Shown here: piece after piece, positions 1 to 64,000 of the stretch
How the letters are laid out: each line of letters starts with the position of its first letter
Position numbering within the stretch: position 1 is the first letter of the stretch
From: Planctomycetota bacterium
GTDB lineage: Bacteria > Planctomycetota > B15-G4 > SIAN01
Assembly (NCBI GenBank): GCA_009691715.1
Contig: SIAN01000016.1
Span: 389-64,388 of the forward strand
Direction of reading: 5' to 3'
Length of the DNA: 64,000 nt
Program-made: the position numbers and the translations under genes
The notes under the pieces: model-generated
What the model saw: the letters and a program-made list of their open reading frames with translations, nothing else
Databases searched by the model: none
What the model was told of the DNA's origin: nothing

Positions 1-987
1 TGCTTCCCCTACGGCGGCTTCCACGCCGAGCGCGTGAAGCTCGCGGTCTATCGACCAAGCTGGCTCGACGAGGAGCGGGTGACTTTTACGCTTCAGGCGG
101 CCCGCGTGGCAGCGAGTCTCGCACCGGCCGGCTCGGTCGTGCCGATCTCCACGCTCGCCGGCTCGTGCAAGGAGTTCGGTGGTAGTGATGCGATCGATGC
201 CGCGATCGCCCGCAACCTCGCGCGAGTCGCCGCCGAGCTCGCGACACTGCGCGCCGAAACCGGGCGCGAAATCGTGCTCTGCCTTGAACCAGAACCGTTC
301 ACGACGCTTGAAACCAGCGCTGAAGCGGTTGCATTCTTCCGGGAGCATGTCCACTCCCGCGCCACTCGCGCGGCATTCGTCGCTGCCGGTGGATCGAGCA
401 TCGACGCCGATGATGCGCTCACCCGCCACGTGGGCGTCTGCTTCGACGCGTGCCATCAGGCGGTCGAGTTCGAGGAGTCGGCCGCGGCCCTTGATCGATT
501 GATCGCTGGCGGCGTGCGAATCGGCAAGCTGCAGCTGTCGAATGCGCTGGCGATCCGGCCGGAGATCGATCGCGCGGCCACGCTTGCCGAGCTTTCGTCG
601 TTCGTTGAGCCACGTTGGCTCCATCAAGCGCTCCTTCGCGCGCCGGATGGGAGGATCGATCGGCACCTCGACTTGGCCGCGGGGATGACTGCGCTGTCGA
701 GCGCCTCGCCAGGCACCGAGATGCGGGTCCACTACCATGTGCCGATCGATCGATCGGCGTTGGGCGTCCTCGCCACCACCCGTCGCGAACTTGGCGAAGC
801 CGTCACTGCAGCGTTGGCGACACGGGCGACGGACTGCCTCGAAGTCGAGACTTACACGTTCCCTTCGCTGCCAAAAGTCGCAGAGCAGCGCCCGCTGGTC
901 GAAGCGCTGATCGGGGAGCTTCGATTCGCACGCCGGCTGATTGACGAAAGTGAGCCGATGTCGACCCATCGCGATTTAGAATCATGA
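1..987 (+). CDS. eboE: EboE-like TIM-barrel sugar-phosphate isomerase/epimerase family protein (5' end outside window)
   Basis: Frame 1 is open from nt 1 (CFPYGGFHAERVKLAVYRPSW...), upstream of the GTG at 34 used by the ORF track. FPYGGFH..VK..VY.P.W and ..ISTL.G.. resemble EboE family motifs from memory. TGA stop at 985-987. Confidence 0.6.
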   Translation, partial: CFPYGGFHAERVKLAVYRPSWLDEERVTFTLQAARVAASLAPAGSVVPISTLAGSCKEFGGSDAIDAAIARNLARVAAELATLRAETGREIVLCLEPEPFTTLETSAEAVAFFREHVHSRATRAAFVAAGGSSIDADDALTRHVGVCFDACHQAVEFEESAAALDRLIAGGVRIGKLQLSNALAIRPEIDRAATLAELSSFVEPRWLHQALLRAPDGRIDRHLDLAAGMTALSSASPGTEMRVHYHVPIDRSALGVLATTRRELGEAVTAALATRATDCLEVETYTFPSLPKVAEQRPLVEALIGELRFARRLIDESEPMSTHRDLES

Positions 988-1201
988 ACATCGACGTTGC
1001 GATGCCGCGGGATGTAGTCGAGGCGGCGGATCGCGAGTCGTCCAACAGCGCGCTGTCACGAGTTTCCAGACGCCGGGTCACGAACCAACCGTCGACTGCT
1101 ATGAACGGATGCCAGATTCGGTCGATCCTCCGGTCGGCGCTGCGGCAAACGCGGTCGGTCGCGTTCTTTCGCTCGGGCAAATCACTCCAGGAGCCAATGT
1201 C

Positions 1202-1279
1202 ATGCGGAGATTGTTCATGAGCGCCGCGATCTCGGCAATCGCTGCGTTCGCGCTCGCACCCGACCTCAGCGGTGGCTGA
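1202..1279 (+). other. 25-codon signal-peptide-like ORF (MRRLFMSAAISAIAAFALAPDLSGG) ending at TGA 1277-1279, in frame with the 1325..2011 ORF; possible true N-terminus via UGA recoding
   Basis: ATG 1202 lies 8 nt after CAGGAG (1188-1193). Same frame (frame 2) as 1325..2011 with no other stop in between. Paralogous copy at 2421..2498. Confidence 0.5.
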
Positions 1280-1286
1280 TGCGGTG

Positions 1287-1309
1287 GCGGGGGCGCCGGA
1301 GGCGCCCGC
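1287..1309 (+). promoter_or_regulatory. GC-rich bulged hairpin starting 8 nt after TGA 1277-1279 (candidate SECIS-like or recoding element)
   Basis: Hand-folded: 1291-1297 pairs with 1301-1307, GG bulge at 1289-1290, 1287-1288 pairs with 1308-1309, G-rich apical loop (GGA or CGGAG). Confidence 0.3.
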
Positions 1310-1324
1310 GGAGGTGGTGGTGGG

Positions 1325-2011
1325 ATGCGAAGCGGTGGTGGCCTGTCACGACAGGGCACTTCAAGCGTCGCGCGACTCCAGATGAAGTGGGAGACGCCAA
1401 AACTCGACCTTTACGACGGCGTCGATCAGGAGAACTTCTTCTCGGTGCTGCCAGATGATTTCGCGGCCGCTGGACAACCGCTGATCGTGATGCTCGGCAG
1501 CGACCAGCCGGAAGCCGCGCAGAAGATCACCGATCTCGAGACGAAGATCTTCGGCGACGAGAACGTGGCGGTCGGTGCCCGGCTGTTCCGCGCAGTTCGC
1601 CTGAAGGGCGACAAAATTACGAAGAGCCACGCGTTCTGGAACACCATCGGCGGGAAAGAGCTTCCGCGCGTGGTGATCATCGATGCGACCGGCCGCAAGG
1701 CGGGCGATCTCGAAGGTGGCGACCTGTCGGCTTCGAGCCTCTTCAAGGTGATGAAGAAGGCAGCGTCGAAGACGTACAAGACCGACCTCGACAAGGTGGT
1801 CAAGTCGACGCGGGAACTGCTCGACGAGATGGACCAGATCGAGGCGAAGCAGAAGCTGCTTTTGGAGCAGAAGAAGACGGCGAAGGGCGGCAAGATCCTG
1901 CAGATCGCCGCAGAGGAGGAGTCGCTCGCGAAGGCGTTGAAGAACGTCCAGACGCGCGACGCCGAGTTGCTGAAGAAGTACGGCGACGATCGCAAGGTGA
2001 CGAAGGGTTGA
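1325..2011 (+). CDS. Conserved hypothetical protein, paralog A: alpha/beta domain (possibly thioredoxin-like, no CxxC) plus Lys/Glu-rich C-terminal coiled coil
   Basis: ORF track 228 aa. Alignable over its whole length with 2523..3167 (KWETPKLDLYDG vs KWDDPKFNTYDG; both end ..DRKVTK[GA]). High GC3. Homology starts near 1382; the true start may be 1202 via UGA recoding. Confidence 0.85.
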   Translation: MRSGGGLSRQGTSSVARLQMKWETPKLDLYDGVDQENFFSVLPDDFAAAGQPLIVMLGSDQPEAAQKITDLETKIFGDENVAVGARLFRAVRLKGDKITKSHAFWNTIGGKELPRVVIIDATGRKAGDLEGGDLSASSLFKVMKKAASKTYKTDLDKVVKSTRELLDEMDQIEAKQKLLLEQKKTAKGGKILQIAAEEESLAKALKNVQTRDAELLKKYGDDRKVTKG

Positions 2012-2061
2012 GCCGGATTGCCTGAGTCGGACTGAACTTCGGAATACGAATCGTGTTTTGC

Positions 2062-2098
2062 GCGGGGCGTCGCATGACTTGCGACGCCCCGCTTTTTT
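2062..2098 (+). terminator. Rho-independent terminator after paralog A
   Basis: gcggggcgtcgca / tgcgacgccccgc stem (about 13 bp) followed by TTTTTT. Confidence 0.8.
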
Positions 2099-2288
2099 CT
2101 CGTTCGACCACCGCTCGGCGCCGTTCGCCGCGGGGATGGATCGGATTGTCATCCGAAATATCAATACAAGACGTCGAGAATGCGAGTTCCGGCGCACTGC
2201 GTTACGAGGGCCGGATCCGCATCCGATCCGCGCCGCCGCGAGACCTGTTCAAAAGATTTCAGTCACAGGACTTGCAACGTTTCAGCGT

Positions 2289-2303
2289 TGGCGGCGTAAT
2301 TGC
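2289..2303 (+). promoter_or_regulatory. Possible sigma54 (-24/-12) promoter upstream of paralog B
   Basis: TGGCGGCGTAATTGC: GG and GC at the canonical spacing of TGGCACG-N4-TTGC. About 118 nt upstream of ATG 2421. The -24 half deviates from consensus (GG instead of AC). Confidence 0.3.
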
Positions 2304-2420
2304 CGACCGTGCGAGGGGTGCGAGCGGGGACCGGCGTTCCGGTCCGTCGTCCGTGTACGCCGGGGATCGTCCTCAGGACTGCAACTCGGGACTTCTACAG
2401 AATTTCAGGAGTCGACTTCG

Positions 2421-2498
2421 ATGCGGAGCTTCGTGTTGGCCGGTGCGATGGCGGTCATTGCCGCCCTCGCGATCACGCCTGACCTCAAAGGTGGCTGA
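2421..2498 (+). other. 25-codon signal-peptide-like ORF (MRSFVLAGAMAVIAALAITPDLKGG) ending at TGA 2496-2498, in frame with the 2523..3167 ORF; possible true N-terminus via UGA recoding
   Basis: ATG 2421 lies 9 nt after CAGGAG (2406-2411). Frame 3, same as 2523..3167. Read through, the junction is DLKGG-[TGA]-GGGRCGAS-MARIEYKW. Confidence 0.5.
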
Positions 2499-2510
2499 GG
2501 CGGCGGACGC

Positions 2511-2532
2511 TGCGGCGCCAGTATGGCGCGCA
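2511..2532 (+). promoter_or_regulatory. Bulged hairpin 12 nt after TGA 2496-2498 (candidate bacterial SECIS-like element)
   Basis: Hand-folded: 2511-2513 pairs with 2530-2532, bulged G2514, 2515-2519 pairs with 2525-2529, 5-nt loop AGUAU containing GU. Layout resembles the minimal E. coli fdhF SECIS as I remember it. Confidence 0.4.
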
Positions 2533-3167
2533 TCGAGTACAAGTGGGACGATCCGAAGTTCAACACCTACGACGGGCTCAATCTCGAGAGCCTCTACTCG
2601 GCACTTCCCGAGCAGTACAAAGTGGCCGGCAAGCCGACGCTCGTCTTCATGACCAGCGATCTTGCTGACGACGCGCAGTACATGAAGAACGTTGACGCGA
2701 CGACGCTGATGGACGAGAACATCCAGATTGGCGCCGGCATGTTTCAGCAGATGAAGATCAACGGGAACAAGATCAAAGAGAACAACCCGTTCTGGAAGAT
2801 CCTCGGCGGCAAGCAGTTGCCGCGGATGGTTGTCGTCGATGCAGCTGGCGCAAAGGTCGGTTCGGTCGAAGGCCAGGACATTTCGCCGTCGAAGGTGTTC
2901 GCGCTCATGAAGCGCGGCGCGAGCAAGATCTACAAGACTGACCTCGAGACGATCGTCAAGGAATCCAAGACGATCCTGACTGAGATCGACCAGATCGAGG
3001 CGAAGCGCTCCGCGCTTGAGACCAAGAAGTCGAAGTCGACCGCGAACAAGGGCGCGGAGTGGGCCAAGGAAGAGAAGGTCCTGAACGAGCAGATGAAGGC
3101 TGTCGAGGCGCGCGATCTCGCGTTGAAGAAGAAGTGGAACGAGGATCGGAAGGTCACGAAGGCCTGA
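2523..3167 (+). CDS. Conserved hypothetical protein, paralog B: alpha/beta domain (possibly thioredoxin-like, no CxxC) plus coiled coil
   Basis: ORF track 214 aa. Paralog of 1325..2011. High GC3. TGA stop. Confidence 0.85.
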   Translation: MARIEYKWDDPKFNTYDGLNLESLYSALPEQYKVAGKPTLVFMTSDLADDAQYMKNVDATTLMDENIQIGAGMFQQMKINGNKIKENNPFWKILGGKQLPRMVVVDAAGAKVGSVEGQDISPSKVFALMKRGASKIYKTDLETIVKESKTILTEIDQIEAKRSALETKKSKSTANKGAEWAKEEKVLNEQMKAVEARDLALKKKWNEDRKVTKA

Positions 3168-3225
3168 TCGATCGAGTCGAGTGCCGAGACGCCCCGCAGC
3201 TCTCAGCGCAACCAGCAAGCTGATC

Positions 3226-3271
3226 GAAAACGACACAGCCCGGGCGGAAACGCCCGGGCTGTGTCGTTTTC
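3226..3271. terminator. Perfect 21-bp hairpin with GAAA tetraloop (A-run / T-run arms, potentially a bidirectional terminator)
   Basis: gaaaacgacacagcccgggcg-gaaa-cgcccgggctgtgtcgttttc, read directly. Lies 59 nt after the paralog B stop. Confidence 0.85.
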
Positions 3272-3435
3272 TTACAGCGCCGTCATGCGCGGTCGGGTTG
3301 CCGCCGCCGGGCGCCGCTTCGGTTTCACCAGTTCATCGCTGGTGGGCTCTTGGTCGATCAATAGAGCGAATGACTGCGGTGCGCGTCCTTGGTAGCGCGA
3401 GCTAACGTCACTGCCGTCGCGTCGCGTCTGAGGCA

Positions 3436-4578
3436 GTGTTCGTCTTGAGATCGCGAATGGCCACTACGCCTTCAATCAAGCGCACGGTCGCCTTCGCGCC
3501 CTCGCCGGGAACCGTGGAGGCAGCGGCGCTCGATGCTCCGAGCTCGGCGACAGCGGCAAAGCTTTCGCGCGAGCCGGCCGATCGACGATTCGTCCGCGCC
3601 GTGATGATCGACTTGGCGGGGCGCTCACCGCTTGAGGTCGAATGGACTGCGGCGAACGGCAAGCCGCGCGGTGAGTGGGTCCACATGGTGGCGCGGAGCA
3701 TCGCTGCCGCCGAGAGCTTCTATGAAGAAGAGCTCTTCTACTTCCTGCTGATCGACAACTTCCGGCCGTCAACGGACGCCTTCATCGAAATCCCGCAGAT
3801 GTTGGTCGAGCACAAGATCTCGACGCGCGAGATGCTCCGGCAAATTGTGTCGAGCCAGTTCTTCAACTCCCGCAACCCTGGCAACGACACCTTCGTCACG
3901 GTCGTGCTCGAACAGTTGCTTGGCTTCACGGTGCAAAAGGAGCCGGCGGTACTCGATGCTGGCAAGCGGATGTACGACGGGTACACGGCCAACTTCCTGG
4001 GCAAGTCGGGATCAAGTCAGGCTGATCTAGTGAGGATCGCGGTCGAGCACTTGAGCCTTGAGTCGTGCTTCCTCTCCCGACGATTCACTTCGATCTTCGT
4101 CGATGATCCGCCGAAGAAAAGGCTCGCTGCGGACGCCGCGCGGCTGCGAGCCGATCCGCTTGCATGGTCGGAGATCGTTGCCGGCTGGATCAACTCGCAG
4201 GCTTACGACGAACGCCTCGCCAAACCGCGTCCGAAGAGTGATCGCGTCTTCGTGCGATCGCTCTACGCCGACCTGTTCGGCCGAGTGCCGGACTACCAAG
4301 AGTTCCGGCGCTGTCGAAACGCGCTGCTGGCGCTGTCGGACTCGCGGCCGCTCCGCTCCGTCCTGATCAAGTTGATGCTCGACTCCGATGCGGCGGATGC
4401 CCTTGCCGCCGCGGCGGTCGATCGCAATGGCTACGTGCGTGAACGATTCCTGCAGTTCCTGGGACGCGAACCGACGCAAGGCGAGAGCTCGGCCTTCGTG
4501 CGCGAGCTCGGCGATGGCGCGAATCCGAAGCTGCTGCTACGCGCGCTCCTTACCCATTCCGAGTACCAGAGCTACTGA
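3436..4578 (+). CDS. Hypothetical protein with repeated helical L(F/Y)xxLxGRxP motifs (DUF1800/DUF4214-like), partner of the downstream DUF1501-like gene
   Basis: ORF track 380 aa. Motifs VRSLYADLFGRVPDYQEF and RERFLQFLGREPTQGE. Start uncertain (GTG 3436 or ATG 3457). Confidence 0.7.
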   Translation: MFVLRSRMATTPSIKRTVAFAPSPGTVEAAALDAPSSATAAKLSREPADRRFVRAVMIDLAGRSPLEVEWTAANGKPRGEWVHMVARSIAAAESFYEEELFYFLLIDNFRPSTDAFIEIPQMLVEHKISTREMLRQIVSSQFFNSRNPGNDTFVTVVLEQLLGFTVQKEPAVLDAGKRMYDGYTANFLGKSGSSQADLVRIAVEHLSLESCFLSRRFTSIFVDDPPKKRLAADAARLRADPLAWSEIVAGWINSQAYDERLAKPRPKSDRVFVRSLYADLFGRVPDYQEFRRCRNALLALSDSRPLRSVLIKLMLDSDAADALAAAAVDRNGYVRERFLQFLGREPTQGESSAFVRELGDGANPKLLLRALLTHSEYQSY

Positions 4579-4602
4579 GTCGAACTGACGAGGAGGCTTC
4601 CG

Positions 4603-5766
4603 ATGGGACAGCGCAACTTCGATCCAGTCACGCGACGCGGCTTCCTCAAGGCAGGCGCGGCGATCGCGGGTGCCGCGGCGCTCCAAGGGCCGCTGCTTGG
4701 CGCTCTCGGACCGACGTCCTCCTCCAAGACCAAGCGCGTGCTTCTGGTGCTCTTTGCCGGCGGAGTCCGCAGCAAGGACACGATCGGCACGCCTGCGAAT
4801 GTCCCGAATCTGATGCGGCTCGCGGAGAAGGGCATCGTGTTGCCGAATTGCAGGTCGGCCAACCTCGGTCATTACGGCGCGTCGCTCTCGATCCTGACCG
4901 GGGTCCCGGAGTACATGGGGATCCGCGAGAACTCACGCGGCTACAACCCAACGATTTTCGAGTACGTCCGCAAGGAGCTGACGCTGCCTGCGAGCGGCGC
5001 GTGGCTGTCGGCGAACAATGGGTCGCAGGGAGTCAACTTCGCCTACGGTCTGAACCGGCAGTGGGGCGCCCCTTACGGCGCCAACGTCATCGACGGCGAC
5101 GGGATCTTCAACCAGGAGTTCCGAGAGGTCATCGGCCAGTTCGGGACGCCGCGCGCCGATTCGGCGAGTGACGCCGATGCGATGGCTCGGTTGCGTGGTG
5201 CGATCGAGCAGAAAGGCGACGGCAAGGCGGTGAACGACGAGGCGACCGCCGCGCGCGTCGAGAAGTACATCGTCGACGAACTGACCAAGAGTGAGACGGC
5301 AAGCCTTACCGGGCCGGGCGCGGGCGACGCCAAGGCGCTGCGCATCGCGGGGAACATCCTGCAGATCTTCAAGCCGACGCTCACGTGCGTCTCGCTCACC
5401 AACGCCGATGTCGCGCATGGCTCGTACAACGCTTACGTCGACGTCATCAAGCGCAACGACCAGGAACTTGGACGCATTCTCGACGCCGTGCAGCAGGACG
5501 CGGGGCTGCGCGACTCGACCTCGGTTTTCGTGGTACCTGAATTCGGTCGTGACAAGAACCTGAATCAGCGCAATGGTCTCGACCACGGCGACGGCTCCGA
5601 GGAGCTGAACAGGGTGGCCTGCGTCGCATGGGGCCCCGATTTCAAATCAGGGAAGACGATCACCACCGACTGCGACACCATTGACCTCTGCCCGACGATC
5701 TGTCGCATGCTCGGAGTCGAGGCGCCGCTGGCGCGTGGCAAGATCCTGCCGCGATTGCTCGGCTGA
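4603..5766 (+). CDS. DUF1501-like (sulfatase/alkaline-phosphatase superfamily) protein with twin-arginine signal
   Basis: GAGGAGG lies 7 nt before the ATG. N-terminus ..VTRRGFLKAGAAIAGAAALQG is a Tat motif. C-terminal ..NGLDHGDG.. is typical of DUF1501 (from memory). Confidence 0.75.
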   Translation: MGQRNFDPVTRRGFLKAGAAIAGAAALQGPLLGALGPTSSSKTKRVLLVLFAGGVRSKDTIGTPANVPNLMRLAEKGIVLPNCRSANLGHYGASLSILTGVPEYMGIRENSRGYNPTIFEYVRKELTLPASGAWLSANNGSQGVNFAYGLNRQWGAPYGANVIDGDGIFNQEFREVIGQFGTPRADSASDADAMARLRGAIEQKGDGKAVNDEATAARVEKYIVDELTKSETASLTGPGAGDAKALRIAGNILQIFKPTLTCVSLTNADVAHGSYNAYVDVIKRNDQELGRILDAVQQDAGLRDSTSVFVVPEFGRDKNLNQRNGLDHGDGSEELNRVACVAWGPDFKSGKTITTDCDTIDLCPTICRMLGVEAPLARGKILPRLLG

Positions 5767-5777
5767 GCGGCGCCACA

Positions 5778-8750
5778 ATGCGCCGGTTCTTGTTGCTGCT
5801 GCGTGCGCTCGCCGGTGTGCTCACTGTCGTCGCCGCGCTCGGAGGCGCGCTGTCACGGGCGTCGCTGGCGTCGCCGGCGATGCCGATTCAGGCAGGGCCG
5901 GAGGGCTGTCTGCAATGCCATGTAGGTATCGAGTCGATGCACCCTTGGCACGAGCTCTCCTGCACGGCGTGCCACGGCGGCGATGCGAAGGCGGTTCGCA
6001 AGGAGCAGGCGCACGTCCGCCCGCATGTCGCCCCGCCCCACGATGAGCGTCTGTTGCCGCGCGACTTCGACCCGGCTTGGGTGCAGTTCAAGAACCCGAG
6101 CGACCTGCGCATCGTCACGGGCACGTGCGGCGCGTGTCACACCGCGAGCTGCGAGGACCTGTTCAAGTCGCTCCACTGCACGACCGCCGGCCACCTGTCG
6201 GACGGCCTCTACGAGAACGGATTGACGAAGGAGCGGCGCACCCGCTACTCGATCTTCGCGGTGAAGGACGGCGATGGTCGCATTGGCCGGAACGGATTCG
6301 CGGAGTTTCCCGCCTTCCCCGCCAGCGACGACCGCGCGCGAAGTGGAGAGCTCGCCGGCCACGTCGCCGACCTCGGCCGCAAGAGCTGCATGCAGTGCCA
6401 TCTCTGGAGCAACGGCACCGCCGTTCGCGGGCGCCTCGGTCAGGACGGCAACTACCGCGGCAGCGGCTGTTCCGTCTGCCACGTCACCTACGCCGAGGAC
6501 GGCCTGTCGCGCAGTGACGACCCGACCGTCGATCGCTTCGAGCCTGGCCATCCGGAGCGCCACGCGATGGTCAAGGCGCCGCCGACTCAGACCTGCGTGC
6601 GCTGCCACTTCGGCGATGCCTCGATCGGGCTCAACTTTCGCGGGCTGGCGCAACTGGTCCCCGGGATGCCGGCGGGGCCCGAAGTGGCGGGCACGACGCA
6701 CGCATTGCAGAACGGCGTGTTCTATTCCAACGACCCGAAGGTGACGCCTCCCGACGTGCACCACGAGCGCGGCATGCACTGCGTCGACTGCCATACGGTG
6801 CGCGACGTGATGGGCGACGGCGAGCTCTACGGGTTCATGGAGCACGCGGTCGAGATCGAGTGCACCGACTGCCACGGCAGCTTCGATGAAGTGAGTCGCA
6901 TGACGACTTCCCGGGGTCGCAAGCTCGATCATCTGCACGCGAAGGACGGGTTGATCTGGCTCGAGTCGAAGGTGGACGGGAAGAGGCACTACATTCCGCA
7001 GGCCACCCATGTGATTGATCCCGCGCGCCCGGAGTTCAACGCGAAGGCCGCGCGCGCGATGACGCCGAAACACGCGCGGCTCGAGTGCTACACCTGCCAC
7101 GCCGGATGGAACGCCAACTTCCTTGGCTTCCACTTCGATCGCAATGAGTCGTTCTCGCAGCTCGACATCATCTCCGGCGAGCGCACCTCCGGCCGCTGCT
7201 CGACTCAGGAGAAGGTCTTCGCGACTTACCGGCAGTTCTACGTCGGGTGGAATGACGAGGGGATGGTGGCGCCCTATCTGGTCGGCTTCTCGACCATGGG
7301 GAGCGTGCACGGCCGTGACGGCGCGCTCTCCATCGATCAGGCGTTGCCGGTCACCGCGTCTGGAAAATCGGGCATGACCATGGTGCACCACCAGCTCCAT
7401 TCGACGCGTGGACAGGCGCGCGGCTGTGTCGAGTGCCACCGGTCGCCAGCGACGCTTGGCCTCGGTTCGCCGAGCTTTGGGCTCGCGCGCGAAGTCGCAG
7501 CGATCCTCGATGTCCGCGGCGTCCACCTCGTCGCCGTGGATCGCGAGGCGCTCGACGGATCGACGCCGCTCGCGTCCGTGCCGCTGTCCGGTGGAGTTGC
7601 CGTGGCGGCGCGCTGTGACGATCTGCAGGGACGATTCGAGACGCTCTACGTTGCGCTGCAGGGCGCGGGCATCGCCGTGATCGACGCACGTAAGCCGGCC
7701 TTTCCGGAAGTGATCGCCTTCATCGACTGCGACGACCCGCGCGATGTGCTTGTCCGCGGGGAGATGCTGTTCGTTGCCGACGGCAGGGGGGGCGTGAAGC
7801 TGTTCGATGTCGCCGATCCGCGCCGGCCGCGGCTGCTGGTTCGCCTGCCGACCAAGGAGGCGCGCTCGCTCGATCTCGCGTGGCCACACCTCTATGTCGC
7901 CGACGGCGCGGCCGGCATTAAAATCTTCGACGTCGCGACTCCCGGGAAGGTCGACCTTGCCGGCCACCTCGACCTGAACGGCGATCCCGGCTACGACGAC
8001 GACGCGCACGCGGTCAAGGTGATGTTCCAGTACTCACGGCCTGACGACGGTTTTGGTGAACGCAGCACGGCGCGCAAGTTGGCCGTCATCGCGGGCGGAT
8101 TGCAGGGCTACTTCTTGTTCGACGTGACCGAGGTCGGCGAGCCAGAACGGTTGTTCCCTCCGGGCGGAACGCCAATCCCGAGGACGACGACGGCTTCCCC
8201 GCCGGAGAGCACCAATCGAGTGCTCGACGTGCAGGTCTTGTCGCGGTTCGACCTCGGCAGCCCGGGCGGCGATATCCCGACTGAAGAACACGACTACGCG
8301 TTGTTCGCGGTGCAACCGCTCGAGGAGACGATGACCCCGGGGGCGCTCGCGATCGTGCGCATCACCGATCCCGAGGCGCCGAAGAGCGTCGCCGCCACGC
8401 CGATGCCTGACGGCGCTTTTCGCCTCGCAACGGCCGCGTGGTACCAACCGCCATTCCTCCGCCGCTACGCGCTCGTCGCCGGACGCAACGCGACGGCCGT
8501 CGTCGAAACCTCCGCGAGCGACAAGCCCGCCTTGGTCGGGACGCTGTTCGGCGAGGCGTTGCGCGTGCGCGACGTCGTGGTGGAGGAGTTTCCGCTCGAT
8601 CGGATGGTCGACGAGGCCGGCAAGACGCTGAAGGACATCTCCCACGAAGGGTCGCGGTATTTCGATCTCGCTGAGATCACGCGTCTTCTGCACGTCCCGC
8701 TCGCGGCGGAGGATCGTCTCGGGTTTCGCTTCGAGGAGGGCGGACGATGA
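5778..8750 (+). CDS. Secreted decaheme c-type cytochrome fused to C-terminal LVIVD-repeat (beta-propeller) domain
   Basis: Signal peptide. Ten CxxCH motifs (CLQCH, CTACH, CGACH, CMQCH, CSVCH, CVRCH, CVDCH, CTDCH, CYTCH, CVECH). Then repeats such as GGVKLFDVADPRRPRLL, AGIKIFDVATPGKVDL and GIAVIDARKPAFPEVI. Confidence 0.9.
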   Translation: MRRFLLLLRALAGVLTVVAALGGALSRASLASPAMPIQAGPEGCLQCHVGIESMHPWHELSCTACHGGDAKAVRKEQAHVRPHVAPPHDERLLPRDFDPAWVQFKNPSDLRIVTGTCGACHTASCEDLFKSLHCTTAGHLSDGLYENGLTKERRTRYSIFAVKDGDGRIGRNGFAEFPAFPASDDRARSGELAGHVADLGRKSCMQCHLWSNGTAVRGRLGQDGNYRGSGCSVCHVTYAEDGLSRSDDPTVDRFEPGHPERHAMVKAPPTQTCVRCHFGDASIGLNFRGLAQLVPGMPAGPEVAGTTHALQNGVFYSNDPKVTPPDVHHERGMHCVDCHTVRDVMGDGELYGFMEHAVEIECTDCHGSFDEVSRMTTSRGRKLDHLHAKDGLIWLESKVDGKRHYIPQATHVIDPARPEFNAKAARAMTPKHARLECYTCHAGWNANFLGFHFDRNESFSQLDIISGERTSGRCSTQEKVFATYRQFYVGWNDEGMVAPYLVGFSTMGSVHGRDGALSIDQALPVTASGKSGMTMVHHQLHSTRGQARGCVECHRSPATLGLGSPSFGLAREVAAILDVRGVHLVAVDREALDGSTPLASVPLSGGVAVAARCDDLQGRFETLYVALQGAGIAVIDARKPAFPEVIAFIDCDDPRDVLVRGEMLFVADGRGGVKLFDVADPRRPRLLVRLPTKEARSLDLAWPHLYVADGAAGIKIFDVATPGKVDLAGHLDLNGDPGYDDDAHAVKVMFQYSRPDDGFGERSTARKLAVIAGGLQGYFLFDVTEVGEPERLFPPGGTPIPRTTTASPPESTNRVLDVQVLSRFDLGSPGGDIPTEEHDYALFAVQPLEETMTPGALAIVRITDPEAPKSVAATPMPDGAFRLATAAWYQPPFLRRYALVAGRNATAVVETSASDKPALVGTLFGEALRVRDVVVEEFPLDRMVDEAGKTLKDISHEGSRYFDLAEITRLLHVPLAAEDRLGFRFEEGGR

Positions 8751-9994
8751 GCCGGTGGGCGCAGGCTGTGTCGTCTCTGGCGGTTGTGGCGCTCTTCGTC
8801 CCGTTGGCTTCGGCGCAGGCCGGCAGTGGTGCCGCGAAGCAGTTCCTTGCCAGCCTCGACCTTGACGGCAACGGCTACGTCGGCCGCGATGAGTGGAGCG
8901 GCAGCGGCGCGACGTTTGTCCTTCTCGACGTCGACCTCGACGGTTGGCTCACCGGTCCGGAGCTCACGAAGTCGACCAAGGCGGGCGCGCGCGCCGTCGA
9001 AGCTCCCGATCCGAGTCGCCTCGCGGTGGCGATCGGCGACCTGCCCGATCTCGTCGAGCCCTTCCGTCGCAGCTGCCTCGCCTGCCACGATCAGCAGCGG
9101 GTGGAGCGGGCGGCGAAGGACGCGAAGGGTTGGTCCGAGACCGTGCGCAAGATGCGTGAGAAGAAGGAGGCGTCGATCACGGAGAAGGACGCGCGCGCGA
9201 TCGTCGAGTGGCTTTCGGACCAACGCGCGCGGGTTGCGCTGTCGCTGGCAAGCTTCGGCACCGGCGATCCGGTCGGCGCGTGGGGCATGGTGATCGGCGG
9301 GGGCGACCTCCACTTGTTCGACCGCGACCGCAACGGAAAGCTCGAGGGTGGCGAGTTGGCGCGGCTGATCCACCAGCGCGCTGATCTCGACCGGGACCAA
9401 CTCCTGTCGCCGGGCGAGCTAGCGCTGCTGCCGCTCGCGGTCGACCGCCGCGCGCTGTTCCAGAAGCTCGATCGCGACAAGAACGGCGGAGTCAGCCTGA
9501 AGGAGCTCGGGATTCCAGCGCCGCTCCTCCAATTGTTCGACCGAAACGCCGACCAGCAGCTCGAGCGCGGCGAGCTGCCGAGTTCGCGCCGCTACGGCGG
9601 GCCGATCTCGATGATCCTGATCGGTGACGCGAAGACGGCGCTCGATCTCCTCGACCGGGATCACGACAAGAGCCTCTCCGCCGCCGAGCTCGCTCGCTTT
9701 CCGCGGACGCTCATGCGCTTCGACGGCGACAACAACGCCAGCCTCGATCCGAAGGAGCTTGAGACCGCGGTCACAGCTGGTCGTGCCGAAGGCCCTCTCG
9801 CGGCCTTCGACGACTTCTTCACCCGCTACGACCTCGACGGTGATGGCAGCGTCGCACGCCGCGAGTTTCCGGGTCGAGACGCCGCGTTCGCCCGCCTCGA
9901 TCTCGACGGCGACGGCGTGCTGACGTCGCGCGACGCGCAAGGCGGCATGACCCGAGTCGACTTCACGCCCGAGGCGTTGCGCTGGCGCGATTGA
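8747..9994 (+). CDS. Secreted multi-EF-hand calcium-binding protein with one c-type heme motif
   Basis: ATGA overlap with the upstream stop. Signal peptide (..LASAQAG). Ten DxDx(D/N)G..-type 12-residue loops (DLDGNGYVGRDE, DRDRNGKLEGGE, DLDGDGSVARRE...). One CLACH motif. Confidence 0.85.
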   Translation: MSRWAQAVSSLAVVALFVPLASAQAGSGAAKQFLASLDLDGNGYVGRDEWSGSGATFVLLDVDLDGWLTGPELTKSTKAGARAVEAPDPSRLAVAIGDLPDLVEPFRRSCLACHDQQRVERAAKDAKGWSETVRKMREKKEASITEKDARAIVEWLSDQRARVALSLASFGTGDPVGAWGMVIGGGDLHLFDRDRNGKLEGGELARLIHQRADLDRDQLLSPGELALLPLAVDRRALFQKLDRDKNGGVSLKELGIPAPLLQLFDRNADQQLERGELPSSRRYGGPISMILIGDAKTALDLLDRDHDKSLSAAELARFPRTLMRFDGDNNASLDPKELETAVTAGRAEGPLAAFDDFFTRYDLDGDGSVARREFPGRDAAFARLDLDGDGVLTSRDAQGGMTRVDFTPEALRWRD

Positions 9995-9999
9995 ATCCT

Positions 10000-10329
10000 C
10001 TAACGCAGGATCTCGATTCCGCCGTGCGCGATGGAGAAGAGCACGCACGGCGGACCGTCGGCGAACGCGATCGGCGCGTGGATCGAACCGGCCTCGAATC
10101 GCCGGAACTCGCCCATCCGATGCTCGCCACGCTCGTCGCGGAAGCCGCCTTGGAGAACGAAGACCTCCTCGTCGCCGACATGGCGATGGCGCGGGTACGC
10201 GCACCCTGGATCCATGCGCACCAACACCGCCGCGTCGCCGGTCGCCGCATCGGTCCACAGCTCTTTCACGTAGATGCCGGCTCGCCGCGAAACCGGCCAG
10301 TCGACAGCCATCGGATCGAAGCGCATCAT
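10000..10329 (-). CDS. ChrR-like cupin domain protein
   Basis: MMRFDPM...PGCAYPRHRHVGDEEVFVLQGGFRDERGEH..G.....AGSIHAP is a cupin motif. ORF-track extension to 10710 rejected because it overlaps mazG. TAG stop. Confidence 0.75.
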   Translation of the reverse strand: MMRFDPMAVDWPVSRRAGIYVKELWTDAATGDAAVLVRMDPGCAYPRHRHVGDEEVFVLQGGFRDERGEHRMGEFRRFEAGSIHAPIAFADGPPCVLFSIAHGGIEILR

Positions 10330-10365
10330 CCGCCGCCCTTTCCGCCGCGTCCCAGGAGTTGCCGC

Positions 10366-11154
10366 ATGGATCCGCGCGTTGTCGAGCTTACGCGCCTCGC
10401 CGCGATCGTCGACCAGCTTCGCGACGACTGTCCATGGGATCGCGAGCAGACGCTGGCGACGATGGCGCCGTGCGCGCAGGAGGAGGCGGCCGAGGTCGCG
10501 GATGCGGTTGCCGCAGGCGGTTCGGACGCGATCTGCGAGGAACTCGGCGATCTGCTGATGAACGTGTTGCTCATGGGCCGCATCGCGGAACAGGAGGGGC
10601 GATTCAGCCTTGCCGACATCGCGCGGCGAATCTCGGAGAAGCTGGTCCATCGCCATCCTCACGTCTTCGGCGACGCGCACGCGCGCATTTCGCAGCAGGT
10701 GCTGTCGCAATGGGATCGGATCAAGGATGCGGAGCGCGCGTCGAAGGGTGGACGCGACCTGGCGCAGTCGCTGCTCGACGAAGTGCCAGAACGGATGTCA
10801 TCGCTGGCACGGGCGCAGAAGCTCGGCAAGAAGGCGGCGAAAGTCGGGTTCGACTGGCCCGACGCTACGGGCGCGTTCGAGAAGGTGCATGAGGAGTTGC
10901 GAGAGCTCGAGGCGGAGCGTGCCGACCATGCGGCGCCCCCGCGCCTGCAGGCGGAGCTTGGCGACCTGCTGTTTGCGGTCGTGAACGTCGCCCGCAAGCT
11001 CGATCTCGACGCGGACCAGGCGCTGCGCGAGGCCAGCGCGCGCTTCGACCGCCGGTTCCGGCACGTGGAGCAGACGTTCGGCGCGCAACTGGCCGGGACG
11101 ACTCTCGCCGAAATGGAGCGGGCCTGGAAAGCGGCGAAGGCGGCTGGGCTCTGA
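10366..11154 (+). CDS. mazG: Nucleoside triphosphate pyrophosphohydrolase MazG
   Basis: AGGAG lies 7 nt before ATG 10366. CPWDREQT, EEAAEVADA and HPHVFGD, with duplicated MazG domains. Track start 9991 rejected. Confidence 0.9.
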   Translation: MDPRVVELTRLAAIVDQLRDDCPWDREQTLATMAPCAQEEAAEVADAVAAGGSDAICEELGDLLMNVLLMGRIAEQEGRFSLADIARRISEKLVHRHPHVFGDAHARISQQVLSQWDRIKDAERASKGGRDLAQSLLDEVPERMSSLARAQKLGKKAAKVGFDWPDATGAFEKVHEELRELEAERADHAAPPRLQAELGDLLFAVVNVARKLDLDADQALREASARFDRRFRHVEQTFGAQLAGTTLAEMERAWKAAKAAGL

Positions 11155-11277
11155 GCCGCGAACGTCGGCGCTCATCCGACTCCGGGGAGAGCCCGGCAGG
11201 CCGACGCCTTGCCGACTCCGGAAGTGGCGTTATAGAAAGCGGCAATGCCTGGTTAGGGATTGCGCGGAGTCGCACCG

Positions 11278-12174
11278 ATGGTGCCCCCCAACCCGTCGTG
11301 CCTGCGTGCCTTGGTTTCGCTGCTCTCTGACGAGAACCCGCGCGTCTGCGCTCAGGCGCGGCGGGCGTTGCGTGACCACGGCCAGCGTTCGTTCGCCTAC
11401 CTCGATGAGGCGATCGATGGCGCCGACGCGCGCCTGCGCGGCCGAGCGCGGCTCTTCCGCGAGGAATTGCGTGGTGGACTGCTCGAAGTCGAGATGCGTC
11501 GGCTCGGTGAGCGCATCGATGACGATCCCGAGGCGCTCGAGGCGGGATGTCTGCTGTTGGCGCGGACGCGTCGTTTCGAGCTCGACGATCGCTCGATGAC
11601 GGCGGGGCTCGACGCGATGGCTGATGACCTGGGCGCGCGCCTCGGCAGCGAACGGGAGCCGGCGATCGTCGTCGACGTGATGACCCGATTCTTGTCGTGG
11701 GAGCTAGGCTTCCAAGGCAACCAACGCAACTACTATGACCCCGAAAACTGGTTCCTCGACCGGGTTCTCGACCGCCGTCTCGGGATCCCGATCTCGCTCT
11801 GCACGGTCTACCTGTTCGTTGCCCGCCGCCTCGACCTGCCGCTGATCGGCATCGGGTTGCCAGGGCACTTCATCCTGAAGCACGCCGTCGCTGAGCCTTC
11901 GATCTTCATCGACCCGTTCCACGGCGGCCGTGTGTTCGGTGAAGCCGAGTGCCTGCGTTTCCTGGAGGAGCGGTCAGTCGGGTACGACCCGGGCATCCTT
12001 CTGCCGATGTCGGACGGCGCGATGCTGCTGCGGATGATGCGCAACCTCATCCAGAGCTATCGCAATCGTGGCGATCACGGCCGCGTTGTGCTCCTGCAAC
12101 GGATGAAGAGCATGCTGGTTGGCGAAGAGGTTTCCGGATCCGAACTCGGAGCCGGCGGGGAGCAGGAGCGCTGA
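11278..12174 (+). CDS. SirB1/YchA-like transglutaminase-like (Transglut_core2) family protein
   Basis: NYYDPENWFLDRVLDRRLGIPISLCTVYLFVARRLDLPLIGIGLPGHFILK motif. GGAG lies 8 nt before ATG 11278 (track start TTG 11260). Confidence 0.75.
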   Translation: MVPPNPSCLRALVSLLSDENPRVCAQARRALRDHGQRSFAYLDEAIDGADARLRGRARLFREELRGGLLEVEMRRLGERIDDDPEALEAGCLLLARTRRFELDDRSMTAGLDAMADDLGARLGSEREPAIVVDVMTRFLSWELGFQGNQRNYYDPENWFLDRVLDRRLGIPISLCTVYLFVARRLDLPLIGIGLPGHFILKHAVAEPSIFIDPFHGGRVFGEAECLRFLEERSVGYDPGILLPMSDGAMLLRMMRNLIQSYRNRGDHGRVVLLQRMKSMLVGEEVSGSELGAGGEQER

Positions 12175-12267
12175 CCTGACTCCCGCGAATCCGCTGCTAC
12201 AATCCCGCGCCATGGTGGTTCGAAGGGTGCCCGGAGAACCGGGCGGACGAAGAGCGGGAGGGCAGCG

Positions 12268-12645
12268 ATGGTGTTCACTGGAATTCGTCATTGGTCAGCG
12301 GTGCGAGCGACGCTTCGGTCCGCGGCGGCGACGGTCGCTGTCTGCGCGCTGGCGGCGTGCAAGGGCACGTCTGAAGCCGATCAGTCGATCCCTGAGGAGC
12401 CGGTCGGTTACGACTCGAGCTATGACAGTTCCGCCGACGACTCGCGCACGACCGACACTTCGCGCGCGGCGGCAACTCTGATGGCGCGGACTCACATCGT
12501 TAAGAAGGGCGACACGCTCTTCGCGCTGGCACGCCAGTACTACGCTGACGTTGCGCAGTGGAGGCGGATCCTGGAAGCGAACAGCGGACGGATCGCCAAC
12601 AAGGACCAGTTGAAGATCGGCCAGGAACTCGTCATTCCCGAATGA
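12268..12645 (+). CDS. LysM-domain lipoprotein
   Basis: GGGAGGG Shine-Dalgarno. Lipobox ALAAC. C-terminal LysM (HIVKKGDTLFALARQYY...IGQELVIP). Confidence 0.85.
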   Translation: MVFTGIRHWSAVRATLRSAAATVAVCALAACKGTSEADQSIPEEPVGYDSSYDSSADDSRTTDTSRAAATLMARTHIVKKGDTLFALARQYYADVAQWRRILEANSGRIANKDQLKIGQELVIPE

Positions 12646-12675
12646 CGATCGACGGGAGCGCGTGACTCGACCTGC

Positions 12676-13035
12676 ATGACCATGTCTCCCCCGATCCTAG
12701 TCCTGGTCCAAGACCTCTTCTTCCGCGCGAAGATCGAGGCAACAGCGCGCGCTGGCGGTTGGCCGGTGTGGTGCGTGCACGATGTCGCGTCGTTGCCGGA
12801 CGCCGTCGCATGCCGGGCCTGTCTGATCGATCTCGAGTCGGCCGGTGCTGATGCGCTCGCGCGGTTGCCCGGGATCGCCGCGCGGGTGCCGACGATCGCG
12901 TTCGCGTCGCATGGCCGGATCGACCTGCTCGAAGCCGCGCGAGCAGCCGGTTGCCGCGAGGCGCTGCCGCGCTCGCGGCTCGCCGCCGAGCTTGCGCGCG
13001 TACTCGGTTCGCTCGCTGCAGGCGGCGATCCGTGA
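12676..13035 (+). CDS. Degenerate CheY-like receiver-fold protein
   Basis: ILVLVQD...CLIDLES...TIAFASHG... layout of a receiver domain with non-canonical acidic pocket and Lys. 119 aa. Confidence 0.55.
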   Translation: MTMSPPILVLVQDLFFRAKIEATARAGGWPVWCVHDVASLPDAVACRACLIDLESAGADALARLPGIAARVPTIAFASHGRIDLLEAARAAGCREALPRSRLAAELARVLGSLAAGGDP

Positions 13036-14174
13036 CCGCGACCCGATGGTCGACGGCGGTGGCGTTGGCCGCCGCTGGTGTCGTCGGGGGGTGCGCGAAG
13101 GGCTCGTCCGGCAGCTCGAGCGAGGGCGCGCCGTCGGTGGAGCATTCGCTCGCGGTTCCGGACGAGACTGCGCCATCGGCTGTCGCGCCGCCGCCTAGCG
13201 GTCCCGCTTCTTCGCCGCGCGGGCGCTTCGTCAACAGCGACGCCGAACCTTTTGCCTTCGCGGTCGAACCGGACTCGATCGAACTTGGCGTGCTGCGTCC
13301 CGATGAGGATTCGGACTGCGCGTTCGAGATCGTCAACCGCGACTCGCGCCCGCTGCGGCTCGTCAACATCGACGGATCCTGCGACTGCGTCGCGTTCGAA
13401 TACACCCGCGGTGACCTGCCACCGGGGACGCGCCGCAAGGTGGTGGTAAAGGTCAAGGCGGAGAATCGCGGCAACAAGGTGCTGACCGTGTTCGTGCAAG
13501 CGAACGATCGGGTCGTGACCACCCACGAATTGGCGATCCGATACTCGATCGAGCCCGCCCTCGTGTTCGAACCGCCGCGTGCCGACTTTGGCCAGCGGGT
13601 GATCGGTTCTCCCGGCCGTCTTGAGGTGCGCGTCCGCTATCGATTGCCGATCGGGTGCGAGCCACTGACGCTCGCGCCGAAGTGGGTGACTGAAGTCCCG
13701 GCGACGTTCGAGCTTGGCGGCGCACGAGCGGAGCCCTCGGGTGGCGGCCTGGTCGATTTCGATCAACCGCTCGTGCTCGTGCTCGAGGCGAGCCACGCGT
13801 TCAAGTCCTTCAAGTCGGAACTGCTCTTCGAGGGTGTCGGCCATCGCCGCTCGGCGCTTCCCGTGACCGGCTCCGTCCACGCCGAGACATGGCTCGATCC
13901 GGCGGAGCTTCACCTCGGAGTGACTGAGGTGGGAAAGCTTCGCCAGGGGGCCGTCCGGCTACGCTGGACCGTGGAGCCGGTGAATGCCGATGAGATCACC
14001 TGTTCCGTCCCGGAACTGAGGGCGCAGGCGTCGCCGGAACGCGGTGCGCGCGCCCTTCGGATCCAGGTCGAATTCGAGCCGAAGGTCTCTGGCGAGTTCG
14101 CCGGAGACGTCACGATCCGCACCAAGCAGGCAGAGGAACCTCTGGTCCTCCGCGTGCGCGCCAAGGTCCGCTGA
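13032..14174 (+). CDS. DUF1573-like (Ig-fold) lipoprotein, paralog 1
   Basis: GTG 13032 overlaps the upstream TGA (GTGA). Lipobox VVGGC. FEIVNRDSRPLRLVNIDGSCDCV resembles the DUF1573 signature (..N.G..PL.I..V..SCGC). Track start 12951 rejected. Confidence 0.75.
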   Translation: MTATRWSTAVALAAAGVVGGCAKGSSGSSSEGAPSVEHSLAVPDETAPSAVAPPPSGPASSPRGRFVNSDAEPFAFAVEPDSIELGVLRPDEDSDCAFEIVNRDSRPLRLVNIDGSCDCVAFEYTRGDLPPGTRRKVVVKVKAENRGNKVLTVFVQANDRVVTTHELAIRYSIEPALVFEPPRADFGQRVIGSPGRLEVRVRYRLPIGCEPLTLAPKWVTEVPATFELGGARAEPSGGGLVDFDQPLVLVLEASHAFKSFKSELLFEGVGHRRSALPVTGSVHAETWLDPAELHLGVTEVGKLRQGAVRLRWTVEPVNADEITCSVPELRAQASPERGARALRIQVEFEPKVSGEFAGDVTIRTKQAEEPLVLRVRAKVR

Positions 14175-14182
14175 GGAAAGAC

Positions 14183-15346
14183 ATGCGAATGCCCGGTTTG
14201 ATGCTCTCGGTGGCCGTGTTGGTCGCGGTGTCGCTCATTTCCGCAGGTTGCGACGAGCCCTCGCCGCGGTCGGCGACGCCGGCTTCAGTGGCGACGCCCG
14301 CATCTGCTGCGCCGACGGCCGTGGGCGATCCGGCAGCCGCGCGCGCTTCGCTGCCAGCTGCCCTGGTACCCGCCGGCGCCGAGCAAGGCGCCGGCGCGCC
14401 GGCGAAGCCCTGCTTCGAAGTGTCCCCGCCGGGTTTCGAGCTGAACGTCGTCGAGCAGAACTCGGTGCACGACCTCGAATTCTCCGTCATCAACTGCGGC
14501 GACCGGCCGTTCAACGTCGCCTACGTCACGACCGAGTGCAAATGCATGACGCTCGATGTCGACCGCGCGATGTTGAAGCGCGGCAACTCGGTGAAGGTCA
14601 AGCTGCGCGTCACGGCGACCGCCTCGAATGAGCGCAAGACGGCGGCGATCCTCCACCTCTCCGACCCGGCGAAGTCGAAGGTCCGAGTCGAAGTGCACTA
14701 CGCCGTCGTGCCTGAAATCCTGGTCGAGCCTCGCGGTGTCGGCTTCGGTCGGGTCGAGAGCGGCAAGACAGCCGAAGTCTCCTTGCGGGTGACGATGCAC
14801 CTGCCGGGGTCGATCAAGGAAATCCCGAAACTCGAGCCATTCATCGCCCATGACCTGCCGATCAAACTGAGATTCGACGAGCCGAGCATCACGACGTCGG
14901 CAGGCGGGATGCGCGACTGGGTGGCGACGCTCCATGTCGAGCTGGACGGGAAGGAGCCGATCGAGCAGTTCCTGACCCAGTTGGTGTTCAGGCCGACGGA
15001 GAATCTCACGTTCCGCGAACTCGCGGTGCGGGTGACCGGCGAAGTGGTGCCGGCTTGGTATTTCGAGCGCGGCGTCGTCGCGTTCGGCTCGGTCAGCGCC
15101 GGCGAGGCGGTCGAGAAGGAGATGCGTTTCTACTACCCCGGCCCCGAAGTACCCGCGGTGCTGTCCCTCGAGACTGACGTCGCCGGACTCGAGGTCACGA
15201 GCGCGCCGGACGCTGAGCAGCGCTGCCACGTGCTCAAGCTCAAGCTCGTCGCCAAGGAGTCGGGGAAGATCGAGGGGGTCGTGAAGCTGACCACCTCGCT
15301 CAGTTCGGAACCAGCGGTGCTGCGGATCACTGCACGCGCGAAGTGA
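14183..15346 (+). CDS. DUF1573-like (Ig-fold) lipoprotein, paralog 2
   Basis: Lipobox LISAGC. FSVINCGDRPFNVAYVTTECKCM. Alignable with 13032..14174. Confidence 0.8.
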   Translation: MRMPGLMLSVAVLVAVSLISAGCDEPSPRSATPASVATPASAAPTAVGDPAAARASLPAALVPAGAEQGAGAPAKPCFEVSPPGFELNVVEQNSVHDLEFSVINCGDRPFNVAYVTTECKCMTLDVDRAMLKRGNSVKVKLRVTATASNERKTAAILHLSDPAKSKVRVEVHYAVVPEILVEPRGVGFGRVESGKTAEVSLRVTMHLPGSIKEIPKLEPFIAHDLPIKLRFDEPSITTSAGGMRDWVATLHVELDGKEPIEQFLTQLVFRPTENLTFRELAVRVTGEVVPAWYFERGVVAFGSVSAGEAVEKEMRFYYPGPEVPAVLSLETDVAGLEVTSAPDAEQRCHVLKLKLVAKESGKIEGVVKLTTSLSSEPAVLRITARAK

Positions 15347-15926
15347 CCGGCGCAGTCTTGTTCGACGATCGACTCGACGATCGACTCGACGAACGATTCG
15401 ACGAGCTGCGGCAGGCATCTGCGGAATCGGAACAGACATCGGGACCTGAGCCGAATCGCTCAAGCGCGTCGAGTGGGCCGAGCGGGGCCGAGCCGGGCTC
15501 GACCGCCATGCGTTCGACGGGTGCTTGCATGGCGATTTCCTCGACGCCCGCGCGCGCAAGGTGCAGTCGAGCGATCGTCGACGCCTTTTGTGCTTCGATC
15601 TCCTGACGCAAGTCAGCGAGACGCGCTCGTCCTGACTCGACGGCCGCGAGCTCTGCGCGCACCGCGTCGACGGCGGATCGGCCCGCAAGCGTGCGCAGCG
15701 TCTCGACCGATTGATCGACGGCCCTCAGTGCCCGGTCGAGTTCGCGCTCGCGTTTCTCGAGTCGATCGTGCTCGCGCTCGAGGCTGCGGGTCCGGCTGAT
15801 GCGTTCGCCGTTCTCCGGAATCGCGTTGTGCGTCAGCGCGATCGGACAGCCGAGGCGACTGCGTACGCGTCCGACGAGGGCGAACGTCCCGACGAGGCCA
15901 AGGAAGAGCACCGTGCTGGCGCGCAT
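15327..15926 (-). CDS. N-terminally membrane-anchored coiled-coil protein with Ser/Arg-rich tail
   Basis: GGAG lies 8 nt before ATG 15926. TM MRASTVLFLGLVGTFALVG, then heptad-like Glu/Arg/Leu-rich region. High GC3. The 3' end overlaps the convergent gene by 20 nt. Confidence 0.7.
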   Translation of the reverse strand: MRASTVLFLGLVGTFALVGRVRSRLGCPIALTHNAIPENGERISRTRSLEREHDRLEKRERELDRALRAVDQSVETLRTLAGRSAVDAVRAELAAVESGRARLADLRQEIEAQKASTIARLHLARAGVEEIAMQAPVERMAVEPGSAPLGPLDALERFGSGPDVCSDSADACRSSSNRSSSRSSSRSSNKTAPVTSRVQ

Positions 15927-16004
15927 GGCAGGACTCCGGGGCGGCGGCGACCGCGCGGGGGGTGCCCGCGCGGTTCGCCGCCGGATGGTTGAGACGGCGG
16001 AAGA

Positions 16005-16865
16005 TCAGTCGCGGCCGACGATGACGACCTGGGGCGGCGGTTCGACCGCCGGACCGAGCAGTCTCGACAGCCGCTCCCGCACGTCGTTCGCTGCGGGCTC
16101 CGGAGAGTCGTAGTCGATGCCGGCCGGCTTGCCGCCTGCCGCGAGGCGCAGCCGTTCGTCGAGCAACCGACCCTTCACCTCGAGCTTGCCTTCGAACTTC
16201 GCGCAGAGTTGGCGGACCTCGCCGATCGCGGTCTGGAACTCCGCGACGTCGAAGTCGCCCGCGACAGCCTCGGCATAGATCTCCCGTGCTCGCTGCTTCT
16301 CCAGCTTCGCCGCGAGAAGGCGCAGCTTCCCGGTCAGCTCGCCGCGCAACGCTTCGCCGCGGACGACGTTCTCCTTCGCCAGCGCGAGGGCGCCGCGACG
16401 GACTTCGAGCGTCTGCCCCAGCTGCGCGAGCGTGTCCTGCTGCACGCCCCAGAGATCGAGCTTCTCGGCGACGTCGCGCTCGATCTGGGCGCGGGCATAC
16501 GAGCTGCCGCCGATCACGAAGCGTTCGCCGGCGGTGGCTAGGAGCGACTGCGCCTTCTCGAGGTTCTTCTTCAGCCGTTCGATCGCCTGCTGGCGGTCGC
16601 CTGACTCCTTCTCGAGGCGCTGGACCTCGACCTCTTCCGAGATTGAATGTTCGCGCAGTTCGCGGATTTCGGATTCGAGCGACTGCACGCGTGACTCGAT
16701 GCCATGCAGCTCGCCGCGCATGCCCTGGATCTCGTCGATCTTCGCGACGATCTCCTTCTTGCCCTGGTCGAACCAGGCGCACACCTGGTCCTTGCCGTAG
16801 AGGCAGCCGAGCGCGCCGACGCCGAGGCTGCCGAACACCAACGACTTGCCGAGAAACTTCAACAC
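16005..16865 (-). CDS. N-terminally membrane-anchored long coiled-coil protein (PspA/IM30-like character, unverified)
   Basis: GGAGG lies 8 nt before GTG 16865. TM LKFLGKSLVFGSLGVGALGCLYG, then about 230 aa of helical, charged repeats. Confidence 0.8.
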   Translation of the reverse strand: MLKFLGKSLVFGSLGVGALGCLYGKDQVCAWFDQGKKEIVAKIDEIQGMRGELHGIESRVQSLESEIRELREHSISEEVEVQRLEKESGDRQQAIERLKKNLEKAQSLLATAGERFVIGGSSYARAQIERDVAEKLDLWGVQQDTLAQLGQTLEVRRGALALAKENVVRGEALRGELTGKLRLLAAKLEKQRAREIYAEAVAGDFDVAEFQTAIGEVRQLCAKFEGKLEVKGRLLDERLRLAAGGKPAGIDYDSPEPAANDVRERLSRLLGPAVEPPPQVVIVGRD

Positions 16866-16893
16866 GGTTCGATCCTCCGATTCGGGAGATGGG

Positions 16894-17265
16894 TCAACAG
16901 GTCTTCGATTCGGTCGTGGCCGGGTGGAGCGCCTGCGCGTGCGCGGTGCGCCAAGCGTCGGCGATCCCCCAGACCCACGGCACGATCAGCCAGCAAGTGA
17001 GGAGGACTGCGACGCCGCGCAGAGGCTGGCCGTTCAGCGCCTGTCCGGCGCCTGGCACCAGCGTTCCGGCTGCGGCGCGCAGCCACGGCGTCAGACGCGA
17101 GGCGGTCGCACGCGTGCCGTCGGCGCGCACGAGTTCGGCGCCGCAGTGCGGGCAGCCGATTGCGCGCGCGGCGAGGTCGGGCAGCCGCGCGCCGCAGCCG
17201 CGGCAGAACGGCATGAAGGCCGGCGCTTCCGCGAATCGAACCCATGCGAGTGGGGCGGCGAACAT
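16894..17265 (-). CDS. Zinc-ribbon membrane protein with PGxGQ..G...RG two-TM module
   Basis: ATG 17265 with GAGAAGGA upstream. CRGCG...CPHCG ribbon, then LVPGAGQALNGQPLRGVAVLL...GIADAW. Track extension to 17493 rejected (overlaps the upstream gene). Confidence 0.8.
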   Translation of the reverse strand: MFAAPLAWVRFAEAPAFMPFCRGCGARLPDLAARAIGCPHCGAELVRADGTRATASRLTPWLRAAAGTLVPGAGQALNGQPLRGVAVLLTCWLIVPWVWGIADAWRTAHAQALHPATTESKTC

Positions 17266-17291
17266 GAGCTTCTGTTCCTTCTCGCGCCGAA

Positions 17292-17891
17292 TCAGCGGCG
17301 CGTCTCGTGGGCGAGGAGGAGGCTCGCGGCGATGCCGCCGAGTGGGACCAGCAGTTCGCGCGGAGCGGCTGCGAAGCCGCCATGCGTCGTGAGCGTGATC
17401 GCGATGACGCCGAGGCCGATGAGCAGGAAGAGCACGTCGTCGGCTCGTGCGCCACCGGTGCTGACCGCGACGCCCTTGCCGGTCTCCGCGCAACGGAACG
17501 CGTCAAAGAGGCCGAAGACGTATAGGTAGGCGCCGAGCAACGGCGTCATGAACGGTGCGTCGCGCAACATCAGCGCTGCACCGAAGAGGCCGGCACCGCG
17601 CATCACGCGACCGGTGTAGGCCTGACCGAGGCCGGGCACGATCGAGAGCGCGGCGGCGAGCCACCTGCTGCGCGCGTGCGCGCGTGGCGCGACGCCATCG
17701 ACCGGCACCGCAACCGCTGCGCCCGCCGCCGTGACGAACACTGCCGGTTCGGGGTGGAGCGTCGACCTGCAGCTCACGCAGAAGTTGCGAACGCCGTCGA
17801 GCGCGCGGCAGCTCGGGCAGAGATGCAGGCCGCAGCGAACGCAGCGCGCGATCGCTTCCACCGCCGGATGGGTCGCGCAAACGAAGGTCAC
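17292..17891 (-). CDS. B-box-like zinc-finger membrane protein with PGxGQ..G...RG two-TM module plus extra TM segments
   Basis: GGAGG lies 7 nt before GTG 17891. CATHP..CVRCG..CPSC....CVSC, then SIVPGLGQAYTGRVMRGAGLF...GLFDAF. Confidence 0.8.
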   Translation of the reverse strand: MTFVCATHPAVEAIARCVRCGLHLCPSCRALDGVRNFCVSCRSTLHPEPAVFVTAAGAAVAVPVDGVAPRAHARSRWLAAALSIVPGLGQAYTGRVMRGAGLFGAALMLRDAPFMTPLLGAYLYVFGLFDAFRCAETGKGVAVSTGGARADDVLFLLIGLGVIAITLTTHGGFAAAPRELLVPLGGIAASLLLAHETRR

Positions 17892-17953
17892 GGCGAGTCC
17901 TCCCGCCGAGCTTCGTGATCGGTTTCACGAATTCTCCGGCGGCGGCCTCCTAA

Positions 17954-17968
17954 TCAACGCGCGTGCCA
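17954..17968 (-). promoter_or_regulatory. Near-consensus sigma54 (-24/-12) promoter for the 17891..15327 operon
   Basis: Minus strand reads TGGCACGCGCGTTGA versus consensus TGGCACG-N4-TTGC (one mismatch, A for C). Lies in the 207-nt gap after the kinase gene, about 60 nt upstream of GTG 17891. Confidence 0.6.
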
Positions 17969-18098
17969 CCTCGCAGATCCCGCAAGCGCCGCGTCATCGC
18001 TGGCGCAACCGACTGAGAAGAAAGCAGTTGCGGCACCGACTTCGTCTGCCGTCGCTGCCGCCCGCGAGCGCTCTCCGCGGCCGCTTTCCGTACGGTCG

Positions 18099-20102
18099 TC
18101 AGCTTTCCTGACGGCGGATCGAAGGCGGTGGTGGTGCCAGTCGGGCGGTGGCGGCTTCGTGCAGCCCGAACTCGTCGCGACGTCGCCGCGCGGTCTTGTG
18201 CGCCAACACTGTCGCCACGACCCACGCGGCCAGCGCCAGTTGCGATTCGTCGCTGGCGAACAGGGTCAGCGTGCCAGCCAGGAACGCGATGCCGAGCATC
18301 GGGCGTCCGGCGTAGATCAGCCCTGCGCCCGGCACGATCGACCAGCGCAGTGCACGACCAGGGTTCGGCGGGACGCCGATGCCGGGAGGCGCTGAGAGGA
18401 ATGGACGTGGACGCTGCGCCGTGAAGCAGAGCGCGCCGACCAGACCGTCGTGCAGCGGACGCCGAAACGCCGACATCCGGCCGAGCAGTTCGAGCACCAG
18501 GAGCCACGCGATGCCGACGCCACTGAAGGATTGGAACGACGGCGTCGCAGTGAGCCAGCCCGATTCGGAGGCGACGTGGGCGACGCAGTGCGACAGTGCT
18601 GGTGCGAGCAACAGCACGCCGGGAGCTACCAGGAGCGTGCGCGTCGCGGCGCGTAGGACGCCGAGATCGCTACCGTCGCGCCGGCAGAGTCGCAGGCGGA
18701 GCCACTGCCGCCCGATGGTCCGGCCGCCACGCACGTCCGCGGCGACGTAGTAGAGGAGCGCCGCCCCGACGGTCGCGAGGGCGAGCGCCATCGCCTGGGT
18801 TGGGGCACCGACCGGCAATTCGGGTGCCATCAGGCGCGCCGCCAACGACCCGGCCAGGGTCGGCGCGCCAACGAGGACACTGCCGGCCACAAGCAGCAGG
18901 TGCGACAGGAATTCGATCGCGAGAAGGTCGATGAGGAAAGCGAACCCGCGCCGCCACACGCCCGCCGGCTCGAGCACGAACTCGGTCGTCGCTTCGTGCG
19001 GCAGCATGTAGGTCGTTCCGCCGTGCTGCACGCGGCGCAACGGCGGATCAGCGCCGCCGATCGGGTCATTCCCGGCGGCGACCCGCTCCAAGTCCTCGAT
19101 CAGCGCCGCGTGGGTCTGGTAGCGCTGCTCCGGTTCCTTCTGCAGCAGCCGATGCACGATGCGCTCGAGACCGGGCGCGACTGCGGCATTGCGCGTCCGC
19201 AGCGGGAGCGGATCTTCGCGAAGGTGCTTCATGATCACCGCGACGGGCGACTCCGCTTCGTGGGGAGGAGCGCCGCCGAGCACGTGATAGAGGGTCGCGC
19301 CGAACGCGTAGAGGTCGGCACGATGGTCGACGCGGTCGCCGCGTCCCTGCTCCGGCGCCATGTAGTGAGGCGTGCCGAGGATCTCGCCGGTCACGGTCAC
19401 GCGTGACTGCGAGTCGACGGCCTTCGCGAGACCGAAATCGGCGACCTTCACGGTTCCGGCTGCCGTCAGCAACACGTTGCCCGGCTTGATGTCACGATGG
19501 GTGATGCCGAGTTCTGCGGCGGCGAGGAGGCCGCGGACCGCCTGGAGAGCAATCGGCACGATGTTGTCGGGACGCAGCACGCCCCGCTGAGCAGCGGCGA
19601 GCAGGTCCTCGCCTTCGACCAGCTCCATGGCGATCCAAGGCGTCGTGCCGTCGACGCCCGCATCGATGACTTTCACGATGTTCGGATGGTGCAGGGCCGC
19701 GGCGGCGCGCGCCTCGCGTTGGAATCGCGAAATGAAGTCAGGGCGTGATTGCAATCCCGGATGCAGCAGCTTGAGCGCGACCTCGCCGCCACTGCGGGTA
19801 TCGAGTGCGCGCCAAACGCTGCCCATCCCGCCTTGGCCGAGCATGCTGCGGAGCTCGAACGGACCGACCCGATGCGTCTCACGCGGGCCGAGCACCGCAG
19901 TTGCAATACTGCCGGTGGAGCGCGGCGGGGACGCAACGGGCGCTGCGGCGGGCCCTGAGGCGGGCGCGGGCGGTGCGCCGGCGCCGACGTGGGGCACGAC
20001 GCTCCGTTCGCAGCAGGTCGGGCAGGTCACGTCGCGAGTTGCGGCGTCGACCGTCAGCAGCCGGCCGCAGCGGCAGAAGAAGCGCGTCTGTCCCGTCGTC
20101 AC
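18099..20102 (-). CDS. Zn-ribbon / Ser-Thr protein kinase / RDD-domain membrane protein
   Basis: GTG 20102 overlaps the activator TGA (GTGA). [54 protein letters not shown]-type TM region. C-terminal [16 protein letters not shown]. Track start 20528 rejected. Confidence 0.9.
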
Positions 20103-21973
20103 GCGTCCGGCTCGAGACCGAACGCCTTGATCTTCTCGTAGAGCGTGATGCGGGCGACGCCGAGGATTTCCGCTGCCCGGGTCTTGTTCCAACCGGTCGC
20201 CGCCAGCACGGCACGGACGTGCTCCTTCTCCATCACTTCGAGCGAGACGAGCCGGCGCTCGACCCAGGGCGACGCTCGGTCTCCGGATGCGGCGGCGAGT
20301 CCGAGGTCCCCCTCCTCGATCTGCGGCCCTGCTGCGAGCAGCAGCGCGCGCTCGAGGGCGTTTCGCAATTCGCGCACGTTGCCAGGCCATGCGTGGCGGC
20401 GGAGTCGATCGAGCGCGCCGGGCGCCAGCGGCAGAACCGCGCGGCCCGATCCGCGCGCAAGCTCGAGAAGGAGCCAGGGCGCCAGCTCTTCGAGATCGGC
20501 GAGCCGTTCGCGCAGCGGCGGCGCGCACACTTCGACGACCTTCAGTCGGAACAGGAGGTCGGTCCGGAACGCGTCCTTGCGGCAGAGCGCGTCAAGATCG
20601 CGGTGCGTCGCGGCGACGAAGCGGACGTCGACGCGAACCTCTTCGCTCCCGCCGACACGGAAAAAGCGCTTCTCTTCGAGCAGCCGCAGCAGCATCACCT
20701 GGACGTCCGTCGGAAGTTCGCCGATCTCATCGAGGAAGAGCGTGCCGCCATGCGCCAGCTCGACCAGCCCGATTCGGCGCTGGGTCGCGCCCGTGAACGC
20801 GCCCTTTTCGTGTCCGAACAGTTCGCTGCTCACCACATTCGAGGGAAGCGCGCCGCAGTTCACTGCCACGAACGGTGCGCTGCCGCGGGCGCTCTGCTCG
20901 TGGATTCCGCGCGCCACCAGCTCCTTGCCCGTTCCGCTCTCTCCGGTGATGAGCACGGTTGCGTCGACGGTCGCTGCCTTGGTCACCATCGCGCGCAGCC
21001 GCTGCATCGACTCCGAACCGCCGATCAGCTGGCGTTGCGGCGCGGACTCTCGCAGATGCTCGTTCTCGCGTGCGAGACTCTCCTTCTCCCTGCGCGCGTC
21101 GGCGGCGAGGCCGACCTGGTGCGCTGCGGCGGAGAGGAACGAGATCTCGTCGAGGCCGATCGGGGCGGCGAGGCTTCTTGCTGCGACGTAGAGCACGCCG
21201 ACACGGCCGCGCAACGGGATCGGCGCGCACGCGATGCGGACGCTTCGCGCTGCGACGATGCTCTTGGCACCCTTGAGCTCGGGTTCCGACTGCACGTCGT
21301 TCGCGAGGACCGCCTGGCCGTTCGCGAGCACGCGGCGCACGACGGTCATGCTCCACGGCGGCGGCGTCCCGGACTTCGCGTGCGACGCCACGGCGGCGAG
21401 TACGAATGGGGCGCCTTTCGCCGGCCGCGGTCCGATCAGCACATGACCGTCATCGAACGGCAACGTGTCGAGCAACGTCTTGAGCGCGCCATGGAGGACG
21501 GCGCCAACGTCGGTCGAATCGCCAACCACGCGCAGGATGCCGTAGAGCGCCCGCAGATGGCGCGCGCTCGATTCCGGGGACAGGCTCGCCGGCGGGTACG
21601 CGGAGTTCGCCGCGTCGATCGCGAGTTCGATCTCCTCCGGTCCGATCGCGCAGGTCTTGTACGCCTCGGGCGCCGCCTCGTGTGCCTCGACCCGCAGCAC
21701 GAGGCGCCCGATCACGATCGTGTCGCCGTCCTTCAGCCGCGCGCCGTGGATCCGTGAGCCGTTGACGAAGGTGCCGTTGGTCGAGTGGAAGTCGGAAATC
21801 GCGAGGAGCTCGCCGTCGGGGCGCACTTCGCAATGCAGTCGCGACGCGCCCTCCTCGTCGAGGACGACTTCGCATTCAGGTGCTCGGCCCAGCCGCAGCG
21901 AACGGTCGACTTCGACCGCGCGACGTTCGCCTTGCGCGTCGGTCCAGACCAGATCGAGGCGCGCCGCTGCCAC
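20099..21973 (-). CDS. FHA-GAF-AAA+ sigma54-dependent transcriptional activator (Fis-type HTH)
   Basis: GGAGGG lies 5 nt before GTG 21973. FHA ([29 protein letters not shown]). GESGTGKE Walker A. GAFTGA sigma54-contact motif. C-terminal HTH ([21 protein letters not shown]). Confidence 0.92.
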
Positions 21974-21974
21974 G

Positions 21975-22502
21975 TCATCCCTCCGCGTGCGGGCGCGGCA
22001 GCGGGGGGTCGGCGCGGTCGCGGGGCGCGAATGCGACGGCCGACTCGACTTTGTGCATGCCGGCCGGCAGGAGTCGCCAGTAGCGCAGCTCGTCGCCGAG
22101 TGCCGAGCGCAGCTCGTCGAACAGGTCGAGCTCCGCCTCGCCGTGGAACAGCCGGATCGCGCAGCCGTCCGCGCCGACGTGGGTCACTTCCATGAACAGC
22201 ATGTCAAGCATGCGCGCGAGGTAATGGGTCCGCTGCATCCATGGCGGCACGCGTGCATCGCCAATGGGCTGGCGAACGCGGGCCAGCATCGGCACCGGGA
22301 TCCACGGTTCACCGCGGCTTTGCGGCAGGTAGACCTTCGCGCGGTCCTTGCGGGCGTCGAGGACCAGGCCGAACTCGTCGGGGAGCTTCAGCGCATCGCG
22401 GTAGGCGGCGTCGCGGCAGATCACGACATCGCCGACGCGCGCGAGCAGGGCGTTCGTCTCGTTGCTCATCGCCGCGGGAGCATACGGGCTCGCGGCGTCC
22501 AC
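21975..22502 (-). CDS. Hypothetical protein
   Basis: ORF track 175 aa, high GC3, co-directional and tightly packed. Start uncertain (GTG 22502 or ATG 22469). No family recognised. Confidence 0.6.
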   Translation of the reverse strand: MDAASPYAPAAMSNETNALLARVGDVVICRDAAYRDALKLPDEFGLVLDARKDRAKVYLPQSRGEPWIPVPMLARVRQPIGDARVPPWMQRTHYLARMLDMLFMEVTHVGADGCAIRLFHGEAELDLFDELRSALGDELRYWRLLPAGMHKVESAVAFAPRDRADPPLPRPHAEG

Positions 22503-22823
22503 TCACGCTGACGGCGGAGCGCCGCCCGACAGCGCCTGCACGTACCGCATCCGCAGGTCGGCGAGCAGACGCTTCAAGAACTCCGACTCCTCGGCAGTCA
22601 AGTTGCCGTCGGTCTTCTTCTGCAGCATCCCGAGCAGATCGACCATGTTCTTCGCGCGCGGGAGGTCGAGCTTCTCTTTCTGGTGCGTCATCGGATTCTC
22701 GATGACGCCGAGGAAGACCTGCGCCTGAGTTGCCAACCCGATCGCCAGCCCAACGAAGCTCGCTGGGTCGAAGCGTGTCTCCGGGCCGCCTTCATCTGCC
22801 TGTTCGTCGTCAGCGCGTTCCAT
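22503..22823 (-). CDS. DUF1844 family protein
   Basis: ..FVGLAIGLATQAQVFLGVIENP.....KLDLPRAKNMVDLLGMLQKKTDGNLTAEE..FL..LLADLRMRYV matches my memory of DUF1844. Confidence 0.75.
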   Translation of the reverse strand: MERADDEQADEGGPETRFDPASFVGLAIGLATQAQVFLGVIENPMTHQKEKLDLPRAKNMVDLLGMLQKKTDGNLTAEESEFLKRLLADLRMRYVQALSGGAPPSA

Positions 22824-22857
22824 TGCGTCTGCTCCGATTCATTGGCCGCGCCGCTGT

Positions 22858-24495
22858 TCAGCGAGCGGCGGCGTGGCTGGCCGCCTGTCCGCCGTGTTCC
22901 TGTCCGTGGCGCAGCGCCGCAGCGATGAACTGGTCGAACAGTGGGTGGGCCGCCGTCGGCTTGCTCTTGAATTCAGGGTGGTACTGCACGGCGACGAACC
23001 ATGGGTGGTCGCGTCGCTCGATGATCTCGGCGAGGTGGAGGCTCTCGTGCTCGCCGGTGACGACCAGTCCGGCCGCCTCGAGTTGCGCCTTGTAGGCCGG
23101 ATTGAATTCGTAGCGATGGCGGTGGCGTTCCCGGATCAGCGGCGTGCCGTAGGCCTCGAGCGCGCGGCCCGGCTTGAGAGCGCACGGCTGCGAGCCGAGG
23201 CGCATGGTGCCGCCGAGGTCGACCTTCTTCTTCTGCTCGTCGAGCAGGCTGATCACCGGATGAGGCGTCTGTGGATCGACCTCGGCCGAGTTGGCGCCCT
23301 TCAGCCCGCAGAGGTTGCGCGCGGTCTCGATGACGGCGATCTGCATGCCGAAGCAGAGCCCAAAGTAGGGGATCTTGTGCTCCCGCGCGAAACGGGCGGC
23401 GGCGATCTTGCCCTCGACTCCGCGCTTGCCGAACCCGCCCGGCACCAGGATTCCGTGCACTCCCGCGAGCAGTCGTTCGGCGCCCTCGTCCTCGATCTGC
23501 TCCGATTCGATCTTGCGGAATTTCACCAGAGTGCGGTTGCGGACGCCGGCGTGAGCGAGCGACTCGTAGATCGATTTGTAGGCGTCATGGAGGCCGATGT
23601 ACTTGCCGGCGATCGCGATCTCGACCTCGTGCTGCGGGTGGCAGATGTTCTCGACCAGCTTTTCCCAGTCGGAGAGGTCGGCTTTCGTGTCGGGGAAGCC
23701 GAGCCTTCGGCAGATCGTGCCGTCGAGATCCTGGTCGCGCAGGACGAGCGGCACCTCGTAGATCGTGTGGTCGACGTCCTTCTCGACCAGCACTCCATCT
23801 TTCGGCACGTTGCAGAACAGCGAGATCTTGCGGCGCATGTCCTCGGTCGGCTCGACCTCGCAGCGGCAGATCAGGATGTCGGGCTGGATGCCGATTTCGC
23901 GCAGCTTGCCGACCGATTGCTGGGTCGGCTTGGTCTTCAGCTCGCCGGTCGCGCGCAGATACGGCAGCAATGTGAGGTGGATGTAGAGCGCGCAGTCGGG
24001 TCCCTTGTCGAGGCGGTACTGCCGGATCGCTTCCAGGAACGGCAGGCTCTCGATGTCGCCGACCGTCCCGCCGATCTCGGTGATGATCACATCGACATCG
24101 GGCGCGATCAGCTGGTCGATCGAGCGCTTGATCTCGTCGGTCACGTGCGGGATCACCTGGACCGTCTGGCCGAGGTATTCGCCCGCCCGCTCCTTGCGCA
24201 GGATCTCCTGGTAGATGCGGCCGGTCGTGAAGTTGCACGCGCGCGTCATCGGGGCGTTGCAGAAGCGCTCGTAGTGGCCGAGGTCGAGGTCGGTCTCGGT
24301 CCCGTCGTCGAGCACGTAGACCTCGCCGTGCTGGTACGGGTTCATCGTCCCCGGGTCGACGTTCAGGTAGGGATCGAGCTTCTGCATTCGGATCCGCACC
24401 CCCCGCCGCTCGAGCAGAAGTCCGATCGATGCCGCAGTGAGGCCCTTGCCGAGCGAAGACACGACGCCGCCAGTGATGAAGATGTGCTTGGTCAA
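22858..24495 (-). CDS. pyrG: CTP synthase
   Basis: TTG 24495 ([17 protein letters not shown]...) overlaps the kdsB TGA (TTGA). GATase CFGMQ. 545 aa, a typical length. Track start 24714 rejected. Confidence 0.95.
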
Positions 24496-25223
24496 CGGAC
24501 ACTCCCCTGCACGAAGCGCCGGTAATCCTCCGGCGTGTCGATCCCGAGTCCATCGCGCGGCGTGATCACCACGCGGATGCGCTGCCCGTGATGGAGCCAG
24601 CGCAACTGTTCCAACTGTTCCTGCCGTTCGAGCGGCGCCACCGCCCAACCGGCCGCTTCGAGCAGCGTCTCGCGTCGGAACGCATAGATCCCGCGATGCT
24701 TCTGCGGCGTGCACTCGCTGCCGACCCGCGCGCCATGCGGCACGAGGCTGCGCGAGAAGTAGAGCGCGTGGCCGTTGCTATCGACCACAACTTTCACCGC
24801 GCTTGCGAGCGCCGCATCGGCGTCGCTGCGGAACGGCGTCGCCAGCGTCGCGATCGAGCACTCGCGGTCGTCGCGACACGCTGCCACCAGGAGGTCGAGG
24901 TCGGCGGCGTCGATCTCCGGCTCATCCCCCTGCACGTTGACGATCAGCTCCGCGTCACTCGCCACGCCGCGCGCAACCTCGGCGACGCGGTCGGTGCCGC
25001 TTGGATGGTCGGGCGATGTCATCACGACCTCGCCGCCGAACGAGCGCACTGCGTCGGCGATGCGCGGATGGTCGGTGGCGACGATGACGCGTGCGATCGA
25101 GCGCGCCGCGCGCACCCGTTCCCAGACGTGCTGGACCAAGTACTTGCCCGTCTCGCGCAGGAGCGCCTTCTCCGGAAGCCGCGTGGATCCGAGTCGCGAC
25201 GGAATGACAGCGACGGCGCTCAA
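24492..25223 (-). CDS. kdsB: 3-deoxy-manno-octulosonate cytidylyltransferase (CMP-Kdo synthetase)
   Basis: [18 protein letters not shown].., ..NVQGDEP... TTG start overlaps the upstream TGA. Confidence 0.9.
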
Positions 25224-25837
25224 GGCGATCTACCTGCCCCGCGACGTCTGCGATCGGCATCGAAGAGGCGCTGCTGCAGTTGATAGAAGTGCGTTGCGCT
25301 CTTCGCCGAGCCTTCGAGCCGGAAGTCGACCACTTCGTTGAACATCGCCTGCACCGCATGAGCTTGGAGGTTGAAGCAGTCGGAGGCGTCCTTCGCCGGA
25401 CCTCGCGGCAGCGTGAAGGCGCGCCGCTCACCGTCGGCGGTCACGACCAGCCGGCGAAGCACGTACGACGCATTGGCTGGTTTGAACTCGACCAGTGGCT
25501 GCGAGCTCGCCAGGAAGCCCCGCTTCACCAGCTCGGCGATCAGCACGGTCATGCGCGCCGCCGGGATTCGCTTGATGCCGCCTCGACGCAGCTCCGCGTC
25601 ATCGGCCGCGGCGGACGGATGCTCGTCGCCGACCAGCCCGATGACGCGCGGCGGATCGTGAGACAGGCTTTCGAGGCTGACGACCGCGGAGCCGGGATCC
25701 GGGATCCCCTTGCTCCAGTCGGCGCGCGATTCAGGCGAGCCCCCAGAACCGGCACAGCCGGTGAGGAGGAGCGCCGTCGCTACTGCCTGCACGAGCTGCG
25801 CAATCGCGCGTGCGGGAGTGGAGGTGGGCGATCGCAT
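25220..25837 (-). CDS. Hypothetical lipoprotein
   Basis: ATG 25837. Lipobox LLLTGC. 205 aa. First gene of the long minus-strand string. Confidence 0.7.
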   Translation of the reverse strand: MRSPTSTPARAIAQLVQAVATALLLTGCAGSGGSPESRADWSKGIPDPGSAVVSLESLSHDPPRVIGLVGDEHPSAAADDAELRRGGIKRIPAARMTVLIAELVKRGFLASSQPLVEFKPANASYVLRRLVVTADGERRAFTLPRGPAKDASDCFNLQAHAVQAMFNEVVDFRLEGSAKSATHFYQLQQRLFDADRRRRGAGRSP

Positions 25838-25924
25838 CGCGTCAAGTTAGCGAGCGCCGCGAGGTCAGGAAGAGGCGCCCGCGTCGGTGGCGGCTGGTTC
25901 CTCCGGCTGCTAACGTCCGCGGGC

Positions 25925-26500
25925 ATGCCAGCGTCGAAGAAGCCGACCCTGCGGCGAATGGTCGTCTACCTCTCAGCGGTCGTGCTGTTCGTCGTCGCGC
26001 ACCCGACGCGCCCGCTCTTCTACGTTGGCTGCGGCCTCGCCCTGGCAGGGGAGTTCCTGCGGATCTGGGCGTTCGGCCACCTGCGCAAGAACCAGGCGGT
26101 GATCCAGAGCGGCCCCTATCGGCACGTGAAGAACCCGGCCTATCTCGGGACCTTTCTGATCATGGTGGGTGTCTTCCTCTGCGCCAGCGACGGGGCGCCC
26201 GGCACCCCCAGCCGCTACCTCCTGATCGTGATGCTGCCGCTCGCGCTCGGCGTCTTCTTCTTCTACTACCTCCCGCACAAGTTCCGGGTGGAGGGCGGGC
26301 GCCTGCGCCGCCGCTTCGGCTCGACCTGGGACGAGTACGACCGGCGGGTGCCTGACTTCATCCCGAGCCCGTGGCCGCGGGTCGCCGCCGACGGACGCTG
26401 GGACGCGGCGCTGGTCCGCGAGAACAGCGAAGTGAGTGCCGCCATGCTGGTCGTCGCGAGCCTCGTGCTGCTCGGGAGCAAGCTCCTTTTCCTGAGGTGA
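25925..26500 (+). CDS. Isoprenylcysteine carboxyl methyltransferase (ICMT)/phospholipid methyltransferase family membrane protein
   Basis: Multi-TM. ..GPYRHVKNPAYLG.. and ..EGGRLRRRFGSTWDEY.. motifs. Track start 25280 rejected (antisense to the lipoprotein gene). Confidence 0.75.
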   Translation: MPASKKPTLRRMVVYLSAVVLFVVAHPTRPLFYVGCGLALAGEFLRIWAFGHLRKNQAVIQSGPYRHVKNPAYLGTFLIMVGVFLCASDGAPGTPSRYLLIVMLPLALGVFFFYYLPHKFRVEGGRLRRRFGSTWDEYDRRVPDFIPSPWPRVAADGRWDAALVRENSEVSAAMLVVASLVLLGSKLLFLR

Positions 26501-26510
26501 GCGCCGCAGC

Positions 26511-27236
26511 GTGGTAGCGAACGCCGACTCGCCGACAGCTGCCTCGGACCCACACCCGACCCGCGATGCCATTGGCCGCTCTCCGCAGCGGCTGCTCCAC
26601 CCGGGCAGCGCGACCAAGGCGGCGATCGTCGTGGTCGAGGGGCCGGAAGGTCCGCGCCTCATGAAAGACGTCTCGGTGATGCACCCGCTTGTCCGGGCGA
26701 TCTACGGGCGGCGTGTCCTCCGCCGGGAGGAACGCGCGCTAACAGCACTGGACGGGATGGAGGGGGTGCCAAAGCTCTATGGGCGAATTGACGGTGACGC
26801 GTTGCTGATGGAGTTCATCACTGCCGAGACCCTGCGCCGCCAGTTCGACAAGTCGCGCCTGACCAAGGCGTGCGTCGCGCTGGCCGATCGGGTGGCGTCA
26901 TTGCACGGACGCGGCGTCGTCCACCTCGACTTGCGCCAGAAGCGCAACGTGCTGGTCGACGCCGAGGGTGGCGTCGTCATCATCGACTTCCAGTCGGCGC
27001 TGGTGCTCGGCCATTCGGGTTGGCGTGGACTCCTGCTGCGATTGCTTGCGCCACTCGATCGGATGGCGGTCCTCAAGCACCGGGCTCGCTACGTCCCCGA
27101 AAGTCTCGACGCCAACGACCAGAAGCGCGCGCGGCGCCTGCACCGACTCGGCCAGCTCTGGTTCTTTCACCGACTCGGGCCGCTGCTGCGCGCATTGTTT
27201 GGTGGTTCGCGCAGACGATCGCAGCGCTCGCCTTGA
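26511..27236 (+). CDS. Lipopolysaccharide (Kdo/WaaP)-type or RIO-like small kinase
   Basis: Kinase-like core: ..LMKDVS.., HGRGVVHLDLRQKRNVLVD, VVIIDFQSA. Confidence 0.65.
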   Translation: MVANADSPTAASDPHPTRDAIGRSPQRLLHPGSATKAAIVVVEGPEGPRLMKDVSVMHPLVRAIYGRRVLRREERALTALDGMEGVPKLYGRIDGDALLMEFITAETLRRQFDKSRLTKACVALADRVASLHGRGVVHLDLRQKRNVLVDAEGGVVIIDFQSALVLGHSGWRGLLLRLLAPLDRMAVLKHRARYVPESLDANDQKRARRLHRLGQLWFFHRLGPLLRALFGGSRRRSQRSP

Positions 27237-27474
27237 CTGACCTTCAACGCGGAATAACATCCCGCGCGGTCGCGATGCTCCGGGTCGGAGCATTGCGCGG
27301 GACTTCTGAATCGAGATTCGATCAACGCGAATGCAGGTGCGAGGTTTGGCGGCCTCGCGCTTCCGCGTGTCGGAGGGGCAATCGACTGCTTCGGACCGAT
27401 GCTTTCGGCTGAACTGCACCGAACGGGACAGTTCAATGCTGGAGCAGGCCGCGGTTGTCGTGCAGGGAGGGGCG

Positions 27475-28668
27475 ATGCGGACCATTGGAAGCATCGAGCG
27501 GATCTTGGTTGGTGGCATTGTGGTCGTGATCGGCGCGATCTTGACGGTCGCGATCAAGGGCGCGGGTGACTTCGACGCCGCGCAGCGCGAAAAGGCGGTT
27601 CATCGCGACAAGTCGGCGTCGCTTGCCGGAACGCCGAAAGGTGGCGGCAAGCTCGGCGACAGCAAGACCGACGACCGCAAGACCGACGACCGCAAGACCG
27701 ACGACCGCAAGACCGACGCGAAGAAGGACGCACTCGCGAAGAGTGGTGATCCGCGCGGGGCGGCTGGAAGCGTGGCGGGTGGGATTCCACCGCAGAAGTC
27801 GGCGGCGAACGCGCCGGCGAACCCGGCGGCAACTCCGCTGACGAATCCTTCGACGAATCCTGGGTCGGACGGCGGCACGCTGCTGCGTCACGATTCCGCG
27901 GTCGAGCCTAACGACAGCCGCGAACGCGAGTTGGCGAAGGGCGACGTGGTGGCCGTCGGTGATCAGCGCGGCACCGGACCGAAGGAAGTGAACACCGGCA
28001 ATCCGCTCATCGACGGAATCCTGACCAAGCAGCTCGAGGCGGCCGGCGAACGGACTGGTGGCCAGCCGTCCGCAAATGGTGACAAGTCGGCCGACAAGGC
28101 CGACGTGTCCGACGCTCCCGTCGTCCTCGACGAAGACGGTTCCGGTCGCGACCCGAGCAAGCCCGCTGCCCCGGAGCCTGAAGGTACACCCGAGTACGGC
28201 TACGAAGTGCGCAGCGGCGACACTCTCGAGCGGATCGCCCGCGCGCTCTACGGCGACGGCGGAGAGTTCGTCGGGATCATGGCGGCGAACCCGGCTCTCG
28301 CCGACAAGAACACGATCCGCACCGGTCAGGTCCTGAAGCTGCACAAGGCGCCGACGCAAGGGCTCGATCTCGTTTCGCACGCAGCGTCTGCCGCCGCTTC
28401 TGGCAGCGGATCTCTCGCGGGAAAGACCGCGCCGGGTCCGACGTCGAACACGACTCTCGTCGCGCCTCAGAAGCCGACAAGCGGCTTCGCCCGCATCGGG
28501 ACGGCGACCGAGCATGTCATCGCCAAGGGCGACACGCTGATGAGCATTGCGCTCGAGCACTACGGAACGAAAGCGGCGTGGAAGCTCATCTACGAAACGA
28601 ACGCCGTCATCATTTCGGACAAGGACCGGATCAAGGCCGGCCTGACGCTCAAGTTGCCGGCTCGTTGA
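27475..28668 (+). CDS. Membrane-anchored protein with long disordered region and two C-terminal LysM domains
   Basis: GGAGG lies before ATG 27475 (alternative ATG 27436). TM ILVGGIVVVIGAILTVAI. DDRKT x3.7 repeat. LysM: YEVRSGDTLERIARALY.. and HVIAKGDTLMSIALEHY... Confidence 0.85.
   Translation: MRTIGSIERILVGGIVVVIGAILTVAIKGAGDFDAAQREKAVHRDKSASLAGTPKGGGKLGDSKTDDRKTDDRKTDDRKTDAKKDALAKSGDPRGAAGSVAGGIPPQKSAANAPANPAATPLTNPSTNPGSDGGTLLRHDSAVEPNDSRERELAKGDVVAVGDQRGTGPKEVNTGNPLIDGILTKQLEAAGERTGGQPSANGDKSADKADVSDAPVVLDEDGSGRDPSKPAAPEPEGTPEYGYEVRSGDTLERIARALYGDGGEFVGIMAANPALADKNTIRTGQVLKLHKAPTQGLDLVSHAASAAASGSGSLAGKTAPGPTSNTTLVAPQKPTSGFARIGTATEHVIAKGDTLMSIALEHYGTKAAWKLIYETNAVIISDKDRIKAGLTLKLPAR
27664..27718 (+). 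repeat. 15-nt in-frame tandem repeat (aagaccgacgaccgc, about 3.7 copies; KTDDR)
   Basis: Read directly. Confidence 0.95.
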
Positions 28669-28693
28669 GTCCACGCGGCGGCCTCAACGTCCC

Positions 28694-28775
28694 GCTGTCC
28701 GTCGGAGCGCTGTCCGTCGGAGCGCTGTCCGTCGGAGCGCTGTCCGTCGGAGCGCTGTCCGTCGGAGCGCTGTCG
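28694..28775. repeat. Intergenic 15-nt perfect tandem repeat (gctgtccgtcggagc, about 5.4 copies)
   Basis: Read directly. Each unit contains tccgNcgga, and agcgct spans each unit junction. Confidence 0.95.
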
Positions 28776-28947
28776 GTTTGAATGCGCTCCGACCGAAGCG
28801 CGGCCGCCTCACCTCGCCTTTTGATCCGGCGGCGGCGGGAGCGCTCTCGGGCTAAGCAGAAGAGCGCGAGTAGCAGTTGAACGACGACGACGAGTCTCAT
28901 TGCCCCAGAGACGACGATCGTCGCGCTCGGTGACCGGTCGCGTGGCT

Positions 28948-29035
28948 TGGTGGGAGAGCCGCTTGGCGGGAAAGCCGTGTTGCGGGAACGCCGGCTGGTG
29001 GAATGGCCGTCGGGTGGGAAAGCCGTCGCGGCGAG
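28948..29035. repeat. Two imperfect direct repeats of about 45 nt each (tggtggGAGAgccg...gggaaagccgt / tggtggAATGgccg...gggaaagccgt)
   Basis: Aligned by eye. Boundaries approximate. Confidence 0.6.
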
Positions 29036-29038
29036 AGT

Positions 29039-29090
29039 GTTCGTCGAGACTCAGTTTCGTCGAGACCCAGTTTCGTCGAGACTCAGTTCA
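29039..29090. repeat. 16-nt tandem repeat (gtttcgtcgagacYca, about 3 copies) abutting or overlapping the stop of the 29083..29601 gene
   Basis: Read directly. Confidence 0.9.
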
Positions 29091-29601
29091 GCGGCGATCC
29101 GGTGATCAGTTGCAGCGTGACGCCGTCGGACTCGAGGATGCTGTCGGAGTGACGGGACACGGCGGCGATCGCGCTCTCAAGCAGCTCCGCGGCGGCGCCA
29201 GGCGCCGCCCGCTCACGTCGAGCGACCAGGATCAGGTCGGCCATCCGCGCCTGGAGCACGGACACCAACGACAAGATCTCGGCGGCGCGCTCGATCGGGT
29301 CGTCGGGGAAGCGCTGGACTACGCGCGCGGCCCAGATTTCGAGACCATCGACGATCACACATTCGCAGTGGCCGGCCAACTGCGCGATGGCGGAGCCGAT
29401 GAAGACCGGCTCGTCGAGCGCGCTGGTCGCCGCGCCGGCGTAATCGCGGTCGGCCTCGATCCGCCCACCGGAGATCTTCTCGCGTCGCAATTCGATGTCG
29501 GTGGCGACCAGTCCGATCTCGCCGCCGCAGGCCTTCGCGACCTGCGCGACCGACGCGAGCGGACCCAAGGTGCGCGCTAGCACGAGGACGTTGCGAGCCA
29601 T
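29083..29601 (-). CDS. Hypothetical protein (layout reminiscent of CobU/CobP but without a P-loop)
   Basis: ORF track 172 aa, good GC3. ..ECVIVDGLEIWAARVV.. and the C-terminal ..GVTLQLITG resemble CobU. The position of GxxxxGKS reads ARTLGPLAS. Confidence 0.55.
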   Translation of the reverse strand: MARNVLVLARTLGPLASVAQVAKACGGEIGLVATDIELRREKISGGRIEADRDYAGAATSALDEPVFIGSAIAQLAGHCECVIVDGLEIWAARVVQRFPDDPIERAAEILSLVSVLQARMADLILVARRERAAPGAAAELLESAIAAVSRHSDSILESDGVTLQLITGSPLN

Positions 29602-29681
29602 GATGGGCCTTCGGGAGAGGGCGTTTCGTAGCGGCGTGAGACGGAGCGGAGCATTGTACGGGTCGTCTGGAGCGGTCGGGA

Positions 29682-30638
29682 GTGAGTAAGCCGGCGATCT
29701 CCGTCCTGCTGCCAGTGCGAGACGCGGGGCGGTACCTCGCTACGGCCGTCGGCGATGCGCTCGCGCAGACCGATGTGGTGCTCGAACTGATCGCGGTCGA
29801 TGACGGTTCGCGCGACGGCTCGCGGCAACGCCTCGAAGCGATGGCGAAGAGCGACTCGAGGCTCAAGGTGGTCGCCAACGCGGGGGTTGGCCCGGCGCGG
29901 GCGCTCGATCTCGCGCTCAAGACGGCGCGCCACGACTGGATCGCGCAGATGGAAGCGGACGACCGCTGCCCGCCCGACCGATTGGCGCGGCTCGCCGCGG
30001 CGCTCGCGCAGCAGCCCGCTTGGGGCGGCGTCGTCAGTCGCGCGGCTCCATTCGGCTTCCGCAGCGACGGGATGCGGCGCTACCTCGATTGGCAGAACGG
30101 TCTCACAACACCTGAGGCGATGGCAAACTCGCGCTTCGTCGAGATTCCGGCGTTGCATCAGTCCGGTCTCTACCGGCGCGCCGCCCTGATCGCGGCGGGC
30201 GGCTTCATCGGCGATCCGCGTTGGCCGCTCGACATCGATTTCTGGATGCGGTGGCACGAGCGCGGGCTCGTCGTCGGCAAGGTTGCGCGCGTGCTCTACC
30301 GCTGGCGCCAGCACGCGCTGCAGTCGACGCGCACGAGCCCGCTCCATCGTCTCGAGGCGTTGCGGTGGTGCAAGGCGCACTACTTCGCGCGCGGACCGGG
30401 CCGTGACCGGCCGCTGGATCTCCTGTCCGTCGGTGCGACGCTCGAGAGATTCGCTGCAGCTCTGCAAGCCGAGGGGCAATCCGGGCTCGTCGCGCACGAG
30501 TGGCGCCCAGGACGGCCGCTGCCGCCTCGCCGAGAGGGCGCGCGCCGCCTGTTTGCGTTCGGTACCGAAGTGGCGCGCGCACGGGTGCTGGCGATGACTG
30601 GGGCATTCGATCCGGCATGCGACTGGTTCGCTGCATGA
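29682..30638 (+). CDS. Family 2 glycosyltransferase
   Basis: ISVLLPVRDAGRYLATAV...LIAVDDGSRDGS... is a GT2 N-terminal signature. GTG start. Confidence 0.85.
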   Translation: MSKPAISVLLPVRDAGRYLATAVGDALAQTDVVLELIAVDDGSRDGSRQRLEAMAKSDSRLKVVANAGVGPARALDLALKTARHDWIAQMEADDRCPPDRLARLAAALAQQPAWGGVVSRAAPFGFRSDGMRRYLDWQNGLTTPEAMANSRFVEIPALHQSGLYRRAALIAAGGFIGDPRWPLDIDFWMRWHERGLVVGKVARVLYRWRQHALQSTRTSPLHRLEALRWCKAHYFARGPGRDRPLDLLSVGATLERFAAALQAEGQSGLVAHEWRPGRPLPPRREGARRLFAFGTEVARARVLAMTGAFDPACDWFAA

Positions 30639-30803
30639 GCGCTGCGAGCTTGGTGGGGTCGCGTGACGGCGAGTGTCGGATGCTGGCGCGCGCGCATCGC
30701 TCGACCTCGCCGCCGCACCGGAGCGAATCGGCTTTGGCATCGTGCGCCATCCGCGGCCATACGCTGTTTCGTGCCCGCGCCACGAGGTGGTCGAACTGTG
30801 GTG

Positions 30804-31676
30804 CTACGAACCTGCGCGCGGTCGACTCGAACGGGTGCGCGGCCTCAACCTGACCCGCGCCCGTGGTGACGACGACGCCACCGGGAGTTTTGGTCCGCCG
30901 CCGTGAGCGGTCAGCGCCTCGGGCGCATGGAGCCGCAGCCAGGCGAGTGCACGATTGACCGCAGCGACGATGTGGGGGTAGCCAGGTCGGGTGCCGCGAC
31001 GAGGCGCGAGCCGGCGCAGCATCGCCACCGGAAGCGCGACGAATCGCGCGACAAGTTGCGGATCAAAGTGGCCGGCGGCGCCGGATCGGAGCATGGCGAT
31101 GCTCTTGTGATGAGAGACTGGTTCCTTGTAGGGCCGTCGGCTGCGCAGCGCGTCGTAGACATCGACGATTGCGAACAGACGTGCGGCGAGCGGGATCCGG
31201 CGCTTCTTCAGTCCACGCGGATAGCCGCTGCCATCCCATCGCTCATGGTGCGCCCAAGGGATCGCGGTGACGCCGCGAAGCGACAGCGTGCGCGCCAGCA
31301 GCCTGCGGCCTGCGTCCGGATGGGTGCGCATCACAGCCCACTCACGTCGATCAAGGCGCCCGCGCTTCAGGAGGATCGGGTCGGGGATCGCGATCTTTCC
31401 GACATCGTGGAGCAGCGCGCCGGCGTACACCGCAGCCCGCTGCGCCATCGGCACGTCGCAGACCGCCGCGAACAGCAGCGTCCAGGCCGCGACGCGGTGG
31501 GAATGCCCTGCCGTCTCGTGTTCGCGCAGATCGAGTGCATCGACGAGCGCACGAAGCAACTCGTCGCGCCCGTGGGGGGGGCGGTCCGGAAAGAGCGCGA
31601 CCGACGATGCCAGACGGGGGGTGTCAGGTTCAGACGCCAGTGCCGGAACTCCCAAAAACGGTGGTGCGTGCTTCAT
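30804..31676 (-). CDS. HD-GYP domain phosphodiesterase
   Basis: ATG 31676 (MKHAPP..). HSHRVA..., LLHDVGKIAIPD, HHERWDGSGYPRGL. Track start 32204 rejected. Confidence 0.88.
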   Translation of the reverse strand: MKHAPPFLGVPALASEPDTPRLASSVALFPDRPPHGRDELLRALVDALDLREHETAGHSHRVAAWTLLFAAVCDVPMAQRAAVYAGALLHDVGKIAIPDPILLKRGRLDRREWAVMRTHPDAGRRLLARTLSLRGVTAIPWAHHERWDGSGYPRGLKKRRIPLAARLFAIVDVYDALRSRRPYKEPVSHHKSIAMLRSGAAGHFDPQLVARFVALPVAMLRRLAPRRGTRPGYPHIVAAVNRALAWLRLHAPEALTAHGGGPKLPVASSSPRARVRLRPRTRSSRPRAGS

Positions 31677-31847
31677 CGTCGGCGGGACAAACCAGCCTTG
31701 AACTCGCGAAAACGCGCGTTCCGACGGCACGGGGCGCCCGTTACGATGCGGCGGCGGCGGATGAGGCGGGCGGACGCTTCCAGTGCAGTTTGCGCGGTCC
31801 CGCGACGCGGTGGAAGCGTGGTCGCGCTCCCTGCGGCAGGAGGGGCG

Positions 31848-32540
31848 ATGAGCGTGGCATCCACCAAGGAAAACTCGGTCTGGCAGGCGCTGACGTTCGA
31901 CTGCTTCGGCACGCTCATCGATTGGGCGGAGGGGCTTCGACAGGCGCTGACCGACGAGGGTGCGTTCGAGGCGGTGAAGCCGCGGTTCGACGAATTCCTG
32001 CACTTCCGTGAGAAGCGCGAGGCGGAGTGGGAGGCGCTGCCCTACCGCCATTACCGCGAGATCCTCGCGGTGTCGCTGCGTGAGGCCTACGTCGAATTCG
32101 GTGCGACGCTTGACGAGCCAGCCGCGTTGCGCGTCGCCGACTCGCTGCGCCGCTGGCCGCCGTTCCCCGACACCGTCTCGGCGCTGCGCCGTCTCGGCAG
32201 CCACTTCCCGCTGTTGCTGTTGTCCAACGTCGATCGCGCCCCGCTGGCGGCAGTTGTCGAGCGACTCGGGATCCCGTTCGCCGAGCTAGTCACGGCCGAG
32301 GACGTGCGCAGCTACAAGCCGGCCCCGGCGCATTTCCAGGAAGCGAAGCGTCGTCTCAGCTCGCGCACCGAAGGCTGGCTGCACGTGGCGGCCTCGCAGT
32401 TCCACGACCTCGAGCCGGCCCATGCGCTCGGCATCTCCTGCGCCTATGTCAACCGCACCGGAGCGAAAGCCCCCGAATCTGCGGCGCCGCGGATGATGGT
32501 GAAAGACTTGAACGAGCTGTGCAAGAAGCTCGGCGTCTGA
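31848..32540 (+). CDS. HAD-superfamily hydrolase (haloacid dehalogenase type II-like)
   Basis: ATG 31848. ALTFDCFGTLIDW (DxxGT motif variant), LLSNVD, SYKPAPAHF. Track start 30903 rejected. Confidence 0.8.
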   Translation: MSVASTKENSVWQALTFDCFGTLIDWAEGLRQALTDEGAFEAVKPRFDEFLHFREKREAEWEALPYRHYREILAVSLREAYVEFGATLDEPAALRVADSLRRWPPFPDTVSALRRLGSHFPLLLLSNVDRAPLAAVVERLGIPFAELVTAEDVRSYKPAPAHFQEAKRRLSSRTEGWLHVAASQFHDLEPAHALGISCAYVNRTGAKAPESAAPRMMVKDLNELCKKLGV

Positions 32541-32569
32541 TCGGACCGGGCGCAGGAGCCTATTTCGCG

Positions 32570-33487
32570 ATGGCCAAGCGTGGACGTGTGCGCCCGTTCC
32601 CGGCAGTGAAGATCGGCGTGATCGGGGGCAGCGGGCTCTACGAGATTCCGGGTGCGAAGCGGCTCGCGGAAATCCGCGCGAAGACGCCTTGGGGCGCGCC
32701 TTCTGACGCGATCGCGGTGGTGGAGTTGGATGGCGTGCCGGTGGCGTTCCTGCCGCGTCACGGTCGTGGCCACTCCGTCCTGCCAAGCGAGGTGAATGGC
32801 CGCGCCAACCTTGCCGCGTTGAAGCAGCTCGGCGTCGAGCAAGTGGTGGCATTCTCCGCGGTCGGCAGCCTCAAGGAGGAGCTCGCGCCGCTCGACTTCG
32901 TGGTGCCGTCGCAGCTGATCGACCGTACCCGACATCGCCCCGACACCTATTTCGGCGGCGGCATCGTCGGCCACGTCGCGTTCGCCGACCCCTTCTGTCC
33001 GCGTCTTGCCGCACAGCTGGAAGTCGCAATCCGGGAGGCGAAGCTGCCGGGCGGTCGCGGTGGCGAAACGCTCGTCTGCATGGAGGGTCCGCAGTTCTCG
33101 ACCCGCGCCGAAAGCCAGCTCTACCGGTCGTTCGGAGCCGGGCTGATCAACATGTCCGCGCTGCCCGAGGCGAAGCTCGCCCGCGAGGCGGAGCTCTGCT
33201 ACGCGCTCGTCTGCATGGTGACCGACTACGACTGCTGGCGCGACGGCGGGAGCGATGTCGACATCCAGATGGTGATCGGCAACCTCTCCCGCAACGCCGA
33301 ACGTGCACGCGGACTGTTGCCGCTGCTGCTGCCGCGCATCGCGGCTGCGACGCGTACGTGCGGCTGCCCGGACGCGAGCCGGCATGCCGTCATCACGGCG
33401 CCGGAACGGCAGCCGGCGGCGACGCGCGCTCGACTTGCGTCGATCCTCCCGCGCTATTTCGGGCCGGTGAGGAAGCCGCGGCGTTGA
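32570..33487 (+). CDS. mtnP: S-methyl-5'-thioadenosine phosphorylase
   Basis: KIGVIGGSGLY, FLPRHGRGH, CMEGPQFSTRAES..YR, LINMSALPEAKLAREAE.CY, VTDYDCW. Confidence 0.9.
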   Translation: MAKRGRVRPFPAVKIGVIGGSGLYEIPGAKRLAEIRAKTPWGAPSDAIAVVELDGVPVAFLPRHGRGHSVLPSEVNGRANLAALKQLGVEQVVAFSAVGSLKEELAPLDFVVPSQLIDRTRHRPDTYFGGGIVGHVAFADPFCPRLAAQLEVAIREAKLPGGRGGETLVCMEGPQFSTRAESQLYRSFGAGLINMSALPEAKLAREAELCYALVCMVTDYDCWRDGGSDVDIQMVIGNLSRNAERARGLLPLLLPRIAAATRTCGCPDASRHAVITAPERQPAATRARLASILPRYFGPVRKPRR

Positions 33488-33963
33488 CGCGGGCCGTGCG
33501 TGCGGAGCGCATCTGCATGGCGCGCTCGCGAGTGCGATGGCACGGACCGCTGCCGCCAACGCTGCGTTCGTCGAGCGTCCGGTCTGCGTCCGAAAGTCGT
33601 TACCAGTAAACAGGTTGCGGCTGGCGATTGGCAGTTTCGAAGCCGCTGCCGACGCAACTGGCGGTCGGCACACCCTTTGTTTCTTCGGGCGCGAACCCCG
33701 AGGCGGTCGGAGTCGGCCTCGCGAATGGATCGGTTCAGGCAAGCCCGGTTCCTTTGCGGCAACGGGGCTTGGTTCTCGCTGAGGGGTTCATTGAAACGAA
33801 TCGCTGACTGGCCGGGTCGCTCGCTCGGACGCCCGCGAGCGTCCCGCCGGGCGCTTTGCCTGCAACCACCGCTCAGCTTCGCGGCCCCGTCGCGCGCTTC
33901 GAGCCAATGAACGGTCGCGCTCGCCTCAGGGGTACGCGCGCTCATCCCCCGTAGGAGCACCCC

Positions 33964-36126
33964 ATGCGCATCGTCTCGATCCCGTTCGCGGTCTGGCTCG
34001 CCGCATTTCCGCTTTCCGACATCCTCGTCGCCCAGCAATCGCTGGCGGAACGCTTGCCCGCCGACACCTTGCTCTACCTTTCGCTCGACACGGGACGGCT
34101 CGTCGATGGCGCGCTCGAGCTCGACCTCGCCAATTTGCTCGACGAGGCGCAGGTTCGCGAGTTCCTCGCTCCAGTCGCTGCGCAGGCCAAGGTCGAGGTT
34201 TCGACCGACGGCATCCGTCGGCTGATCAACTCGGTGCCGTGGCAGAGCTACGTGAACGGTCGCGTCGAGCTCGGACTCCGGGGCTTCGAGGTGTCGATCG
34301 GCGGGCAGCGACTCACGATCGCACCGAGCCAGCCGATCGACGCGCGCATGCTCAACCGTCTGAGCGCTCTCGCCGAGCAACTCGCGACGGAGGGCGGTGG
34401 CTCGGTGGTCATCGAGCCTGACGTTGTGCTGTCGATCGACGTCGGCGACCGTTTCGCAGCGTGGTATGGCGAGATGATCGACGGGCTTCCGCGACAGGGC
34501 GTGCCGGTCAAAGTCGAGCGCTGTGCCATCGGCGGCCGCGACGTGACTCGTCTGGCGTTCCAGCCGGACTCCGAAGGCCCGAAGATCGCGCTCCACATCG
34601 CGGCCGATCAAGGCCGTTGGTGGGTCGCCGGCAGTGCCGCCGCGCTCGAGCGGACGCTTGCCGGTGGGCAGGGGGCGTCGCTTGCTCGGGATGCCGCGTT
34701 CCGCCGTTGCGTCGACCAGGTCGCGATCGAGCCAGCGGCGCTGCTCGCCTACTTCAATGCCGCGCACGTCGCGCGCATCTTCGATCGACTGGTCCCCCCG
34801 ATCGTGAAGGAGGAACTCGACCTGCTCGGGCTGAGCTCGGTCGAGTCGGTCGGTTTCGCCTCGAGTTTCGTCGCCGGCGGCGTGCGTGACTCGATCGCGC
34901 TGTCTTGGTCGCAACCGCCGACCGGCCTGCTGTCGCTGCTGGACTGTGTCGACGGCGGCTTTGACTACTTGAATGTTGCCCCCGTCGAGACCGGCTTCTA
35001 TCTCGGGCTGCGAATCGCACCCGAGGCATTTGTCGACAAGTTGGCGCTGGTCGCCGACCAGTTTGCGCCCGGATCGTCACGCGGTCTCGACCAGGCATTC
35101 GCGCGAATCGAGGCCGAGTTGGGGGTCGATGTCCGCGAGGCGCTGCTCCCGGCGTTCGGCGACGAACTCGGGGTGTATCTCACTCCGCCAGGCGGCGGCG
35201 CGATGCTCCCCGACGGCATGGTGATGCTCGAAGTCGGCGATCGCGAGCAGTTCGCCAAGTTGTTCGCGATGGTCCGAGAGATGGCGGCCCAGCAGGGTGC
35301 GCCGTTCTCGGACGCGCGCGGTCTGCCGCCGGGTGTCGAGGGATTCACGCTCGCGCTTCCCGACGCGCCGATTCATCCGGCATTCGCCCTCACCAAGGAG
35401 GCGCTCTGCATCGCGCCCAACGTGCTTGCGCTCAAGAGTTCGTTGAAAGCGCTCGAGAATGGCCGGACCGAGTCCGCGTTGGGCAACCCACGCCTCCAGC
35501 AGGTCTTGACCGGCCTCACGGGCAAGCCGAGTGCAGCCGGCCTATCGCTCCTGGCGTTCGTCGATCTGCACCAACTCGTAGTGCTTGGCTACCCGTTCCT
35601 GCCAATGGTCGCCGAAACGTTGCATCGTGAGGTTGGCGTCGATCCGTCCGCGTTGCCCGAGGTCGATGCCGTCGCCCCTCATTTGTCCGGCATCGGCATC
35701 GCCGGCCGCTCCGATCGGCACGGCCTGGTGTTGTCGCTCTTCACGCCGACGGGGCTGTTGCCGTTGGCGGCGAGTGCCGCCATCTGGCAGCACTCGGCGC
35801 GTGAGTCGGCGCACACCATGGCGGCGATGGCGACGGCGACGCAAGCAATCTCGCCGACGCCCGCCGAGGTTGCTGCGAGCGAGCTGGGGCAGCGAGACCG
35901 CCCCGCCGGCAAGACTCGGTCGCTCGGCAGCCTGTTCGCGAGCCTGGAGAAGGCGACCGGCGCGACCATCGACTTCCCGGACTCGATCGCGGACGTGCAG
36001 GTGAGCTACCACGCGAAGTCCGGCGATCTGGACGTGATCCTGGCCGAACTCGCTGTTTTGGTGGGCTTCGGCTATTCGATCGACGCGAGTGACGGCGAGC
36101 GGCTCGTCACGATCACCCGCGGCTGA
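33964..36126 (+). CDS. Large secreted hypothetical protein
   Basis: AGGAG lies 5 nt before the ATG. Signal peptide MRIVSIPFAVWLAAFPLSDILVAQQ. 720 aa. High GC3. No family confidently recognised. Confidence 0.8.
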   Translation: MRIVSIPFAVWLAAFPLSDILVAQQSLAERLPADTLLYLSLDTGRLVDGALELDLANLLDEAQVREFLAPVAAQAKVEVSTDGIRRLINSVPWQSYVNGRVELGLRGFEVSIGGQRLTIAPSQPIDARMLNRLSALAEQLATEGGGSVVIEPDVVLSIDVGDRFAAWYGEMIDGLPRQGVPVKVERCAIGGRDVTRLAFQPDSEGPKIALHIAADQGRWWVAGSAAALERTLAGGQGASLARDAAFRRCVDQVAIEPAALLAYFNAAHVARIFDRLVPPIVKEELDLLGLSSVESVGFASSFVAGGVRDSIALSWSQPPTGLLSLLDCVDGGFDYLNVAPVETGFYLGLRIAPEAFVDKLALVADQFAPGSSRGLDQAFARIEAELGVDVREALLPAFGDELGVYLTPPGGGAMLPDGMVMLEVGDREQFAKLFAMVREMAAQQGAPFSDARGLPPGVEGFTLALPDAPIHPAFALTKEALCIAPNVLALKSSLKALENGRTESALGNPRLQQVLTGLTGKPSAAGLSLLAFVDLHQLVVLGYPFLPMVAETLHREVGVDPSALPEVDAVAPHLSGIGIAGRSDRHGLVLSLFTPTGLLPLAASAAIWQHSARESAHTMAAMATATQAISPTPAEVAASELGQRDRPAGKTRSLGSLFASLEKATGATIDFPDSIADVQVSYHAKSGDLDVILAELAVLVGFGYSIDASDGERLVTITRG

Positions 36127-36278
36127 TCGCGCTGCGGCGGCTGTCGCGCGCGAGTCCACGGGCTTTTCCTCACGCTCCGTCGCCTTGATCAGGCGGCGGA
36201 GCGAATTGTTTTCAGCTCCGATTTCCGGCGAGTGGCGCGCTCCGTTCGAGTCGATATTGAGAGCGGCGGAGGGTCTCC

Positions 36279-36698
36279 GTGGCGCTCGAACATCGATTGC
36301 TGATCTACGTCTATCGGCGCCGCACGAGCGGGGTCGAGTACCTGGTCGAACGGCGTTGGCCGGCGCTGGAGTTCGCCTGGTCGCCGATTCCGGCCGAGGT
36401 CGGCTACACCGAGTCGCTCGAGTCGGCGACGCGCCGCAACATGGCGCACTCTTGGCACGCCCCGCCGCCCGAGCGCCTCGTCGATCTGCGCGTCTGCGGC
36501 CATGTGACGGTTGGCGACCTCGACCTGATCGACTGGGGGATGGGTTACGCCGTTCGCGCCAATTGGGAACCGCGGCCGCAAGAGCTTGGCTTGCGCGCCG
36601 ACATCGCCTGGCAGCCCTTGCCGGTGGTGATGGGCCTGCTCGAGGACGAGCCTGCGCGACGCGCCCTGTTCCGGCTTCACGTCGCTGCCGCGGAGTGA
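36279..36698 (+). CDS. Nudix-fold-like protein with degenerate Nudix box
   Basis: GTG start. GYTESLESATRRNMAHS aligns to Gx5Ex7REUxEE but lacks the catalytic Glu residues. 139 aa. Confidence 0.5.
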   Translation: MALEHRLLIYVYRRRTSGVEYLVERRWPALEFAWSPIPAEVGYTESLESATRRNMAHSWHAPPPERLVDLRVCGHVTVGDLDLIDWGMGYAVRANWEPRPQELGLRADIAWQPLPVVMGLLEDEPARRALFRLHVAAAE

Positions 36699-36801
36699 CG
36701 GCCTTCGGGCGACGGCCCGATTGCGTCGGGTGGCGGATTCCGGAAGATCGGGGCATGAGCCCGGTCAGATCGGCTCCACCATCGCGCGAGGGACGCCTCT
36801 C

Positions 36802-38313
36802 ATGCAGTCAGCAGGGCAGCAGCAGTCGACGCGCCCGCTCCTTCACGCACGCCGGCGCGAGTCGGGAGTTGTGCTGATCCTCGCGATGTTCGTGATCCTC
36901 CTGCTGATGGTAATCGTGCCGCAATTCTGCTTCAGCGCTCACGTCGAGCGCGAGCGCGCGATGAACGATGTCACTGAACTGCAGATGGAGTCGATCGCCC
37001 GCGCCGCGATCCTGCGGGCGCAAGCTGGGATCCTGGTCGATCTCGAGGACGACCAGAGCAAAGAGGAGGGGAGCGGCGACGATGGGCCGCTCGGTGGCGG
37101 AGGCGCTGGCGGCGCTGCCGGTGGCGCGGCGGGAAGTGGCGGCGGAGCGCCGCCGGACGGAAGCGGTGATGCACCTGGCGCCGGCGGCGGCTCGACGAAC
37201 CACTGCGACTCCCTCGACGAGCCGTGGGCGGAGGGAACGCTCGACTTCACGTTGGGCGACCTGGCCGAACTGAAGACCAAGATCATGATCAGCGATGAGG
37301 ACGCCAAGCTGAACGTCCTGCTGCTGGCGGCCGAGGAGCGCGAGTACCGCGACGAATGGCGCAGCCGGTTCGAGCGTTGCCTCGACTTGATGCGTGACGG
37401 CATGCCCGAGGACCTGGCGATCAGCGACTCCGCCGAGCTAGTCGACAAGATGGAGCGCTGGATGCGCGGCGAGCGCGACCACGACGAGCTCTCCAAGCCG
37501 AAACTTCAGTCAGGCGATTGGCAGGGGATCGCCGAGCAACCCACCTACGCGCCGCTTTCGCTCGCCGAGTTCGCACTCGCGGGGGGGATCAAGCCGAACC
37601 TCTTGACCGGTTACCTGTACGGCGAGCCAGACGACGATCCTGACGAGCAGAAGTGGGTCCCGGGGCTCTGCCAGGGGCTCACGGTCTGGTCCAACCTCGA
37701 ATGGAAGGATCTCGAAGTCGAGGAGGCGAAGCCCGACGCCACCGGCGGCCCGAAGTCGGCGCGTGCCGAAGCGCAGGGCGTGAACAACGGCCGCGTCAAC
37801 GTGAACACTGCGCCGATTTGGGTGCTGAAGAGCCTCTTCCCGGACTCCGAGATCCCGTACTCAGCGTGGGACGACTACGAGAAGTTCCGGCGCGAGCAGC
37901 TCGAAGAAATCAAGAGGAAACGCGAGGAGGCGCGCAGTGGCGGCGGCGGGTTCAGCCAGGACGACAAGCCGGATGCCACTGATGCGAAGTACCCGCTGAA
38001 GACCATCGATGACCTGCGCAAAGTCGAGGGCTTCACTTCCGACTCCGGCTCGATGACTCCGGAGCGGTGGGACAAGCTCGCGATGTTGCTCACGGTCGAG
38101 AGCAACGTCTTCACGATCACTGCGGTGGTGGCCACGCTCCGCCCCCCGGTGCGTTACTACGTCGCGCGTGCCGTGGTCTGGCGCCGTTCGCAGGGCAGCG
38201 GCGAGCCGCGTTGCCTCCCAGTCGTCAACTTCGAGCGCGTGCCAGTCTCAGCCGTCGATCTCCGCGAGTTTGCGAAGGAGATCGAAGAAGAGTCGAGCTA
38301 CTACGACGACTAG
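36802..38313 (+). CDS. GspK-like type II secretion/pseudopilin protein
   Basis: ATG 36802. RRESGVVLILAMFVILLLMVI N-terminal helix. ..RVNVNTAPIWVLKSL.. is a GspK hallmark. Gly-rich insert. TAG stop. Confidence 0.7.
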   Translation: MQSAGQQQSTRPLLHARRRESGVVLILAMFVILLLMVIVPQFCFSAHVERERAMNDVTELQMESIARAAILRAQAGILVDLEDDQSKEEGSGDDGPLGGGGAGGAAGGAAGSGGGAPPDGSGDAPGAGGGSTNHCDSLDEPWAEGTLDFTLGDLAELKTKIMISDEDAKLNVLLLAAEEREYRDEWRSRFERCLDLMRDGMPEDLAISDSAELVDKMERWMRGERDHDELSKPKLQSGDWQGIAEQPTYAPLSLAEFALAGGIKPNLLTGYLYGEPDDDPDEQKWVPGLCQGLTVWSNLEWKDLEVEEAKPDATGGPKSARAEAQGVNNGRVNVNTAPIWVLKSLFPDSEIPYSAWDDYEKFRREQLEEIKRKREEARSGGGGFSQDDKPDATDAKYPLKTIDDLRKVEGFTSDSGSMTPERWDKLAMLLTVESNVFTITAVVATLRPPVRYYVARAVVWRRSQGSGEPRCLPVVNFERVPVSAVDLREFAKEIEEESSYYDD

Positions 38314-38466
38314 TCGCGCTGCTTCGGCGAGTCGTCGCGCTACCTCGACCAGCAGTCACGCCACTACAACGAGTCGCTGCCCCGGGCACGGACGGGTCCT
38401 GAGGCGTGCGCGAATTGACACCCGGAGGGAGGCCGGTAACGTCCCTAGGTTCCCCCGGACCCGAAA

Positions 38467-39237
38467 ATGCGCATCCCTGTCATTGCCGGCAATTGGAAGA
38501 TGAACCTCGATCGCACCGCGGCCGTCGCGTTGGCGCGCGCGGTCCTCGCCGCGTTGCCACCTGGCAGTGCCGAGGGCGTCGAAGTCGGGATCGCGCCACC
38601 CTACCCCTACCTCGAGGCGGTCCGCGGTGTGTTGCGTGGCAGTGCGATCTGGGTCGGCGGGCAGGATCTGTCCCCAGAGCCCTACGGCGCGTTCACTGGG
38701 GACGTGTCGGCGCCGATGTTGACCGACGTCGGCTGCAGCCACGTGATCGTCGGCCATTCAGAGCGGCGCCAGCGCGGGGAAAGCTCGGAGCTGGTCGGTC
38801 GGAAAGTCGCCGCGGCGATCGCGGCAAGACTCGCCCCAGTGCTTTGTGTCGGCGAGACCCTCGCGCAACGCGAAAGCGGCAAGACGGCCGCGGTCGTCCT
38901 CGAGCAGCTTGACTCAGGTCTACGCGGAATCACCGCCGGCGAAGGCGCGCACCTGCTCGTCGCCTACGAACCGGTCTGGGCGATCGGGACCGGACGCAAC
39001 GCGACGCCAGCGCAGGCGGGCGAAGTGCACGCGCTGCTGCGTGATCGCCTGGCGAAACTCTGGTCGCGGGCGGTCGCCGAATCCGTCCGCATCCTCTACG
39101 GTGGTTCGGTCAAGCCGGAGAACGCCGGTGAACTCCTCGCAGTCCCCGATATCGATGGTGCGCTGGTCGGCGGCGCCTCGCTTGTCGCTGGTTCGTTCCT
39201 GAAGATCATTGCCGCGTGCCCGCAACGGGCGCGCTGA
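38467..39237 (+). CDS. tpiA: Triosephosphate isomerase
   Basis: VIAGNWKMN, IVGHSERR, AYEPVWAIGTG, ILYGGSV. Confidence 0.95.
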   Translation: MRIPVIAGNWKMNLDRTAAVALARAVLAALPPGSAEGVEVGIAPPYPYLEAVRGVLRGSAIWVGGQDLSPEPYGAFTGDVSAPMLTDVGCSHVIVGHSERRQRGESSELVGRKVAAAIAARLAPVLCVGETLAQRESGKTAAVVLEQLDSGLRGITAGEGAHLLVAYEPVWAIGTGRNATPAQAGEVHALLRDRLAKLWSRAVAESVRILYGGSVKPENAGELLAVPDIDGALVGGASLVAGSFLKIIAACPQRAR

Positions 39238-39252
39238 CGAGGTAACTGCTCC

Positions 39253-39711
39253 ATGACGCTGTCGCTGCTCACTCTGGCCGGATTCTTCTACGGAGTCCTT
39301 TGGTTCCTGCTGATCCTCACCATGCTGCTGCTGATCGGCGTGATCCTGCTGCAGGAGGGCAAGGGCGGTGGCCTCGCCGAGGCGTTCGGCGGCGCGGGTG
39401 CCGAGACGTTCGGCGTGAAGGCGCACGGCATCAACAAGTTCACCGCGGTGGTGGGTGGCGTCTTCCTCGTCCTCTGCGTCGTGCTCACGAAGGTTCACCT
39501 CGAGCCGACTCAGGAGGAGCTCGTGCCTTCGTTCACGCCGGAGGCTGAGCGGCCCGATCCGAACGACCCGAGAGAGATCTTGAAGAACCTAGTCGTTCCG
39601 CCAGGCGGGGCTGGCGCAGGCGCGCCACCCGCGGGTGGTGCTGGCGTCGTGCCCCCACCGGGCGGCGGCGCCGCCAATCCAGCCCCTGGGCCGCAAGGCG
39701 ACGGCAAGTAA
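39253..39711 (+). CDS. secG: Preprotein translocase subunit SecG with Pro/Gly-rich C-terminal extension
   Basis: ..LLLIGVILLQEGKGGGLAEAFGG.. is the SecG signature. Second TM, then a tail of about 75 aa. Confidence 0.85.
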   Translation: MTLSLLTLAGFFYGVLWFLLILTMLLLIGVILLQEGKGGGLAEAFGGAGAETFGVKAHGINKFTAVVGGVFLVLCVVLTKVHLEPTQEELVPSFTPEAERPDPNDPREILKNLVVPPGGAGAGAPPAGGAGVVPPPGGGAANPAPGPQGDGK

Positions 39712-39742
39712 TCAGGGCGAAGGAAACTCGGGGAGCTGTCAC

Positions 39743-40357
39743 GTGGACGTCGCAGAAGTCCGTCGTTCGCTCGAAGAGACGCAAGCGCTGCTGAACGGCC
39801 ATTTCCTGCTGAGTTCGGGCAAGCACAGCGACAAGTACTTCCAATGCGCGCGAGTACTCGCATCACCGGCTCGCGCGTCGTTGCTCGGCGCCGGCATCGG
39901 CAGCCGCTTCACCGATCTGCCGGTCGACGCGGTGATCGGCCCGGCGATCGGCGGCATCGTGATCGCGCACGAGGTCGCCCGCTATCTCGGCACACCGAGT
40001 TACTACACCGAGCGCGAGAACGGGAACATGACGCTGCGCCGCGGTTTCACGCTGGAGCCTGGCAGCAAGGTGATCGTGGTCGAGGACGTCGTCACGACCG
40101 GCGGCTCGGCGAAGGAAGTGGTCGAGTTGTTCCAATCGATGGGTATCGAAGTGGTCGGCGTCGGCGCGATCGTCTGGCGTTCACCGGAGCCGAATGCGAG
40201 TTCGCCATTCGGCGCGCTGCCGTTCCGGCCGTTGCTGGTGATGCCGACCGAGGCGTGGGACGTGCCGAATTGCCCGCAATGCAAGCTTGGCAAGCCGTTC
40301 CATAAGCCGGGCAGCCGCACGCACGCCGCCGGCGCGGCAGCCGAAGCGGGGAAGTGA
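39743..40357 (+). CDS. pyrE: Orotate phosphoribosyltransferase
   Basis: GTG 39743 after GGGGAG. GHFLLSSGKHSDKYFQC. PRPP loop VIVVEDVVTTGGS. Track start 39635 overlaps secG and is rejected. Confidence 0.88.
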   Translation: MDVAEVRRSLEETQALLNGHFLLSSGKHSDKYFQCARVLASPARASLLGAGIGSRFTDLPVDAVIGPAIGGIVIAHEVARYLGTPSYYTERENGNMTLRRGFTLEPGSKVIVVEDVVTTGGSAKEVVELFQSMGIEVVGVGAIVWRSPEPNASSPFGALPFRPLLVMPTEAWDVPNCPQCKLGKPFHKPGSRTHAAGAAAEAGK

Positions 40358-40361
40358 GCCG

Positions 40362-41243
40362 ATGCCGGCGAGCATGACCGGCTTCGGCCGCGCGGGCAGT
40401 CGCGGGCGTGGCGCGCGGCTCCTCTGCGAGGTGCGATCGGTCAATCATCGGTTCCTGTCGACCAAGATTCGGCTGCCGAGCGCGCTCGGGCAACTCGAGA
40501 GCATGGTCGAGCAGCGCGTGAAAGAACGGCTGCAGCGCGGCTCGGTCGAAGTCGCGGTCTTCTGGCGCGATGCCGGCGCGCGCTTGGCCTCGACGCTGGT
40601 TCCGAAGGTCGCCGATCACTATTTGGCCGAAATCCGCGGGTACCTGAAGAAGAAGAAGCTGGCGCCCGACGTCAGCGCCGAACTCCTGCTCGGTCTACCA
40701 GGTGTGCTGGCTCCGGCCGACCCCGATGCCATCGCCGATGACTTCGCGAAGGAGTTGCGACAGGTCGTCGACAGCGCGCTCGATGCGTTGTGCGAGATGC
40801 GGACCCGCGAGGGCGATCGGCTCGCCGCCGCACTGCGGCGCGAAGCGAAGCAGGTGCACGCGTGCGCCGCGGTGATCCAGTCGGGTATCCCGGCGATGGT
40901 GCGCAATTACCAGCAGAAGCTCGGCGAACGCATCGCTGCGCTGCTCGACGGTCAGGGAGTCGCGCCCGATCCTGCGATCCTCGCGCGCGAGGTCGCGCTC
41001 TTCGCGGACAAGGCGGACGTGACCGAAGAACTCGATCGGCTGAAGAGCCACGAAAGCGAGTTCGAGAAGCTGCTGGCCAAGTCGGGGCCGATCGGCCGCG
41101 AACTCGAGTTCCTGGTGCAGGAGATGGGGCGCGAGGTGCAGACGGTGGGGAGCAAGGTGCAAGACACCGCGCTGCTCACCAAAGTGCGCGAAGCCAAGGC
41201 GAGCCTCGAGAAGCTGCGCGAACAGGTGGCGAACTTCGAATGA
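40362..41243 (+). CDS. yicC: YicC family stress-induced protein
   Basis: MTGFGRA., EVRSVNHRFL, DVTEELDRLKSH, GRELEFLVQEMGREVQTVGSK. Confidence 0.9.
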   Translation: MPASMTGFGRAGSRGRGARLLCEVRSVNHRFLSTKIRLPSALGQLESMVEQRVKERLQRGSVEVAVFWRDAGARLASTLVPKVADHYLAEIRGYLKKKKLAPDVSAELLLGLPGVLAPADPDAIADDFAKELRQVVDSALDALCEMRTREGDRLAAALRREAKQVHACAAVIQSGIPAMVRNYQQKLGERIAALLDGQGVAPDPAILAREVALFADKADVTEELDRLKSHESEFEKLLAKSGPIGRELEFLVQEMGREVQTVGSKVQDTALLTKVREAKASLEKLREQVANFE

Positions 41244-41836
41244 TCGACAGCCGCACCGCCGCCGGCCCACCGCCCGGCAGCACGCCCTTCCGTGGCGGTC
41301 TGGCGGTGTTGTCGGGTCCGTCGGGATCGGGCAAAACGTCGATCTGCAATGCGCTGCTGGAGGATCCGCGAGTCGAGCTGTCGATCAGTGCGACGACTCG
41401 GCCAGCACGGGGCGGGGAGCAGCACGGTCGCGAGTATTGGTTCTATTCGCGCGCCGAGTTCGACCGGATGGTCGCCGCCGGTGACTTCGTCGAATGGGCG
41501 CAGGTCTACGCCAATTGCTACGGCACTCCAAGGCGTCCGCTCGAAGAGGCTTCGCGTCGCACCGACCGGTTGATGGTCCTCGACATCGACGTGCAGGGGG
41601 CGGCGCAGCTGCGGAAGCAAGCGATCCGGCACGTCTCGATCTTCATCGCGCCACCGAGCATCGATGAGCTGAAGCGCCGGTTGGCGGCCCGTCGCACCGA
41701 CTCGCCCGAGGTGATCGCCGAGCGGCTCCGATGGGCGGAACAGGAACTGGCTCAGGCCGGCACCTACGACCACGTGATCGTCAACGTCGACCTCGCCGCC
41801 ACCATTGCCGCCGCCAAGGCGATCCTCGGCCTCTGA
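41240..41836 (+). CDS. gmk: Guanylate kinase
   Basis: ATGA overlap with yicC. LSGPSGSGKTS, SATTRP.R.GE..G.EY.F, EWA.VY.N.YGT. Confidence 0.92.
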   Translation: MIDSRTAAGPPPGSTPFRGGLAVLSGPSGSGKTSICNALLEDPRVELSISATTRPARGGEQHGREYWFYSRAEFDRMVAAGDFVEWAQVYANCYGTPRRPLEEASRRTDRLMVLDIDVQGAAQLRKQAIRHVSIFIAPPSIDELKRRLAARRTDSPEVIAERLRWAEQELAQAGTYDHVIVNVDLAATIAAAKAILGL

Positions 41837-42001
41837 TCGCCACGTGATCTGAATGGCCCGCGCGCTGCGCTCTGCGCGACGCTCGCGCTACTATCCCCCG
41901 CGGTTGGGCGGCCCTGGGAGGGGACGGTCGATCCTGCTCCAAGCGCCTCATTTCCTGTAGCGGGAAGGGGGCACCATGGCCGTTCGCTGCGAGTACCTTG
42001 C

Positions 42002-44953
42002 GTGGCGAGCGAGCGGACGAAAGAACTGTCGTCGTTAATTTGGTTCGGCGCGGGAGCATTCCTGCTGGCCGCCATGGCGTCCTATTCCGAAGACGTGCTT
42101 CCCCTCCTGGGGACAGAGCGCTGGCATAACGTCTGTGGTCCGGCGGGATTCGTGCTCGCGCGCGCGCTGCTCTCGCAACTGGGTTACGCGGCCTACCTGA
42201 TCCCGCTGGCCCTGATCGGTGAGGGGGCGCGGCTGTTCGCCCGACTGCCGTCGCGACCGCTGAAGGTCCGCGTGTTCGGAATCCTGCTGTTCATGCCGGT
42301 GTTGGCCGCGGCGCTGCACGATCTGCTCGGCGGCTACAGCACGCGCATCCCCGATCCGGGCGGCGAATTCGGCATCTGGCTCGCCGGACTGCTCAAGCAC
42401 GATGGCGGTCTCGGATCGGTCGGTGGTCGGATCGCGTTGACGATGTTGCTGCTGATCACCTTCGTCCTCTACGCCGACCTGCTCTATTCGCGCTCGGCAG
42501 CGTCGGTACTGAACTGGCTCGGAGAGCGTGGAGGAGTGCTCGCGTTCGTCCGCGGCGGAGCGCCAGTCGGAGGCGCGACCATGCTCGCGGGAGCTTCGGC
42601 AGCGGGAGCCGCGCTCGCGCCGGCCAGAAGTTGGTGGCGGCGAGGCGACGTGGCGCTCGACGCGAAGAATGACGTCGCGCCGAACGATGCCGACGATCCG
42701 TTCGAAGGCGTGGATTCGATCGAGAGCACAGCGGAGCTCCAGAGCACAGCGGATATCGAGAGCAACGAAGAACTCGACGCGGAGCTCGATCGCGCGCTCG
42801 CGCAGCCGTCGAGAGGTGCGAGGAAGCAGAAGAAGAAGAACTCGAAGCGATTGTTGTCCGCTGTCGACGCGGCGATGGAGAGCGACGCCGTCGAAGTCGA
42901 GTACCCGGTCGCCGAGCCGATCGACGAGGAGTTGCTCGAACGGCGCCCGCCAACGCCGGCCGAACGCGAGGTCGCAGCGCGCGCTTCCGCACTGGTCGAG
43001 GCGAAGGCGAAGGCTGAGGCCGACGCGCAGGCGGCGACCGCGAAGGCGATCCGCGATGCGGTCGCGAAGAGTGGTGCGCCGGCGACGAAAGCTGCGACGG
43101 CGGCGCGAGTCGCCGTCGAAACGACCCACCACGGAACGTCCGACACCGAGCTCCTCGAGGAACTCGAAGCCGATCGCGACGTCGACGCGAAGTCCGAAGT
43201 TTCGACGTTCGCTGCGATCCGGCCGAGTGCGCCTGCTCGCAAGAGCCCGCCGCCGATGACGCACGCGATCCTGCAGACGCCGGAAGCCCCGGAGCAGGAG
43301 CCGAGCCGTCCCTACGTCTTTCCTTCGTTCCAACTGCTCGATCCGCCCGAACGCGACAGCGGCGGCGACTTCCTCAAGTTCACCGAAGAGGCGGCACGCA
43401 AACTCACCACGGCGCTCCGTTCGTTCAAGGTCGAGGCGCGCGTGGTCGGCGTGCAGCGCGGGCCCTCGATCACGATGCTCGAAGTCGAGCTCGCGCCCGG
43501 CACCAAGCTGACGCGACTGCGCGCGCTCGAGGACGATCTCGCGATGGCGCTCGCCGCCCAGAGCGTGCGCATCGTCGCGCCGATCCCCAACAAGTCGACC
43601 GCCGGGATCGAGATCCCCAACGACGCGCGCGCCGTCGTGCGCATGTCGGAGTTGCTGCAGTGGCCGGGCTTCAACCCGCAGAAGTACGCCATCCCGATTT
43701 GCCTCGGCAAGGACTCGAGCGGCGCGCCGCGCATCGAGGACCTCGCCAAGATGCCGCATCTGCTCGTCGCCGGCTCGACCGGCTCGGGAAAGTCGGTCTG
43801 CCTCAACACGTTGATCATGTCGATCCTGTTCACGCGCACGCCGGACCAGGTGAAGCTGATCCTGATCGACCCGAAGATGGTCGAGCTGTCGTCGTTCCAG
43901 AACGTGCCGCACCTCATGTGCCCGGTCGTGACCGACATGAAGCGCGCGGCCGGGATCCTCGAATGGGCGTGCGAGAAGATGGAGGAGCGCTACGCGCTGC
44001 TGCACAAGGTGGGCGTGCGCAACATCTACGCCTACAACAAGCTCGGCGAAGACGAGGTCAAGCTGCGCCTCGGCGACGAGCTCTCCCAAGATTTCGAGAC
44101 GACGCTGCCGTTCATCGTGATCGTCATGGACGAACTCGCCGACCTGATGCTGCAGCACGGCAAGGACGTCGAGCAGTTCATCACGCGCCTGGCGCAGAAG
44201 TCGCGGGCGGTCGGCATTCACGTGATCTTGGCGACGCAACGTCCGTCGACCAACGTGATCACCGGCTTGATCAAGGCCAACCTGCCGACGCGCATCGCAT
44301 TCCGCGTGACCAGCAAGATCGACTCGCGCGTCATCCTCGATCACAACGGCGCCGACAAGCTGCTCGGCCAGGGCGACATGCTCTATATCCCGCCCGGCAG
44401 CGCCGATCTTTCGCGCGTGCAGGGCTGTTTCGTGACCGACCAGGAGATTCGCGTCGTCGTCGACTACCTAGCGCAGCAGGGGCCGCCGAAGTACTCGCGC
44501 GAATTGGTGCAGAAGCGCAACTCGTCGGACAAGGATCCCGGCGAGATCGACGACCTGTTCGACGAGGCGGCGAAGTTCGTTGTGGAGACGCAGCGCGGCT
44601 CGGCGTCGCTGCTGCAGCGCCGCTTCGCGATCGGCTACACCCGCGCGTCGCGGCTGATCGACCTGATGGCGAACGACGGGCTGCTCGGCGAATTCAAGGG
44701 CAGCCAGGCGCGCGAGGTCGTGTGCACGAGTCTCGAAGAGCTCGAGCAACGACGTGCCGAACAGCGCAAGGCGCGCGGCGCCAAGCTGACGGCATCCGTG
44801 GATGCTCGAAGTGGCGACTCTTCCGGCAGCGAATCCGCGGTCGGCGTGGCGGACGCCGACCCCGGAATGTCTGAGGCCGACGGCGACGAAAAGAACGGCG
44901 ACAAAAAGAACGGCGACGAAAAGAACGGCGACGAGCAGGAGGGGAAGGCATGA
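42002..44953 (+). CDS. ftsK: DNA translocase FtsK (4TM + linker + motor + gamma domain)
   Basis: GTG start. N-terminal TMs. VAGSTGSGKSVCLN Walker A, VIVMDELADLM. Gamma domain LLQRRFAIGYTRASRLIDLMANDGLL. NGDEK repeats at the C-terminus. Confidence 0.93.
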   Translation: MASERTKELSSLIWFGAGAFLLAAMASYSEDVLPLLGTERWHNVCGPAGFVLARALLSQLGYAAYLIPLALIGEGARLFARLPSRPLKVRVFGILLFMPVLAAALHDLLGGYSTRIPDPGGEFGIWLAGLLKHDGGLGSVGGRIALTMLLLITFVLYADLLYSRSAASVLNWLGERGGVLAFVRGGAPVGGATMLAGASAAGAALAPARSWWRRGDVALDAKNDVAPNDADDPFEGVDSIESTAELQSTADIESNEELDAELDRALAQPSRGARKQKKKNSKRLLSAVDAAMESDAVEVEYPVAEPIDEELLERRPPTPAEREVAARASALVEAKAKAEADAQAATAKAIRDAVAKSGAPATKAATAARVAVETTHHGTSDTELLEELEADRDVDAKSEVSTFAAIRPSAPARKSPPPMTHAILQTPEAPEQEPSRPYVFPSFQLLDPPERDSGGDFLKFTEEAARKLTTALRSFKVEARVVGVQRGPSITMLEVELAPGTKLTRLRALEDDLAMALAAQSVRIVAPIPNKSTAGIEIPNDARAVVRMSELLQWPGFNPQKYAIPICLGKDSSGAPRIEDLAKMPHLLVAGSTGSGKSVCLNTLIMSILFTRTPDQVKLILIDPKMVELSSFQNVPHLMCPVVTDMKRAAGILEWACEKMEERYALLHKVGVRNIYAYNKLGEDEVKLRLGDELSQDFETTLPFIVIVMDELADLMLQHGKDVEQFITRLAQKSRAVGIHVILATQRPSTNVITGLIKANLPTRIAFRVTSKIDSRVILDHNGADKLLGQGDMLYIPPGSADLSRVQGCFVTDQEIRVVVDYLAQQGPPKYSRELVQKRNSSDKDPGEIDDLFDEAAKFVVETQRGSASLLQRRFAIGYTRASRLIDLMANDGLLGEFKGSQAREVVCTSLEELEQRRAEQRKARGAKLTASVDARSGDSSGSESAVGVADADPGMSEADGDEKNGDKKNGDEKNGDEQEGKA
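44882..44935 (+). repeat. 15-nt in-frame tandem repeat (ggcgacgaaaagaac, about 3.5 copies) at the ftsK 3' end
   Basis: Read directly. Confidence 0.9.
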
Positions 44954-46950
44954 CCCTGGGTATTGCGACGACGGCGGGATTCCTCGGCGGCTGGACCACC
45001 GGCTGCATCGTGCTGCTGATCGGAGTCTGGCTTTTCCTGGCGCTGCTCGGCATCCGGAACGGCCGCTTCCCGTGGCGCGTGGTCGGAGGCGGGACGTTCA
45101 TCGTCGGCTCGGCGCTGTGGCTCGGGATGCATCCGGCGCATGCGAGCGCGTGGGAGGTAGACGCCGGCTATCTCGGCTTCGCCGCGGAGTCGTCTCTGCT
45201 GCAGCCCGGCGGGTCGCAGGTGGCGCAGAACCTGCTGGCGGCGTTGCTGGCCGCGTGCTCGGTGCTCGGTCTGTTGGTCGCGATCGATTGGCTGCCGCTG
45301 ATGCCGTTTGCGCCGCTGCTCGGCCACGTCGAAGCGCGGCTCGTGCGCGCCGCAGACGCGCGAGCCGCAGCTCGTGCCGCAGCGGCCGCAGCCGCTCGCC
45401 AGCAGGCGTTGGCAACGGCGATCAGGCCGGGGTCCACCGCCGCCACCATGGTTCTGCACTCGACGGCGACGATCGATTCGCCGACGCTGCAGGCCACACC
45501 CGCTGCGCCGCCGCTGTCGCTGGCCGACGCTGCCGCGGTCGTGTCAGCCGGGGTCGCGATCGCGAACGTTGAACTCGACGCCGTGTCGTCCGCAGAGGTC
45601 GCCGACGCCATCGAGACGGAGAATCTGGAGCCGCGACCGACCGTCACCAGTCTTTGGGATCGCTTCAAGCCGCGCGCTTCGGTTTCGCCGGAGGCGCCCC
45701 CGGACGAGAACGCGGTGGACAACGAGGCCGGGGCGACGGATAACTCCTCGCTTGAATTGGGCGTAAGCCGCGCTGAGGCGGCGCCCTTGACGGATGCTCC
45801 GACCAACTTGGCGATCAAGTCGACCACGGAGCCGCAGGCGCAGATCGAGGCGTCAACGCCTGCGGCGGACCCAGAACAAAAGGACTCTCCTGTGCCCGAT
45901 CACGATCTTGAAGACGAAGTGACGATGCCTTCTGACGCGGAATCCGCGGTGGCGACGATCGATGGAGTTCCGTCGCCGATCGCTGATCGCGACATCGCTG
46001 ATCTTGACAGTGCAGCCGCGAGCGTTGCAGTCCCCGACGTGGCGGTCGGCGAGACGATCGCGCCGCGCCGCAAGAAGAAAGACGACGAGCCCGCCGAGTC
46101 GCCTCCTGAGGAGGAGCCGGGCGAGGGCGACGACAAAGAGGGCGACGACAAAGAGGGCGACGACAAAGAGGGCGACGACAAAGAGGGCGACGACGAGCTC
46201 GAGGAGGATGAGGAAGAGTGGGAGGAAGACGACGACGAAAAGAAGAAGGAGGGCGACGAAGAGAAGGAGGAAGACGAGGACGAGGAGTGGGACGACGACG
46301 AGGAGACGGACGAGCCTGACGACGACGAGTCGGGAGGTGAGGAGGATGACGCGAAGGAAGGGGACGACGCGGACGACGCGGAGGAGGACGACGAGGAGGC
46401 GGACGACGGCGACGACCAGAGTTCGTCGACGGATCCCGTGCCGCAGTCGATCGCCGCTGTTTCCTCTTCGATCGAAGTGGCGCCGTTGATTGAAGTCGCG
46501 CCATCGATCGAAGGCGCGCCGGCTGAGTCGGTCACTGCCGATGTTCCTTCGACGGCGTCCGCACCGATCGTCGAAGTCGTTGCGATCGACACTTCCAGCA
46601 TCGAATTGCCGCTGACCGACGCGCCGGTGATCGAGGTTGCTGCGCCGGTGGCGCGTGCGCCGGTCGCGCCCACGCAGGCGCCGATCTCCCGCCCGCCGCT
46701 CCCGCCGACGCTCTTCGCCGAGCTCCCCGCCGACGAGCGCGAACTCCTCGGCCGCGCGACTGAGCTGCTCCTGCGACTCGAAAGCGTGTCGTTGTCTAAG
46801 CTGCAGCGCGAGCTCGCGATCACCTACTACTCGGCTGCCCGCGTCTTCGAACGGCTGGAGAAGGAAGGCTTCGTGGCGCCTTACACCGGAAGTCTTGCGC
46901 GGCTGGTCAGGATCACACGGACCGAATGGGATGCGCGCCTGCGGGCGTGA
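44950..46950 (+). CDS. Motor-less FtsK-like membrane protein: N-terminal TM segments, very acidic disordered linker, C-terminal FtsK-gamma-like winged helix
   Basis: ATGA overlap with ftsK. 3-4 hydrophobic segments. EGDDK x4.8 and long D/E runs. C-terminus SLSKLQRELAITYYSAARVFERLEKEGFVAPYTGSLARLV aligns to the gamma motif S.LQR...IGY.RA.R....E..G.V. Confidence 0.85.
   Translation: MTLGIATTAGFLGGWTTGCIVLLIGVWLFLALLGIRNGRFPWRVVGGGTFIVGSALWLGMHPAHASAWEVDAGYLGFAAESSLLQPGGSQVAQNLLAALLAACSVLGLLVAIDWLPLMPFAPLLGHVEARLVRAADARAAARAAAAAAARQQALATAIRPGSTAATMVLHSTATIDSPTLQATPAAPPLSLADAAAVVSAGVAIANVELDAVSSAEVADAIETENLEPRPTVTSLWDRFKPRASVSPEAPPDENAVDNEAGATDNSSLELGVSRAEAAPLTDAPTNLAIKSTTEPQAQIEASTPAADPEQKDSPVPDHDLEDEVTMPSDAESAVATIDGVPSPIADRDIADLDSAAASVAVPDVAVGETIAPRRKKKDDEPAESPPEEEPGEGDDKEGDDKEGDDKEGDDKEGDDELEEDEEEWEEDDDEKKKEGDEEKEEDEDEEWDDDEETDEPDDDESGGEEDDAKEGDDADDAEEDDEEADDGDDQSSSTDPVPQSIAAVSSSIEVAPLIEVAPSIEGAPAESVTADVPSTASAPIVEVVAIDTSSIELPLTDAPVIEVAAPVARAPVAPTQAPISRPPLPPTLFAELPADERELLGRATELLLRLESVSLSKLQRELAITYYSAARVFERLEKEGFVAPYTGSLARLVRITRTEWDARLRA
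46126..46197 (+). repeat. 15-nt in-frame perfect tandem repeat (ggcgacgacaaagag, about 4.8 copies; GDDKE)
   Basis: Read directly. Confidence 0.95.
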
Positions 46951-46974
46951 GCCCGCTGGCACACACCGCTCGCT

Positions 46975-47577
46975 GTGACGCTCGCCAACAAGATCACGAC
47001 CGGGCGACTCGCGCTTGCCGTGGTGCTGTTTGTCCTGTTCGACCTGCTCGGGCGCGAGCCGCTGCCAGGCTGGCCGCTCGCGGCGGTCTGCTGCGCCTTG
47101 TTCGTCCTAGTGACGGCCACCGACGCGCTCGACGGCTACTACGCCCGCAAACTCGGACAAGTGAGCGACTTCGGCCGCATCGCCGACCCCGCCGCCGACA
47201 AGGTGATCATCTGCGGCAGCTTCGTCTTCCTGTCGGCGGTGAGCTGGGGTCGCGAGATCGTCCCGCCCTGGATCGTGGTCACGATCCTCTGCCGCGAATT
47301 CATCGTCACGGCGTTGCGCGGATACATGGAACGCAAGGGGCATGACTTCGGCGCCGATCCGGCGGGCAAGATGAAGATGATGATCCAGTGCATCGCGGTG
47401 CCGTCGGTGCTTTGCTACCGGATCGCGCAGGACGGACTCTCTGACCAGTGGCCGTCGTTGCCGATGGCGATTCGTTGGGTTGCGATCGTGCTGGTGTGGG
47501 CGACGCTGCTGGTGACGGTGTGGAGCGGCCTGCGTTATGTCCGCAAGGCGGCCATCCACTTGAGGGAGGGGTTGTGA
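46975..47577 (+). CDS. pgsA: CDP-diacylglycerol--glycerol-3-phosphate 3-phosphatidyltransferase
   Basis: GTG start. DALDGYYARKLGQVSDFGRIADPAADK is the CDP-alcohol transferase motif. Confidence 0.88.
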   Translation: MTLANKITTGRLALAVVLFVLFDLLGREPLPGWPLAAVCCALFVLVTATDALDGYYARKLGQVSDFGRIADPAADKVIICGSFVFLSAVSWGREIVPPWIVVTILCREFIVTALRGYMERKGHDFGADPAGKMKMMIQCIAVPSVLCYRIAQDGLSDQWPSLPMAIRWVAIVLVWATLLVTVWSGLRYVRKAAIHLREGL

Positions 47578-48116
47578 CGCAACGAGGTCCCGCGCCGCAA
47601 GGTGTCGGCCGCAAGCCGCCAACCGCGCTCGACCGCGTGAAGGCGGCGATCGTGTCGAGTTGCGGGCTTGGCTACGCGCCGGTGGCGTCAGGGACGTTCG
47701 GCACGCTCGGAGGCGTCGCGGTCGCGCTGTTCTTGGCGCATGTCGCCGTGCCGCAATGGGGCTGGCACTTCGGCCTGGCCGCCGCCGTCGCGGCCGCGAT
47801 CTGCCTGGTCGTCGGGATCGCGCTCGGCGGTTGGGCAGAGCGCTACTACGGCTTCAAAGACCCCAAGCCGTTCGTGCTCGACGAGGTCCTCGGTTACCTG
47901 GTTGCGGTGCTTCGTCTGAAGGGAGGAGTTCCCGGCGCGAACGAGTTGATCCTCGCGTTCTTCGCCTTCCGCCTGTTCGACGTCCTCAAACCGCCGCCGG
48001 CGCGCCGGCTCGAATTCCTGCCGAAGGGCGTCGGCATCATGCTCGACGACCTGGTCGCCGGGCTCTATGCGCTCGCGCTGGTGGTCGTGGTGCGCGACTC
48101 GAACGTGTGGCAGTGA
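47574..48116 (+). CDS. pgpA: Phosphatidylglycerophosphatase A
   Basis: GTGA overlap with pgsA. GLGYAPVASGTFGTLGGV..., FVLDEVLGY, FRLFDVLKP. Confidence 0.85.
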   Translation: MTQRGPAPQGVGRKPPTALDRVKAAIVSSCGLGYAPVASGTFGTLGGVAVALFLAHVAVPQWGWHFGLAAAVAAAICLVVGIALGGWAERYYGFKDPKPFVLDEVLGYLVAVLRLKGGVPGANELILAFFAFRLFDVLKPPPARRLEFLPKGVGIMLDDLVAGLYALALVVVVRDSNVWQ

Positions 48117-48207
48117 GGAGGCTGATCGCGTCGAGTGTGCCGGCTCTGCCAACCGTTCGAACCGTGCCGACCGTCCGCGAAGATCGTGCGCAGAGGGAGA
48201 GGCACCG

Positions 48208-49902
48208 ATGAAGCCGGCGAGCAAACGTAAGCCTGTCGCTCGCGCCGTCGGCGAAGAGTCGTCGATCGACCTCAAGGCGGTCCGCCGCGCGCGTTCCTCG
48301 GGACTCGGTGTCGCCGCCCAGTTTTCGCTGGCGATGTCTGGCACGATCGCGGTGTCGTTGCTGGTGTTCGGACTGATCCTCTATCGGAACCTTGCCGGGA
48401 GCCTCTCCGCCGAGATCGACGCGACCGGCGTGCAGGCGGTCCGCGCGCTGGCAGTGGTCGACGCCAACTGTTGGGAGCCGTTCCACGAGACGGCGCTCGA
48501 GGGACGTGGCGTGGAGGAGCGCTCCGAGCGTGGCCTACCGCCGGTGCACATGGAGAAGGAGCCGAAAGCGCAGTTCGAGCGCCGCGAGCCGCAAAATCGC
48601 GAGCGGCTGCGGCGGCTGATCGAAGCGATTGGCACCAAACTGCTCGACGTCGCGATCCTCGATCCGACGATGAAGCAGGTGATCCTCGGTGATGCGCTTT
48701 CGTTCGAACTGGAGGCGACGCGGGACTTCGCCGAGGTCTCGATCCAGGAGGGCGTCTACAACGCCAACGCCGGCACCGTGCGACAGAAGCGGACAAAGGC
48801 GCGCGTTTACGCCGCCGACGTGCGTGACGAGATCGGCCGGATTTCTGCGCGCGCCGTCGTCGCGCTTTCCGCGGAGAAGATCGAGGAGACCCTGCACGGC
48901 GTCCTCGTCAACATGCTGCTGCAGGTGCTGCTGTTTCTCGGCGGCGGCGTTCTGATCTCCTGGCTGCTCTCGCAGCGCATCACGCGGCCGATCAAACAGC
49001 TGGCAGCGGACATCGACACGGTCGCCGGCGGGCGCCTCGAACATCGCACGCATTCGCACAGCAACGATGAGATTGGCGTGCTGGCGCGCAACTTCGATCG
49101 CATGACCCAGAATCTGTTCGCGCTCCAGGGAGTGCTCCGCCAGCAGGCGGCGGCGGAGCACCAGATCGAGGTCGTGCGCGAGGTGCAGGCGGCGCTGCTG
49201 CCGGAGAAGCTCCCGGCGGTCGCTGGTTTCGAATGCCACGCGGCTGCGCGGCCGGCGGCGAAGGTCGCCGGCGATTTCTACGACGTCTCCGAGATGGGGG
49301 GCGGCGCCAAGCTCGCCGCGGTGGTCTCAGCCTCCGGCAGCGGCGTCGCGGGCGCGATGGTCGTGACCATGGCGCGATCGCTGCTGAAGGCGCTGGCCGG
49401 GGCGGAGTCGTCGCCGGCTGAGTTGTTGCGGCGCGTCAACCGGCTGCTCGCGCCTGACTTGCGGCGCGGCATGTACGTCTCCGCGCTGCTGGTGCGGATC
49501 GAGCCGGCGACTGGGCGAATCGTGGTCGCGAATGCCGGGCACACGCCACTCCTGCTCTGCCGCGCGGGCGCCGGCGCGGCGGAACCGTTCCACAGCGACG
49601 GCATCGCGCTGGGATTCGACAAGGGCCCGATCTTCGATCGCACGATCAAGGACAAAGAGCTCGATCTGTCGGCCGGCGCGCGCCTGTTGCTCTGCACCCG
49701 GGCGCTCTTCGCGATCAAGAACGTCGATGGTCGCGAGCTTGGCGAGGAATCGGCGCATCGGCTGTTCGCGCGGGAGGCAGGCAAGAGCGGCGAGACTTTC
49801 GTCGAAGCGACGCTCGCAGCGATCGAGGCGTATCGCGCCGGCGCCGAGGTGGTCGACGACGTGACCTTCCTCACGCTCCGTCGCGTCGGTGGCTCGAAGT
49901 GA
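48208..49902 (+). CDS. Membrane HAMP-domain PP2C/SpoIIE-type serine phosphatase
   Basis: ATG 48208. TM. HAMP (RITRPIKQLAADIDTVAGGRLEHR..NDEIGVLARNFDRM). VAGDFYDV...SGSGVAGAM is a SpoIIE signature. Confidence 0.85.
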   Translation: MKPASKRKPVARAVGEESSIDLKAVRRARSSGLGVAAQFSLAMSGTIAVSLLVFGLILYRNLAGSLSAEIDATGVQAVRALAVVDANCWEPFHETALEGRGVEERSERGLPPVHMEKEPKAQFERREPQNRERLRRLIEAIGTKLLDVAILDPTMKQVILGDALSFELEATRDFAEVSIQEGVYNANAGTVRQKRTKARVYAADVRDEIGRISARAVVALSAEKIEETLHGVLVNMLLQVLLFLGGGVLISWLLSQRITRPIKQLAADIDTVAGGRLEHRTHSHSNDEIGVLARNFDRMTQNLFALQGVLRQQAAAEHQIEVVREVQAALLPEKLPAVAGFECHAAARPAAKVAGDFYDVSEMGGGAKLAAVVSASGSGVAGAMVVTMARSLLKALAGAESSPAELLRRVNRLLAPDLRRGMYVSALLVRIEPATGRIVVANAGHTPLLLCRAGAGAAEPFHSDGIALGFDKGPIFDRTIKDKELDLSAGARLLLCTRALFAIKNVDGRELGEESAHRLFAREAGKSGETFVEATLAAIEAYRAGAEVVDDVTFLTLRRVGGSK

Positions 49903-50231
49903 CGCTCGCCGAATTCCAGCGCCTCATCGATGCGATTTACGGCGCGAAGGACCGCGGCCGCGGGCTCGAAGGCACGTTCATGTGGTTCACCGAGGAAGTG
50001 GGCGAGTTGTCACGGGCGCTGCGCCGCGGCAAGCAGGGGCCGCCGCTCGAGGAGGAGTTCGCCGACGTGCTGGCATGGCTTGCCACGCTTGCGAGCATCG
50101 CCGGCGTCGACCTCGAGGCAGCGGCGCGCGCCAAGTACGCCACCGGCTGTCCGCGCTGCGCTTCCATCCCGTGCCGGTGCGCCGAGCCGCTGCGACCGAC
50201 GGCACCTGCGACGCCCTCGATCGGGTGCTGA
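49899..50231 (+). CDS. Small MazG-like all-alpha NTP pyrophosphohydrolase with Cys-rich C-terminal tail
   Basis: GTGA overlap with the upstream gene. ..EEVGELSRAL....EEEFADVLAWL.. is a MazG-type EExxE/D motif. Tail CPRCASIPCRC. Confidence 0.75.
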   Translation: MTLAEFQRLIDAIYGAKDRGRGLEGTFMWFTEEVGELSRALRRGKQGPPLEEEFADVLAWLATLASIAGVDLEAAARAKYATGCPRCASIPCRCAEPLRPTAPATPSIGC

Positions 50232-50316
50232 CAGCGAGGCCCTGCGTCGGCCGTCACCGGGGCGGATGGCTAGCGTCTCGCATCGCGCGGCGGAATCTCC
50301 GCCGAGGCGCAGGGCC

Positions 50317-52587
50317 ATGAACCAACTCTTCCCAGAATCAGAATCCCCAACTGCGAGCGCACCGTGCCTCTTCGCGCGCGTGGCGGTCGCGCTGCCGGTC
50401 GATCGCTCGTTTCACTACCGCATCCCAGTGGCGCTCGCCGACAGCGTGGTTGTCGGCTCGCGCGTGCGCGTCCGCGTCTCCGGTCGGCCCGTGTGTGGCA
50501 CCGTGCTCGCGCTCGACCGCGTCGCCGATGTGGCGCGCGTGCTCGATGTCGAAGGCGTCTTCGGCGCAGAGGCGCGCGTCGCTCCGGAGGTGATCGACCT
50601 CTGCCGGTTCGTCGCCGACCGCTACGGCGCATCGCTCGGGGAGACGCTCGAAAGCGCGTTGCCGCCGCCCGTGCGCCACGGTCGCGGCATTCGCCAGGTT
50701 GTGGTCGTGCAGCTCGCCGCGCCGTTCGCCGATCCGAAGCGGGCCAGACTCGAAGCCGACGTGCTGCTGGCGAAGCACGAAAAGCAGGCGCGGCTGCTGC
50801 GGCTGCTGGCGGAGGCCGGCGGAGGCGTGAGGGAGATCGACCTGCTGCGACGGGCGCAGGTCGGCAAATCGCCGCTCGAGAGTCTGGAACGGCGTGGACT
50901 CGTCGCCCGCACGCGCGTCGATGATCCAGGAGACCCGGCGTTTCTCGCGTCGCCCTCTGCCCGTATCCCGCCGCCGCTGCCGACGTCCGAGCAGGTGGCG
51001 GCAGTGAGCGCCGTCGAGTTGGCGCTCGAATCGCGCGAGCATCGCGGCTTCCTGCTGTTCGGCATCACTGGCAGCGGCAAGACCGAGGTCTACCTGCGCT
51101 CGCTCGAAGAGGCGTTGAAGCGTGGCCGCCGCGGCATTGTCCTCGTGCCAGAGATCTCCCTTACCCCGCAGACGGTGGCGCGCTTCCGCGGGCGATTCGA
51201 TCGCGTTGCCGTACTCCACTCGGCGCTGGCGGAGCGCGACCGCCTGCGCGAATGGCGGCGCATCGCGTCAGGCGCCGTCGACGTCGTGGTCGGCGCACGA
51301 TCCGCGATCTTCGCGCCGCTGCCCGACTTAGGGCTAGTCGTCGTCGACGAAGAGCACGAGCCGAGCTTCAAGCAGCAGAACCCGCCGCGGTACCACGCGC
51401 GCGAGGTGGCACTCGAGCGGGCGCGCCGGGCGGGCGCCGTCGTCGTGCTCGGCTCGGCGACCCCGAGCCTCGAGTCGTGGGCCGCCGCAAGTGCTGGCAG
51501 GCTCACGCTGCTGCGACTGCGCGAACGGGTCGGCGGTGGCGCGCTTCCGGAGACGCAGGTCCTCGACTTGTCGCACATGCCCTTCACCAAGCACGCGAGC
51601 ATGCTCACCGACCGGTTGCGCGCCGCGCTCGAAGAGGTGCTGCGCCGTGGCGAGCAGGCGATTCTGTTCCTGAATCGACGCGGCTTCGCGCGCCTGTCGC
51701 TCTGCCCGGGCTGCAAGGAGGCGGTGCAGTGCCCTGATTGCGACGTCGCGTTGGTCTTCCATCAGCGCGCGGAGCGGTTGATCTGCCACCTTTGCGGTCG
51801 TGAGCAGGCGCCCGACGCGCGTTGCGCGAAGTGCGGCAAGCCCGGCATGCGCTTCCTCGGCTTCGGGACCGAGCGGGTCGAACAGGAACTGCGCCGCAAC
51901 TTTCCGCGCGCCCGCGTGGCACGCATGGACAGCGACACCACGGCGGCGCAGGGCTCCCATGAGCGGATCCTTGGCGCTTTCGGGCGCGGCGAGTCCGACT
52001 TCCTGGTTGGGACCCAGATGATCGCCAAAGGACTCGACTTCCCGCGGGTCACGCTGGTGGGGATCGTCTCGGCCGACACTTCGCTGTCGGTGCCCGATTG
52101 GCGCGCCAGCGAGCGGACGTTTCAGCTGGTCGCGCAGGTCGCCGGTCGCGCCGGTCGATCCGCGCGTGGCGGCCGGGTGATCGTGCAGACTCTCCACCCG
52201 CAGCATCCGGCGATCACCTGCGCGGTTCGACATGACTACGAGGCGTTCGTCGCCGCCGAATTGCCGCTGCGCGCCGAGGCGAACTATCCGCCGTTCACCC
52301 AGATCGTCCGCATCCTGGTGTCGCACGCCGATGTCGATCGCACGCGCGGGGCCGCCGAGAAGGCGAAGGCGAAGCTCGCGCCCATGGCCGGTGAGTTCGG
52401 CGTGGAGCTGCTGGGGCCGGCGCCGTGCCCGATCGAGCGGGTGCGCGGCCGCTGGCGCTGGCAACTCCTCCTCAAGTGCCGTGAAGTGAAGGAGCTGACG
52501 CGCGTGGTGGCATGGGCGCGCGAGCGGGTGGCGCAGAGTGCACCGGTTCGCGTGACGCTCGACGTGGATCCCGGCTCGATGCTTTGA
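50317..52587 (+). CDS. priA: Primosomal protein N' (replication restart helicase PriA)
   Basis: ATG 50317. GITGSGKTEVY, VVDEEHE. Cys-rich zinc region CPGC..CPDC...C.LCG...C.KCG. Track start 49930 rejected. Confidence 0.93.
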   Translation: MNQLFPESESPTASAPCLFARVAVALPVDRSFHYRIPVALADSVVVGSRVRVRVSGRPVCGTVLALDRVADVARVLDVEGVFGAEARVAPEVIDLCRFVADRYGASLGETLESALPPPVRHGRGIRQVVVVQLAAPFADPKRARLEADVLLAKHEKQARLLRLLAEAGGGVREIDLLRRAQVGKSPLESLERRGLVARTRVDDPGDPAFLASPSARIPPPLPTSEQVAAVSAVELALESREHRGFLLFGITGSGKTEVYLRSLEEALKRGRRGIVLVPEISLTPQTVARFRGRFDRVAVLHSALAERDRLREWRRIASGAVDVVVGARSAIFAPLPDLGLVVVDEEHEPSFKQQNPPRYHAREVALERARRAGAVVVLGSATPSLESWAAASAGRLTLLRLRERVGGGALPETQVLDLSHMPFTKHASMLTDRLRAALEEVLRRGEQAILFLNRRGFARLSLCPGCKEAVQCPDCDVALVFHQRAERLICHLCGREQAPDARCAKCGKPGMRFLGFGTERVEQELRRNFPRARVARMDSDTTAAQGSHERILGAFGRGESDFLVGTQMIAKGLDFPRVTLVGIVSADTSLSVPDWRASERTFQLVAQVAGRAGRSARGGRVIVQTLHPQHPAITCAVRHDYEAFVAAELPLRAEANYPPFTQIVRILVSHADVDRTRGAAEKAKAKLAPMAGEFGVELLGPAPCPIERVRGRWRWQLLLKCREVKELTRVVAWARERVAQSAPVRVTLDVDPGSML

Positions 52588-52620
52588 GGCGCGCTACCGC
52601 GTGGAGCTGTCGCGCGGCGC

Positions 52621-53040
52621 TCAGCTGAAGTACTGGAGCATCAGCCAGAGCAGCCCGCCGAGCCCGATCACGGCGCCGAAGAGGACTGCCAGCAGTCCCT
52701 TGCCCACCGTGCCGCCCCAACCCTTCTTCAGCGCATCCTCGAGTCTCGTGACGTCGCGATCGATTTGTTCGAGCGACTTGCGGTCGACCCCGTCGCGAGG
52801 ATTCAACATGCGGTGCAGCTCGGTCTGCATCGCGACCAGCTTCGGCAAGTGCGCGCGCCCCGCTTCGAGCCGCTTGCTGGCAACGATGGCGTCGAGTGAC
52901 CCGACGAGCTGGCGGAATCTCTGGCGTGAATCGGTGAGCGTCTCACCGAGGAAGTTGGTGCCGGCGGGCTGGAAGGCGGAGGGGGCGGGCATGGCGGGCG
53001 GCGCTCGAGTTCGGGGGGGTGGCGGTACCGATTGAACCAC
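52621..53040 (-). CDS. Small C-terminally (tail-)anchored hypothetical protein
   Basis: High GC3. C-terminal TM GLLAVLFGAVIGLGGLLWLMLQYFS. Start GTG 53040 or ATG 52992. Confidence 0.6.
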   Translation of the reverse strand: MVQSVPPPPRTRAPPAMPAPSAFQPAGTNFLGETLTDSRQRFRQLVGSLDAIVASKRLEAGRAHLPKLVAMQTELHRMLNPRDGVDRKSLEQIDRDVTRLEDALKKGWGGTVGKGLLAVLFGAVIGLGGLLWLMLQYFS

Positions 53041-53199
53041 GGCGACGTTCGACGACTCAAGAGGTCACCGCTTCCCGCCGGGGGGCGGAAGACTCGTCCG
53101 GTCGTCAGAACTGGCGGCCGCAGCGGCTGAAGGTAGGAAAGACTCGTCGTTTCCGCTCGGGTCGCGTCCTACCTCCCGGCTCCCGCTGGAGTTCCCTCC

Positions 53200-53574
53200 G
53201 TGCGACGCTTCGCCAAGCTCGTGTTCGCGCTCTTCGCTGGTTCCGGTTTCGCGCACGCGGTCTCGGCGGGTGCCCCTCCGGTAGCGCCCACGGTCGTCGC
53301 AGCGGACGGTGTCGTGGTCGAACAGGCGACACGCGCCGACCGCGAGTTGGTGGTGCGATTGCGCAGCGACGCGGACCTGTCGGCGCTGCAGACGGTGGCG
53401 GTGCTGGTCGCCACCGGCAGCGACGGACAGAGGGTCGAGATCGCTCGCGCGCCACTTGATCGCCGCATTTTTGATCGATCGCCGCGTCGCCGTGCGCGCG
53501 TCGCCACCGCGCGTTTCGCGTTGCCGGACGGGGCGCCAGAGGACCTCCGAATCGAGCTCGCCTCCGGCCGCTGA
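53200..53574 (+). CDS. Small secreted hypothetical protein
   Basis: GTG start. Signal peptide MRRFAKLVFALFAGSGFAHA. 124 aa. Confidence 0.55.
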   Translation: MRRFAKLVFALFAGSGFAHAVSAGAPPVAPTVVAADGVVVEQATRADRELVVRLRSDADLSALQTVAVLVATGSDGQRVEIARAPLDRRIFDRSPRRRARVATARFALPDGAPEDLRIELASGR

Positions 53575-53775
53575 ACCGAAGGCCGCTTCCCGATCGCGGC
53601 GCTCGTGCCGACGCGTCGCCGGAAAGTCTTTCGGAGCGCCACCCCCGGTCCCGGGGCGGCACTCCGCGTGGTCGAATCCACGTTCCATTCAGCGCACGGA
53701 TGAGGGCGAGACCGCCATGTGACGAGTTCGCGCAACGGGGGCGCGAGCTGCAAGACGTCGCACGGAGGGCGCGAA

Positions 53776-54990
53776 GTGGGCCGCAAGTCGAAACAACCGG
53801 GTTTCCGCGTGTTCGCGGCCGCGAGTCTCCTGGCGAGCCCGGCGGCAGCGCAATCGTGGTTCGAACGCGAGCAACTGACTGGCGACTGGGATGGTGCGCG
53901 CGCCACGCTGGCCGGGCAGGGGATCGCGATCGAAGGTGGTTGGACGGGCGAGCTGGCAGGCGTTCTCGACGGCGGCGTCCGCGAGCGCAGCACCTTTCAC
54001 AACCTGCTCGATCTGCACATCACGCTCGACCTCGATCTGCTGGCGGGCATCCCGTCGGCGACGATCTTCGCCGACGCGTACGTACTGAACGGCCGGCAGG
54101 TCAGCTACGACGTCGGCGACTGGCAGGCAGTGTCGAACATCGACGCAGCGCCGATGCAGCAGGTGGCCGAGTTCTGGTGGGAGCAGCGCCTGTTCGACGA
54201 CGCGCTGCGGCTGAAGGTTGGCAAGGTCGATGCCTACAGCGAGTTCGGCATGGTCGAGAACGGCGGCGAGTTCCTCCATTCGTCGTTCGCGGCCTCGCCG
54301 ACGACCGGGATTGTCGGCTATCCCGACCCGGCGTCCGCGATCTGCGCGTTCTGGAGCTGCTGCGAAGACTCCGTCGTGTCGCTCGGCTGCTTCGACGGCT
54401 CCGCTCAGGAGGGGATGCTCACCGGCGGCCGTGGCATGCAGACCTTCCTCGGCGCGCCCGACGACCTCTATTTCATCGGCGAGATCGGGACGCGTTGGTG
54501 TTGCTGCGAGTCGGAGCTGGCGGGTCGCGCGGCATTCGGCGTCTCCCACCACACCGGCGACTTCGATCGCTTCGGCGGCGGCACCAAGGACGGCGTGAAG
54601 AGCTGGTACGCGACGCTCGATCAGCAGCTTTGGCGCGAAGATCCAGCGGACGCGGAGAACCTGCAGGGCCTCGCGCTGGCGCTGCTCACCGGGATCGCGG
54701 ACGACGAGGTGAACGAACTCGACAGCCACCTTTCGATCGGCATGCAGCGCACCGGCCTGTTCGAGGGCCGCGACGACGACGTGGTCGGATTCGCGTTCTC
54801 GTACGTCGAGTTTGCCGCCGACGCCGGCTTCGGCGAGGACGAGGAACTCGCGATCGAGCTGGTCTGGAAGGTCCAGGCCACGCCATGGCTGGTCGTGCGT
54901 CCCGACCTGCAGTACGTGATCCATCCGGGCGGTGATTTGAGTCTCGACGACGTGTGGGTCGGGATGCTCCGCGTCGATGTGACGTTTTGA
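53776..54990 (+). CDS. OprB-like carbohydrate-selective porin family protein
   Basis: GGAGGG lies 6 nt before GTG 53776. Signal ..FAAASLLASPAAAQS. LTGDWDGARATLAGQGI and a terminal ..VDVTF beta-barrel-type ending. Track start 53719 is possible. Confidence 0.7.
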   Translation: MGRKSKQPGFRVFAAASLLASPAAAQSWFEREQLTGDWDGARATLAGQGIAIEGGWTGELAGVLDGGVRERSTFHNLLDLHITLDLDLLAGIPSATIFADAYVLNGRQVSYDVGDWQAVSNIDAAPMQQVAEFWWEQRLFDDALRLKVGKVDAYSEFGMVENGGEFLHSSFAASPTTGIVGYPDPASAICAFWSCCEDSVVSLGCFDGSAQEGMLTGGRGMQTFLGAPDDLYFIGEIGTRWCCCESELAGRAAFGVSHHTGDFDRFGGGTKDGVKSWYATLDQQLWREDPADAENLQGLALALLTGIADDEVNELDSHLSIGMQRTGLFEGRDDDVVGFAFSYVEFAADAGFGEDEELAIELVWKVQATPWLVVRPDLQYVIHPGGDLSLDDVWVGMLRVDVTF

Positions 54991-55042
54991 TGGGGCGAGT
55001 CGTCTTGCCGCAGCGTGAAGTCCCAGGCCAGGAGCGCCCTCG

Positions 55043-56962
55043 TCACTGAGGCGTAGTCTCCGCCAGCACGTTCTTCAGCGCCAGCAGTCCGTACGCGGTG
55101 CTGCAGCTCTTCCCGATCTCATGGTCGTCGAGGAACGCGCCGTCGATCTCCGGCAGAGCCGCGATCTTCTCGAGCAGCCAGTGCTTGAGCGGAGGCTGCG
55201 CAGCCGGCGGCAGCAGTCCGATCGAGACCGACGTGTGGTACACGTCATGGAAGAAGAAGAAGCCCCCGAGCTCGCCATCGGTGTGGAAGTCGCATTTCGA
55301 GATCTTCTCGAAGCGGTCGTAGAACTGCTGATAGGTCGAGAGCGCATGGGCCAAGCGGCGGATGTCCGAGCGGCCGGCCGCGAACAGCTCACCTTCGCAG
55401 AGCGGCATTCGGCCGGACGAGTTCTTGGCGTGGTCGGCGTGAGGTGAGGGCGCCCCTTTCGCGCCGGCCCCGCCGTACGCGAAGGTCCCATCGGCGTGAC
55501 GCGCGCCTTCAAGTCCTTCGAGCCCCTTCGCCAGCTGAGCGTCTTGCACTGCGACGCCGCGCGCCTTCGCTCGCCGCAGCGCGTCAAGAGCGATCGCGGT
55601 CGAGAACGCGTTGGGATACTCGTGCGCCCACTGGCCGTTCATGCCCTGGGTCTTCGTCAACGCCGCGGTCAGCCGCGTCATCCGCTCGATCAGGATCGAG
55701 CGTTGCGCATCGTCCTCGGTCTGCTCGAGCGAACGGTCGAGATAGAGGATTCGGTAGGCGTGCGCGTAGCACTCCTCGTTCTCGCCCACGTTCAGGCGTC
55801 CGCCGCCTTCGCCGAACAGATAGGCCTCGGCGCGGATGAGCGCGGCATCGATTTCATCGGGGGCGAGGTCGCGCCACTCGAGCAGCGCCGTCGCCGACAA
55901 CGCCGTGATCGCCATCCAGGCATTCGGCGTGATCGCGGCGGTGCTCCAGTAGGCGTAGCGGCAGTCATTCCAGGAGCCGTCGGCGCGCTGCATCTTGAGC
56001 AGCCACTGCACCGCGCGATCGGCGATGTTCTCGGCATCCGCGGGCGTCCGGCGCCAGCGCGTGTCTCGCGGCAGCACGCCATCCTGGGGCAGCGCCGTCT
56101 CGTAGGGCCATTCGAATGCGTGGCGCGCCGCGCCGGCCGGGGTCTGGTCCGGCGTGATCAGCAGGTTCGCCGCCGCGCGCCACGCGAACGGGCTCTCCGG
56201 ATCGCTCTCCGTCAGCGCACGCCATCCGGCCAGCGCCTGCTCGTCGCGACCCGACAGCCAGTGGGTGAGCGCGTCGTAGTAGGCGGTGCGCGTCTTCTCC
56301 AGAAGCGCGGGTTCAGGCGTCGCGAAGACGTCGGCCGCCGACGGCTTCTGGTCTTCGGGATCGAGCTCCGGTCGCGCTGCGAGCACGCGGCCGAGCACCG
56401 CCGCGAACCAGCGCGGATCGAACGTGCGGATGTGGTCGATGACGTGGACGACCTTGCCGTTTGGCGCGAGGAAGACCAGCGCCGGTTCCAGGCTCTCCCA
56501 TGCGACCAGCCCGAACTCCTTGCCGACCTCCTTCGACAGCCGCGTGCGCAGCGGGACGAAGTTGTCGCGCACCAACGCGACGAGGTCGGGATCGCTCCAG
56601 AGCAGTTGGTCCATGTAGTCGTCGAGCAGCGGCGCGCGATACATCTGGCCACCCTCGAAGCGCCAGACGTGCCAGAGCACCATGCGCTGTTCCGCTTGCG
56701 CGCGCGATAGCGCTTCGCCGATCTTCTGCTTCAGCGCCGACGCCGGCAGCTCGCCCTGGGTGAGGGCGTTGCTATCGAGCTTTTTGCCGTCGCGCAGGTA
56801 CTGGAACGCGCCGCCCGCCTCGTCGACGCCAGGCAGGTCGCGGATCCACTCGATCTGGCTGCCGCAGCGCTCCGCCATCGCCTTCAGCTTCGGCTGGTCG
56901 AGTTGCGAGGTGTCGTGGGGCGCGAACGACGATGCGGCCAGGATCAACGTGAGCATCAGCAT
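55043..56962 (-). CDS. Secreted thioredoxin-like (no CxxC) plus prenyltransferase/terpene-cyclase-like alpha/alpha-toroid repeat protein
   Basis: AGGAGG immediately upstream (ATG 56962 or 56956). Signal peptide. Repeats AVQWLLKMQRADGSWND, LTKTQGMNGQWAHEY, GARHADGTFAYG. Confidence 0.75.
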   Translation of the reverse strand: MLMLTLILAASSFAPHDTSQLDQPKLKAMAERCGSQIEWIRDLPGVDEAGGAFQYLRDGKKLDSNALTQGELPASALKQKIGEALSRAQAEQRMVLWHVWRFEGGQMYRAPLLDDYMDQLLWSDPDLVALVRDNFVPLRTRLSKEVGKEFGLVAWESLEPALVFLAPNGKVVHVIDHIRTFDPRWFAAVLGRVLAARPELDPEDQKPSAADVFATPEPALLEKTRTAYYDALTHWLSGRDEQALAGWRALTESDPESPFAWRAAANLLITPDQTPAGAARHAFEWPYETALPQDGVLPRDTRWRRTPADAENIADRAVQWLLKMQRADGSWNDCRYAYWSTAAITPNAWMAITALSATALLEWRDLAPDEIDAALIRAEAYLFGEGGGRLNVGENEECYAHAYRILYLDRSLEQTEDDAQRSILIERMTRLTAALTKTQGMNGQWAHEYPNAFSTAIALDALRRAKARGVAVQDAQLAKGLEGLEGARHADGTFAYGGAGAKGAPSPHADHAKNSSGRMPLCEGELFAAGRSDIRRLAHALSTYQQFYDRFEKISKCDFHTDGELGGFFFFHDVYHTSVSIGLLPPAAQPPLKHWLLEKIAALPEIDGAFLDDHEIGKSCSTAYGLLALKNVLAETTPQ

Positions 56963-57018
56963 CCTCCTTCGCGTGCGCTACGGCCGCAGATTGCGACCGG
57001 CGCGGAATCGGGCGCGAC

Positions 57019-57114
57019 GGTACCGCGGCAAGCCGGTACCGCGGCAAGCCGGTACCGCGGCAAGCCGGTACCGCGGCAAGCCGGTACCGCGGCAAGCCGG
57101 TACCGCGGCGCGAC
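57019..57114. repeat. Intergenic 16-nt perfect tandem repeat (ggtaccgcggcaagcc, about 5.6 copies) flanked by gcgcgacgg on both sides
   Basis: Read directly. Units carry GGTACC and CCGCGG palindromes. Lies between the carA stop and the start of the 55043..56962 gene. Confidence 0.95.
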
Positions 57115-57116
57115 GG

Positions 57117-58268
57117 TCAGCGCGTCGCGATGGCGGCGCGGTGCTGCGTGATCAACGACTTGAAGCGCTCGAACAGGTAGAGCGAGTCGTGCGGTCCGGG
57201 CGCCGCTTCAGGGTGGTACTGCACCGAGAATGCGGGCGCCTTGGTGCAACGCAGCCCCTCGACCGTGCCGTCGTTCAGGTTGATGTGGGTGACTTCGGCC
57301 GCCGCGGGATCGAGCGTCTCGGGATCGACCATGAACGAGTGGTTCTGGGCGGTGATTTCGATCTGTCCGGTGGTCTTGTCGAGCACCGGCTGGTTCGCGC
57401 CGTGGTGGCCGAACGGCATCTTGCGCGTCTTGCCGCCGAGCGCGAGGCCGAGCAGTTGGTGCCCGAGGCAGATGCCGAAGAACGGCACGCGCTGCTCGAG
57501 GAAGGCGCGCGCGTTCTCGATCGCGTAGCGGACCGGCTCGGGATCGCCGGGACCGTTCGAGAAGAACACGCCGTCGGGATTCCGCTGCAGCGCCTCGCTC
57601 CACGGCGTCGACGCCGGCAGCACCTCGACGTCGAAGCCGGTTGCGACCAGGTTGCGCAGGATGTTGTTCTTCATCCCGAAGTCGTAGGCGATCACTTTGA
57701 AGCGCGGGCCGTTGCGCCAAGTGCCAGGAGGTTGGAACTTGTCGGAATCGACCGAGCGGTCCCAAGTCTCGGCCTGCCGACGAGTGACTTGAGCCACCAG
57801 ATCGATCCCGTCGGTCTTCGGCGACTTCTGCACGCGATCACGCAGCCGTGCCGGGTCGCCCTCGACCGTGGAGATGCCGACGCGCTGGACGCTGCCGGAG
57901 CGGATCTTCCGGACGATCGCGCGCGTGTCGACTTCGGCGATGCCGACCACGCCTTGGCGATCGAGCCACGTGTCGAGGTCGATCGCGCTGCGGAAGTTCG
58001 ACGCGACCTTCGACAGTTCGCGCACGACGAAACCTTCGAGCCAGCAGCGCCCGCTCTCGCCGTCGTCGTCCGCGATGCCGTAGTTGCCGATGAGCGGGTA
58101 GGTCATCACCACGACCTGCCCCTTGTAGGACGGGTCGGTGAGGATCTCCTGGTATCCGCTCATCGAGGTGTTGAACACCACCTCGCCGAACGTCTCGCCC
58201 TTCTTGCCGATGCCGACGCCGCGAAACGCAGTGCCGTCCTCGAAGACGAGCCAGGCCGGTGCGCGCAT
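57117..58268 (-). CDS. carA: Carbamoyl-phosphate synthase small (glutaminase) subunit
   Basis: ATG 58268 ([15 protein letters not shown]). [28 protein letters not shown]. Track start 58367 rejected. Confidence 0.93.
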
Positions 58269-58296
58269 GAGGGACCTTCGCGGAAAGTGGGGGGGC

Positions 58297-59037
58297 CTAC
58301 TGTGGCCGCCGCCGCGTCTTCCCGCTGCGTTCGCTGGAGCGTCCGCTCCGCGATCGCCGCGGCGCACGGTTCACGAGCGCGGCACTGTAGCCCGCGCCGA
58401 AACCGTTGTCGATGTTGACGACCGTGATGCCGGCCGCGCACGAGTTGATCATCGTCAGCAGGGCCGCGAGACCGCGGAACGAGGCGCCGTAGCCGACGCT
58501 AGTCGGCACCGCGATCACCGGGCGATCGAGGAGACCGGCGACGACGCTCGGCAAGGCTCCTTCCATGCCCGCCACGACGACCACGACTCGCGCCTTCCGG
58601 ATCCGTGGAAGGGCACGGAACAAGCGGTGGATTCCGGCGACGCCGACGTCGTAGTGGGTGGCGACGCGCGCGCCCATCAGCGAGGCGGTGATCCGAGCCT
58701 CTTCGGCCACCCGGAGGTCGGCGGTGCCCGCGGCGACGATCGCGACCAGCCCTTCGCCGCCCGCCGCGCGCTTGCGTTGCCAGGTGATCGCGCGGGCCAG
58801 TTCATGCCAGCGCGCCGATTTCACTTTTTGGCGCACCGCCGCGAATGCCGCCGGTTCGCAGCGGGTCGCGAGCACGCGGTCGGCGTGCGCCGCGAGTTCG
58901 GCGAAGATCCCGGCGACCTGTGCCGGGCTCTTGCCGGAACCGAGGATCACCTCGGGGAATCCGCAGCGGCGTGCGCGGTCGTGGTCGACCTGCGCGAAGC
59001 CGAGATCGGTCGACGCGAGCGGGCGTCGCTTGCTCAC
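58297..59037 (-). CDS. larB: LarB-like (PurE-family) nickel-pincer cofactor biosynthesis carboxylase/hydrolase
   Basis: GTGA overlap with tsaD. D..R..R.GFPEVI.G.GK., [37 protein letters not shown]. Confidence 0.8.
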
Positions 59038-60080
59038 GGTGCCGGCGCCGGTGCGAGAGCGCGCGCGTGGGCGTCAAGATCGAGTCCGGCGCGAACCCCT
59101 TCCGCGAACAGCAGCCGACCGAGACCCGCCACCATCACCGCGTTGTCGGTGGTGAGCTCGCGCGGAGCGAGGTGAAGGCCAAGCCCCTTCTCGGCCGCAA
59201 GCTCCGTGACCCGTTCGCGCAACCGCCGGTTCGCGGCGACCCCACCGCCGACCGCGAGCGACCGCGCACCGATCCGCTCGGCAAGTCGCGCGAGCTTGGT
59301 CGTCAGCACGTCGACGACTGCGTCCTGGAACGACGCGCAGACATCGCGCACCTCCTGTTCGTCGAGCGTCCGGCGGTCGCGCAGGTTCTGGCCGCGGCAG
59401 TGATAGAGCACGGACGTCTTGATCCCGGAGAAGCTGAAATCGAGCGAGTCGCGCGCGAGCAACGAGCGCGGGAAGCGGAAGCGCTTGCGGTCGCCGCCTT
59501 CCGCCATCCGGTCGATGAGCGGTCCGCCGGGATAGCCGAGCCCGACGATGGCGGCGACCTTGTCGAACGCCTCGCCCGCAGCATCGTCGATCGTCTCGCC
59601 GAGCTTGGTGTGGCGCGTCAGCGATTCGACCGCGAACAACGAAGAATGCCCGCCCGATGCCACCAAGCAGGCAGCTGGCAGTTGTGGCTCGGCCACGCCG
59701 TGGAAGCAGGAGTAGATGTGCGCCGCGACGTGATCGACCGGCACCAGCGGCACGTCGAGCGCGAGCGCGAGTGCCTTCGCCGTCGAGACACCGACCAGCA
59801 GCGAGCCGATCAGCCCCGGCTGGCAAGTCACCGCGATCGCGCGCACGTCGCTCTTCTGCGCTCGGGCCCGCTCGAAGCACTCTTCGAGCACGGGCACCAT
59901 GTGCTCCACATGGCTGCGGCCGGCGATTTCGGGGACGACGCCGCCGAACACCGTGTGCAGGTCGATCTGGCTGCGGACGACCGACGCGCGCACCGTGCCG
60001 TCGGCTTCGAGCAGCGCCGCCGCCGTTTCGTCGCACGAGCTTTCGATGCCGAGGATCAGACCGTCGAGCGGCAGCCCCAT
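59034..60080 (-). CDS. tsaD: tRNA N6-adenosine threonylcarbamoyltransferase
   Basis: ILGIESSCDETAAA, VVPEIAGRSH, GGVAAN. Confidence 0.93.
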   Translation of the reverse strand: MGLPLDGLILGIESSCDETAAALLEADGTVRASVVRSQIDLHTVFGGVVPEIAGRSHVEHMVPVLEECFERARAQKSDVRAIAVTCQPGLIGSLLVGVSTAKALALALDVPLVPVDHVAAHIYSCFHGVAEPQLPAACLVASGGHSSLFAVESLTRHTKLGETIDDAAGEAFDKVAAIVGLGYPGGPLIDRMAEGGDRKRFRFPRSLLARDSLDFSFSGIKTSVLYHCRGQNLRDRRTLDEQEVRDVCASFQDAVVDVLTTKLARLAERIGARSLAVGGGVAANRRLRERVTELAAEKGLGLHLAPRELTTDNAVMVAGLGRLLFAEGVRAGLDLDAHARALAPAPAP

Positions 60081-60088
60081 CGCGCGCC

Positions 60089-61438
60089 TCAGAAATCCTG
60101 CGCTGGCGTGCCGCCGCGCAGGACCGTGATCGCGGCGTCGACCTGGCGATCGCGCAGCGGCGGCAGCGTGCGCTGGTGGGTGGCGAGGTGCTGTGCTCGC
60201 CAGCGCTGAGGAACGTGTAGCAGGCGCATTCGCTCGCCGAGCTCCTTCGTGCGCGCCTCGTCGAGGCGGATGGTCACATCGGGTTCGAGGCCGCCCAGCA
60301 CCTTCTGCTGGCGCGTGACGCGCTTTTCGATCGCGCGTCCCGACGGCGTCAGGTACTCGGCGGTGGTGAGCTTCAGCGTCGCCTTTCGATCGGCGCCGTC
60401 CGGGGTTCCTGGGCGATCATCGAGCGGGATGTTCCAGATCGACTGCACGACGCCCTTGCCGTACGTCCGCTCGCCGATCAGAAACGCGCGTTGATGGTCC
60501 TGCAGCGCGCCGGCCACGATCTCCGCGGCCGAGGCACTGTCGCCGTTGACGAGGATCGCGACCGGCAGATCGGGCCAACGGCATTCCGCCGGATCCGCCG
60601 CGTGAGTCACGCTCTCCTTGGGCGCGCGGTAGCGGATGCCGACGATCGTCCCCGACTTGATGAAGCGGTTGGCGAACAGGCGCGACACTTCGAGCAGCCC
60701 GCCGTTGTTGAAGCGGAGATCGAGCACCAGCGCCTGCATGCCCTTCGCCAGCAGTTCCGCCATCGCCGCGTCGAGCTCGTGCACCGTCTCGTCGCCGAAG
60801 CCGTCGACGTAGAGGTAGCCGACGTCGGCGGTGCCCTCGACCATCTCGCTGCCGACGACCGACTGCTGCGGGATACGGGCACGTTCGAGCGTGACCTCTT
60901 CGGTCGTGGCGCCAGCGGCGCGCAGCACCGACAGCTTCACGCGCGTGCCTGGCTCGCCCTTGATCCGCTCGATCGCCTGATCGCGTTCCAGCGTGTCGAT
61001 CGCGGTGCCGTCGATGGCGACGATGCGGTCGCCCGGAACCAGCCCGGCGCGATCGGCGGGCGAGCCGTCGAAGAGGTAGTCGATGGTGATCGGCGGCGCC
61101 GTCGGGTTGGTCGCGAAACCGACGCCGACGTAGTTCTTGTGCGTCTCCTCGGCGAACGGACGGCTCTCCTCAGGCGTGAGGAACTGCGAGTAGGGATCGA
61201 GGCGCTTGGTCATCGCCTTGATCCCGCCGTAGACCAGCTCCCAGCTCTTCGGATCGTCGAATCGCTCGACGTAGTCCTGCTCGAGACGGGTCAAGACCTT
61301 GGCGATCAGGTCGGCCTGCTGGAAGACGCGCTGGTTTGGTTCCTCGGCGCGGCCCCTGGCCACGACGACTGCCGCGATGATCATCGCCACCGACATCGGC
61401 AGCGAGACCAGCAACCCGTTCTTCACGTCGCGCGACAT
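60089..61438 (-). CDS. S41 family C-terminal processing peptidase with PDZ domain
   Basis: N-terminal TM. PDZ (GSPADRAGLVPGDRIVAIDG). LDLRFNNGGLL, S..SASAAEI.AGALQD. Confidence 0.9.
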   Translation of the reverse strand: MSRDVKNGLLVSLPMSVAMIIAAVVVARGRAEEPNQRVFQQADLIAKVLTRLEQDYVERFDDPKSWELVYGGIKAMTKRLDPYSQFLTPEESRPFAEETHKNYVGVGFATNPTAPPITIDYLFDGSPADRAGLVPGDRIVAIDGTAIDTLERDQAIERIKGEPGTRVKLSVLRAAGATTEEVTLERARIPQQSVVGSEMVEGTADVGYLYVDGFGDETVHELDAAMAELLAKGMQALVLDLRFNNGGLLEVSRLFANRFIKSGTIVGIRYRAPKESVTHAADPAECRWPDLPVAILVNGDSASAAEIVAGALQDHQRAFLIGERTYGKGVVQSIWNIPLDDRPGTPDGADRKATLKLTTAEYLTPSGRAIEKRVTRQQKVLGGLEPDVTIRLDEARTKELGERMRLLHVPQRWRAQHLATHQRTLPPLRDRQVDAAITVLRGGTPAQDF

Positions 61439-62631
61439 CAGGAGGCCGCTCCAGCAGGTGCGTGCTTGGTGAGGAATCGGCCGACTCGCGCGAGCGCCTC
61501 GCGCAACAGTTCGTCGGATGTGGCATAGGAGAGACGGATGCAGCGCGGGTCCCCGAACGCTGCGCCGGAGACGGCCGCCACGCCCACCTCATCGAGCAGT
61601 CGGTCGCACAGCGCGGTCGCGTCCGCGAACTTCCCGCCGAGCCACGCCGAGACGTCGGGGAACACATAGAAGGCGCCTTGCGGCGGCACCAGCGTGAGCC
61701 CGCGCACGCCCTTCAGCGCGTCGATGACCAGGCGGCGGCGGCGAGCGAAGGCGTCGAGCATCAGGCCGGTCTCGCGGCCATCGCATTCGAGCGCAGCCTG
61801 CGCCGCGTGCTGTGAGATCGAGCAGGCGTTGCTGGTGGTGTGGCTCTGCACCAGGTCCATCGCTTCGGCGACCTGGCGCGGCGCGGCGGCGTAGCCCATG
61901 CGCCAGCCGGTCATCGCGTACGCCTTCGACAGCCCGTTCACGACGACCGTCCGATCGCGCAACTGCTTGACCACCGCGGGCAGGGAATGATGAGTCGCGC
62001 CGTCGAACACGAGCTTCTCGTAGATCTCGTCGGTCACAATCCAGCAGTCGTGGCGCAGCAGCACCTGCCCCAGCGCCTCGATCTCCGCGCGGGTCCACAC
62101 CGCGCCGGTGGGGTTGCAGGGCGAGTTGAAGACGAACAGGCGCGCGCCGCGCAGCGCGACGTCGAGCTCCAAGAGATCGGGCTTGAAGCCGCGCGCAGCC
62201 GCGGTCGGCAGCAGGCGCGGCGTCGCGCCGACCAGCCGCACCGCCTCGGGATACGTCACCCAATAGGGGCTCGGGATCACCGCGATGTCGCCAGGGTCGA
62301 GCAGCGCCATGAACGCGTTGTAGAGCGACTGCTTGGCGCCGTTGCTGACGACAATCTCAGCGGCATCGTAGTCGAGCCCGTTGTCGCGCCGCAGCTTGGC
62401 GGCGATCACGCTGCGGAGCGACTTTTCGCCGGGGCAGGGCGTGTAGTGCGTCTTGCCGCCGTTGATCGCCGCGTGCGCCGCTTCCCGCGCCGGAATCGGC
62501 GTGTCGAAGTCGGGCTCGCCGGCGCCGAGGCTGATGACGTCGCGCCCGCTCTCCTTGAGCTGCGCCGCCTTCTGCATCAGCGCAAGGGGGGCGGACGGCG
62601 TGATCTGCAGCAAGCGTTTGGCGACGTTCAA
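61438..62631 (-). CDS. Pyridoxal-phosphate-dependent aspartate/aromatic aminotransferase (class I)
   Basis: GGAGG lies 6 nt before TTG 62631. GAGEPDFDTP, NPTG, SKAYAMTGWRMGY. 397 aa. Track start 62772 rejected (would overlap the divergent gene). Confidence 0.88.
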   Translation of the reverse strand: MNVAKRLLQITPSAPLALMQKAAQLKESGRDVISLGAGEPDFDTPIPAREAAHAAINGGKTHYTPCPGEKSLRSVIAAKLRRDNGLDYDAAEIVVSNGAKQSLYNAFMALLDPGDIAVIPSPYWVTYPEAVRLVGATPRLLPTAAARGFKPDLLELDVALRGARLFVFNSPCNPTGAVWTRAEIEALGQVLLRHDCWIVTDEIYEKLVFDGATHHSLPAVVKQLRDRTVVVNGLSKAYAMTGWRMGYAAAPRQVAEAMDLVQSHTTSNACSISQHAAQAALECDGRETGLMLDAFARRRRLVIDALKGVRGLTLVPPQGAFYVFPDVSAWLGGKFADATALCDRLLDEVGVAAVSGAAFGDPRCIRLSYATSDELLREALARVGRFLTKHAPAGAAS

Positions 62632-62728
62632 AACGAACCTCCGCGCGAACGCGGGTGCCTCCAGAAGAGTCGGGGGAATGTAGCCTTGCCGTTTTCGTCT
62701 CACAAGCGATGCCGCGCCGGACCCTGCC

Positions 62729-64000
62729 ATGAAACGCTTCCTCAAGATCGTGGCAATCCTCGCCCTGTTCATGCTGGGTATCGGCTACGTCGCGTTCCGC
62801 GTCATCTTCTTCGACCCCTTCGCCGGCGGCCCGGCGTCGCTCGACCCGCTGGTACCGAAAGACGTCGATTTCATGGTGCGGCGCAAGGGGCTCAAGCGCG
62901 ACTTCACCGAGTTCCCGCTGCCGCGGCTTTTCGCCTCGCTGAGCAAGCGGGAGGAGTGGAAGGACTTCGTCCGCACGCGCCTTTACCGCGAGGAGATCCC
63001 GGTCGCGGCGATCGAGCAGGCGTTCGCCGAACTCGCCACCTTGCCGGCGCAGATCGCGCCGCTCGACGTCATGGCGGACATCGCGGGGCGCGAGGTGCTG
63101 CTGTGCGGCCGCTACCGGGCCGACCAGTCGATCGCATGGGCGGCGATCGCGCGCGGCTCGTTTCGGATGAAGCTGATCGTCGACGCCCTCGCATTCGCGG
63201 CGGTCCGCAGATGGCGAGGTGACCTCATTTCCGAGTGGTCTGAAAAGGAGGACGTCCAGAGCTTCGTCGCGCAGGGCGAGCGCTGGCACCTCGCGCGAGT
63301 CGACGACGCGATCCTGGTCGGCAACGACTTCGAGTTGGTGCGCGACATGCGCAAGCTGGCGGACGCCGATGGGTTGTCGCTCGCTGATTCCCCGCAGTAC
63401 CGCGCGCAGATCCTCTCCGCTTCGCCGGCCGGTCGACCGATCGACTTCGCAGTCGATGTCGGCAATTCGATGCGCCAGTTCGGACTCGAGTTGGGGCCGC
63501 CGGCGCCCGACGACTCGGGGTTCCGGAGAATCGCGCGCGATCTGCTCGTGCCGGAGCGGTTCGGGCCAGCGTTGGGACGCGTCGCGCTCGGCAACCAGCT
63601 CGATCTCACGTTCTCCGCGACGATCGATCGCCCGGCGCTCGCGCCGCTGGCGGCGGGGCTGCTCGACGGCACCAGCGGCGACTTCGCGCAGGCGTGGAAC
63701 TTCTGCGGCATGGCGTTCCCCGCCAAGGTCGCCGCGGCCGTTCACGTCAAGGTCGACATGCGCAAGCTGCTGCGCCGGCTCGAAAGCCTGATCGATCCCG
63801 ACTGGCGCCGAATCCTGAACGAGGACTTCTTCCCCAACCTGAAGTTCAAGTCCGGCCAGATCCAGGCCCGCTCGCTGGCCGAGCTGTTCGAGTCGTTCGC
63901 CGGAATCGTCGGCGACGAGCTCGCGTTCGCGTTCGAGCCGAACGATCCCTACTCGCCGCCCGCGGCGCCGGGCGTCGATCCCGTGATCGAGTACCCCGAT
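62729..64000 (+). CDS. Membrane-anchored hypothetical protein (3' end outside window; not in ORF track)
   Basis: I translated frame 2 from ATG 62729 (MKRFLKIVAILALFMLGIGYVAF...). It stays open to nt 64000 with strong GC3 bias. Confidence 0.75.
   Translation, partial: MKRFLKIVAILALFMLGIGYVAFRVIFFDPFAGGPASLDPLVPKDVDFMVRRKGLKRDFTEFPLPRLFASLSKREEWKDFVRTRLYREEIPVAAIEQAFAELATLPAQIAPLDVMADIAGREVLLCGRYRADQSIAWAAIARGSFRMKLIVDALAFAAVRRWRGDLISEWSEKEDVQSFVAQGERWHLARVDDAILVGNDFELVRDMRKLADADGLSLADSPQYRAQILSASPAGRPIDFAVDVGNSMRQFGLELGPPAPDDSGFRRIARDLLVPERFGPALGRVALGNQLDLTFSATIDRPALAPLAAGLLDGTSGDFAQAWNFCGMAFPAKVAAAVHVKVDMRKLLRRLESLIDPDWRRILNEDFFPNLKFKSGQIQARSLAELFESFAGIVGDELAFAFEPNDPYSPPAAPGVDPVIEYPD

Follow-up and report, generated by a model that had tools for sequence, protein, structure and literature searches.

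At glnAp2, the GG-N10-G(C) core is preceded at over 100 bp by two tandem dyad sites from which NtrC acts, and contact with the promoter is made by DNA looping. In the pspA system of E. coli, the activator PspF lacks a sensor domain and is restrained by PspA. Enhancer-binding proteins carrying an FHA domain have reportedly been described in Myxococcus xanthus by Jelsbak, Givskov and Kaiser in 2005 (PMC549468, listed in PMC12288465), and in silico predictions of sigma-54 promoters and activators are said to have been made for Pirellula sp. strain 1 by Studholme and Dixon in 2004. To our knowledge, almost no promoters have been experimentally defined in the Planctomycetota.

The locus described here lies in a stretch of 64,000 nucleotides from a Planctomycetota bacterium (the whole of this stretch is called the window), for which an earlier note had proposed a near-consensus sigma-54 promoter immediately downstream of an activator/kinase gene pair. 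The minus strand at positions 17968 to 17954 of the 64-kb window reads TGGCACGCGCGTTGA, i.e. TGGCACG-CGCG-TTGA, exactly as had been reported, and this motif is contained in the longer minus-strand stretch GAGGTGGCACGCGCGTTGATTAGGAGG. The comparative evidence presented below makes it very probable that this 15-base motif is a real sigma-54 promoter. The features of the locus, in the order of the proposed circuit, are the following (promoter coordinates are relative to the predicted transcription start).

20099 to 21973, minus strand: activator gene, encoding an enhancer-binding protein of the type FHA-GAF-AAA+(GAFTGA)-HTH_8 according to Pfam
18099 to 20102, minus strand: kinase gene, encoding a membrane protein with Zn-ribbon, Hanks Ser/Thr kinase and RDD parts (Pkinase 2.7e-42, RDD 1.6e-10)
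18097 to 18113, no strand assigned: candidate enhancer site UAS1, the perfect palindrome CGTCAG-GAAAG-CTGACG, overlapping the kinase stop codon, centre at about -163
18078 to 18094, no strand assigned: candidate enhancer site UAS2, the imperfect palindrome CGTACG-GAAAG-CGGCCG, 19 nt after UAS1, centre at about -144
18004 to 18032, no strand assigned: middle inverted repeat, CGCAAC-N17-GTTGCG, centre at about -76
17954 to 17968, minus strand: probable sigma-54 core promoter, TGGCACG-CGCG-TTGA, with GG at -25/-24 (17967-17966) and GA at -13/-12 (17955-17954)
17940 to 17944, minus strand: predicted transcription start, +1 at about 17942, placed by the fixed sigma-54 geometry (GG at -25/-24, G at -13)
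17899 to 17904, minus strand: Shine-Dalgarno sequence GGGAGG, 7 nt before GTG 17891
17292 to 17891, minus strand: gene 1, located directly behind the promoter, starting at GTG 17891 and encoding a 199-aa B-box/Zn-ribbon membrane protein
16894 to 17265, minus strand: gene 2, encoding a 123-aa Zn-ribbon membrane protein, its position kept across the order
16005 to 16865, minus strand: gene 3, encoding a 286-aa coiled-coil protein with a hydrophobic N-terminus, the best-conserved downstream gene (35-78% identity)
15327 to 15926, minus strand: gene 4, encoding a 199-aa protein, found after gene 3 only within the window's own family

Among the described systems, pspA/PspF/IHF of E. coli resembles the locus in having a -24/-12 core with a base other than C at -12 (pspA, TGGCACGCAAATTGT, has TTGT at its -12 element; PMC2831329 Table 1). 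The predicted layout is also similar, with a local dedicated activator on tandem upstream sites and a further site between enhancer and promoter, and in both systems the targets are small membrane or coiled-coil proteins. Unlike PspF, the activator of this locus carries FHA and GAF sensor domains and has a partner Ser/Thr kinase, and unlike in the pspA system the middle repeat is a palindrome and not of the IHF type, and the lineage is that of the Planctomycetota. The fusion of an FHA domain to a sigma-54 AAA+ activator is shared with the M. xanthus proteins, and the presence of FHA on a sigma-54 activator implies that control runs through Ser/Thr phosphorylation and not through a histidine kinase. 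In contrast to M. xanthus, the kinase gene here adjoins the activator gene, the start codon of the former overlapping the stop codon of the latter, and the target promoter lies right beside them, so that the whole circuit can be read from one locus; an extra GAF domain and the different phylum are further points of difference. With NtrC at glnAp2, too, paired dyad sites precede a GG-N10-G(C) core by over 100 bp (looping being proposed for the present locus), whereas the receiver domain and the histidine kinase of that system are missing here and the half-site sequence is another one. Finally, the in silico work on planctomycetes (Pirellula sp. strain 1; PMC12316311) takes the same approach, a promoter match beside an activator gene, and is not known to include this locus, its enhancer or the -12 usage of Phycisphaerales.

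The motif is intergenic, on the sense strand, and situated in a gap of 207 nt (17892-18098) between the stop codon TGA of the Ser/Thr kinase gene (18101-18099) and the GTG start codon (17891) of the gene for the B-box/Zn-ribbon membrane protein. The gap length given in the earlier note was thereby reproduced, and so were the distance of about 60 nt to GTG 17891, which is 62 nt from the motif end, and the GGAGG ribosome-binding sequence, which is part of the GGGAGG at 17904-17899; the orthologues all have an equivalent GGAG/GAGG before their start codon. The GG and G(C) elements are exactly 10 nt apart in a TGGCAC-N5-TTGC-like context, and the consensus C at -12 is absent, the base being an A (17954). 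With a start at about 17942, the 5' leader would be some 51 nt long. The sequence GTGAAAC at 17922-17928 (minus strand), which would fall at about +15 to +21 in this leader, is kept in four of the six aligned loci of the window's own family. The GTG at 17928 was considered as an alternative start or as the beginning of an upstream open reading frame and was rejected, since its spacing to the real start shifts by 1 nt among orthologues and there is thus no conserved reading frame.

The number of matches to the bare string is no argument for a promoter. Within the window, TGGCAC-N5-TTG[AC] was found twice with 0.19 matches expected, and in the whole genome (3.81 Mb, 68.7% GC) TGGCAC-N5-TTGC was found four times and TGGCAC-N5-TTGA once. 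There was no genome-wide enrichment of the consensus string, the counts being close to the prediction from base composition and similar to those of controls with a wrong spacer (4 or 6 nt), and the flagged string is no rarer than chance. The other of the two window matches, TGGCACCCGAATTGC at 18815-18829 (minus strand), is a perfect TTGC consensus within the RDD-coding portion of the kinase gene; it was present in no orthologue and is probably a chance match. Similarly, the top-scoring look-alike, GGCACGTGCGTTGA at C42:214213, upstream of a gene for a GGDEF response regulator, was absent from all 23 orthologous loci and represents a negative control. Counts at chance level, together with one perfect and one near-identical match that are both unconserved, are what would be seen if the flagged motif were also a chance match in GC-rich DNA. 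Given that the consensus string is not enriched genome-wide, the case for the promoter rests on phylogenetic footprinting, and the flagged site is significant because it is conserved and scores highly with an independent matrix.

For the footprinting, 42 genomes of the order Phycisphaerales were searched (a search at class level gave the same 42) and the 300 nt upstream of the B-box gene were examined with the deliberately loose sigma-54 pattern GG[CT]A[CT]-N5-NTGN. The B-box gene was found in 26 of the 42 genomes: every member of the families f1, f2, f3 and f5 has it, the 16 genomes in f4 all lack it, and the gene order activator-kinase-B-box gene was distributed in the same way (every searched genome of the four families and none of the 16). 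On the sense strand the pattern occurred exactly once in 21/21 loci and then in all 26 genomes having the gene, with 44-84 nt between the GG and the orthologous start codon. On the reverse strand it was present in 1 of the first 21 loci, and dinucleotide-preserving shuffles matched on average in 0.74 of 21 loci and never in more than 4. The GG, the A and the TG at the correct spacing never vary, and the remainder of the intergenic sequence cannot be aligned between families. As the 26 orthologous loci are related, 26/26 does not represent 26 independent events; they fall into at least three or four deep lineages whose flanking sequences cannot be aligned. Absence of the site from orthologous loci had been named in the earlier note as an outcome that would speak against its reading, and the site was present in all 26. 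With the same place and strand in 26/26 genomes, as compared with 0.74 of 21 loci in the shuffles, the conservation data already refute a chance match, to which we assign practically no probability.

The 18 validated E. coli promoters listed in PMC2831329 Table 1 were used to construct a weight matrix with 12 informative positions, the base composition of this genome serving as background. The flagged site scored 16.5 bits with this matrix, which is within the range of the E. coli promoters themselves (10.3-20.1 bits), and it ranked fourth among all positions of the genome and second among the intergenic ones; such scoring had been suggested as a check on the motif, and its outcome was favourable. 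The -12 base at the orthologous sites in the 26 genomes was A in 11, C in 9 and T in 6 cases and never G. Besides pspA, the E. coli hydN promoter (TGGCATGATTTGTGA, with GTGA) also has no C at -12 (PMC2831329 Table 1). A C at -12 is not obligatory and the mismatch at this position does not disqualify the flagged site. In the order examined here, A or T at -12 is normal.

Several other sites of the sigma-54 type were observed in the genome. Outside the window, GGCACGCTGATTGT (G000 C19:119435, minus strand, locus L137) is located 73 nt upstream of a gene for a 143-aa exported protein and directly downstream of another enhancer-binding-protein gene, and its core GGCACG-N4-TTGT is kept in 7/7 family loci. 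Inside the window, GGCACACCCTTTGT at 33667-33680 (plus strand) is located about 283 nt upstream of a gene for a 720-aa exported protein (33964-36126), with GGCAC-N5-TTTGT kept in seven of the eight family-level orthologous loci, and on contig C56 a paralogue of this gene is preceded, at 80 nt, by GGCACTGCCTTTGC. The fourth case is a groEL paralogue with GGCACTCCGTTTGC 87 nt upstream (G000 C42:70369, minus strand, locus L185, outside the window), where a GGCA(C/T)-type -24 element and TTTGC (TTTGA in one locus) are kept in 16 orthologous loci from three families. This points to sigma-54 dependence of the groEL paralogue in Phycisphaerales, in agreement with the listing of chaperone genes among the predicted sigma-54 targets of Planctomycetota in PMC12316311. 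Since these sites are kept and the look-alike upstream of the GGDEF gene is not, conservation separates real sites from look-alikes. Among the four conserved promoter families studied, A/T is kept at -12 in three (B-box operon, 143-aa gene and 720-aa gene) and C in groEL only.

A conserved element in this position could also be something other than a promoter, either the operator of an unrelated DNA-binding protein or an RNA signal in a read-through transcript from the kinase gene. Read-through is plausible, as the stretch from the kinase gene to gene 1 has no predicted terminator, and the transcription start is itself only predicted. Such functions are difficult to reconcile with the pattern of constraint, in which the invariant positions are the sigma-54 contacts (GG, A and TG at the fixed N10) and the spacer is variable, and with an element that is strand-specific, scores like validated promoters and has counterparts of the same kind in three other gene families of the lineage. 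An RNA signal finds no support from Rfam either: no family matched the gap region, where the only hit was a meaningless microRNA match (E 0.42). We consider a non-promoter function very improbable and return to the sigma-54 promoter as the preferred reading. Neither a sigma-70-like promoter nor a terminator was predicted in the gap. Because the kinase gene is not followed by a predicted terminator, the operon could in addition be expressed by read-through, on which the sigma-54 promoter may superimpose inducible control.

The components needed to use such a promoter are encoded in the genome. There is a single rpoN gene (PF04552, 1.8e-59, at C16:147458-147931; ORF of 479 aa) and the protein is intact, with region I and the RpoN box ARRTVTKYR. 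The activator encoded upstream of the kinase matches Sigma54_activat (PF00158, 1.7e-67), FHA (1.8e-17), GAF_2 (1.3e-6) and HTH_8 (5.6e-13) and has the Walker A and B motifs and the GAFTGA loop of an AAA+ activator in intact form, which agrees with the initial description of a sigma-54 activator with an intact loop. The phosphothreonine-binding motifs of the FHA domain are present as GR, SxxH (SRLH) and NG, and the catalytic motifs VALK, HRD, DFG and APE are all present in the kinase, whose GTG start overlaps the activator stop codon as GTGA. In Pfam searches no receiver domain was found on the activator and no HisKA or HATPase_c on the kinase. The claim of an adjacent activator/kinase pair is correct as far as the two genes are concerned and does not hold if a two-component system was meant: with FHA and GAF on an activator that has no receiver and Pkinase and RDD on a Hanks Ser/Thr kinase, a pair of the NtrB/NtrC type was rejected. 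A homologue search with the activator protein was useless for orthology, the search patterns on GAFTGA leading to generic activators of many phyla.

The two palindromes UAS1 and UAS2 have the arrangement of an enhancer, i.e. paired dyad sites about 80-200 bp upstream of the core promoter, and the sequence CGTCAG-N5-CTGACG of UAS1 is unique in the genome. In the six loci of the window's own family, the palindrome block is almost invariant at the nucleotide level and the kinases are only 42-65% identical. In f2, GTTCG-N5-CGAAC occurs twice at the same place and in the same layout with another half-site, and in f5 TGTCGG/CCGACA arrangements, likewise in tandem, are located at the equivalent place. 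When half-sites were compared with the putative HTH_8 recognition helix, GTCAG was found with ARITLYEKI (f1), GTTCG with GRTN(I/L)YEKI (f2) and TGTCGG with SRPTLYDKI (f5), suggesting that the half-sites change in step with the helix of the adjacent activator, a correlation that extends over three or four lineages only. An inverted repeat conserved across relatives had been sought as a sign of activator binding, and the palindromes at 18078-18113, which are kept among the relatives and vary with the HTH helix, provide one. UAS1 shares sequence with the final five codons of the kinase gene and part of its conservation could therefore be protein-driven; counter to this, synonymous positions are also fixed and several of the f2 and f5 palindromes are wholly downstream of the stop codon. 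Helical phasing between enhancer and promoter was considered; the distances form clusters (123 vs 131-134 nt), with too few independent loci for phasing to be claimed.

In one Planctomycetota MAG (DAINBU010000194.1, L115:270-2480), an IS1-like element of about 2.2 kb (DDE_Tnp_IS1, E 6e-6) was found inside UAS1, flanked by the 9-bp target duplication GGAAAGCTG. The element cuts the promoter off from the kinase gene and one half of UAS1 and, as read from the sequence, is a natural disruption of the candidate enhancer.

The genome encodes 13 strong enhancer-binding proteins, that is twelve besides the adjacent activator, and the promoter could be real and yet be served by another of them, in which case the palindromes would be a different operator or reflect constraint on the 3' end of the kinase gene. 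The overlap of UAS1 with coding sequence is compatible with this, and binding of UAS1/UAS2 by the adjacent activator is a prediction. The gene order activator-kinase-operon, however, is kept across four families, the palindrome is found once in the genome and at a classical enhancer distance, and its half-site changes with the HTH helix of the adjacent activator. A role of another activator is thus regarded as unlikely, though less so than a non-promoter function, and the adjacent FHA-GAF protein as the better candidate.

Between the enhancer and the promoter, CGCAAG-N17-CTTGCG versions of the middle repeat are present in all six own-family loci and in part of f2. The distance from the repeat to the kinase stop codon is 66-68 nt in the six own-family loci and 56 or 67 nt in the f2 carriers, and the distance to the promoter GG is 56 or 65-67 nt, a step of about one helical turn. 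The length of the N17 spacer is kept and its sequence is not. An RNA hairpin is the less likely explanation, as the arms carry mismatches rather than compensating changes and the 17-nt 'loop' is fixed in length; mismatched arms and a fixed spacer favour a protein site over a hairpin. The consensus site of IHF is WATCAANNNNTTR, and an inspection by eye revealed no consistent match to it in the aligned loci, so the repeat was rejected as an IHF site. Two genes of the HU/IHF family are present in the genome. An architectural protein or a second regulator are candidates for binding the middle repeat, and, as a rather doubtful suggestion, a palindrome at this fixed distance may mark an architectural partner in the place of IHF.

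The earlier note had assigned four downstream membrane-protein genes to the promoter. For genes 1 to 3 this placement applies order-wide, and gene 4 is found there only within the family. None of the downstream genes matched PspA_IM30 at E <= 0.01, and genes 3 and 4 gave only generic coiled-coil matches.

Taken together, the single rpoN, the conservation in 26/26 genomes, the matrix score and the palindromes varying with the HTH helix support the sigma-54 promoter reading, and we think it likely that RpoN holoenzyme occupies 17968-17954 and is opened by the adjacent FHA-GAF activator bound at 18078-18113, with transcription starting near 17942. According to this model, RNA polymerase with the single RpoN of the genome would bind the motif as a closed complex that needs ATP-driven remodelling, for which the FHA-GAF-AAA+-HTH protein encoded two genes upstream is the best candidate. 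Dimers of the activator would bind the two tandem palindromes at about -163 and -144, over the kinase stop codon, and would reach the promoter by DNA looping, which the repeat at about -76 may aid. The activator would most likely be switched on by the co-translated membrane Ser/Thr kinase through recognition of phosphothreonine by the FHA domain. Transcription from about 17942 would then proceed through the B-box, Zn-ribbon and coiled-coil genes and, in the window's own family only, the fourth gene.

A promoter beside the gene for an enhancer-binding protein is what a specialist would expect, and the switch, although well defined, is of an ordinary type. The usage of the -12 base could have wider implications. 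Phycisphaerales sigma-54 may accept any of A, T and C after the TTG of the -12 element, the consensus C perhaps being unneeded; this is a tentative suggestion that we rate as rather doubtful, and if true, the -12 fork-junction lock would be set differently in the Phycisphaerales lineage. Alternatively, A/T as opposed to C at -12 could tune basal leak and activator dependence promoter by promoter. The locus comprises a complete predicted sigma-54 circuit within 7 kb in four families, consisting of a kinase, an FHA activator, a paired enhancer, a middle site, a core promoter and a three-gene target, and natural variants are available in the form of three half-site types, three -12 bases and one enhancer disrupted by an IS element. 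It would thus constitute a compact test bed for the gating of an AAA+ activator by Ser/Thr phosphorylation and for the weight of the -12 base outside the Proteobacteria.

Follow-up and report, generated by a model that had tools for sequence, protein, structure and literature searches.

Enhancer-binding proteins (EBPs) of the sigma-54 class that contain an FHA domain were reportedly described in Myxococcus xanthus by Jelsbak, Givskov and Kaiser in 2005 (PNAS 102:3010; cited in PMC4320627), who are said to have proposed them as a link from Ser/Thr kinases to sigma-54 transcription. To our knowledge, none of these Myxococcus proteins has a dedicated, operon-encoded cognate kinase with its enhancer and target operon defined. 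FHA domains of the partners of the mycobacterial kinase PknB dock on activation-loop or juxtamembrane phosphothreonines. In the PknH-EmbR pair of M. tuberculosis, the genes of a membrane Hanks-type kinase and of an FHA activator lie side by side, and PknH phosphorylates EmbR by way of the EmbR FHA domain (PMC6213207). With the Myxococcus FHA-EBPs, PknH-EmbR and PknB-GarA as precedents, the concept of a Ser/Thr kinase acting through an FHA regulator is known in principle. For the RDD domain (PF06271), PMC12419801 reports a binding site within the membrane that faces the cytoplasm, as well as fusions to VanZ and to a histidine kinase.

In the 64-kb stretch of DNA analysed here (the window), an FHA-containing EBP and a membrane Ser/Thr kinase are encoded between a gene for a small protein, named here gene X, and four further genes, A to D (Table 1). 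The conservation described below suggests that X-EBP-kinase and the adjacent A-B-C-D probably form a compact, strictly co-inherited signalling cassette of a small clade of uncultured Planctomycetota. The first-pass annotation had claimed that the activator stop and the kinase start overlap in a GTGA, and this is what we find, with the EBP TGA at 20101-20099 and the kinase GTG at 20102-20100, both frames lying on the minus strand at the coordinates that it gave. Third-position GC is 0.82-0.84 in the EBP and kinase frames, and both start codons are supported because the N-termini of homologues start at the same residues. The open frame of gene X reaches a GTG at 22502.

Table 1. Coordinates of the cassette genes and of the regulatory elements between them, in window positions.
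Feature	Position	Strand	Description or basis
Gene X, 164-aa cytosolic protein	21975..22469	-	first in cassette; stop 1 nt before EBP start
Sigma-54 enhancer-binding protein (EBP), 624 aa	20099..21973	-	FHA-GAF-AAA+(GAFTGA)-HTH_8; Pfam
Membrane Hanks-type Ser/Thr kinase, 667 aa	18099..20102	-	Pfam, homologue alignment, AF2
Perfect palindrome CGTCAG-N5-CTGACG, candidate enhancer (UAS) for HTH_8	18097..18113	.	sequence, conservation
Third half-site-like repeat CCGTACGGAAAGC	18083..18095	-	direct repeat of CCGTCAGGAAAGC 19 nt upstream
Sigma-54-type promoter GGCACGCGCGTTGA	17954..17967	-	-24 GG, -12 TTGA; 76 nt upstream of gene A start
Gene A, 199 aa	17292..17891	-	B-box-like Cys/His zinc finger, PGLGQAY-GR TM hairpin, further TM helices, tail AHETRR
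Gene B, 123 aa	16894..17265	-	CxxC...CxxC zinc ribbon, PGAGQ-NG TM hairpin
Gene C, 286 aa	16005..16865	-	N-terminal hydrophobic anchor, then long conserved coiled coil
Gene D, 199 aa	15327..15926	-	N-terminal signal or anchor (MRAST..FL), then coiled coil

The pair of FHA-sigma-54 activator and kinase is kept in all 14 related loci recovered from Planctomycetota MAGs and metagenomes, and the four genes after it are the same in each of them: two encode Zn-finger/TM-hairpin proteins and two encode anchored coiled-coil proteins. The order EBP-kinase-A-B-C-D is strict in 8/8 loci anchored on the kinase as well as in 12/12 loci recovered by an independent search that started from gene C, and the conserved A-B-C-D block ends with gene D in every locus. 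EBP and kinase are paired 1:1 across sequences that are 41-69% identical. Wherever gene coordinates have been called, the two frames overlap or are at most 13 nt apart; the 4-nt overlap is present also in L001, L003 and L086, and the remaining loci have gaps of 8-13 nt. Gene X lies upstream of the EBP in L001, L002, L003, L087, L090, L094 and L097 and is absent from L084. Scanning contigs with the complete kinase alignment failed as a survey, as generic kinase motifs brought in 79 unrelated STK loci along with one true family member, and we re-used the result as a negative control. None of the 79 loci has an FHA-sigma54 EBP as a neighbour of the STK gene (0/79) or a homologue of A, B, C, D or X (0/79). 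Co-conservation of the pair, whose absence would have refuted the reading of the first-pass annotation by its own account, is observed in every related locus. An FHA-EBP unrelated to the cassette likewise adjoins an STK-TPR gene. No PP2C phosphatase gene adjoins the cassette, the nearest candidate being a HAMP-SpoIIE gene 28 kb away. The gene rpoN is absent from the 64-kb window; it is present in planctomycetes, as RB6491 of R. baltica (PMC2754498).

Pfam analysis of the EBP places the FHA domain at residues 27-89 (E 1.8e-17), GAF/GAF_2 at 155-290, Sigma54_activat at 316-482 (E 1.7e-67; AAA_lid_14 is also matched) and HTH_8 at 578-618 (E 5.6e-13). Its AAA+ domain carries the Walker A, Walker B and GAFTGA loop of bacterial enhancer-binding proteins. 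LFLDEIGE is invariant among six orthologues, and so are the FHA residues GR30, S44-R-x-H47 and S-T-N66-G-T. With the residues of the phosphothreonine pocket intact, the FHA domain is a predicted phosphothreonine reader, as had been supposed, and its best PDB matches are the mycobacterial kinase partners Rv0020c (FhaA), Rv1747, GarA and EmbR (E 2e-11 to 1e-8 for the PknB-partner set), with Rv0020c and Rv1747 aligning residue for residue. T106 is invariant in the same six orthologues, in the motif [YFL][KR]-T-[CT]-x-[IV]. The EBP scores under every NCBIfam equivalog cutoff. Its best NCBIfam match is NifA, at 345.8 bits against the TIGR01817 cutoff of 528.85. Identity with NifA was rejected on this score, and we regard the JGI name 'Nif-specific regulatory protein', given to fragments P0121 and P0122, as an over-annotation. 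When the FHA-GAF N-terminus served as query, mostly generic FHA proteins were returned and the full-length orthologues were missed; the matches show FHA-GAF modules combined with other outputs as well (HD-GYP, SpoIIE, histidine kinase).

The kinase consists, in order, of a Zn ribbon (C10, C12, C27, C30), a kinase domain (Pfam Pkinase, residues 83-334, E 2.7e-42), a G-x-TTY juxtamembrane segment, an RDD region of about four TM helices and a C-terminal TM hairpin (S-x-x-PG-x-G...) ending in the tail RRQES. Both accessory regions proposed earlier, the CxC...CxxC ribbon and the multi-TM RDD region, are evident in our analysis. In the ribbon, C27 and C30 are invariant and C10 and C12 at least 90% conserved in 17 homologues, and the AF2 model has four short strands here. 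The RDD match (PF06271, residues 379-552) scores 41.8 bits against a gathering score of 24.1, with R384, R385, D392 and D456 invariant in 17 sequences. Judged from its sequence, the kinase is not catalytically dead, an outcome that the first-pass annotation had named as fatal to its reading: the motifs of an active RD-type Hanks kinase, namely the G-loop (G89/G91/G94), K111, E130, H202-R-D-x-K-x-x-N209, D222-F-G and the P250-E of APE, are all intact and invariant in 17 sequences. The nearest structures are PknB of M. tuberculosis (39-42% identity), on which the model superposes, and PknA, and the top structural match of the kinase and FHA comparisons is the PknB-GarA complex. Assignment to the Stk1/PknB PASTA kinases (NF033483) was rejected; the match reaches 314 bits where the cutoff is 450, covers the kinase domain only, and PASTA repeats are missing. 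Four threonines are invariant in the 17 sequences, T236 and T238 in the activation loop and T363 and T364 in the juxtamembrane segment, and the invariant motifs at T238 (T-G-E-I/V) and T364 (T-Y-x-L) fit pT-x-x-[ILV]. In the AF2 model the invariant TTY and RRQES segments are short beta-strands of medium to low confidence; their conservation may therefore have a structural cause or, for RRQES, one at the DNA level, instead of marking phosphosites.

We propose, with moderate confidence, a kinase-gated sigma-54 switch in which the membrane kinase and the FHA-EBP switch on A-B-C-D. The X-EBP-kinase operon would serve as sensor and switch and the adjacent A-B-C-D operon as the output. With its RDD domain and TM hairpin the kinase would sense a cue from the membrane or envelope and, on the model of PknB-type kinases, may autophosphorylate T236/T238 and possibly T363/T364. 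The FHA domain of the EBP would dock on a phosphothreonine, for which T238 and T364 of the kinase and the EBP's own T106 are candidates, all three being of the pT-x-x-[ILV] type. Docking and/or phosphorylation would relieve or impose the control of FHA-GAF over the AAA+ ring, with the GAF domain as a possible second input. The active EBP oligomer would then bind the 6-N5-6 palindrome overlapping the kinase stop (a site defined by motif and conservation), and sigma-54 RNA polymerase would form the open complex for A-B-C-D at GGCACG-N4-TTGA, about 138 bp downstream of the palindrome.

The same anatomy would also serve a kinase that acts as a negative regulator, where the phosphorylated kinase tethers the EBP at the membrane through an FHA-phosphothreonine contact and transcription follows once the kinase is off or dephosphorylated. 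The candidate docking motifs T363/T364 adjoin the membrane domain, the N-terminal domains of many EBPs repress the AAA+ ring, and PspA controls PspF by membrane or partner sequestration. However, the invariant T106 motif fits a phosphorylation-driven change of the EBP at least as well, and we consider negative regulation rather unlikely. As regards the sign of the switch, activation or membrane sequestration, the sequence fits either. It has also to be considered that the two genes are co-expressed only, with the FHA domain reading another phosphoprotein or aiding oligomerisation, the kinase having X or A-D as substrates and the GAF domain being the true input of the EBP. Bacterial STKs are usually pleiotropic (PMC6213207). 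GAF alone controls EBPs of the NifA/NorR type, the FHA-GAF modules with other outputs are in keeping with this reading, and so is the membrane module common to the kinase, A and B. It is nevertheless improbable in view of the strict 1:1 pairing and translational coupling at such low sequence identity, the full conservation of the phosphothreonine-binding residues and the invariance of the pT-x-x-[ILV] motifs of the kinase.

Sigma-54 promoters have the consensus TGGCAC-N5-TTGCW, with the -24 GG and the -12 GC 10 nt apart. The motif GG[CT]ACG-N4-TTGN has a single occurrence in the window and a single one in each family locus, apart from one stray match, and always lies on the coding strand of the spacer between kinase and gene A. 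It is the only strongly conserved block there, the remaining spacer being 42% identical, and lies 51-83 nt from the start of gene A in the eight loci measured, where a dyad site precedes it by 80-150 bp. In L092 the motif reads GGCATC-N4-TTGA, with its spacing unchanged. The target genes that had been assumed downstream of the kinase are thus preceded by a sigma-54-type promoter that is conserved in position. In 14 loci a GGCACG-type -24 element and TTG stand at the exact sigma-54 spacing, with A or T in place of the -12 C in all of them; because this element is TTGA or TTGT in 14/14 loci, with the canonical TTGC in none, dependence on sigma-54 is uncertain. The palindrome overlaps the kinase codons R-Q-E-S and the TGA stop, and its centre is separated from the -24 GG by the distance given above. 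No other perfect match exists in the window, and among 87 fetched loci the palindrome is present in family members only, at the same spot. The remaining family loci have versions with 1-2 mismatches at the same position, and in L084 the corresponding version follows the kinase stop at a distance of about 100 nt and is non-coding. The 6-N5-6 geometry of the palindrome is that of NtrC sites. The third half-site-like repeat is conserved as CGT[AC][CA]GGAA or TGTCAGGA in 8/8 aligned loci.

The absence of the canonical -12 GC from all loci would also agree with the block being something other than a promoter, such as a repressor operator or an RNA element, the EBP having its true targets elsewhere in the genome; a scan of the window with the sigma-54 consensus at two mismatches is likewise not enriched over shuffles. 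We consider this very unlikely, as GG and TTG are spaced exactly as in -24/-12 promoters, the block is the sole invariant one in the spacer, and its strand and its distances to gene A and to the dyad are correct for a promoter. Furthermore, a promoter scan found no sigma-70-like promoter in 14.5-25.5 kb, and no Rfam family matches the window. A tRNA scan of the window was empty, and a terminator scan of the same 14.5-25.5 kb revealed nothing notable.

Gene X has 26 homologues, all of them 'hypothetical', and no Pfam match. Its AF2 model (pLDDT 90.6) combines an N-terminal SH3/KOW-like barrel with an alpha/beta domain, and a fold search yielded no PDB match at E<0.03 and, apart from the SH3/KOW-like barrel, no functional clue. 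The family of gene A is narrow: of 1.84 billion proteins, 10 representatives reach E<=1e-10, and about 100 Zn-finger/hairpin proteins are more distant. Orthologues of gene B have weak Pfam matches to DUF5683, DUF6677 and TM2. Profile-profile comparison by hhalign relates A to B (probability 98%, E 2e-14) and the C-terminal hairpin of the kinase to A (97%, E 9e-11) and to B (51%, E 1.5e-4), and HMMER cross-matches agree that the hairpin is common to the three proteins. The coiled-coil genes, used as controls, gave no profile-profile match to the kinase C-terminus, and the earlier claim of a C-terminal TM module shared with the downstream genes thus holds. Between the Zn ribbons of kinase and B the hhalign probability is 8% (E 0.0045), and the B HMM touches the kinase ribbon. 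The window copy of gene D has a Ser-rich C-terminal extension. Identity of C or D with PspA/Vipp1 was rejected: PF04012 is not among their Pfam matches at E<=0.1, and a profile of eight gene C orthologues matches only generic coiled coils among PDB sequences.

Since A and B carry the TM hairpin of the kinase, a feedback of the output of the switch on the sensor in the membrane is probable, if speculative. Taken further, the cassette could be a closed feedback device, a reading that we put forward tentatively and consider doubtful. The kinase would be a B/A-type Zn-finger/TM-hairpin protein with an inserted Hanks kinase and RDD domain; A and B would assemble with the kinase hairpin and reset the kinase, giving a Psp-like envelope homeostasis by Ser/Thr phosphorylation and an FHA-EBP, not by partner sequestration. 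The enhancer would lie in the last kinase codons, with RRQES largely a by-product of this dual coding.

The first-pass reading is supported by our analysis, each part that can be tested in silico having come out in its favour, while the coupling of kinase and FHA domain is deduced from gene linkage and knowledge of the families. Its statement that the architecture is not known as characterised also agrees with the literature found, in which the specific architecture and cassette are uncharacterised although the general idea has precedents. No description of a Hanks kinase-RDD fusion with Zn ribbon and hairpin was found in the literature searched, nor one of an FHA sigma-54 activator, a class catalogued for two decades, with a defined cognate kinase, docking site, enhancer and regulon. 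Here a kinase, an FHA-EBP, a candidate enhancer and the putative promoter of one four-gene operon occur one-to-one within 7 kb, and the proposed route from Ser/Thr kinase to sigma-54 is directly and unusually easily testable. The cassette gives the RDD membrane domain a first functional context, that of a putative sensor module in a Hanks kinase, and does the same for the small membrane proteins with a Zn finger and a PGxGQ hairpin, a class that is widespread yet unstudied. The consistent use of TTGA/TTGT at -12 may be informative about sigma-54 promoter recognition in Planctomycetota.

Among the known systems, PknB with GarA, FhaA (Rv0020c) and Rv1747 provides the nearest solved relatives of both halves of the cassette. 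However, these partners are metabolic, cell-wall or transporter regulators and not transcription activators, and PknB senses through PASTA domains. In PknH-EmbR, as in the cassette, an STK gene adjoins the gene of an FHA transcription factor, and the EmbR FHA domain is one of our PDB matches. EmbR, however, is a SARP/BTAD protein of the sigma-70 type with a C-terminal FHA domain and without AAA+, sigma-54 dependence or GAF, whereas the cassette EBP is an AAA+/HTH_8 protein; PknH has an extracytoplasmic sensor where the cassette kinase has RDD. The cassette is therefore not of the PknH-EmbR type, as SARP/BTAD is lacking and only the FHA domain matches EmbR. NifA, NorR and FhlA share the GAF-AAA+-HTH_8 core with the cassette EBP, which differs in its additional FHA domain, its score far under the NifA cutoff and its non-nif context. 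As in PspF/PspABC, a sigma-54 activator appears to control a neighbouring operon for small membrane proteins and a coiled-coil protein, and Psp products feed back on the activator. The resemblance is functional only. PspF is without sensory domains while the cassette input is a Ser/Thr kinase, and C and D have no detected PspA/Vipp1 homology. The Myxococcus FHA-EBPs, like the cassette EBP, have an N-terminal FHA domain fused to a sigma-54 AAA+ activator, whereas the cassette EBP has a GAF domain in addition, belongs to another phylum and has an RDD-type membrane kinase as its partner.

The sigma-54 activator (an enhancer-binding protein) and the kinase lie on the minus strand at exactly the positions given in the first-pass annotation, and the translational overlap it described is present, with GTGA at 20099-20102 common to the activator TGA and the kinase GTG. 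Both gene models are sound, because third-position GC is 0.82-0.84 in either frame and the N-termini of homologues match those of the two proteins. Pfam recovers FHA (residues 27-89), GAF (155-290), Sigma54_activat (316-482), AAA_lid_14 and HTH_8 (578-618) in the activator. In the kinase it recovers Pkinase (83-334) and an RDD match (379-552) that passes the gathering threshold. NCBIfam offers a named equivalog for neither protein: the activator scores 346 bits as NifA against a cutoff of 529, and the kinase scores 314 as PknB-PASTA against a cutoff of 450, with the match limited to the kinase domain. Two fragments of activator orthologues (P0121 and P0122) are named 'Nif-specific regulatory protein' by JGI, which we regard as over-annotation since the window protein is well under the NifA cutoff and without nif context.

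Features of the cassette (X)-activator-kinase-A-B-C-D, in window positions
Feature	Position	Strand	Size	Description
Gene X	21975-22469	minus	164 aa	ahead of activator; stop 1 nt from activator start
Activator	21973 to 20099	minus	624 aa	GTG start
Activator T106			T-C/T-x-I/V	just past FHA domain; invariant, fits pT-x-x-[ILV]
Kinase	20102 to 18099	minus	667 aa	GTG start
Kinase T238			T-G-E-I/V	activation loop; invariant, fits pT-x-x-[ILV]
Kinase T364			T-Y-x-L	juxtamembrane; invariant, fits pT-x-x-[ILV]
Perfect palindrome	18097-18113			CGTCAG-GAAAG-CTGACG; second conserved spacer block
Third half-site	18083-18095			after palindrome, related to its arms
Promoter-like block	17954-17967	minus		GG[CT]ACG-N4-TTG[AT]; sole copy in 64-kb window
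Gene A			199 aa	B-box-like zinc finger, PGLGQAY-GR TM hairpin, more TM helices
Gene B			123 aa	CxxC...CxxC ribbon, PGAGQ hairpin
Gene C			286 aa	hydrophobic N-terminal anchor, then coiled coil
Gene D			199 aa	as gene C: anchor, then coiled coil

The kinase family is small: a search of 5.8 billion clusters gave about 24 full-length homologues, and those with names come from Planctomycetes MAGs. All seven homologues that were looked up reproduce the gene arrangement of the window: the FHA-GAF-sigma54 activator is directly upstream of the kinase, with a 4-nt overlap or a gap of 8-13 nt, and four genes of about 200, 120, 288 and 175 aa are downstream. Farther upstream, L003 and L084, the two loci that have diverged most, carry different genes, and this sets the boundary of the cassette. 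An independent metagenome scan with the coiled-coil gene C yielded 12 loci, all with A-B-C-D, and with kinase and activator wherever enough upstream sequence is present. The negative control, 79 loci with unrelated Ser/Thr kinases (most of them from Planctomycetota), contained no adjacent FHA-sigma54 activator and no homologue of gene X or of genes A to D. Within the family, the activator-kinase pair is strictly co-conserved, the point that the synteny survey proposed earlier was to check. Gene X, present in most family loci and absent in L084, represents a clade-restricted protein family whose gene is coupled to that of the activator; it has no Pfam family, and its AF2 model (pLDDT 90.6, pTM 0.86), an SH3/KOW-like barrel with an alpha/beta domain, gave no whole-chain or informative match in the PDB comparison. 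Convergent with gene D are two paralogous DUF1573 / HYDIN-like Ig-fold genes (12951-15346, plus strand), followed by a LysM gene in other loci. This pair keeps its place beside the cassette in L003, L084 and L085, the loci that diverge most, and may therefore have a functional link to it.

An alignment of 17 full-length kinase homologues (41-69% identical) reveals that the glycine loop, K111, E130, the HRDxKxxN and DFG motifs and APE are invariant, as are the activation-loop T236 and T238 and the juxtamembrane G-x-T363-T364-Y. With its catalytic residues intact, the kinase is predicted not to be catalytically dead; a dead kinase is what the first-pass annotation had named as speaking against its proposal. 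The N-terminal CxC...CxxC ribbon it recognized is also conserved in all four cysteines and forms four short strands in the AF2 model. M. tuberculosis PknB superposes on the kinase part of this model (39-42% identity), and the PknB-GarA complex is its top structural match. The activator retains Walker A, GAFTGA and Walker B, and its FHA domain keeps the phosphothreonine-binding GR, S-x-x-H and N-G residues. The nearest solved FHA domains (Rv0020c/FhaA, Rv1747, GarA, OdhI and EmbR) are all known partners of Hanks kinases. Three invariant threonines, two in the kinase and one in the activator, fit the common FHA preference pT-x-x-[ILV]. The invariance of the kinase TTY segment and of its RRQES tail could have a structural cause, since both form short strands in the AF2 model, where confidence is medium to low.

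For the kinase C-terminal hairpin (S-x-x-PG-x-G-x-x-Y-x-G), hhalign detects a homologous hairpin in gene A (probability 97%, E 9e-11) and a weaker match in gene B (51%, E 1.5e-4). Genes A and B also match one another as homologues (98%), and the control genes C and D gave no hhalign match to the kinase hairpin. HMMER cross-matches agree, bearing out the C-terminal membrane module that had been noticed in the kinase and the downstream genes. Among 1.84 billion representatives, all of which were searched, only about 10 are close relatives of gene A, and about 100 others are remoter small Zn-finger/hairpin proteins. Assignment of gene C to PspA/Vipp1 of a phage-shock-like system found no support from Pfam or a PDB-sequence profile search.

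The spacer between kinase and gene A has a mean column identity of 42% across eight loci, except for two conserved blocks. The block nearer to gene A occurs once per family locus (plus one stray match), always in this spacer and on the coding strand. In the eight loci where the distance was measured, it lies 51-83 nt ahead of the start of gene A; L092 carries the variant GGCATC-N4-TTGA with unchanged spacing. Judged from the sequence, its geometry is that of -24/-12 sigma-54 promoters, and rpoN is present in Planctomycetes generally (PMC2754498). The -12 'C' is replaced by A or T in 14 of 14 loci (TTGA or TTGT, canonical TTGC in none), which could be a peculiarity of RpoN recognition in this lineage, or else a fork-junction element that is weak by design. 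No sigma-70-like promoter was found in the cassette region, and the whole 64-kb window holds no Rfam family at the gathering threshold and no tRNA gene.

The palindrome occurs once in the window and, among 87 fetched loci, in perfect form in family members only and at this position only; the remaining family loci carry it with 1-2 mismatches in the same place. It overlaps kinase codons 663-667 and the TGA stop (R-Q-E-S tail), its arms encoding the nearly invariant RRQE(S/T) while the Ser/Thr codon in its spacer varies (AGC, TCC, ACC). In L084, the kinase has another tail (RREE), with the repeat about 100 nt farther on in non-coding DNA; the palindrome is therefore conserved, at least in part, as DNA, which points to a DNA-binding site that constrains the C-terminus of the kinase. 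In the window the palindrome is about 138 bp from the promoter-like block; other loci have about 80-150 bp between the two. This distance and the 6-N5-6 geometry, which resembles that of NtrC sites, are as expected if an HTH_8 activator uses the palindrome as its enhancer, a role for which it is a candidate. In one metagenomic lineage, an insertion of about 2.3 kb (L097:4496-6835, also L098:1-1536) with a 346-aa transposase-like ORF (L097:5627-6667) lies between the kinase stop and the promoter-like block, a natural disruption of the cassette that parts the candidate enhancer from the putative promoter.

Elsewhere in the window are a HAMP-SpoIIE (PP2C-type) membrane phosphatase (47950-49902, plus), at a distance of 28 kb, and, near kdsB, a small gene with a RIO/Kdo-like kinase fold (26496-27236, plus); neither adjoins the cassette, from which the 28 kb are counted. 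A similar 242-aa gene with a weak Pkinase match is present at L002:890-1618. At 5685-9994 (plus), a multihaem cytochrome c-like protein of 1021 aa, with Cytochrome_C7/c3 matches, is followed by a 439-aa protein with a haem-binding motif and several EF-hand calcium-binding motifs, an unusual pairing. Several large ORFs (33955-36126, 36631-38313, 1280-2011 and 2499-3167) have no Pfam match.

The arrangement is real, and its interpretation as a kinase-gated sigma-54 switch is well supported by the comparative evidence. By analogy with PknB/GarA, PknH/EmbR and the literature on enhancer-binding proteins, the kinase would autophosphorylate and the FHA domain of the activator would dock on phosphothreonine. 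Docking would alter the activity of the AAA+ ring, and the ring would in turn activate sigma-54 polymerase at the A-B-C-D promoter; the kinase might either activate or sequester the activator. RDD domains are described as having a binding site within the membrane that faces the cytoplasm (PMC12419801). That A and B feed back on the kinase via the common hairpin is attractive but speculative. The compactness and one-to-one wiring of the cassette make a long-proposed route testable, and the cassette gives handles on the RDD domain and on the small Zn-finger/hairpin membrane proteins.

In agreement with the earlier impression of an uncharacterised architecture, the literature searched gave no description of an FHA-GAF enhancer-binding protein paired with a Zn-ribbon/kinase/RDD protein, nor an experimentally defined pathway from kinase to FHA-containing enhancer-binding protein. 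Such FHA-containing proteins were reportedly described in Myxococcus xanthus by Jelsbak et al. in 2005 (cited in PMC4320627). In three Myxococcota MAGs (L010, L018 and L028), tblastn matches to the kinase also take in RDD sequence beyond the kinase domain, reaching query residues 491-519, so kinase-RDD fusions also occur there; adjacent FHA activator or A-D genes are absent. At L100:1123-5350, the gene for an unrelated 442-aa FHA-Sigma54_activat protein, with no GAF or HTH match on record, divergently adjoins that for a 915-aa Pkinase-TPR protein. This second, independent pair is unrelated, and the wiring therefore recurs in other lineages. PknH-EmbR is a characterised membrane kinase encoded beside an FHA-bearing transcription factor (PMC6213207), and the cassette has the same adjacency of genes. 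It is best described as the known scheme of a Ser/Thr kinase acting on an FHA transcription factor, here with a sigma-54 activator.

Follow-up and report, generated by a model that had tools for sequence, protein, structure and literature searches.

What does a bacterium do with a second FtsK-type protein that has no motor and is encoded directly behind ftsK itself? The question is raised by a locus in a stretch of 64,000 nucleotides (called the window here, meaning the whole stretch of DNA analysed) from an uncultured Planctomycetota bacterium whose source genome is a 65-contig MAG. The N-domain of FtsK carries targeting and the gamma domain carries regulation. The second gene is, on the sequence evidence set out below, a genuine and selectively maintained copy of FtsK from which the alpha/beta DNA pump is missing and in which both ends are kept, and its product is probably a so far undescribed FtsK partner in organisms whose division does not involve FtsZ.

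ftsK and the gene behind it

The genes concerned and their junction are as follows.

42002 to 44953, plus strand: ftsK, a complete DNA translocase of 983 aa with 4TM, linker, alpha, beta motor, gamma and a short acidic tail of NGDEK repeats
44937 to 44953, plus strand: junction of predicted translational coupling, read directly (AGGAGG at 44937–44942, a 7-nt spacer, ATGA at 44950–44953)
44950 to 46950, plus strand: motor-less ftsK paralogue of 666 aa, from the list of open reading frames, with full-length homologues in protein databases
46975 to 47577, plus strand: pgsA, CDP-alcohol phosphatidyltransferase (Pfam PF01066, 114 bits), 24 nt downstream of the paralogue

The upstream protein is the bona fide FtsK that the original prediction took it to be, since Pfam recognizes FtsK_4TM (56.5 bits), FtsK_alpha (96.7 bits), FtsK_SpoIIIE (206 bits) and FtsK_gamma (79.2 bits) and the NCBIfam FtsK model scores 454 bits; a 15-nt repeat of 3.7 copies lies at the 3' end of its gene (44880–44934). 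The overlap of the downstream start with the ftsK stop, also part of that prediction, was found as described: the ATG (44950–44952) and the TGA (44951–44953) share the 4 nt ATGA, with the AGGAGG ahead. The identical overlap is present in L001, L003–L005, L007 and L046 (ftsK end at 6004, paralogue start at 6001), which together with the window are all the family-f1 loci with coordinates read, and M1 of the paralogue is invariant throughout this family; families other than f1 show short gaps between the two genes. The next gene of the co-directional cluster is pgsA, an order kept in relatives. Terminator-like sites in the gap between the paralogue and pgsA did not exceed background, and the promoter and terminator scan gave no signal above background.

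The paralogue has eighteen full-length homologues in protein databases (P0016, P0018 and P0019 among them). Pfam searches of its 666 aa at E<=1 returned no match to FtsK_SpoIIIE, AAA or alpha (PF17854), so that the RecA-type beta motor with its Walker A/B motifs (PF01580), which gives 206 bits in the neighbouring FtsK, is absent at this threshold, and an NCBIfam search gave no match either. Additionally, phmmer with the local FtsK motor over 23 loci matched the upstream genes only. The lack of a Walker A/B motor claimed beforehand is thus upheld, and a protein without the alpha and beta (RecA-type) motor domains should be unable to translocate DNA. Pairwise BLASTP of the paralogue N-terminus or gamma against their counterparts in the neighbouring FtsK produced zero alignments whereas profile comparisons are positive, which means that the homology between the two proteins is visible to profiles only.

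Domain organization of the paralogue

The protein is composed of a membrane domain and a winged helix joined by a long disordered linker, within which several short motifs and an acidic core can be delimited.

44950 to 45324, plus strand: membrane domain, aa 1–125, divergent FtsK_4TM (hhalign, Pfam in relatives, AF2)
45310 to 45423, plus strand: Ala/Arg-rich juxtamembrane helix, aa 121–158 (AF2 helix 121–158, pLDDT up to 83)
45427 to 46719, plus strand: disordered polyanionic linker, aa 160–590, about 430 aa (AF2 pLDDT <50 throughout; composition)
45649 to 45675, plus strand: linker motif SLWDRFKPR (family consensus TNWARFRPR; VPWYARRR in f2 relatives)
45715 to 45774, plus strand: linker motif VDN..(H)NSS..G.SRA, with D257, N265 and G271 invariant
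45877 to 45900, plus strand: linker motif KD.PV.D, with D312 invariant and P314, V315 and D317 near-invariant
46051 to 46077, plus strand: basic motif ETIAPRRKK at the entrance of the acidic core, with E368, P372, R374, K375 and K376 invariant
46078 to 46464, plus strand: acidic core, aa 377–505 (composition; TRF)
46720 to 46947, plus strand: winged helix of FtsK-gamma type, aa 591–666 (Pfam PF09397, PDB profile matches, AF2, Foldseek)

The N-terminal hydrophobic segments that had been noticed in the translation are located by Kyte-Doolittle analysis at aa 8–38 and 90–124, and AF2 places helices at 2–32, 40–60 and 90–111 (pLDDT 63–75). These three predicted TM helices correspond to TM2–TM4 of FtsK, the profile alignment spanning TM2–TM4 only, and the periplasmic D-x-G-x-x-G loop and a DWLPL motif are kept. 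The FtsK_4TM search proposed with the original prediction had a divided outcome: the window protein by itself, like the N-termini of its close family, has no Pfam FtsK_4TM match, but the relation emerges from the family profile (A8 against the FtsK N-termini A4 by hhalign, probability 95.2%, E 2.9e-8) and from Pfam FtsK_4TM (PF13491) matches in 5 of 13 family N-termini (best E 6.4e-9). The narrow family profile also matched the 4TM of one bona fide FtsK. These profile comparisons identify the N-terminal domain as a diverged FtsK_4TM, a result that is new here and that makes the gene a true motor-less ftsK paralogue, on firmer ground than the original prediction could offer. Mean pairwise identity of the membrane domain is 61% among 11 homologues. 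Since only three TM helices are predicted in the clade and not four, co-assembly with the 4TM of FtsK is not assured. The Arg-rich segment that follows and the positive-inside rule suggest that the C-terminal part of the protein is cytoplasmic.

The linker, expected to exceed 350 aa and to have an extremely acidic EGDDK core, indeed runs to about 430 aa with a net charge of -101. Its core contains 77 D/E in 129 residues (60%, net -67), and the EGDDK units are encoded by a perfect 15-nt repeat of 4.8 copies at 46123–46194 (TRF: 100% matches, score 144); positions 46000–46499 have a GC skew of +0.28 and an AT skew of +0.53. The linker is less conserved than the terminal domains (35–49% identity among 11 homologues). 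Its acidity is general, linkers being net-negative in 20/20 cases and more negative than the linker of the neighbouring FtsK in all 20 pairs. In the SLWDRFKPR motif, W236, R238, F239, P241 and R242 are invariant in alignments A1 and A5, and a motif of this type is present in the L036, L037 and L040 proteins.

The C-terminal domain is the FtsK gamma winged helix that had been claimed: Pfam FtsK_gamma (PF09397) matches aa 595–655 with a score of 46.2 bits (E 3.7e-12; gathering threshold 30.6), and a six-frame genome search gives the paralogue 51.2 bits for FtsK_gamma. A profile of the domain finds 2j5o, 2ve8 and 2j5p in the PDB (E about 1e-6). The structure prediction called for as a check agrees, with an AF2 pLDDT of 94.2 and the topology H-b-H-H-b-H, and Foldseek places the model at 1.2–1.4 Å from solved FtsK gamma structures (2j5p, rmsd 1.4 Å, E 8.6e-4; 2ve8_A, 1.2 Å; 2ve9_A, 1.3 Å; TM (target) 0.74–0.84), including KOPS-bound gamma, on which it superposes at 1.3 Å. 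An extra C-terminal helix beyond the winged helix bears an invariant W660. With 74% mean pairwise identity among 11 homologues, this domain is more strongly conserved than any other part of the protein.

Distribution and ancestry

A provisional Planctomycetota family of motor-less FtsK paralogues was defined by a 4TM-like N-terminus, an acidic linker, a C-terminal gamma, the lack of a motor and a position directly 3' of ftsK on the same strand, and the window gene has all of these. The conservation beside ftsK that synteny and phyletic distribution were to reveal was found: the paralogue is present in 26/26 genomes across four families of the class, and it lies immediately 3' of ftsK and co-directional with it in 25 of the 26, which are those with both genes on one contig. 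Ten other Planctomycetota families gave the same picture (10/10 sampled loci have the paralogue directly 3' of ftsK, and none has a motor). In a fifth family of the class the paralogue is absent from 16/16 genomes. A narrow profile (A2) had delimited a genus-restricted family, which proved an artefact of fast N-terminal divergence and was corrected by the wider profiles A7, A8 and A9; in genus g10, N-terminal matches (L042, L044, L045) belong to a different protein, and the true paralogue was recovered by the C-terminal profile.

In a tree of gamma domains, those of the FtsK proteins all group together with support (95/92) and every paralogue falls outside this clade, so that no paralogue is a recent copy of the neighbouring ftsK; the paralogue gamma evolves several times faster than that of FtsK. 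These trees fit a single ancient duplication, after which the paralogue was inherited together with ftsK. They also bear on a further explanation of the gene, as a functionless tandem copy of ftsK in decay or a misannotated frame in GC-rich DNA. Long spurious open reading frames are numerous in GC-rich genomes, the paralogue is split by a frameshift in one genome (G415, locus L038) and one family of the class does without the gene. However, internal stops are absent in 25/26 class genomes, the intact three-part frame recurs in those 25 and in ten other families, both end domains are clearly constrained, and the exclusion of every paralogue from the FtsK gamma clade, the confident AF2 fold, the Shine-Dalgarno sequence and the start/stop overlap all contradict such an origin, which is hardly credible.

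Surface of the gamma-like domain and possible roles

In FtsK gamma, KOPS is recognized by N1296, R1300, E1303 and E1306 (PMC2533119, PMC2680272), and XerD is contacted by Q1288, R1289, R1292, I1293, G1294 and N1296 (PMC5052618). The paralogue keeps three of the four KOPS positions (Y627, R631, E634, E637), with N1296 replaced by an aromatic residue that is invariant in this clade, whereas the local FtsK has T, R, D and A. At the XerD positions, Q619 (Q1288), R620 (R1289) and I624 are kept and R1292, G1294 and N1296 are replaced by A, T and Y respectively; within the class, the position of R1292 is A or G in paralogues. The wing arginine R651 (R1320) is also kept; R1297 has gone, and LRLESV stands in place of the TEKRKA loop. 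XerC-like and XerD-like genes are both found in this genome. In E. coli, R1289 pairs with E183/E184 of XerD; two prolines occupy these positions in the local XerD-like protein. The R1289–E184 salt bridge of E. coli does not carry over to the local XerD, and the E. coli interface is not simply transferable.

From the identity and conservation described above, we infer localisation, partners and effect as follows. The paralogue would be produced from the same message as FtsK, with translational coupling in family f1, and its 4TM-like domain would take it to the membrane sites of FtsK assembly, possibly in mixed oligomers. The gamma-like domain, on its long and strongly negative leash, would be the working end, and the leash would probably keep it off bulk DNA or auto-inhibit it until the domain encounters a specific partner. 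The surface that is kept (Q1288/R1289, R1300, E1303, E1306 and the wing R1320) is the face that E. coli gamma presents to KOPS DNA and XerD, and for this reason the paralogue is likely to bind the Xer recombinase, DNA or both at the division site, and to do so without translocation. It would then act as a motor-independent accessory or regulator of chromosome dimer resolution by FtsK and of terminus handling. This membrane-tethered accessory or regulator of FtsK/Xer is the account that we prefer, although it falls somewhat short of probable. All 16 genomes of one related family are without the gene, which counts against an Xer/FtsK accessory role.

The same residues could also describe a sequence-specific DNA tether, with its own oriented or terminus-proximal motif unlike that of the neighbouring FtsK, that anchors DNA at the membrane or division site and so captures the terminus independently of Xer. 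In the class, position 1300 stays basic and 1303 acidic or polar, E1306 and the wing R1320 are kept, and 1296 is consistently aromatic where every local FtsK has Thr, which amounts to a coherent code for a different specificity; in addition, the fold fits KOPS-bound gamma and its domain leads the protein in conservation. In other planctomycete families, however, the recognition helix is highly variable or degenerate and R1300 is often missing, being lost in several families, which argues against a single conserved DNA motif family-wide, and a DNA-binding domain with a polyanionic leash beside it would be hindered in contacting DNA. Such a tether is rather unlikely.

The degenerate recognition helix of many families would suit a division scaffold, in which the paralogue, after duplication, has taken over or shares the division role that the N-domain and linker of FtsK play in E. 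coli, its membrane domain and linker motifs serve to bring in envelope or division proteins where FtsZ is missing, and the gamma fold is reused for protein binding. The conserved D-x-G-x-x-G periplasmic loop, common to FtsK 4TM, and the short linear motifs of the linker are in line with it. On the other hand, gamma exceeds every other part in conservation within the clade and keeps residues of DNA and XerD type, the linker motifs are restricted to the clade, and the neighbouring FtsK retains a complete 4TM domain of its own; as a whole, this explanation appears improbable.

A motor-independent FtsK/Xer accessory has precedents. Isolated gamma and XerC/D-gamma fusions have been studied by Grainge et al. 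(2011; PMC3130261) and Keller et al. (2016; PMC5052618). Isolated gamma switches on XerCD-dif recombination without the motor, and free gamma in E. coli leads to topologically complex Xer products (PMC3130261). Like these constructs, in which a motor-uncoupled gamma is enough for XerD catalysis in E. coli, the paralogue keeps the critical pair Q1288/R1289; unlike them, it is a natural gene product, known from sequence and predicted to be membrane-anchored, and the E183/E184 partners are missing in the local XerD-like protein. Because of its complex products, uncoupled gamma is not neutral, and this invites the idea of a decoy or negative regulator that competes with FtsK gamma for XerD/KOPS, or enters FtsK rings by way of its membrane domain and dilutes their active motors, and so throttles translocation or recombination. 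The predicted coupling of its production to FtsK and the 4TM-type and gamma-type domains common to both proteins speak for it, but a pure inhibitor at a fixed ratio to its target would be an odd design, the long-term conservation of four linker motifs suggests further partners, and most of the positions that face a partner differ between the gammas of the paralogue and of the local FtsK. We regard a decoy as distinctly unlikely.

The TLC-phi satellite phage encodes XafT, an Xer activation factor that is likewise motor-less and activates XerD independently of FtsK translocation (PMC6744903); the analogy with the paralogue is functional only, this phage protein having an unrelated, soluble fold. 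With FtsK itself (of E. coli, P. aeruginosa and the upstream ftsK) the paralogue shares FtsK_4TM homology, a long low-complexity linker, a gamma winged helix with Q1288/R1289, R1300, E1303, E1306 and the wing Arg, and in the case of the upstream ftsK the operon. It differs by having no motor, three predicted TM helices in the clade against four, a polyanionic linker, Tyr for N1296, the loss of R1292 and R1297, an unconserved TEKRKA loop and a faster evolution of gamma. In Firmicutes, SftA and SpoIIIE provide a second FtsK-family protein per genome, as paralogues dividing labour. Paralogues of that type keep the ATPase motor, SftA without a membrane domain, whereas the planctomycete paralogue keeps the opposite parts. 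No description of a motor-less FtsK paralogue was found in literature searches, in agreement with the supposition of the original prediction that no equivalent had been described.

To our knowledge, motor-uncoupled gamma has been studied so far in engineered E. coli constructs only, and the paralogue amounts to a natural experiment on gamma freed from its motor. It consists of exactly the targeting and regulatory parts of FtsK, and in much of the phylum its gene is firmly linked to ftsK. Among the dcw genes of Planctopirus limnophila, which has no FtsZ, ftsK alone is essential, and FtsK nucleates the divisome in the FtsZ-less Chlamydia (PMC12283558). The paralogue is a concrete candidate for a missing component that couples chromosome segregation to division. 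It is conceivable, if a long shot, that FtsZ-less Planctomycetota duplicated the gamma module onto its own membrane anchor as a natural switch that needs no motor, so that a polyanionic line at the division site captures Xer or terminus DNA and gives it to FtsK or withholds it, with the acidic tract as a DNA mimic gating the winged helix. If true, this would represent a new control layer on chromosome dimer resolution and possibly a phylum-specific component of the division site.

Architecture of the paralogue

The start codon of the motor-less paralogue overlaps the ftsK stop codon: read in the window sequence, its ATG and the ftsK TGA share the ATGA overlap that the original prediction had described. 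All other features of that prediction were likewise found at the coordinates it gave.

Features of the ftsK/paralogue region in the window
42002–44953, +, complete ftsK (Pfam FtsK_4TM, FtsK_alpha, FtsK_SpoIIIE, FtsK_gamma)
44937–44942, +, AGGAGG ahead of the paralogue ATG
44950–46950, +, motor-less paralogue, 666 aa (ORF list)
46123–46194, +, perfect tandem repeat (15 nt x 4.8) encoding EGDDK in the acidic core

Hydrophobic N-terminal segments were found where they had been predicted, with three predicted TM helices in the paralogue of the window's clade. BLASTP of this N-terminus against the neighbouring FtsK gave no match, nor did Pfam on the N-termini of close homologues. A narrow family profile matched a genuine FtsK of a different planctomycete family in its 4TM region, a wider one matched FtsK N-termini of the lineage (hhalign probability 95.2%, E 2.9e-8), and Pfam FtsK_4TM directly matched 5/13 family N-termini (best E 6.4e-9). 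The hhalign alignment spans FtsK TM2–TM4, with a common periplasmic D-x-G-G-x-x-G loop and a D-W/L-L motif past the last helix. By the positive-inside rule, Arg-rich loops suggest that the linker and gamma domain are cytoplasmic. At loci L042, L044 and L045 of the genus g10, a weak N-terminal profile match was an unrelated hydrophobic ORF of ~284 aa elsewhere in the genomes; the true paralogue there adjoins ftsK and was located via its C-terminus, the N-terminus being too diverged to score.

The C-terminus is an FtsK gamma winged helix, as had been proposed. Residues 595–655 score 46.2 bits with Pfam FtsK_gamma (cut-off 30.6), and the best PDB sequence matches of the C-terminal profile are the solved FtsK gammas 2j5o, 2ve8/2ve9 and 2j5p (E about 1e-6). 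AlphaFold2 models the final 83 residues (pLDDT 94.2) in a helix-strand-helix-helix-wing order plus one extra C-terminal helix, and the model superposes at 1.2–1.4 Å on the E. coli and P. aeruginosa gamma domains, including the KOPS-bound form. The winged helix in the chromatin-binding region of eukaryotic meiotic HORMA proteins is about as good a match to this domain as FtsK gamma is (Hop1, PDB 9mug/9myp; sequence E 0.003, Foldseek E 2.3e-4).

Pfam detected no motor, alpha or AAA domain in the paralogue, in agreement with the predicted lack of a motor, and no NCBIfam model for it was found. With 4TM homology at one end and gamma at the other, the paralogue is thus FtsK minus the alpha/beta pump.

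Between these domains, residues 160–590 are predicted to be disordered with a net charge of -101, and composition and tandem-repeat analysis bore out the extremely acidic, EGDDK-repeated core (129 residues, 60% Asp/Glu). In 20/20 paralogues examined the linker is net-negative, and in every case it is more negative than that of the neighbouring FtsK. Homologue alignment revealed four invariant short motifs, W-x-R-F-R-P-R (P-W-Y-A-R-R-R in a sister family), D-N...N-S-S..G-x-S-R, K-D-x-P-V-x-D and E-T-x-A-P-R-R-K-K. The FtsK of the window itself carries a post-gamma tail of NGDEK units (15 nt x 3.7, 44880–44934, at the ftsK 3' end), and FtsKs of Planctomycetia relatives (L013, L015) terminate in long poly-Glu/Asp stretches; it therefore seems habitual in this phylum to place acidic tracts beside gamma domains, in FtsK and paralogue alike.

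Conservation beside ftsK

The source genome is a MAG (85% complete, 65 contigs). At each locus of the window's own family (f1) with coordinates read, the genes run tpiA-secG-pyrE-yicC-gmk-ftsK-paralogue-pgsA-pgpA-HAMP/PP2C-MazG-priA, and the 4-nt overlap recurs. This long co-directional string (window ~38000–52600) is family-wide, including L001, L003, L005 and L007; no terminator-like breaks were seen around ftsK, and it ties together genes for DNA segregation, for phospholipid synthesis and for replication restart.

The GTDB class was covered by 42 species genomes in one order. The C-terminal profile gave two gamma matches in 26/26 genomes of the four paralogue-carrying families (f1, f2, f104, f105): a strong one (69–124 bits) in an open frame of about 310–760 aa, the paralogue, and a weaker one, FtsK. 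In 25/26 the paralogue lies downstream of ftsK on one contig and the same strand, the matches 1.3–2.3 kb apart. Family f3 of this class showed the FtsK gamma match only (16/16 genomes), and the genes after ftsK there are unrelated ones. In one f3 genome (G389, L064), a 160-aa ORF without a Pfam match (3544–4026) begins 14 nt past ftsK; it may be a remnant or a small gene of other origin.

Among 301 sampled Planctomycetota genomes, 276 had any gamma match and 58 of these at least two; some families were positive throughout (f7 7/7, f57 8/8, f36 5/5, f72 4/4, f35 3/3), and several large, well-assembled ones had a single match. All ten loci inspected in ten other families carry a motor-bearing ftsK followed immediately by a same-strand ORF of 499–936 aa with a C-terminal gamma and no motor; the FtsK 4TM profile also matches five of these ORFs. 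Synteny holds in relatives from four families of the class and beyond, as the prediction required. The identity, architecture and conservation of the paralogue are established, as is its genetic coupling to ftsK.

Protein collections of 5.8 and 1.8 billion entries yielded a small family of 18 full-length members, all with the same three-part architecture and, where named by sources, only 'hypothetical protein'. Identity among 11 close homologues is 61% in the membrane domain, 74% in the gamma domain and 35–49% in linker segments. The paralogue is a real gene under selection, and its reading as a pseudogene or artefact is contradicted. At L038 (G415:C82), in the only f105 genome, it occupies two overlapping frames (6001–6561, N-terminal half; 6212–7645, C-terminal half), either a frameshift from assembly error or recent pseudogenisation.

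In a maximum-likelihood gamma tree, 22/22 planctomycete FtsK gammas form one clade (95/92) with all paralogues outside; the 12 paralogues of the window's class form another (96/96), which branches in the same pattern as the adjacent ftsK genes. Branches are several-fold longer among the paralogues, which may share a single origin, and deep branches are unresolved because the tree rests on 74 columns only. The simplest reading would be a single old duplication accompanied by loss of the motor, after which the copy was inherited together with ftsK, evolved faster and disappeared in some lineages.

The DNA/XerD face and possible function

KOPS recognition by E. coli FtsK gamma has been assigned to N1296, R1300 and E1303 (PMC2533119) and to R1300, E1303 and E1306 (PMC2680272). 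XerD is contacted by Q1288, R1289, R1292, I1293, G1294 and N1296, with R1289 critical and peptide 1289–1297 enough for activation (PMC5052618); the two surfaces overlap, and the TEKRKA loop too is linked to XerD (PMC2965235). These positions were mapped by HMM alignments.

Gamma-domain positions (E. coli; paralogue; neighbouring FtsK)
Q1288/R1289; Q619/R620; Q/R
R1292; A623; A
I1293; I624; I
G1294; T625; G
N1296; Y627; T
R1297; S628; R
R1300; R631; R
E1303; E634; D
E1306; E637; A
wing R1320; R651; R
TEKRKA loop; LRLESV; ETQRGS

The neighbouring FtsK residues are near-identical throughout the order. Class paralogues retain the core charged residues of this face with a consistent, different code (aromatic at 1296, Glu at 1306). 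In other families the paralogue recognition helix is highly variable and R1300 often absent, helix 2 L-Q-R/K being nearly universal. A XerD-like and a XerC-like recombinase, one of each, are encoded in the source genome, the former with Pro-Pro where E. coli XerD has E183/E184, so the E. coli salt bridge cannot be assumed.

Within the library searched, no paper on a motor-less FtsK paralogue was found, in keeping with the earlier statement that no equivalent was known; the protein is a new domain-architecture variant inside the very well-known FtsK family. In E. coli, gamma on its own activates XerCD-dif (PMC3130261), and in FtsZ-less PVC bacteria FtsK plays a central part (PMC12283558), on which grounds a role as FtsK partner is tentatively put forward, at somewhat less than even odds. 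Less probable rivals are a sequence-specific DNA tether, a decoy or throttle, and a division scaffold reusing the gamma fold. On the leading reading the paralogue would reside with FtsK in the membrane, hold out a winged helix of gamma type on its long, polyanionic leash and bind Xer recombinase and/or DNA without translocation, and may thereby act as an accessory or regulator in FtsK-dependent chromosome processing.
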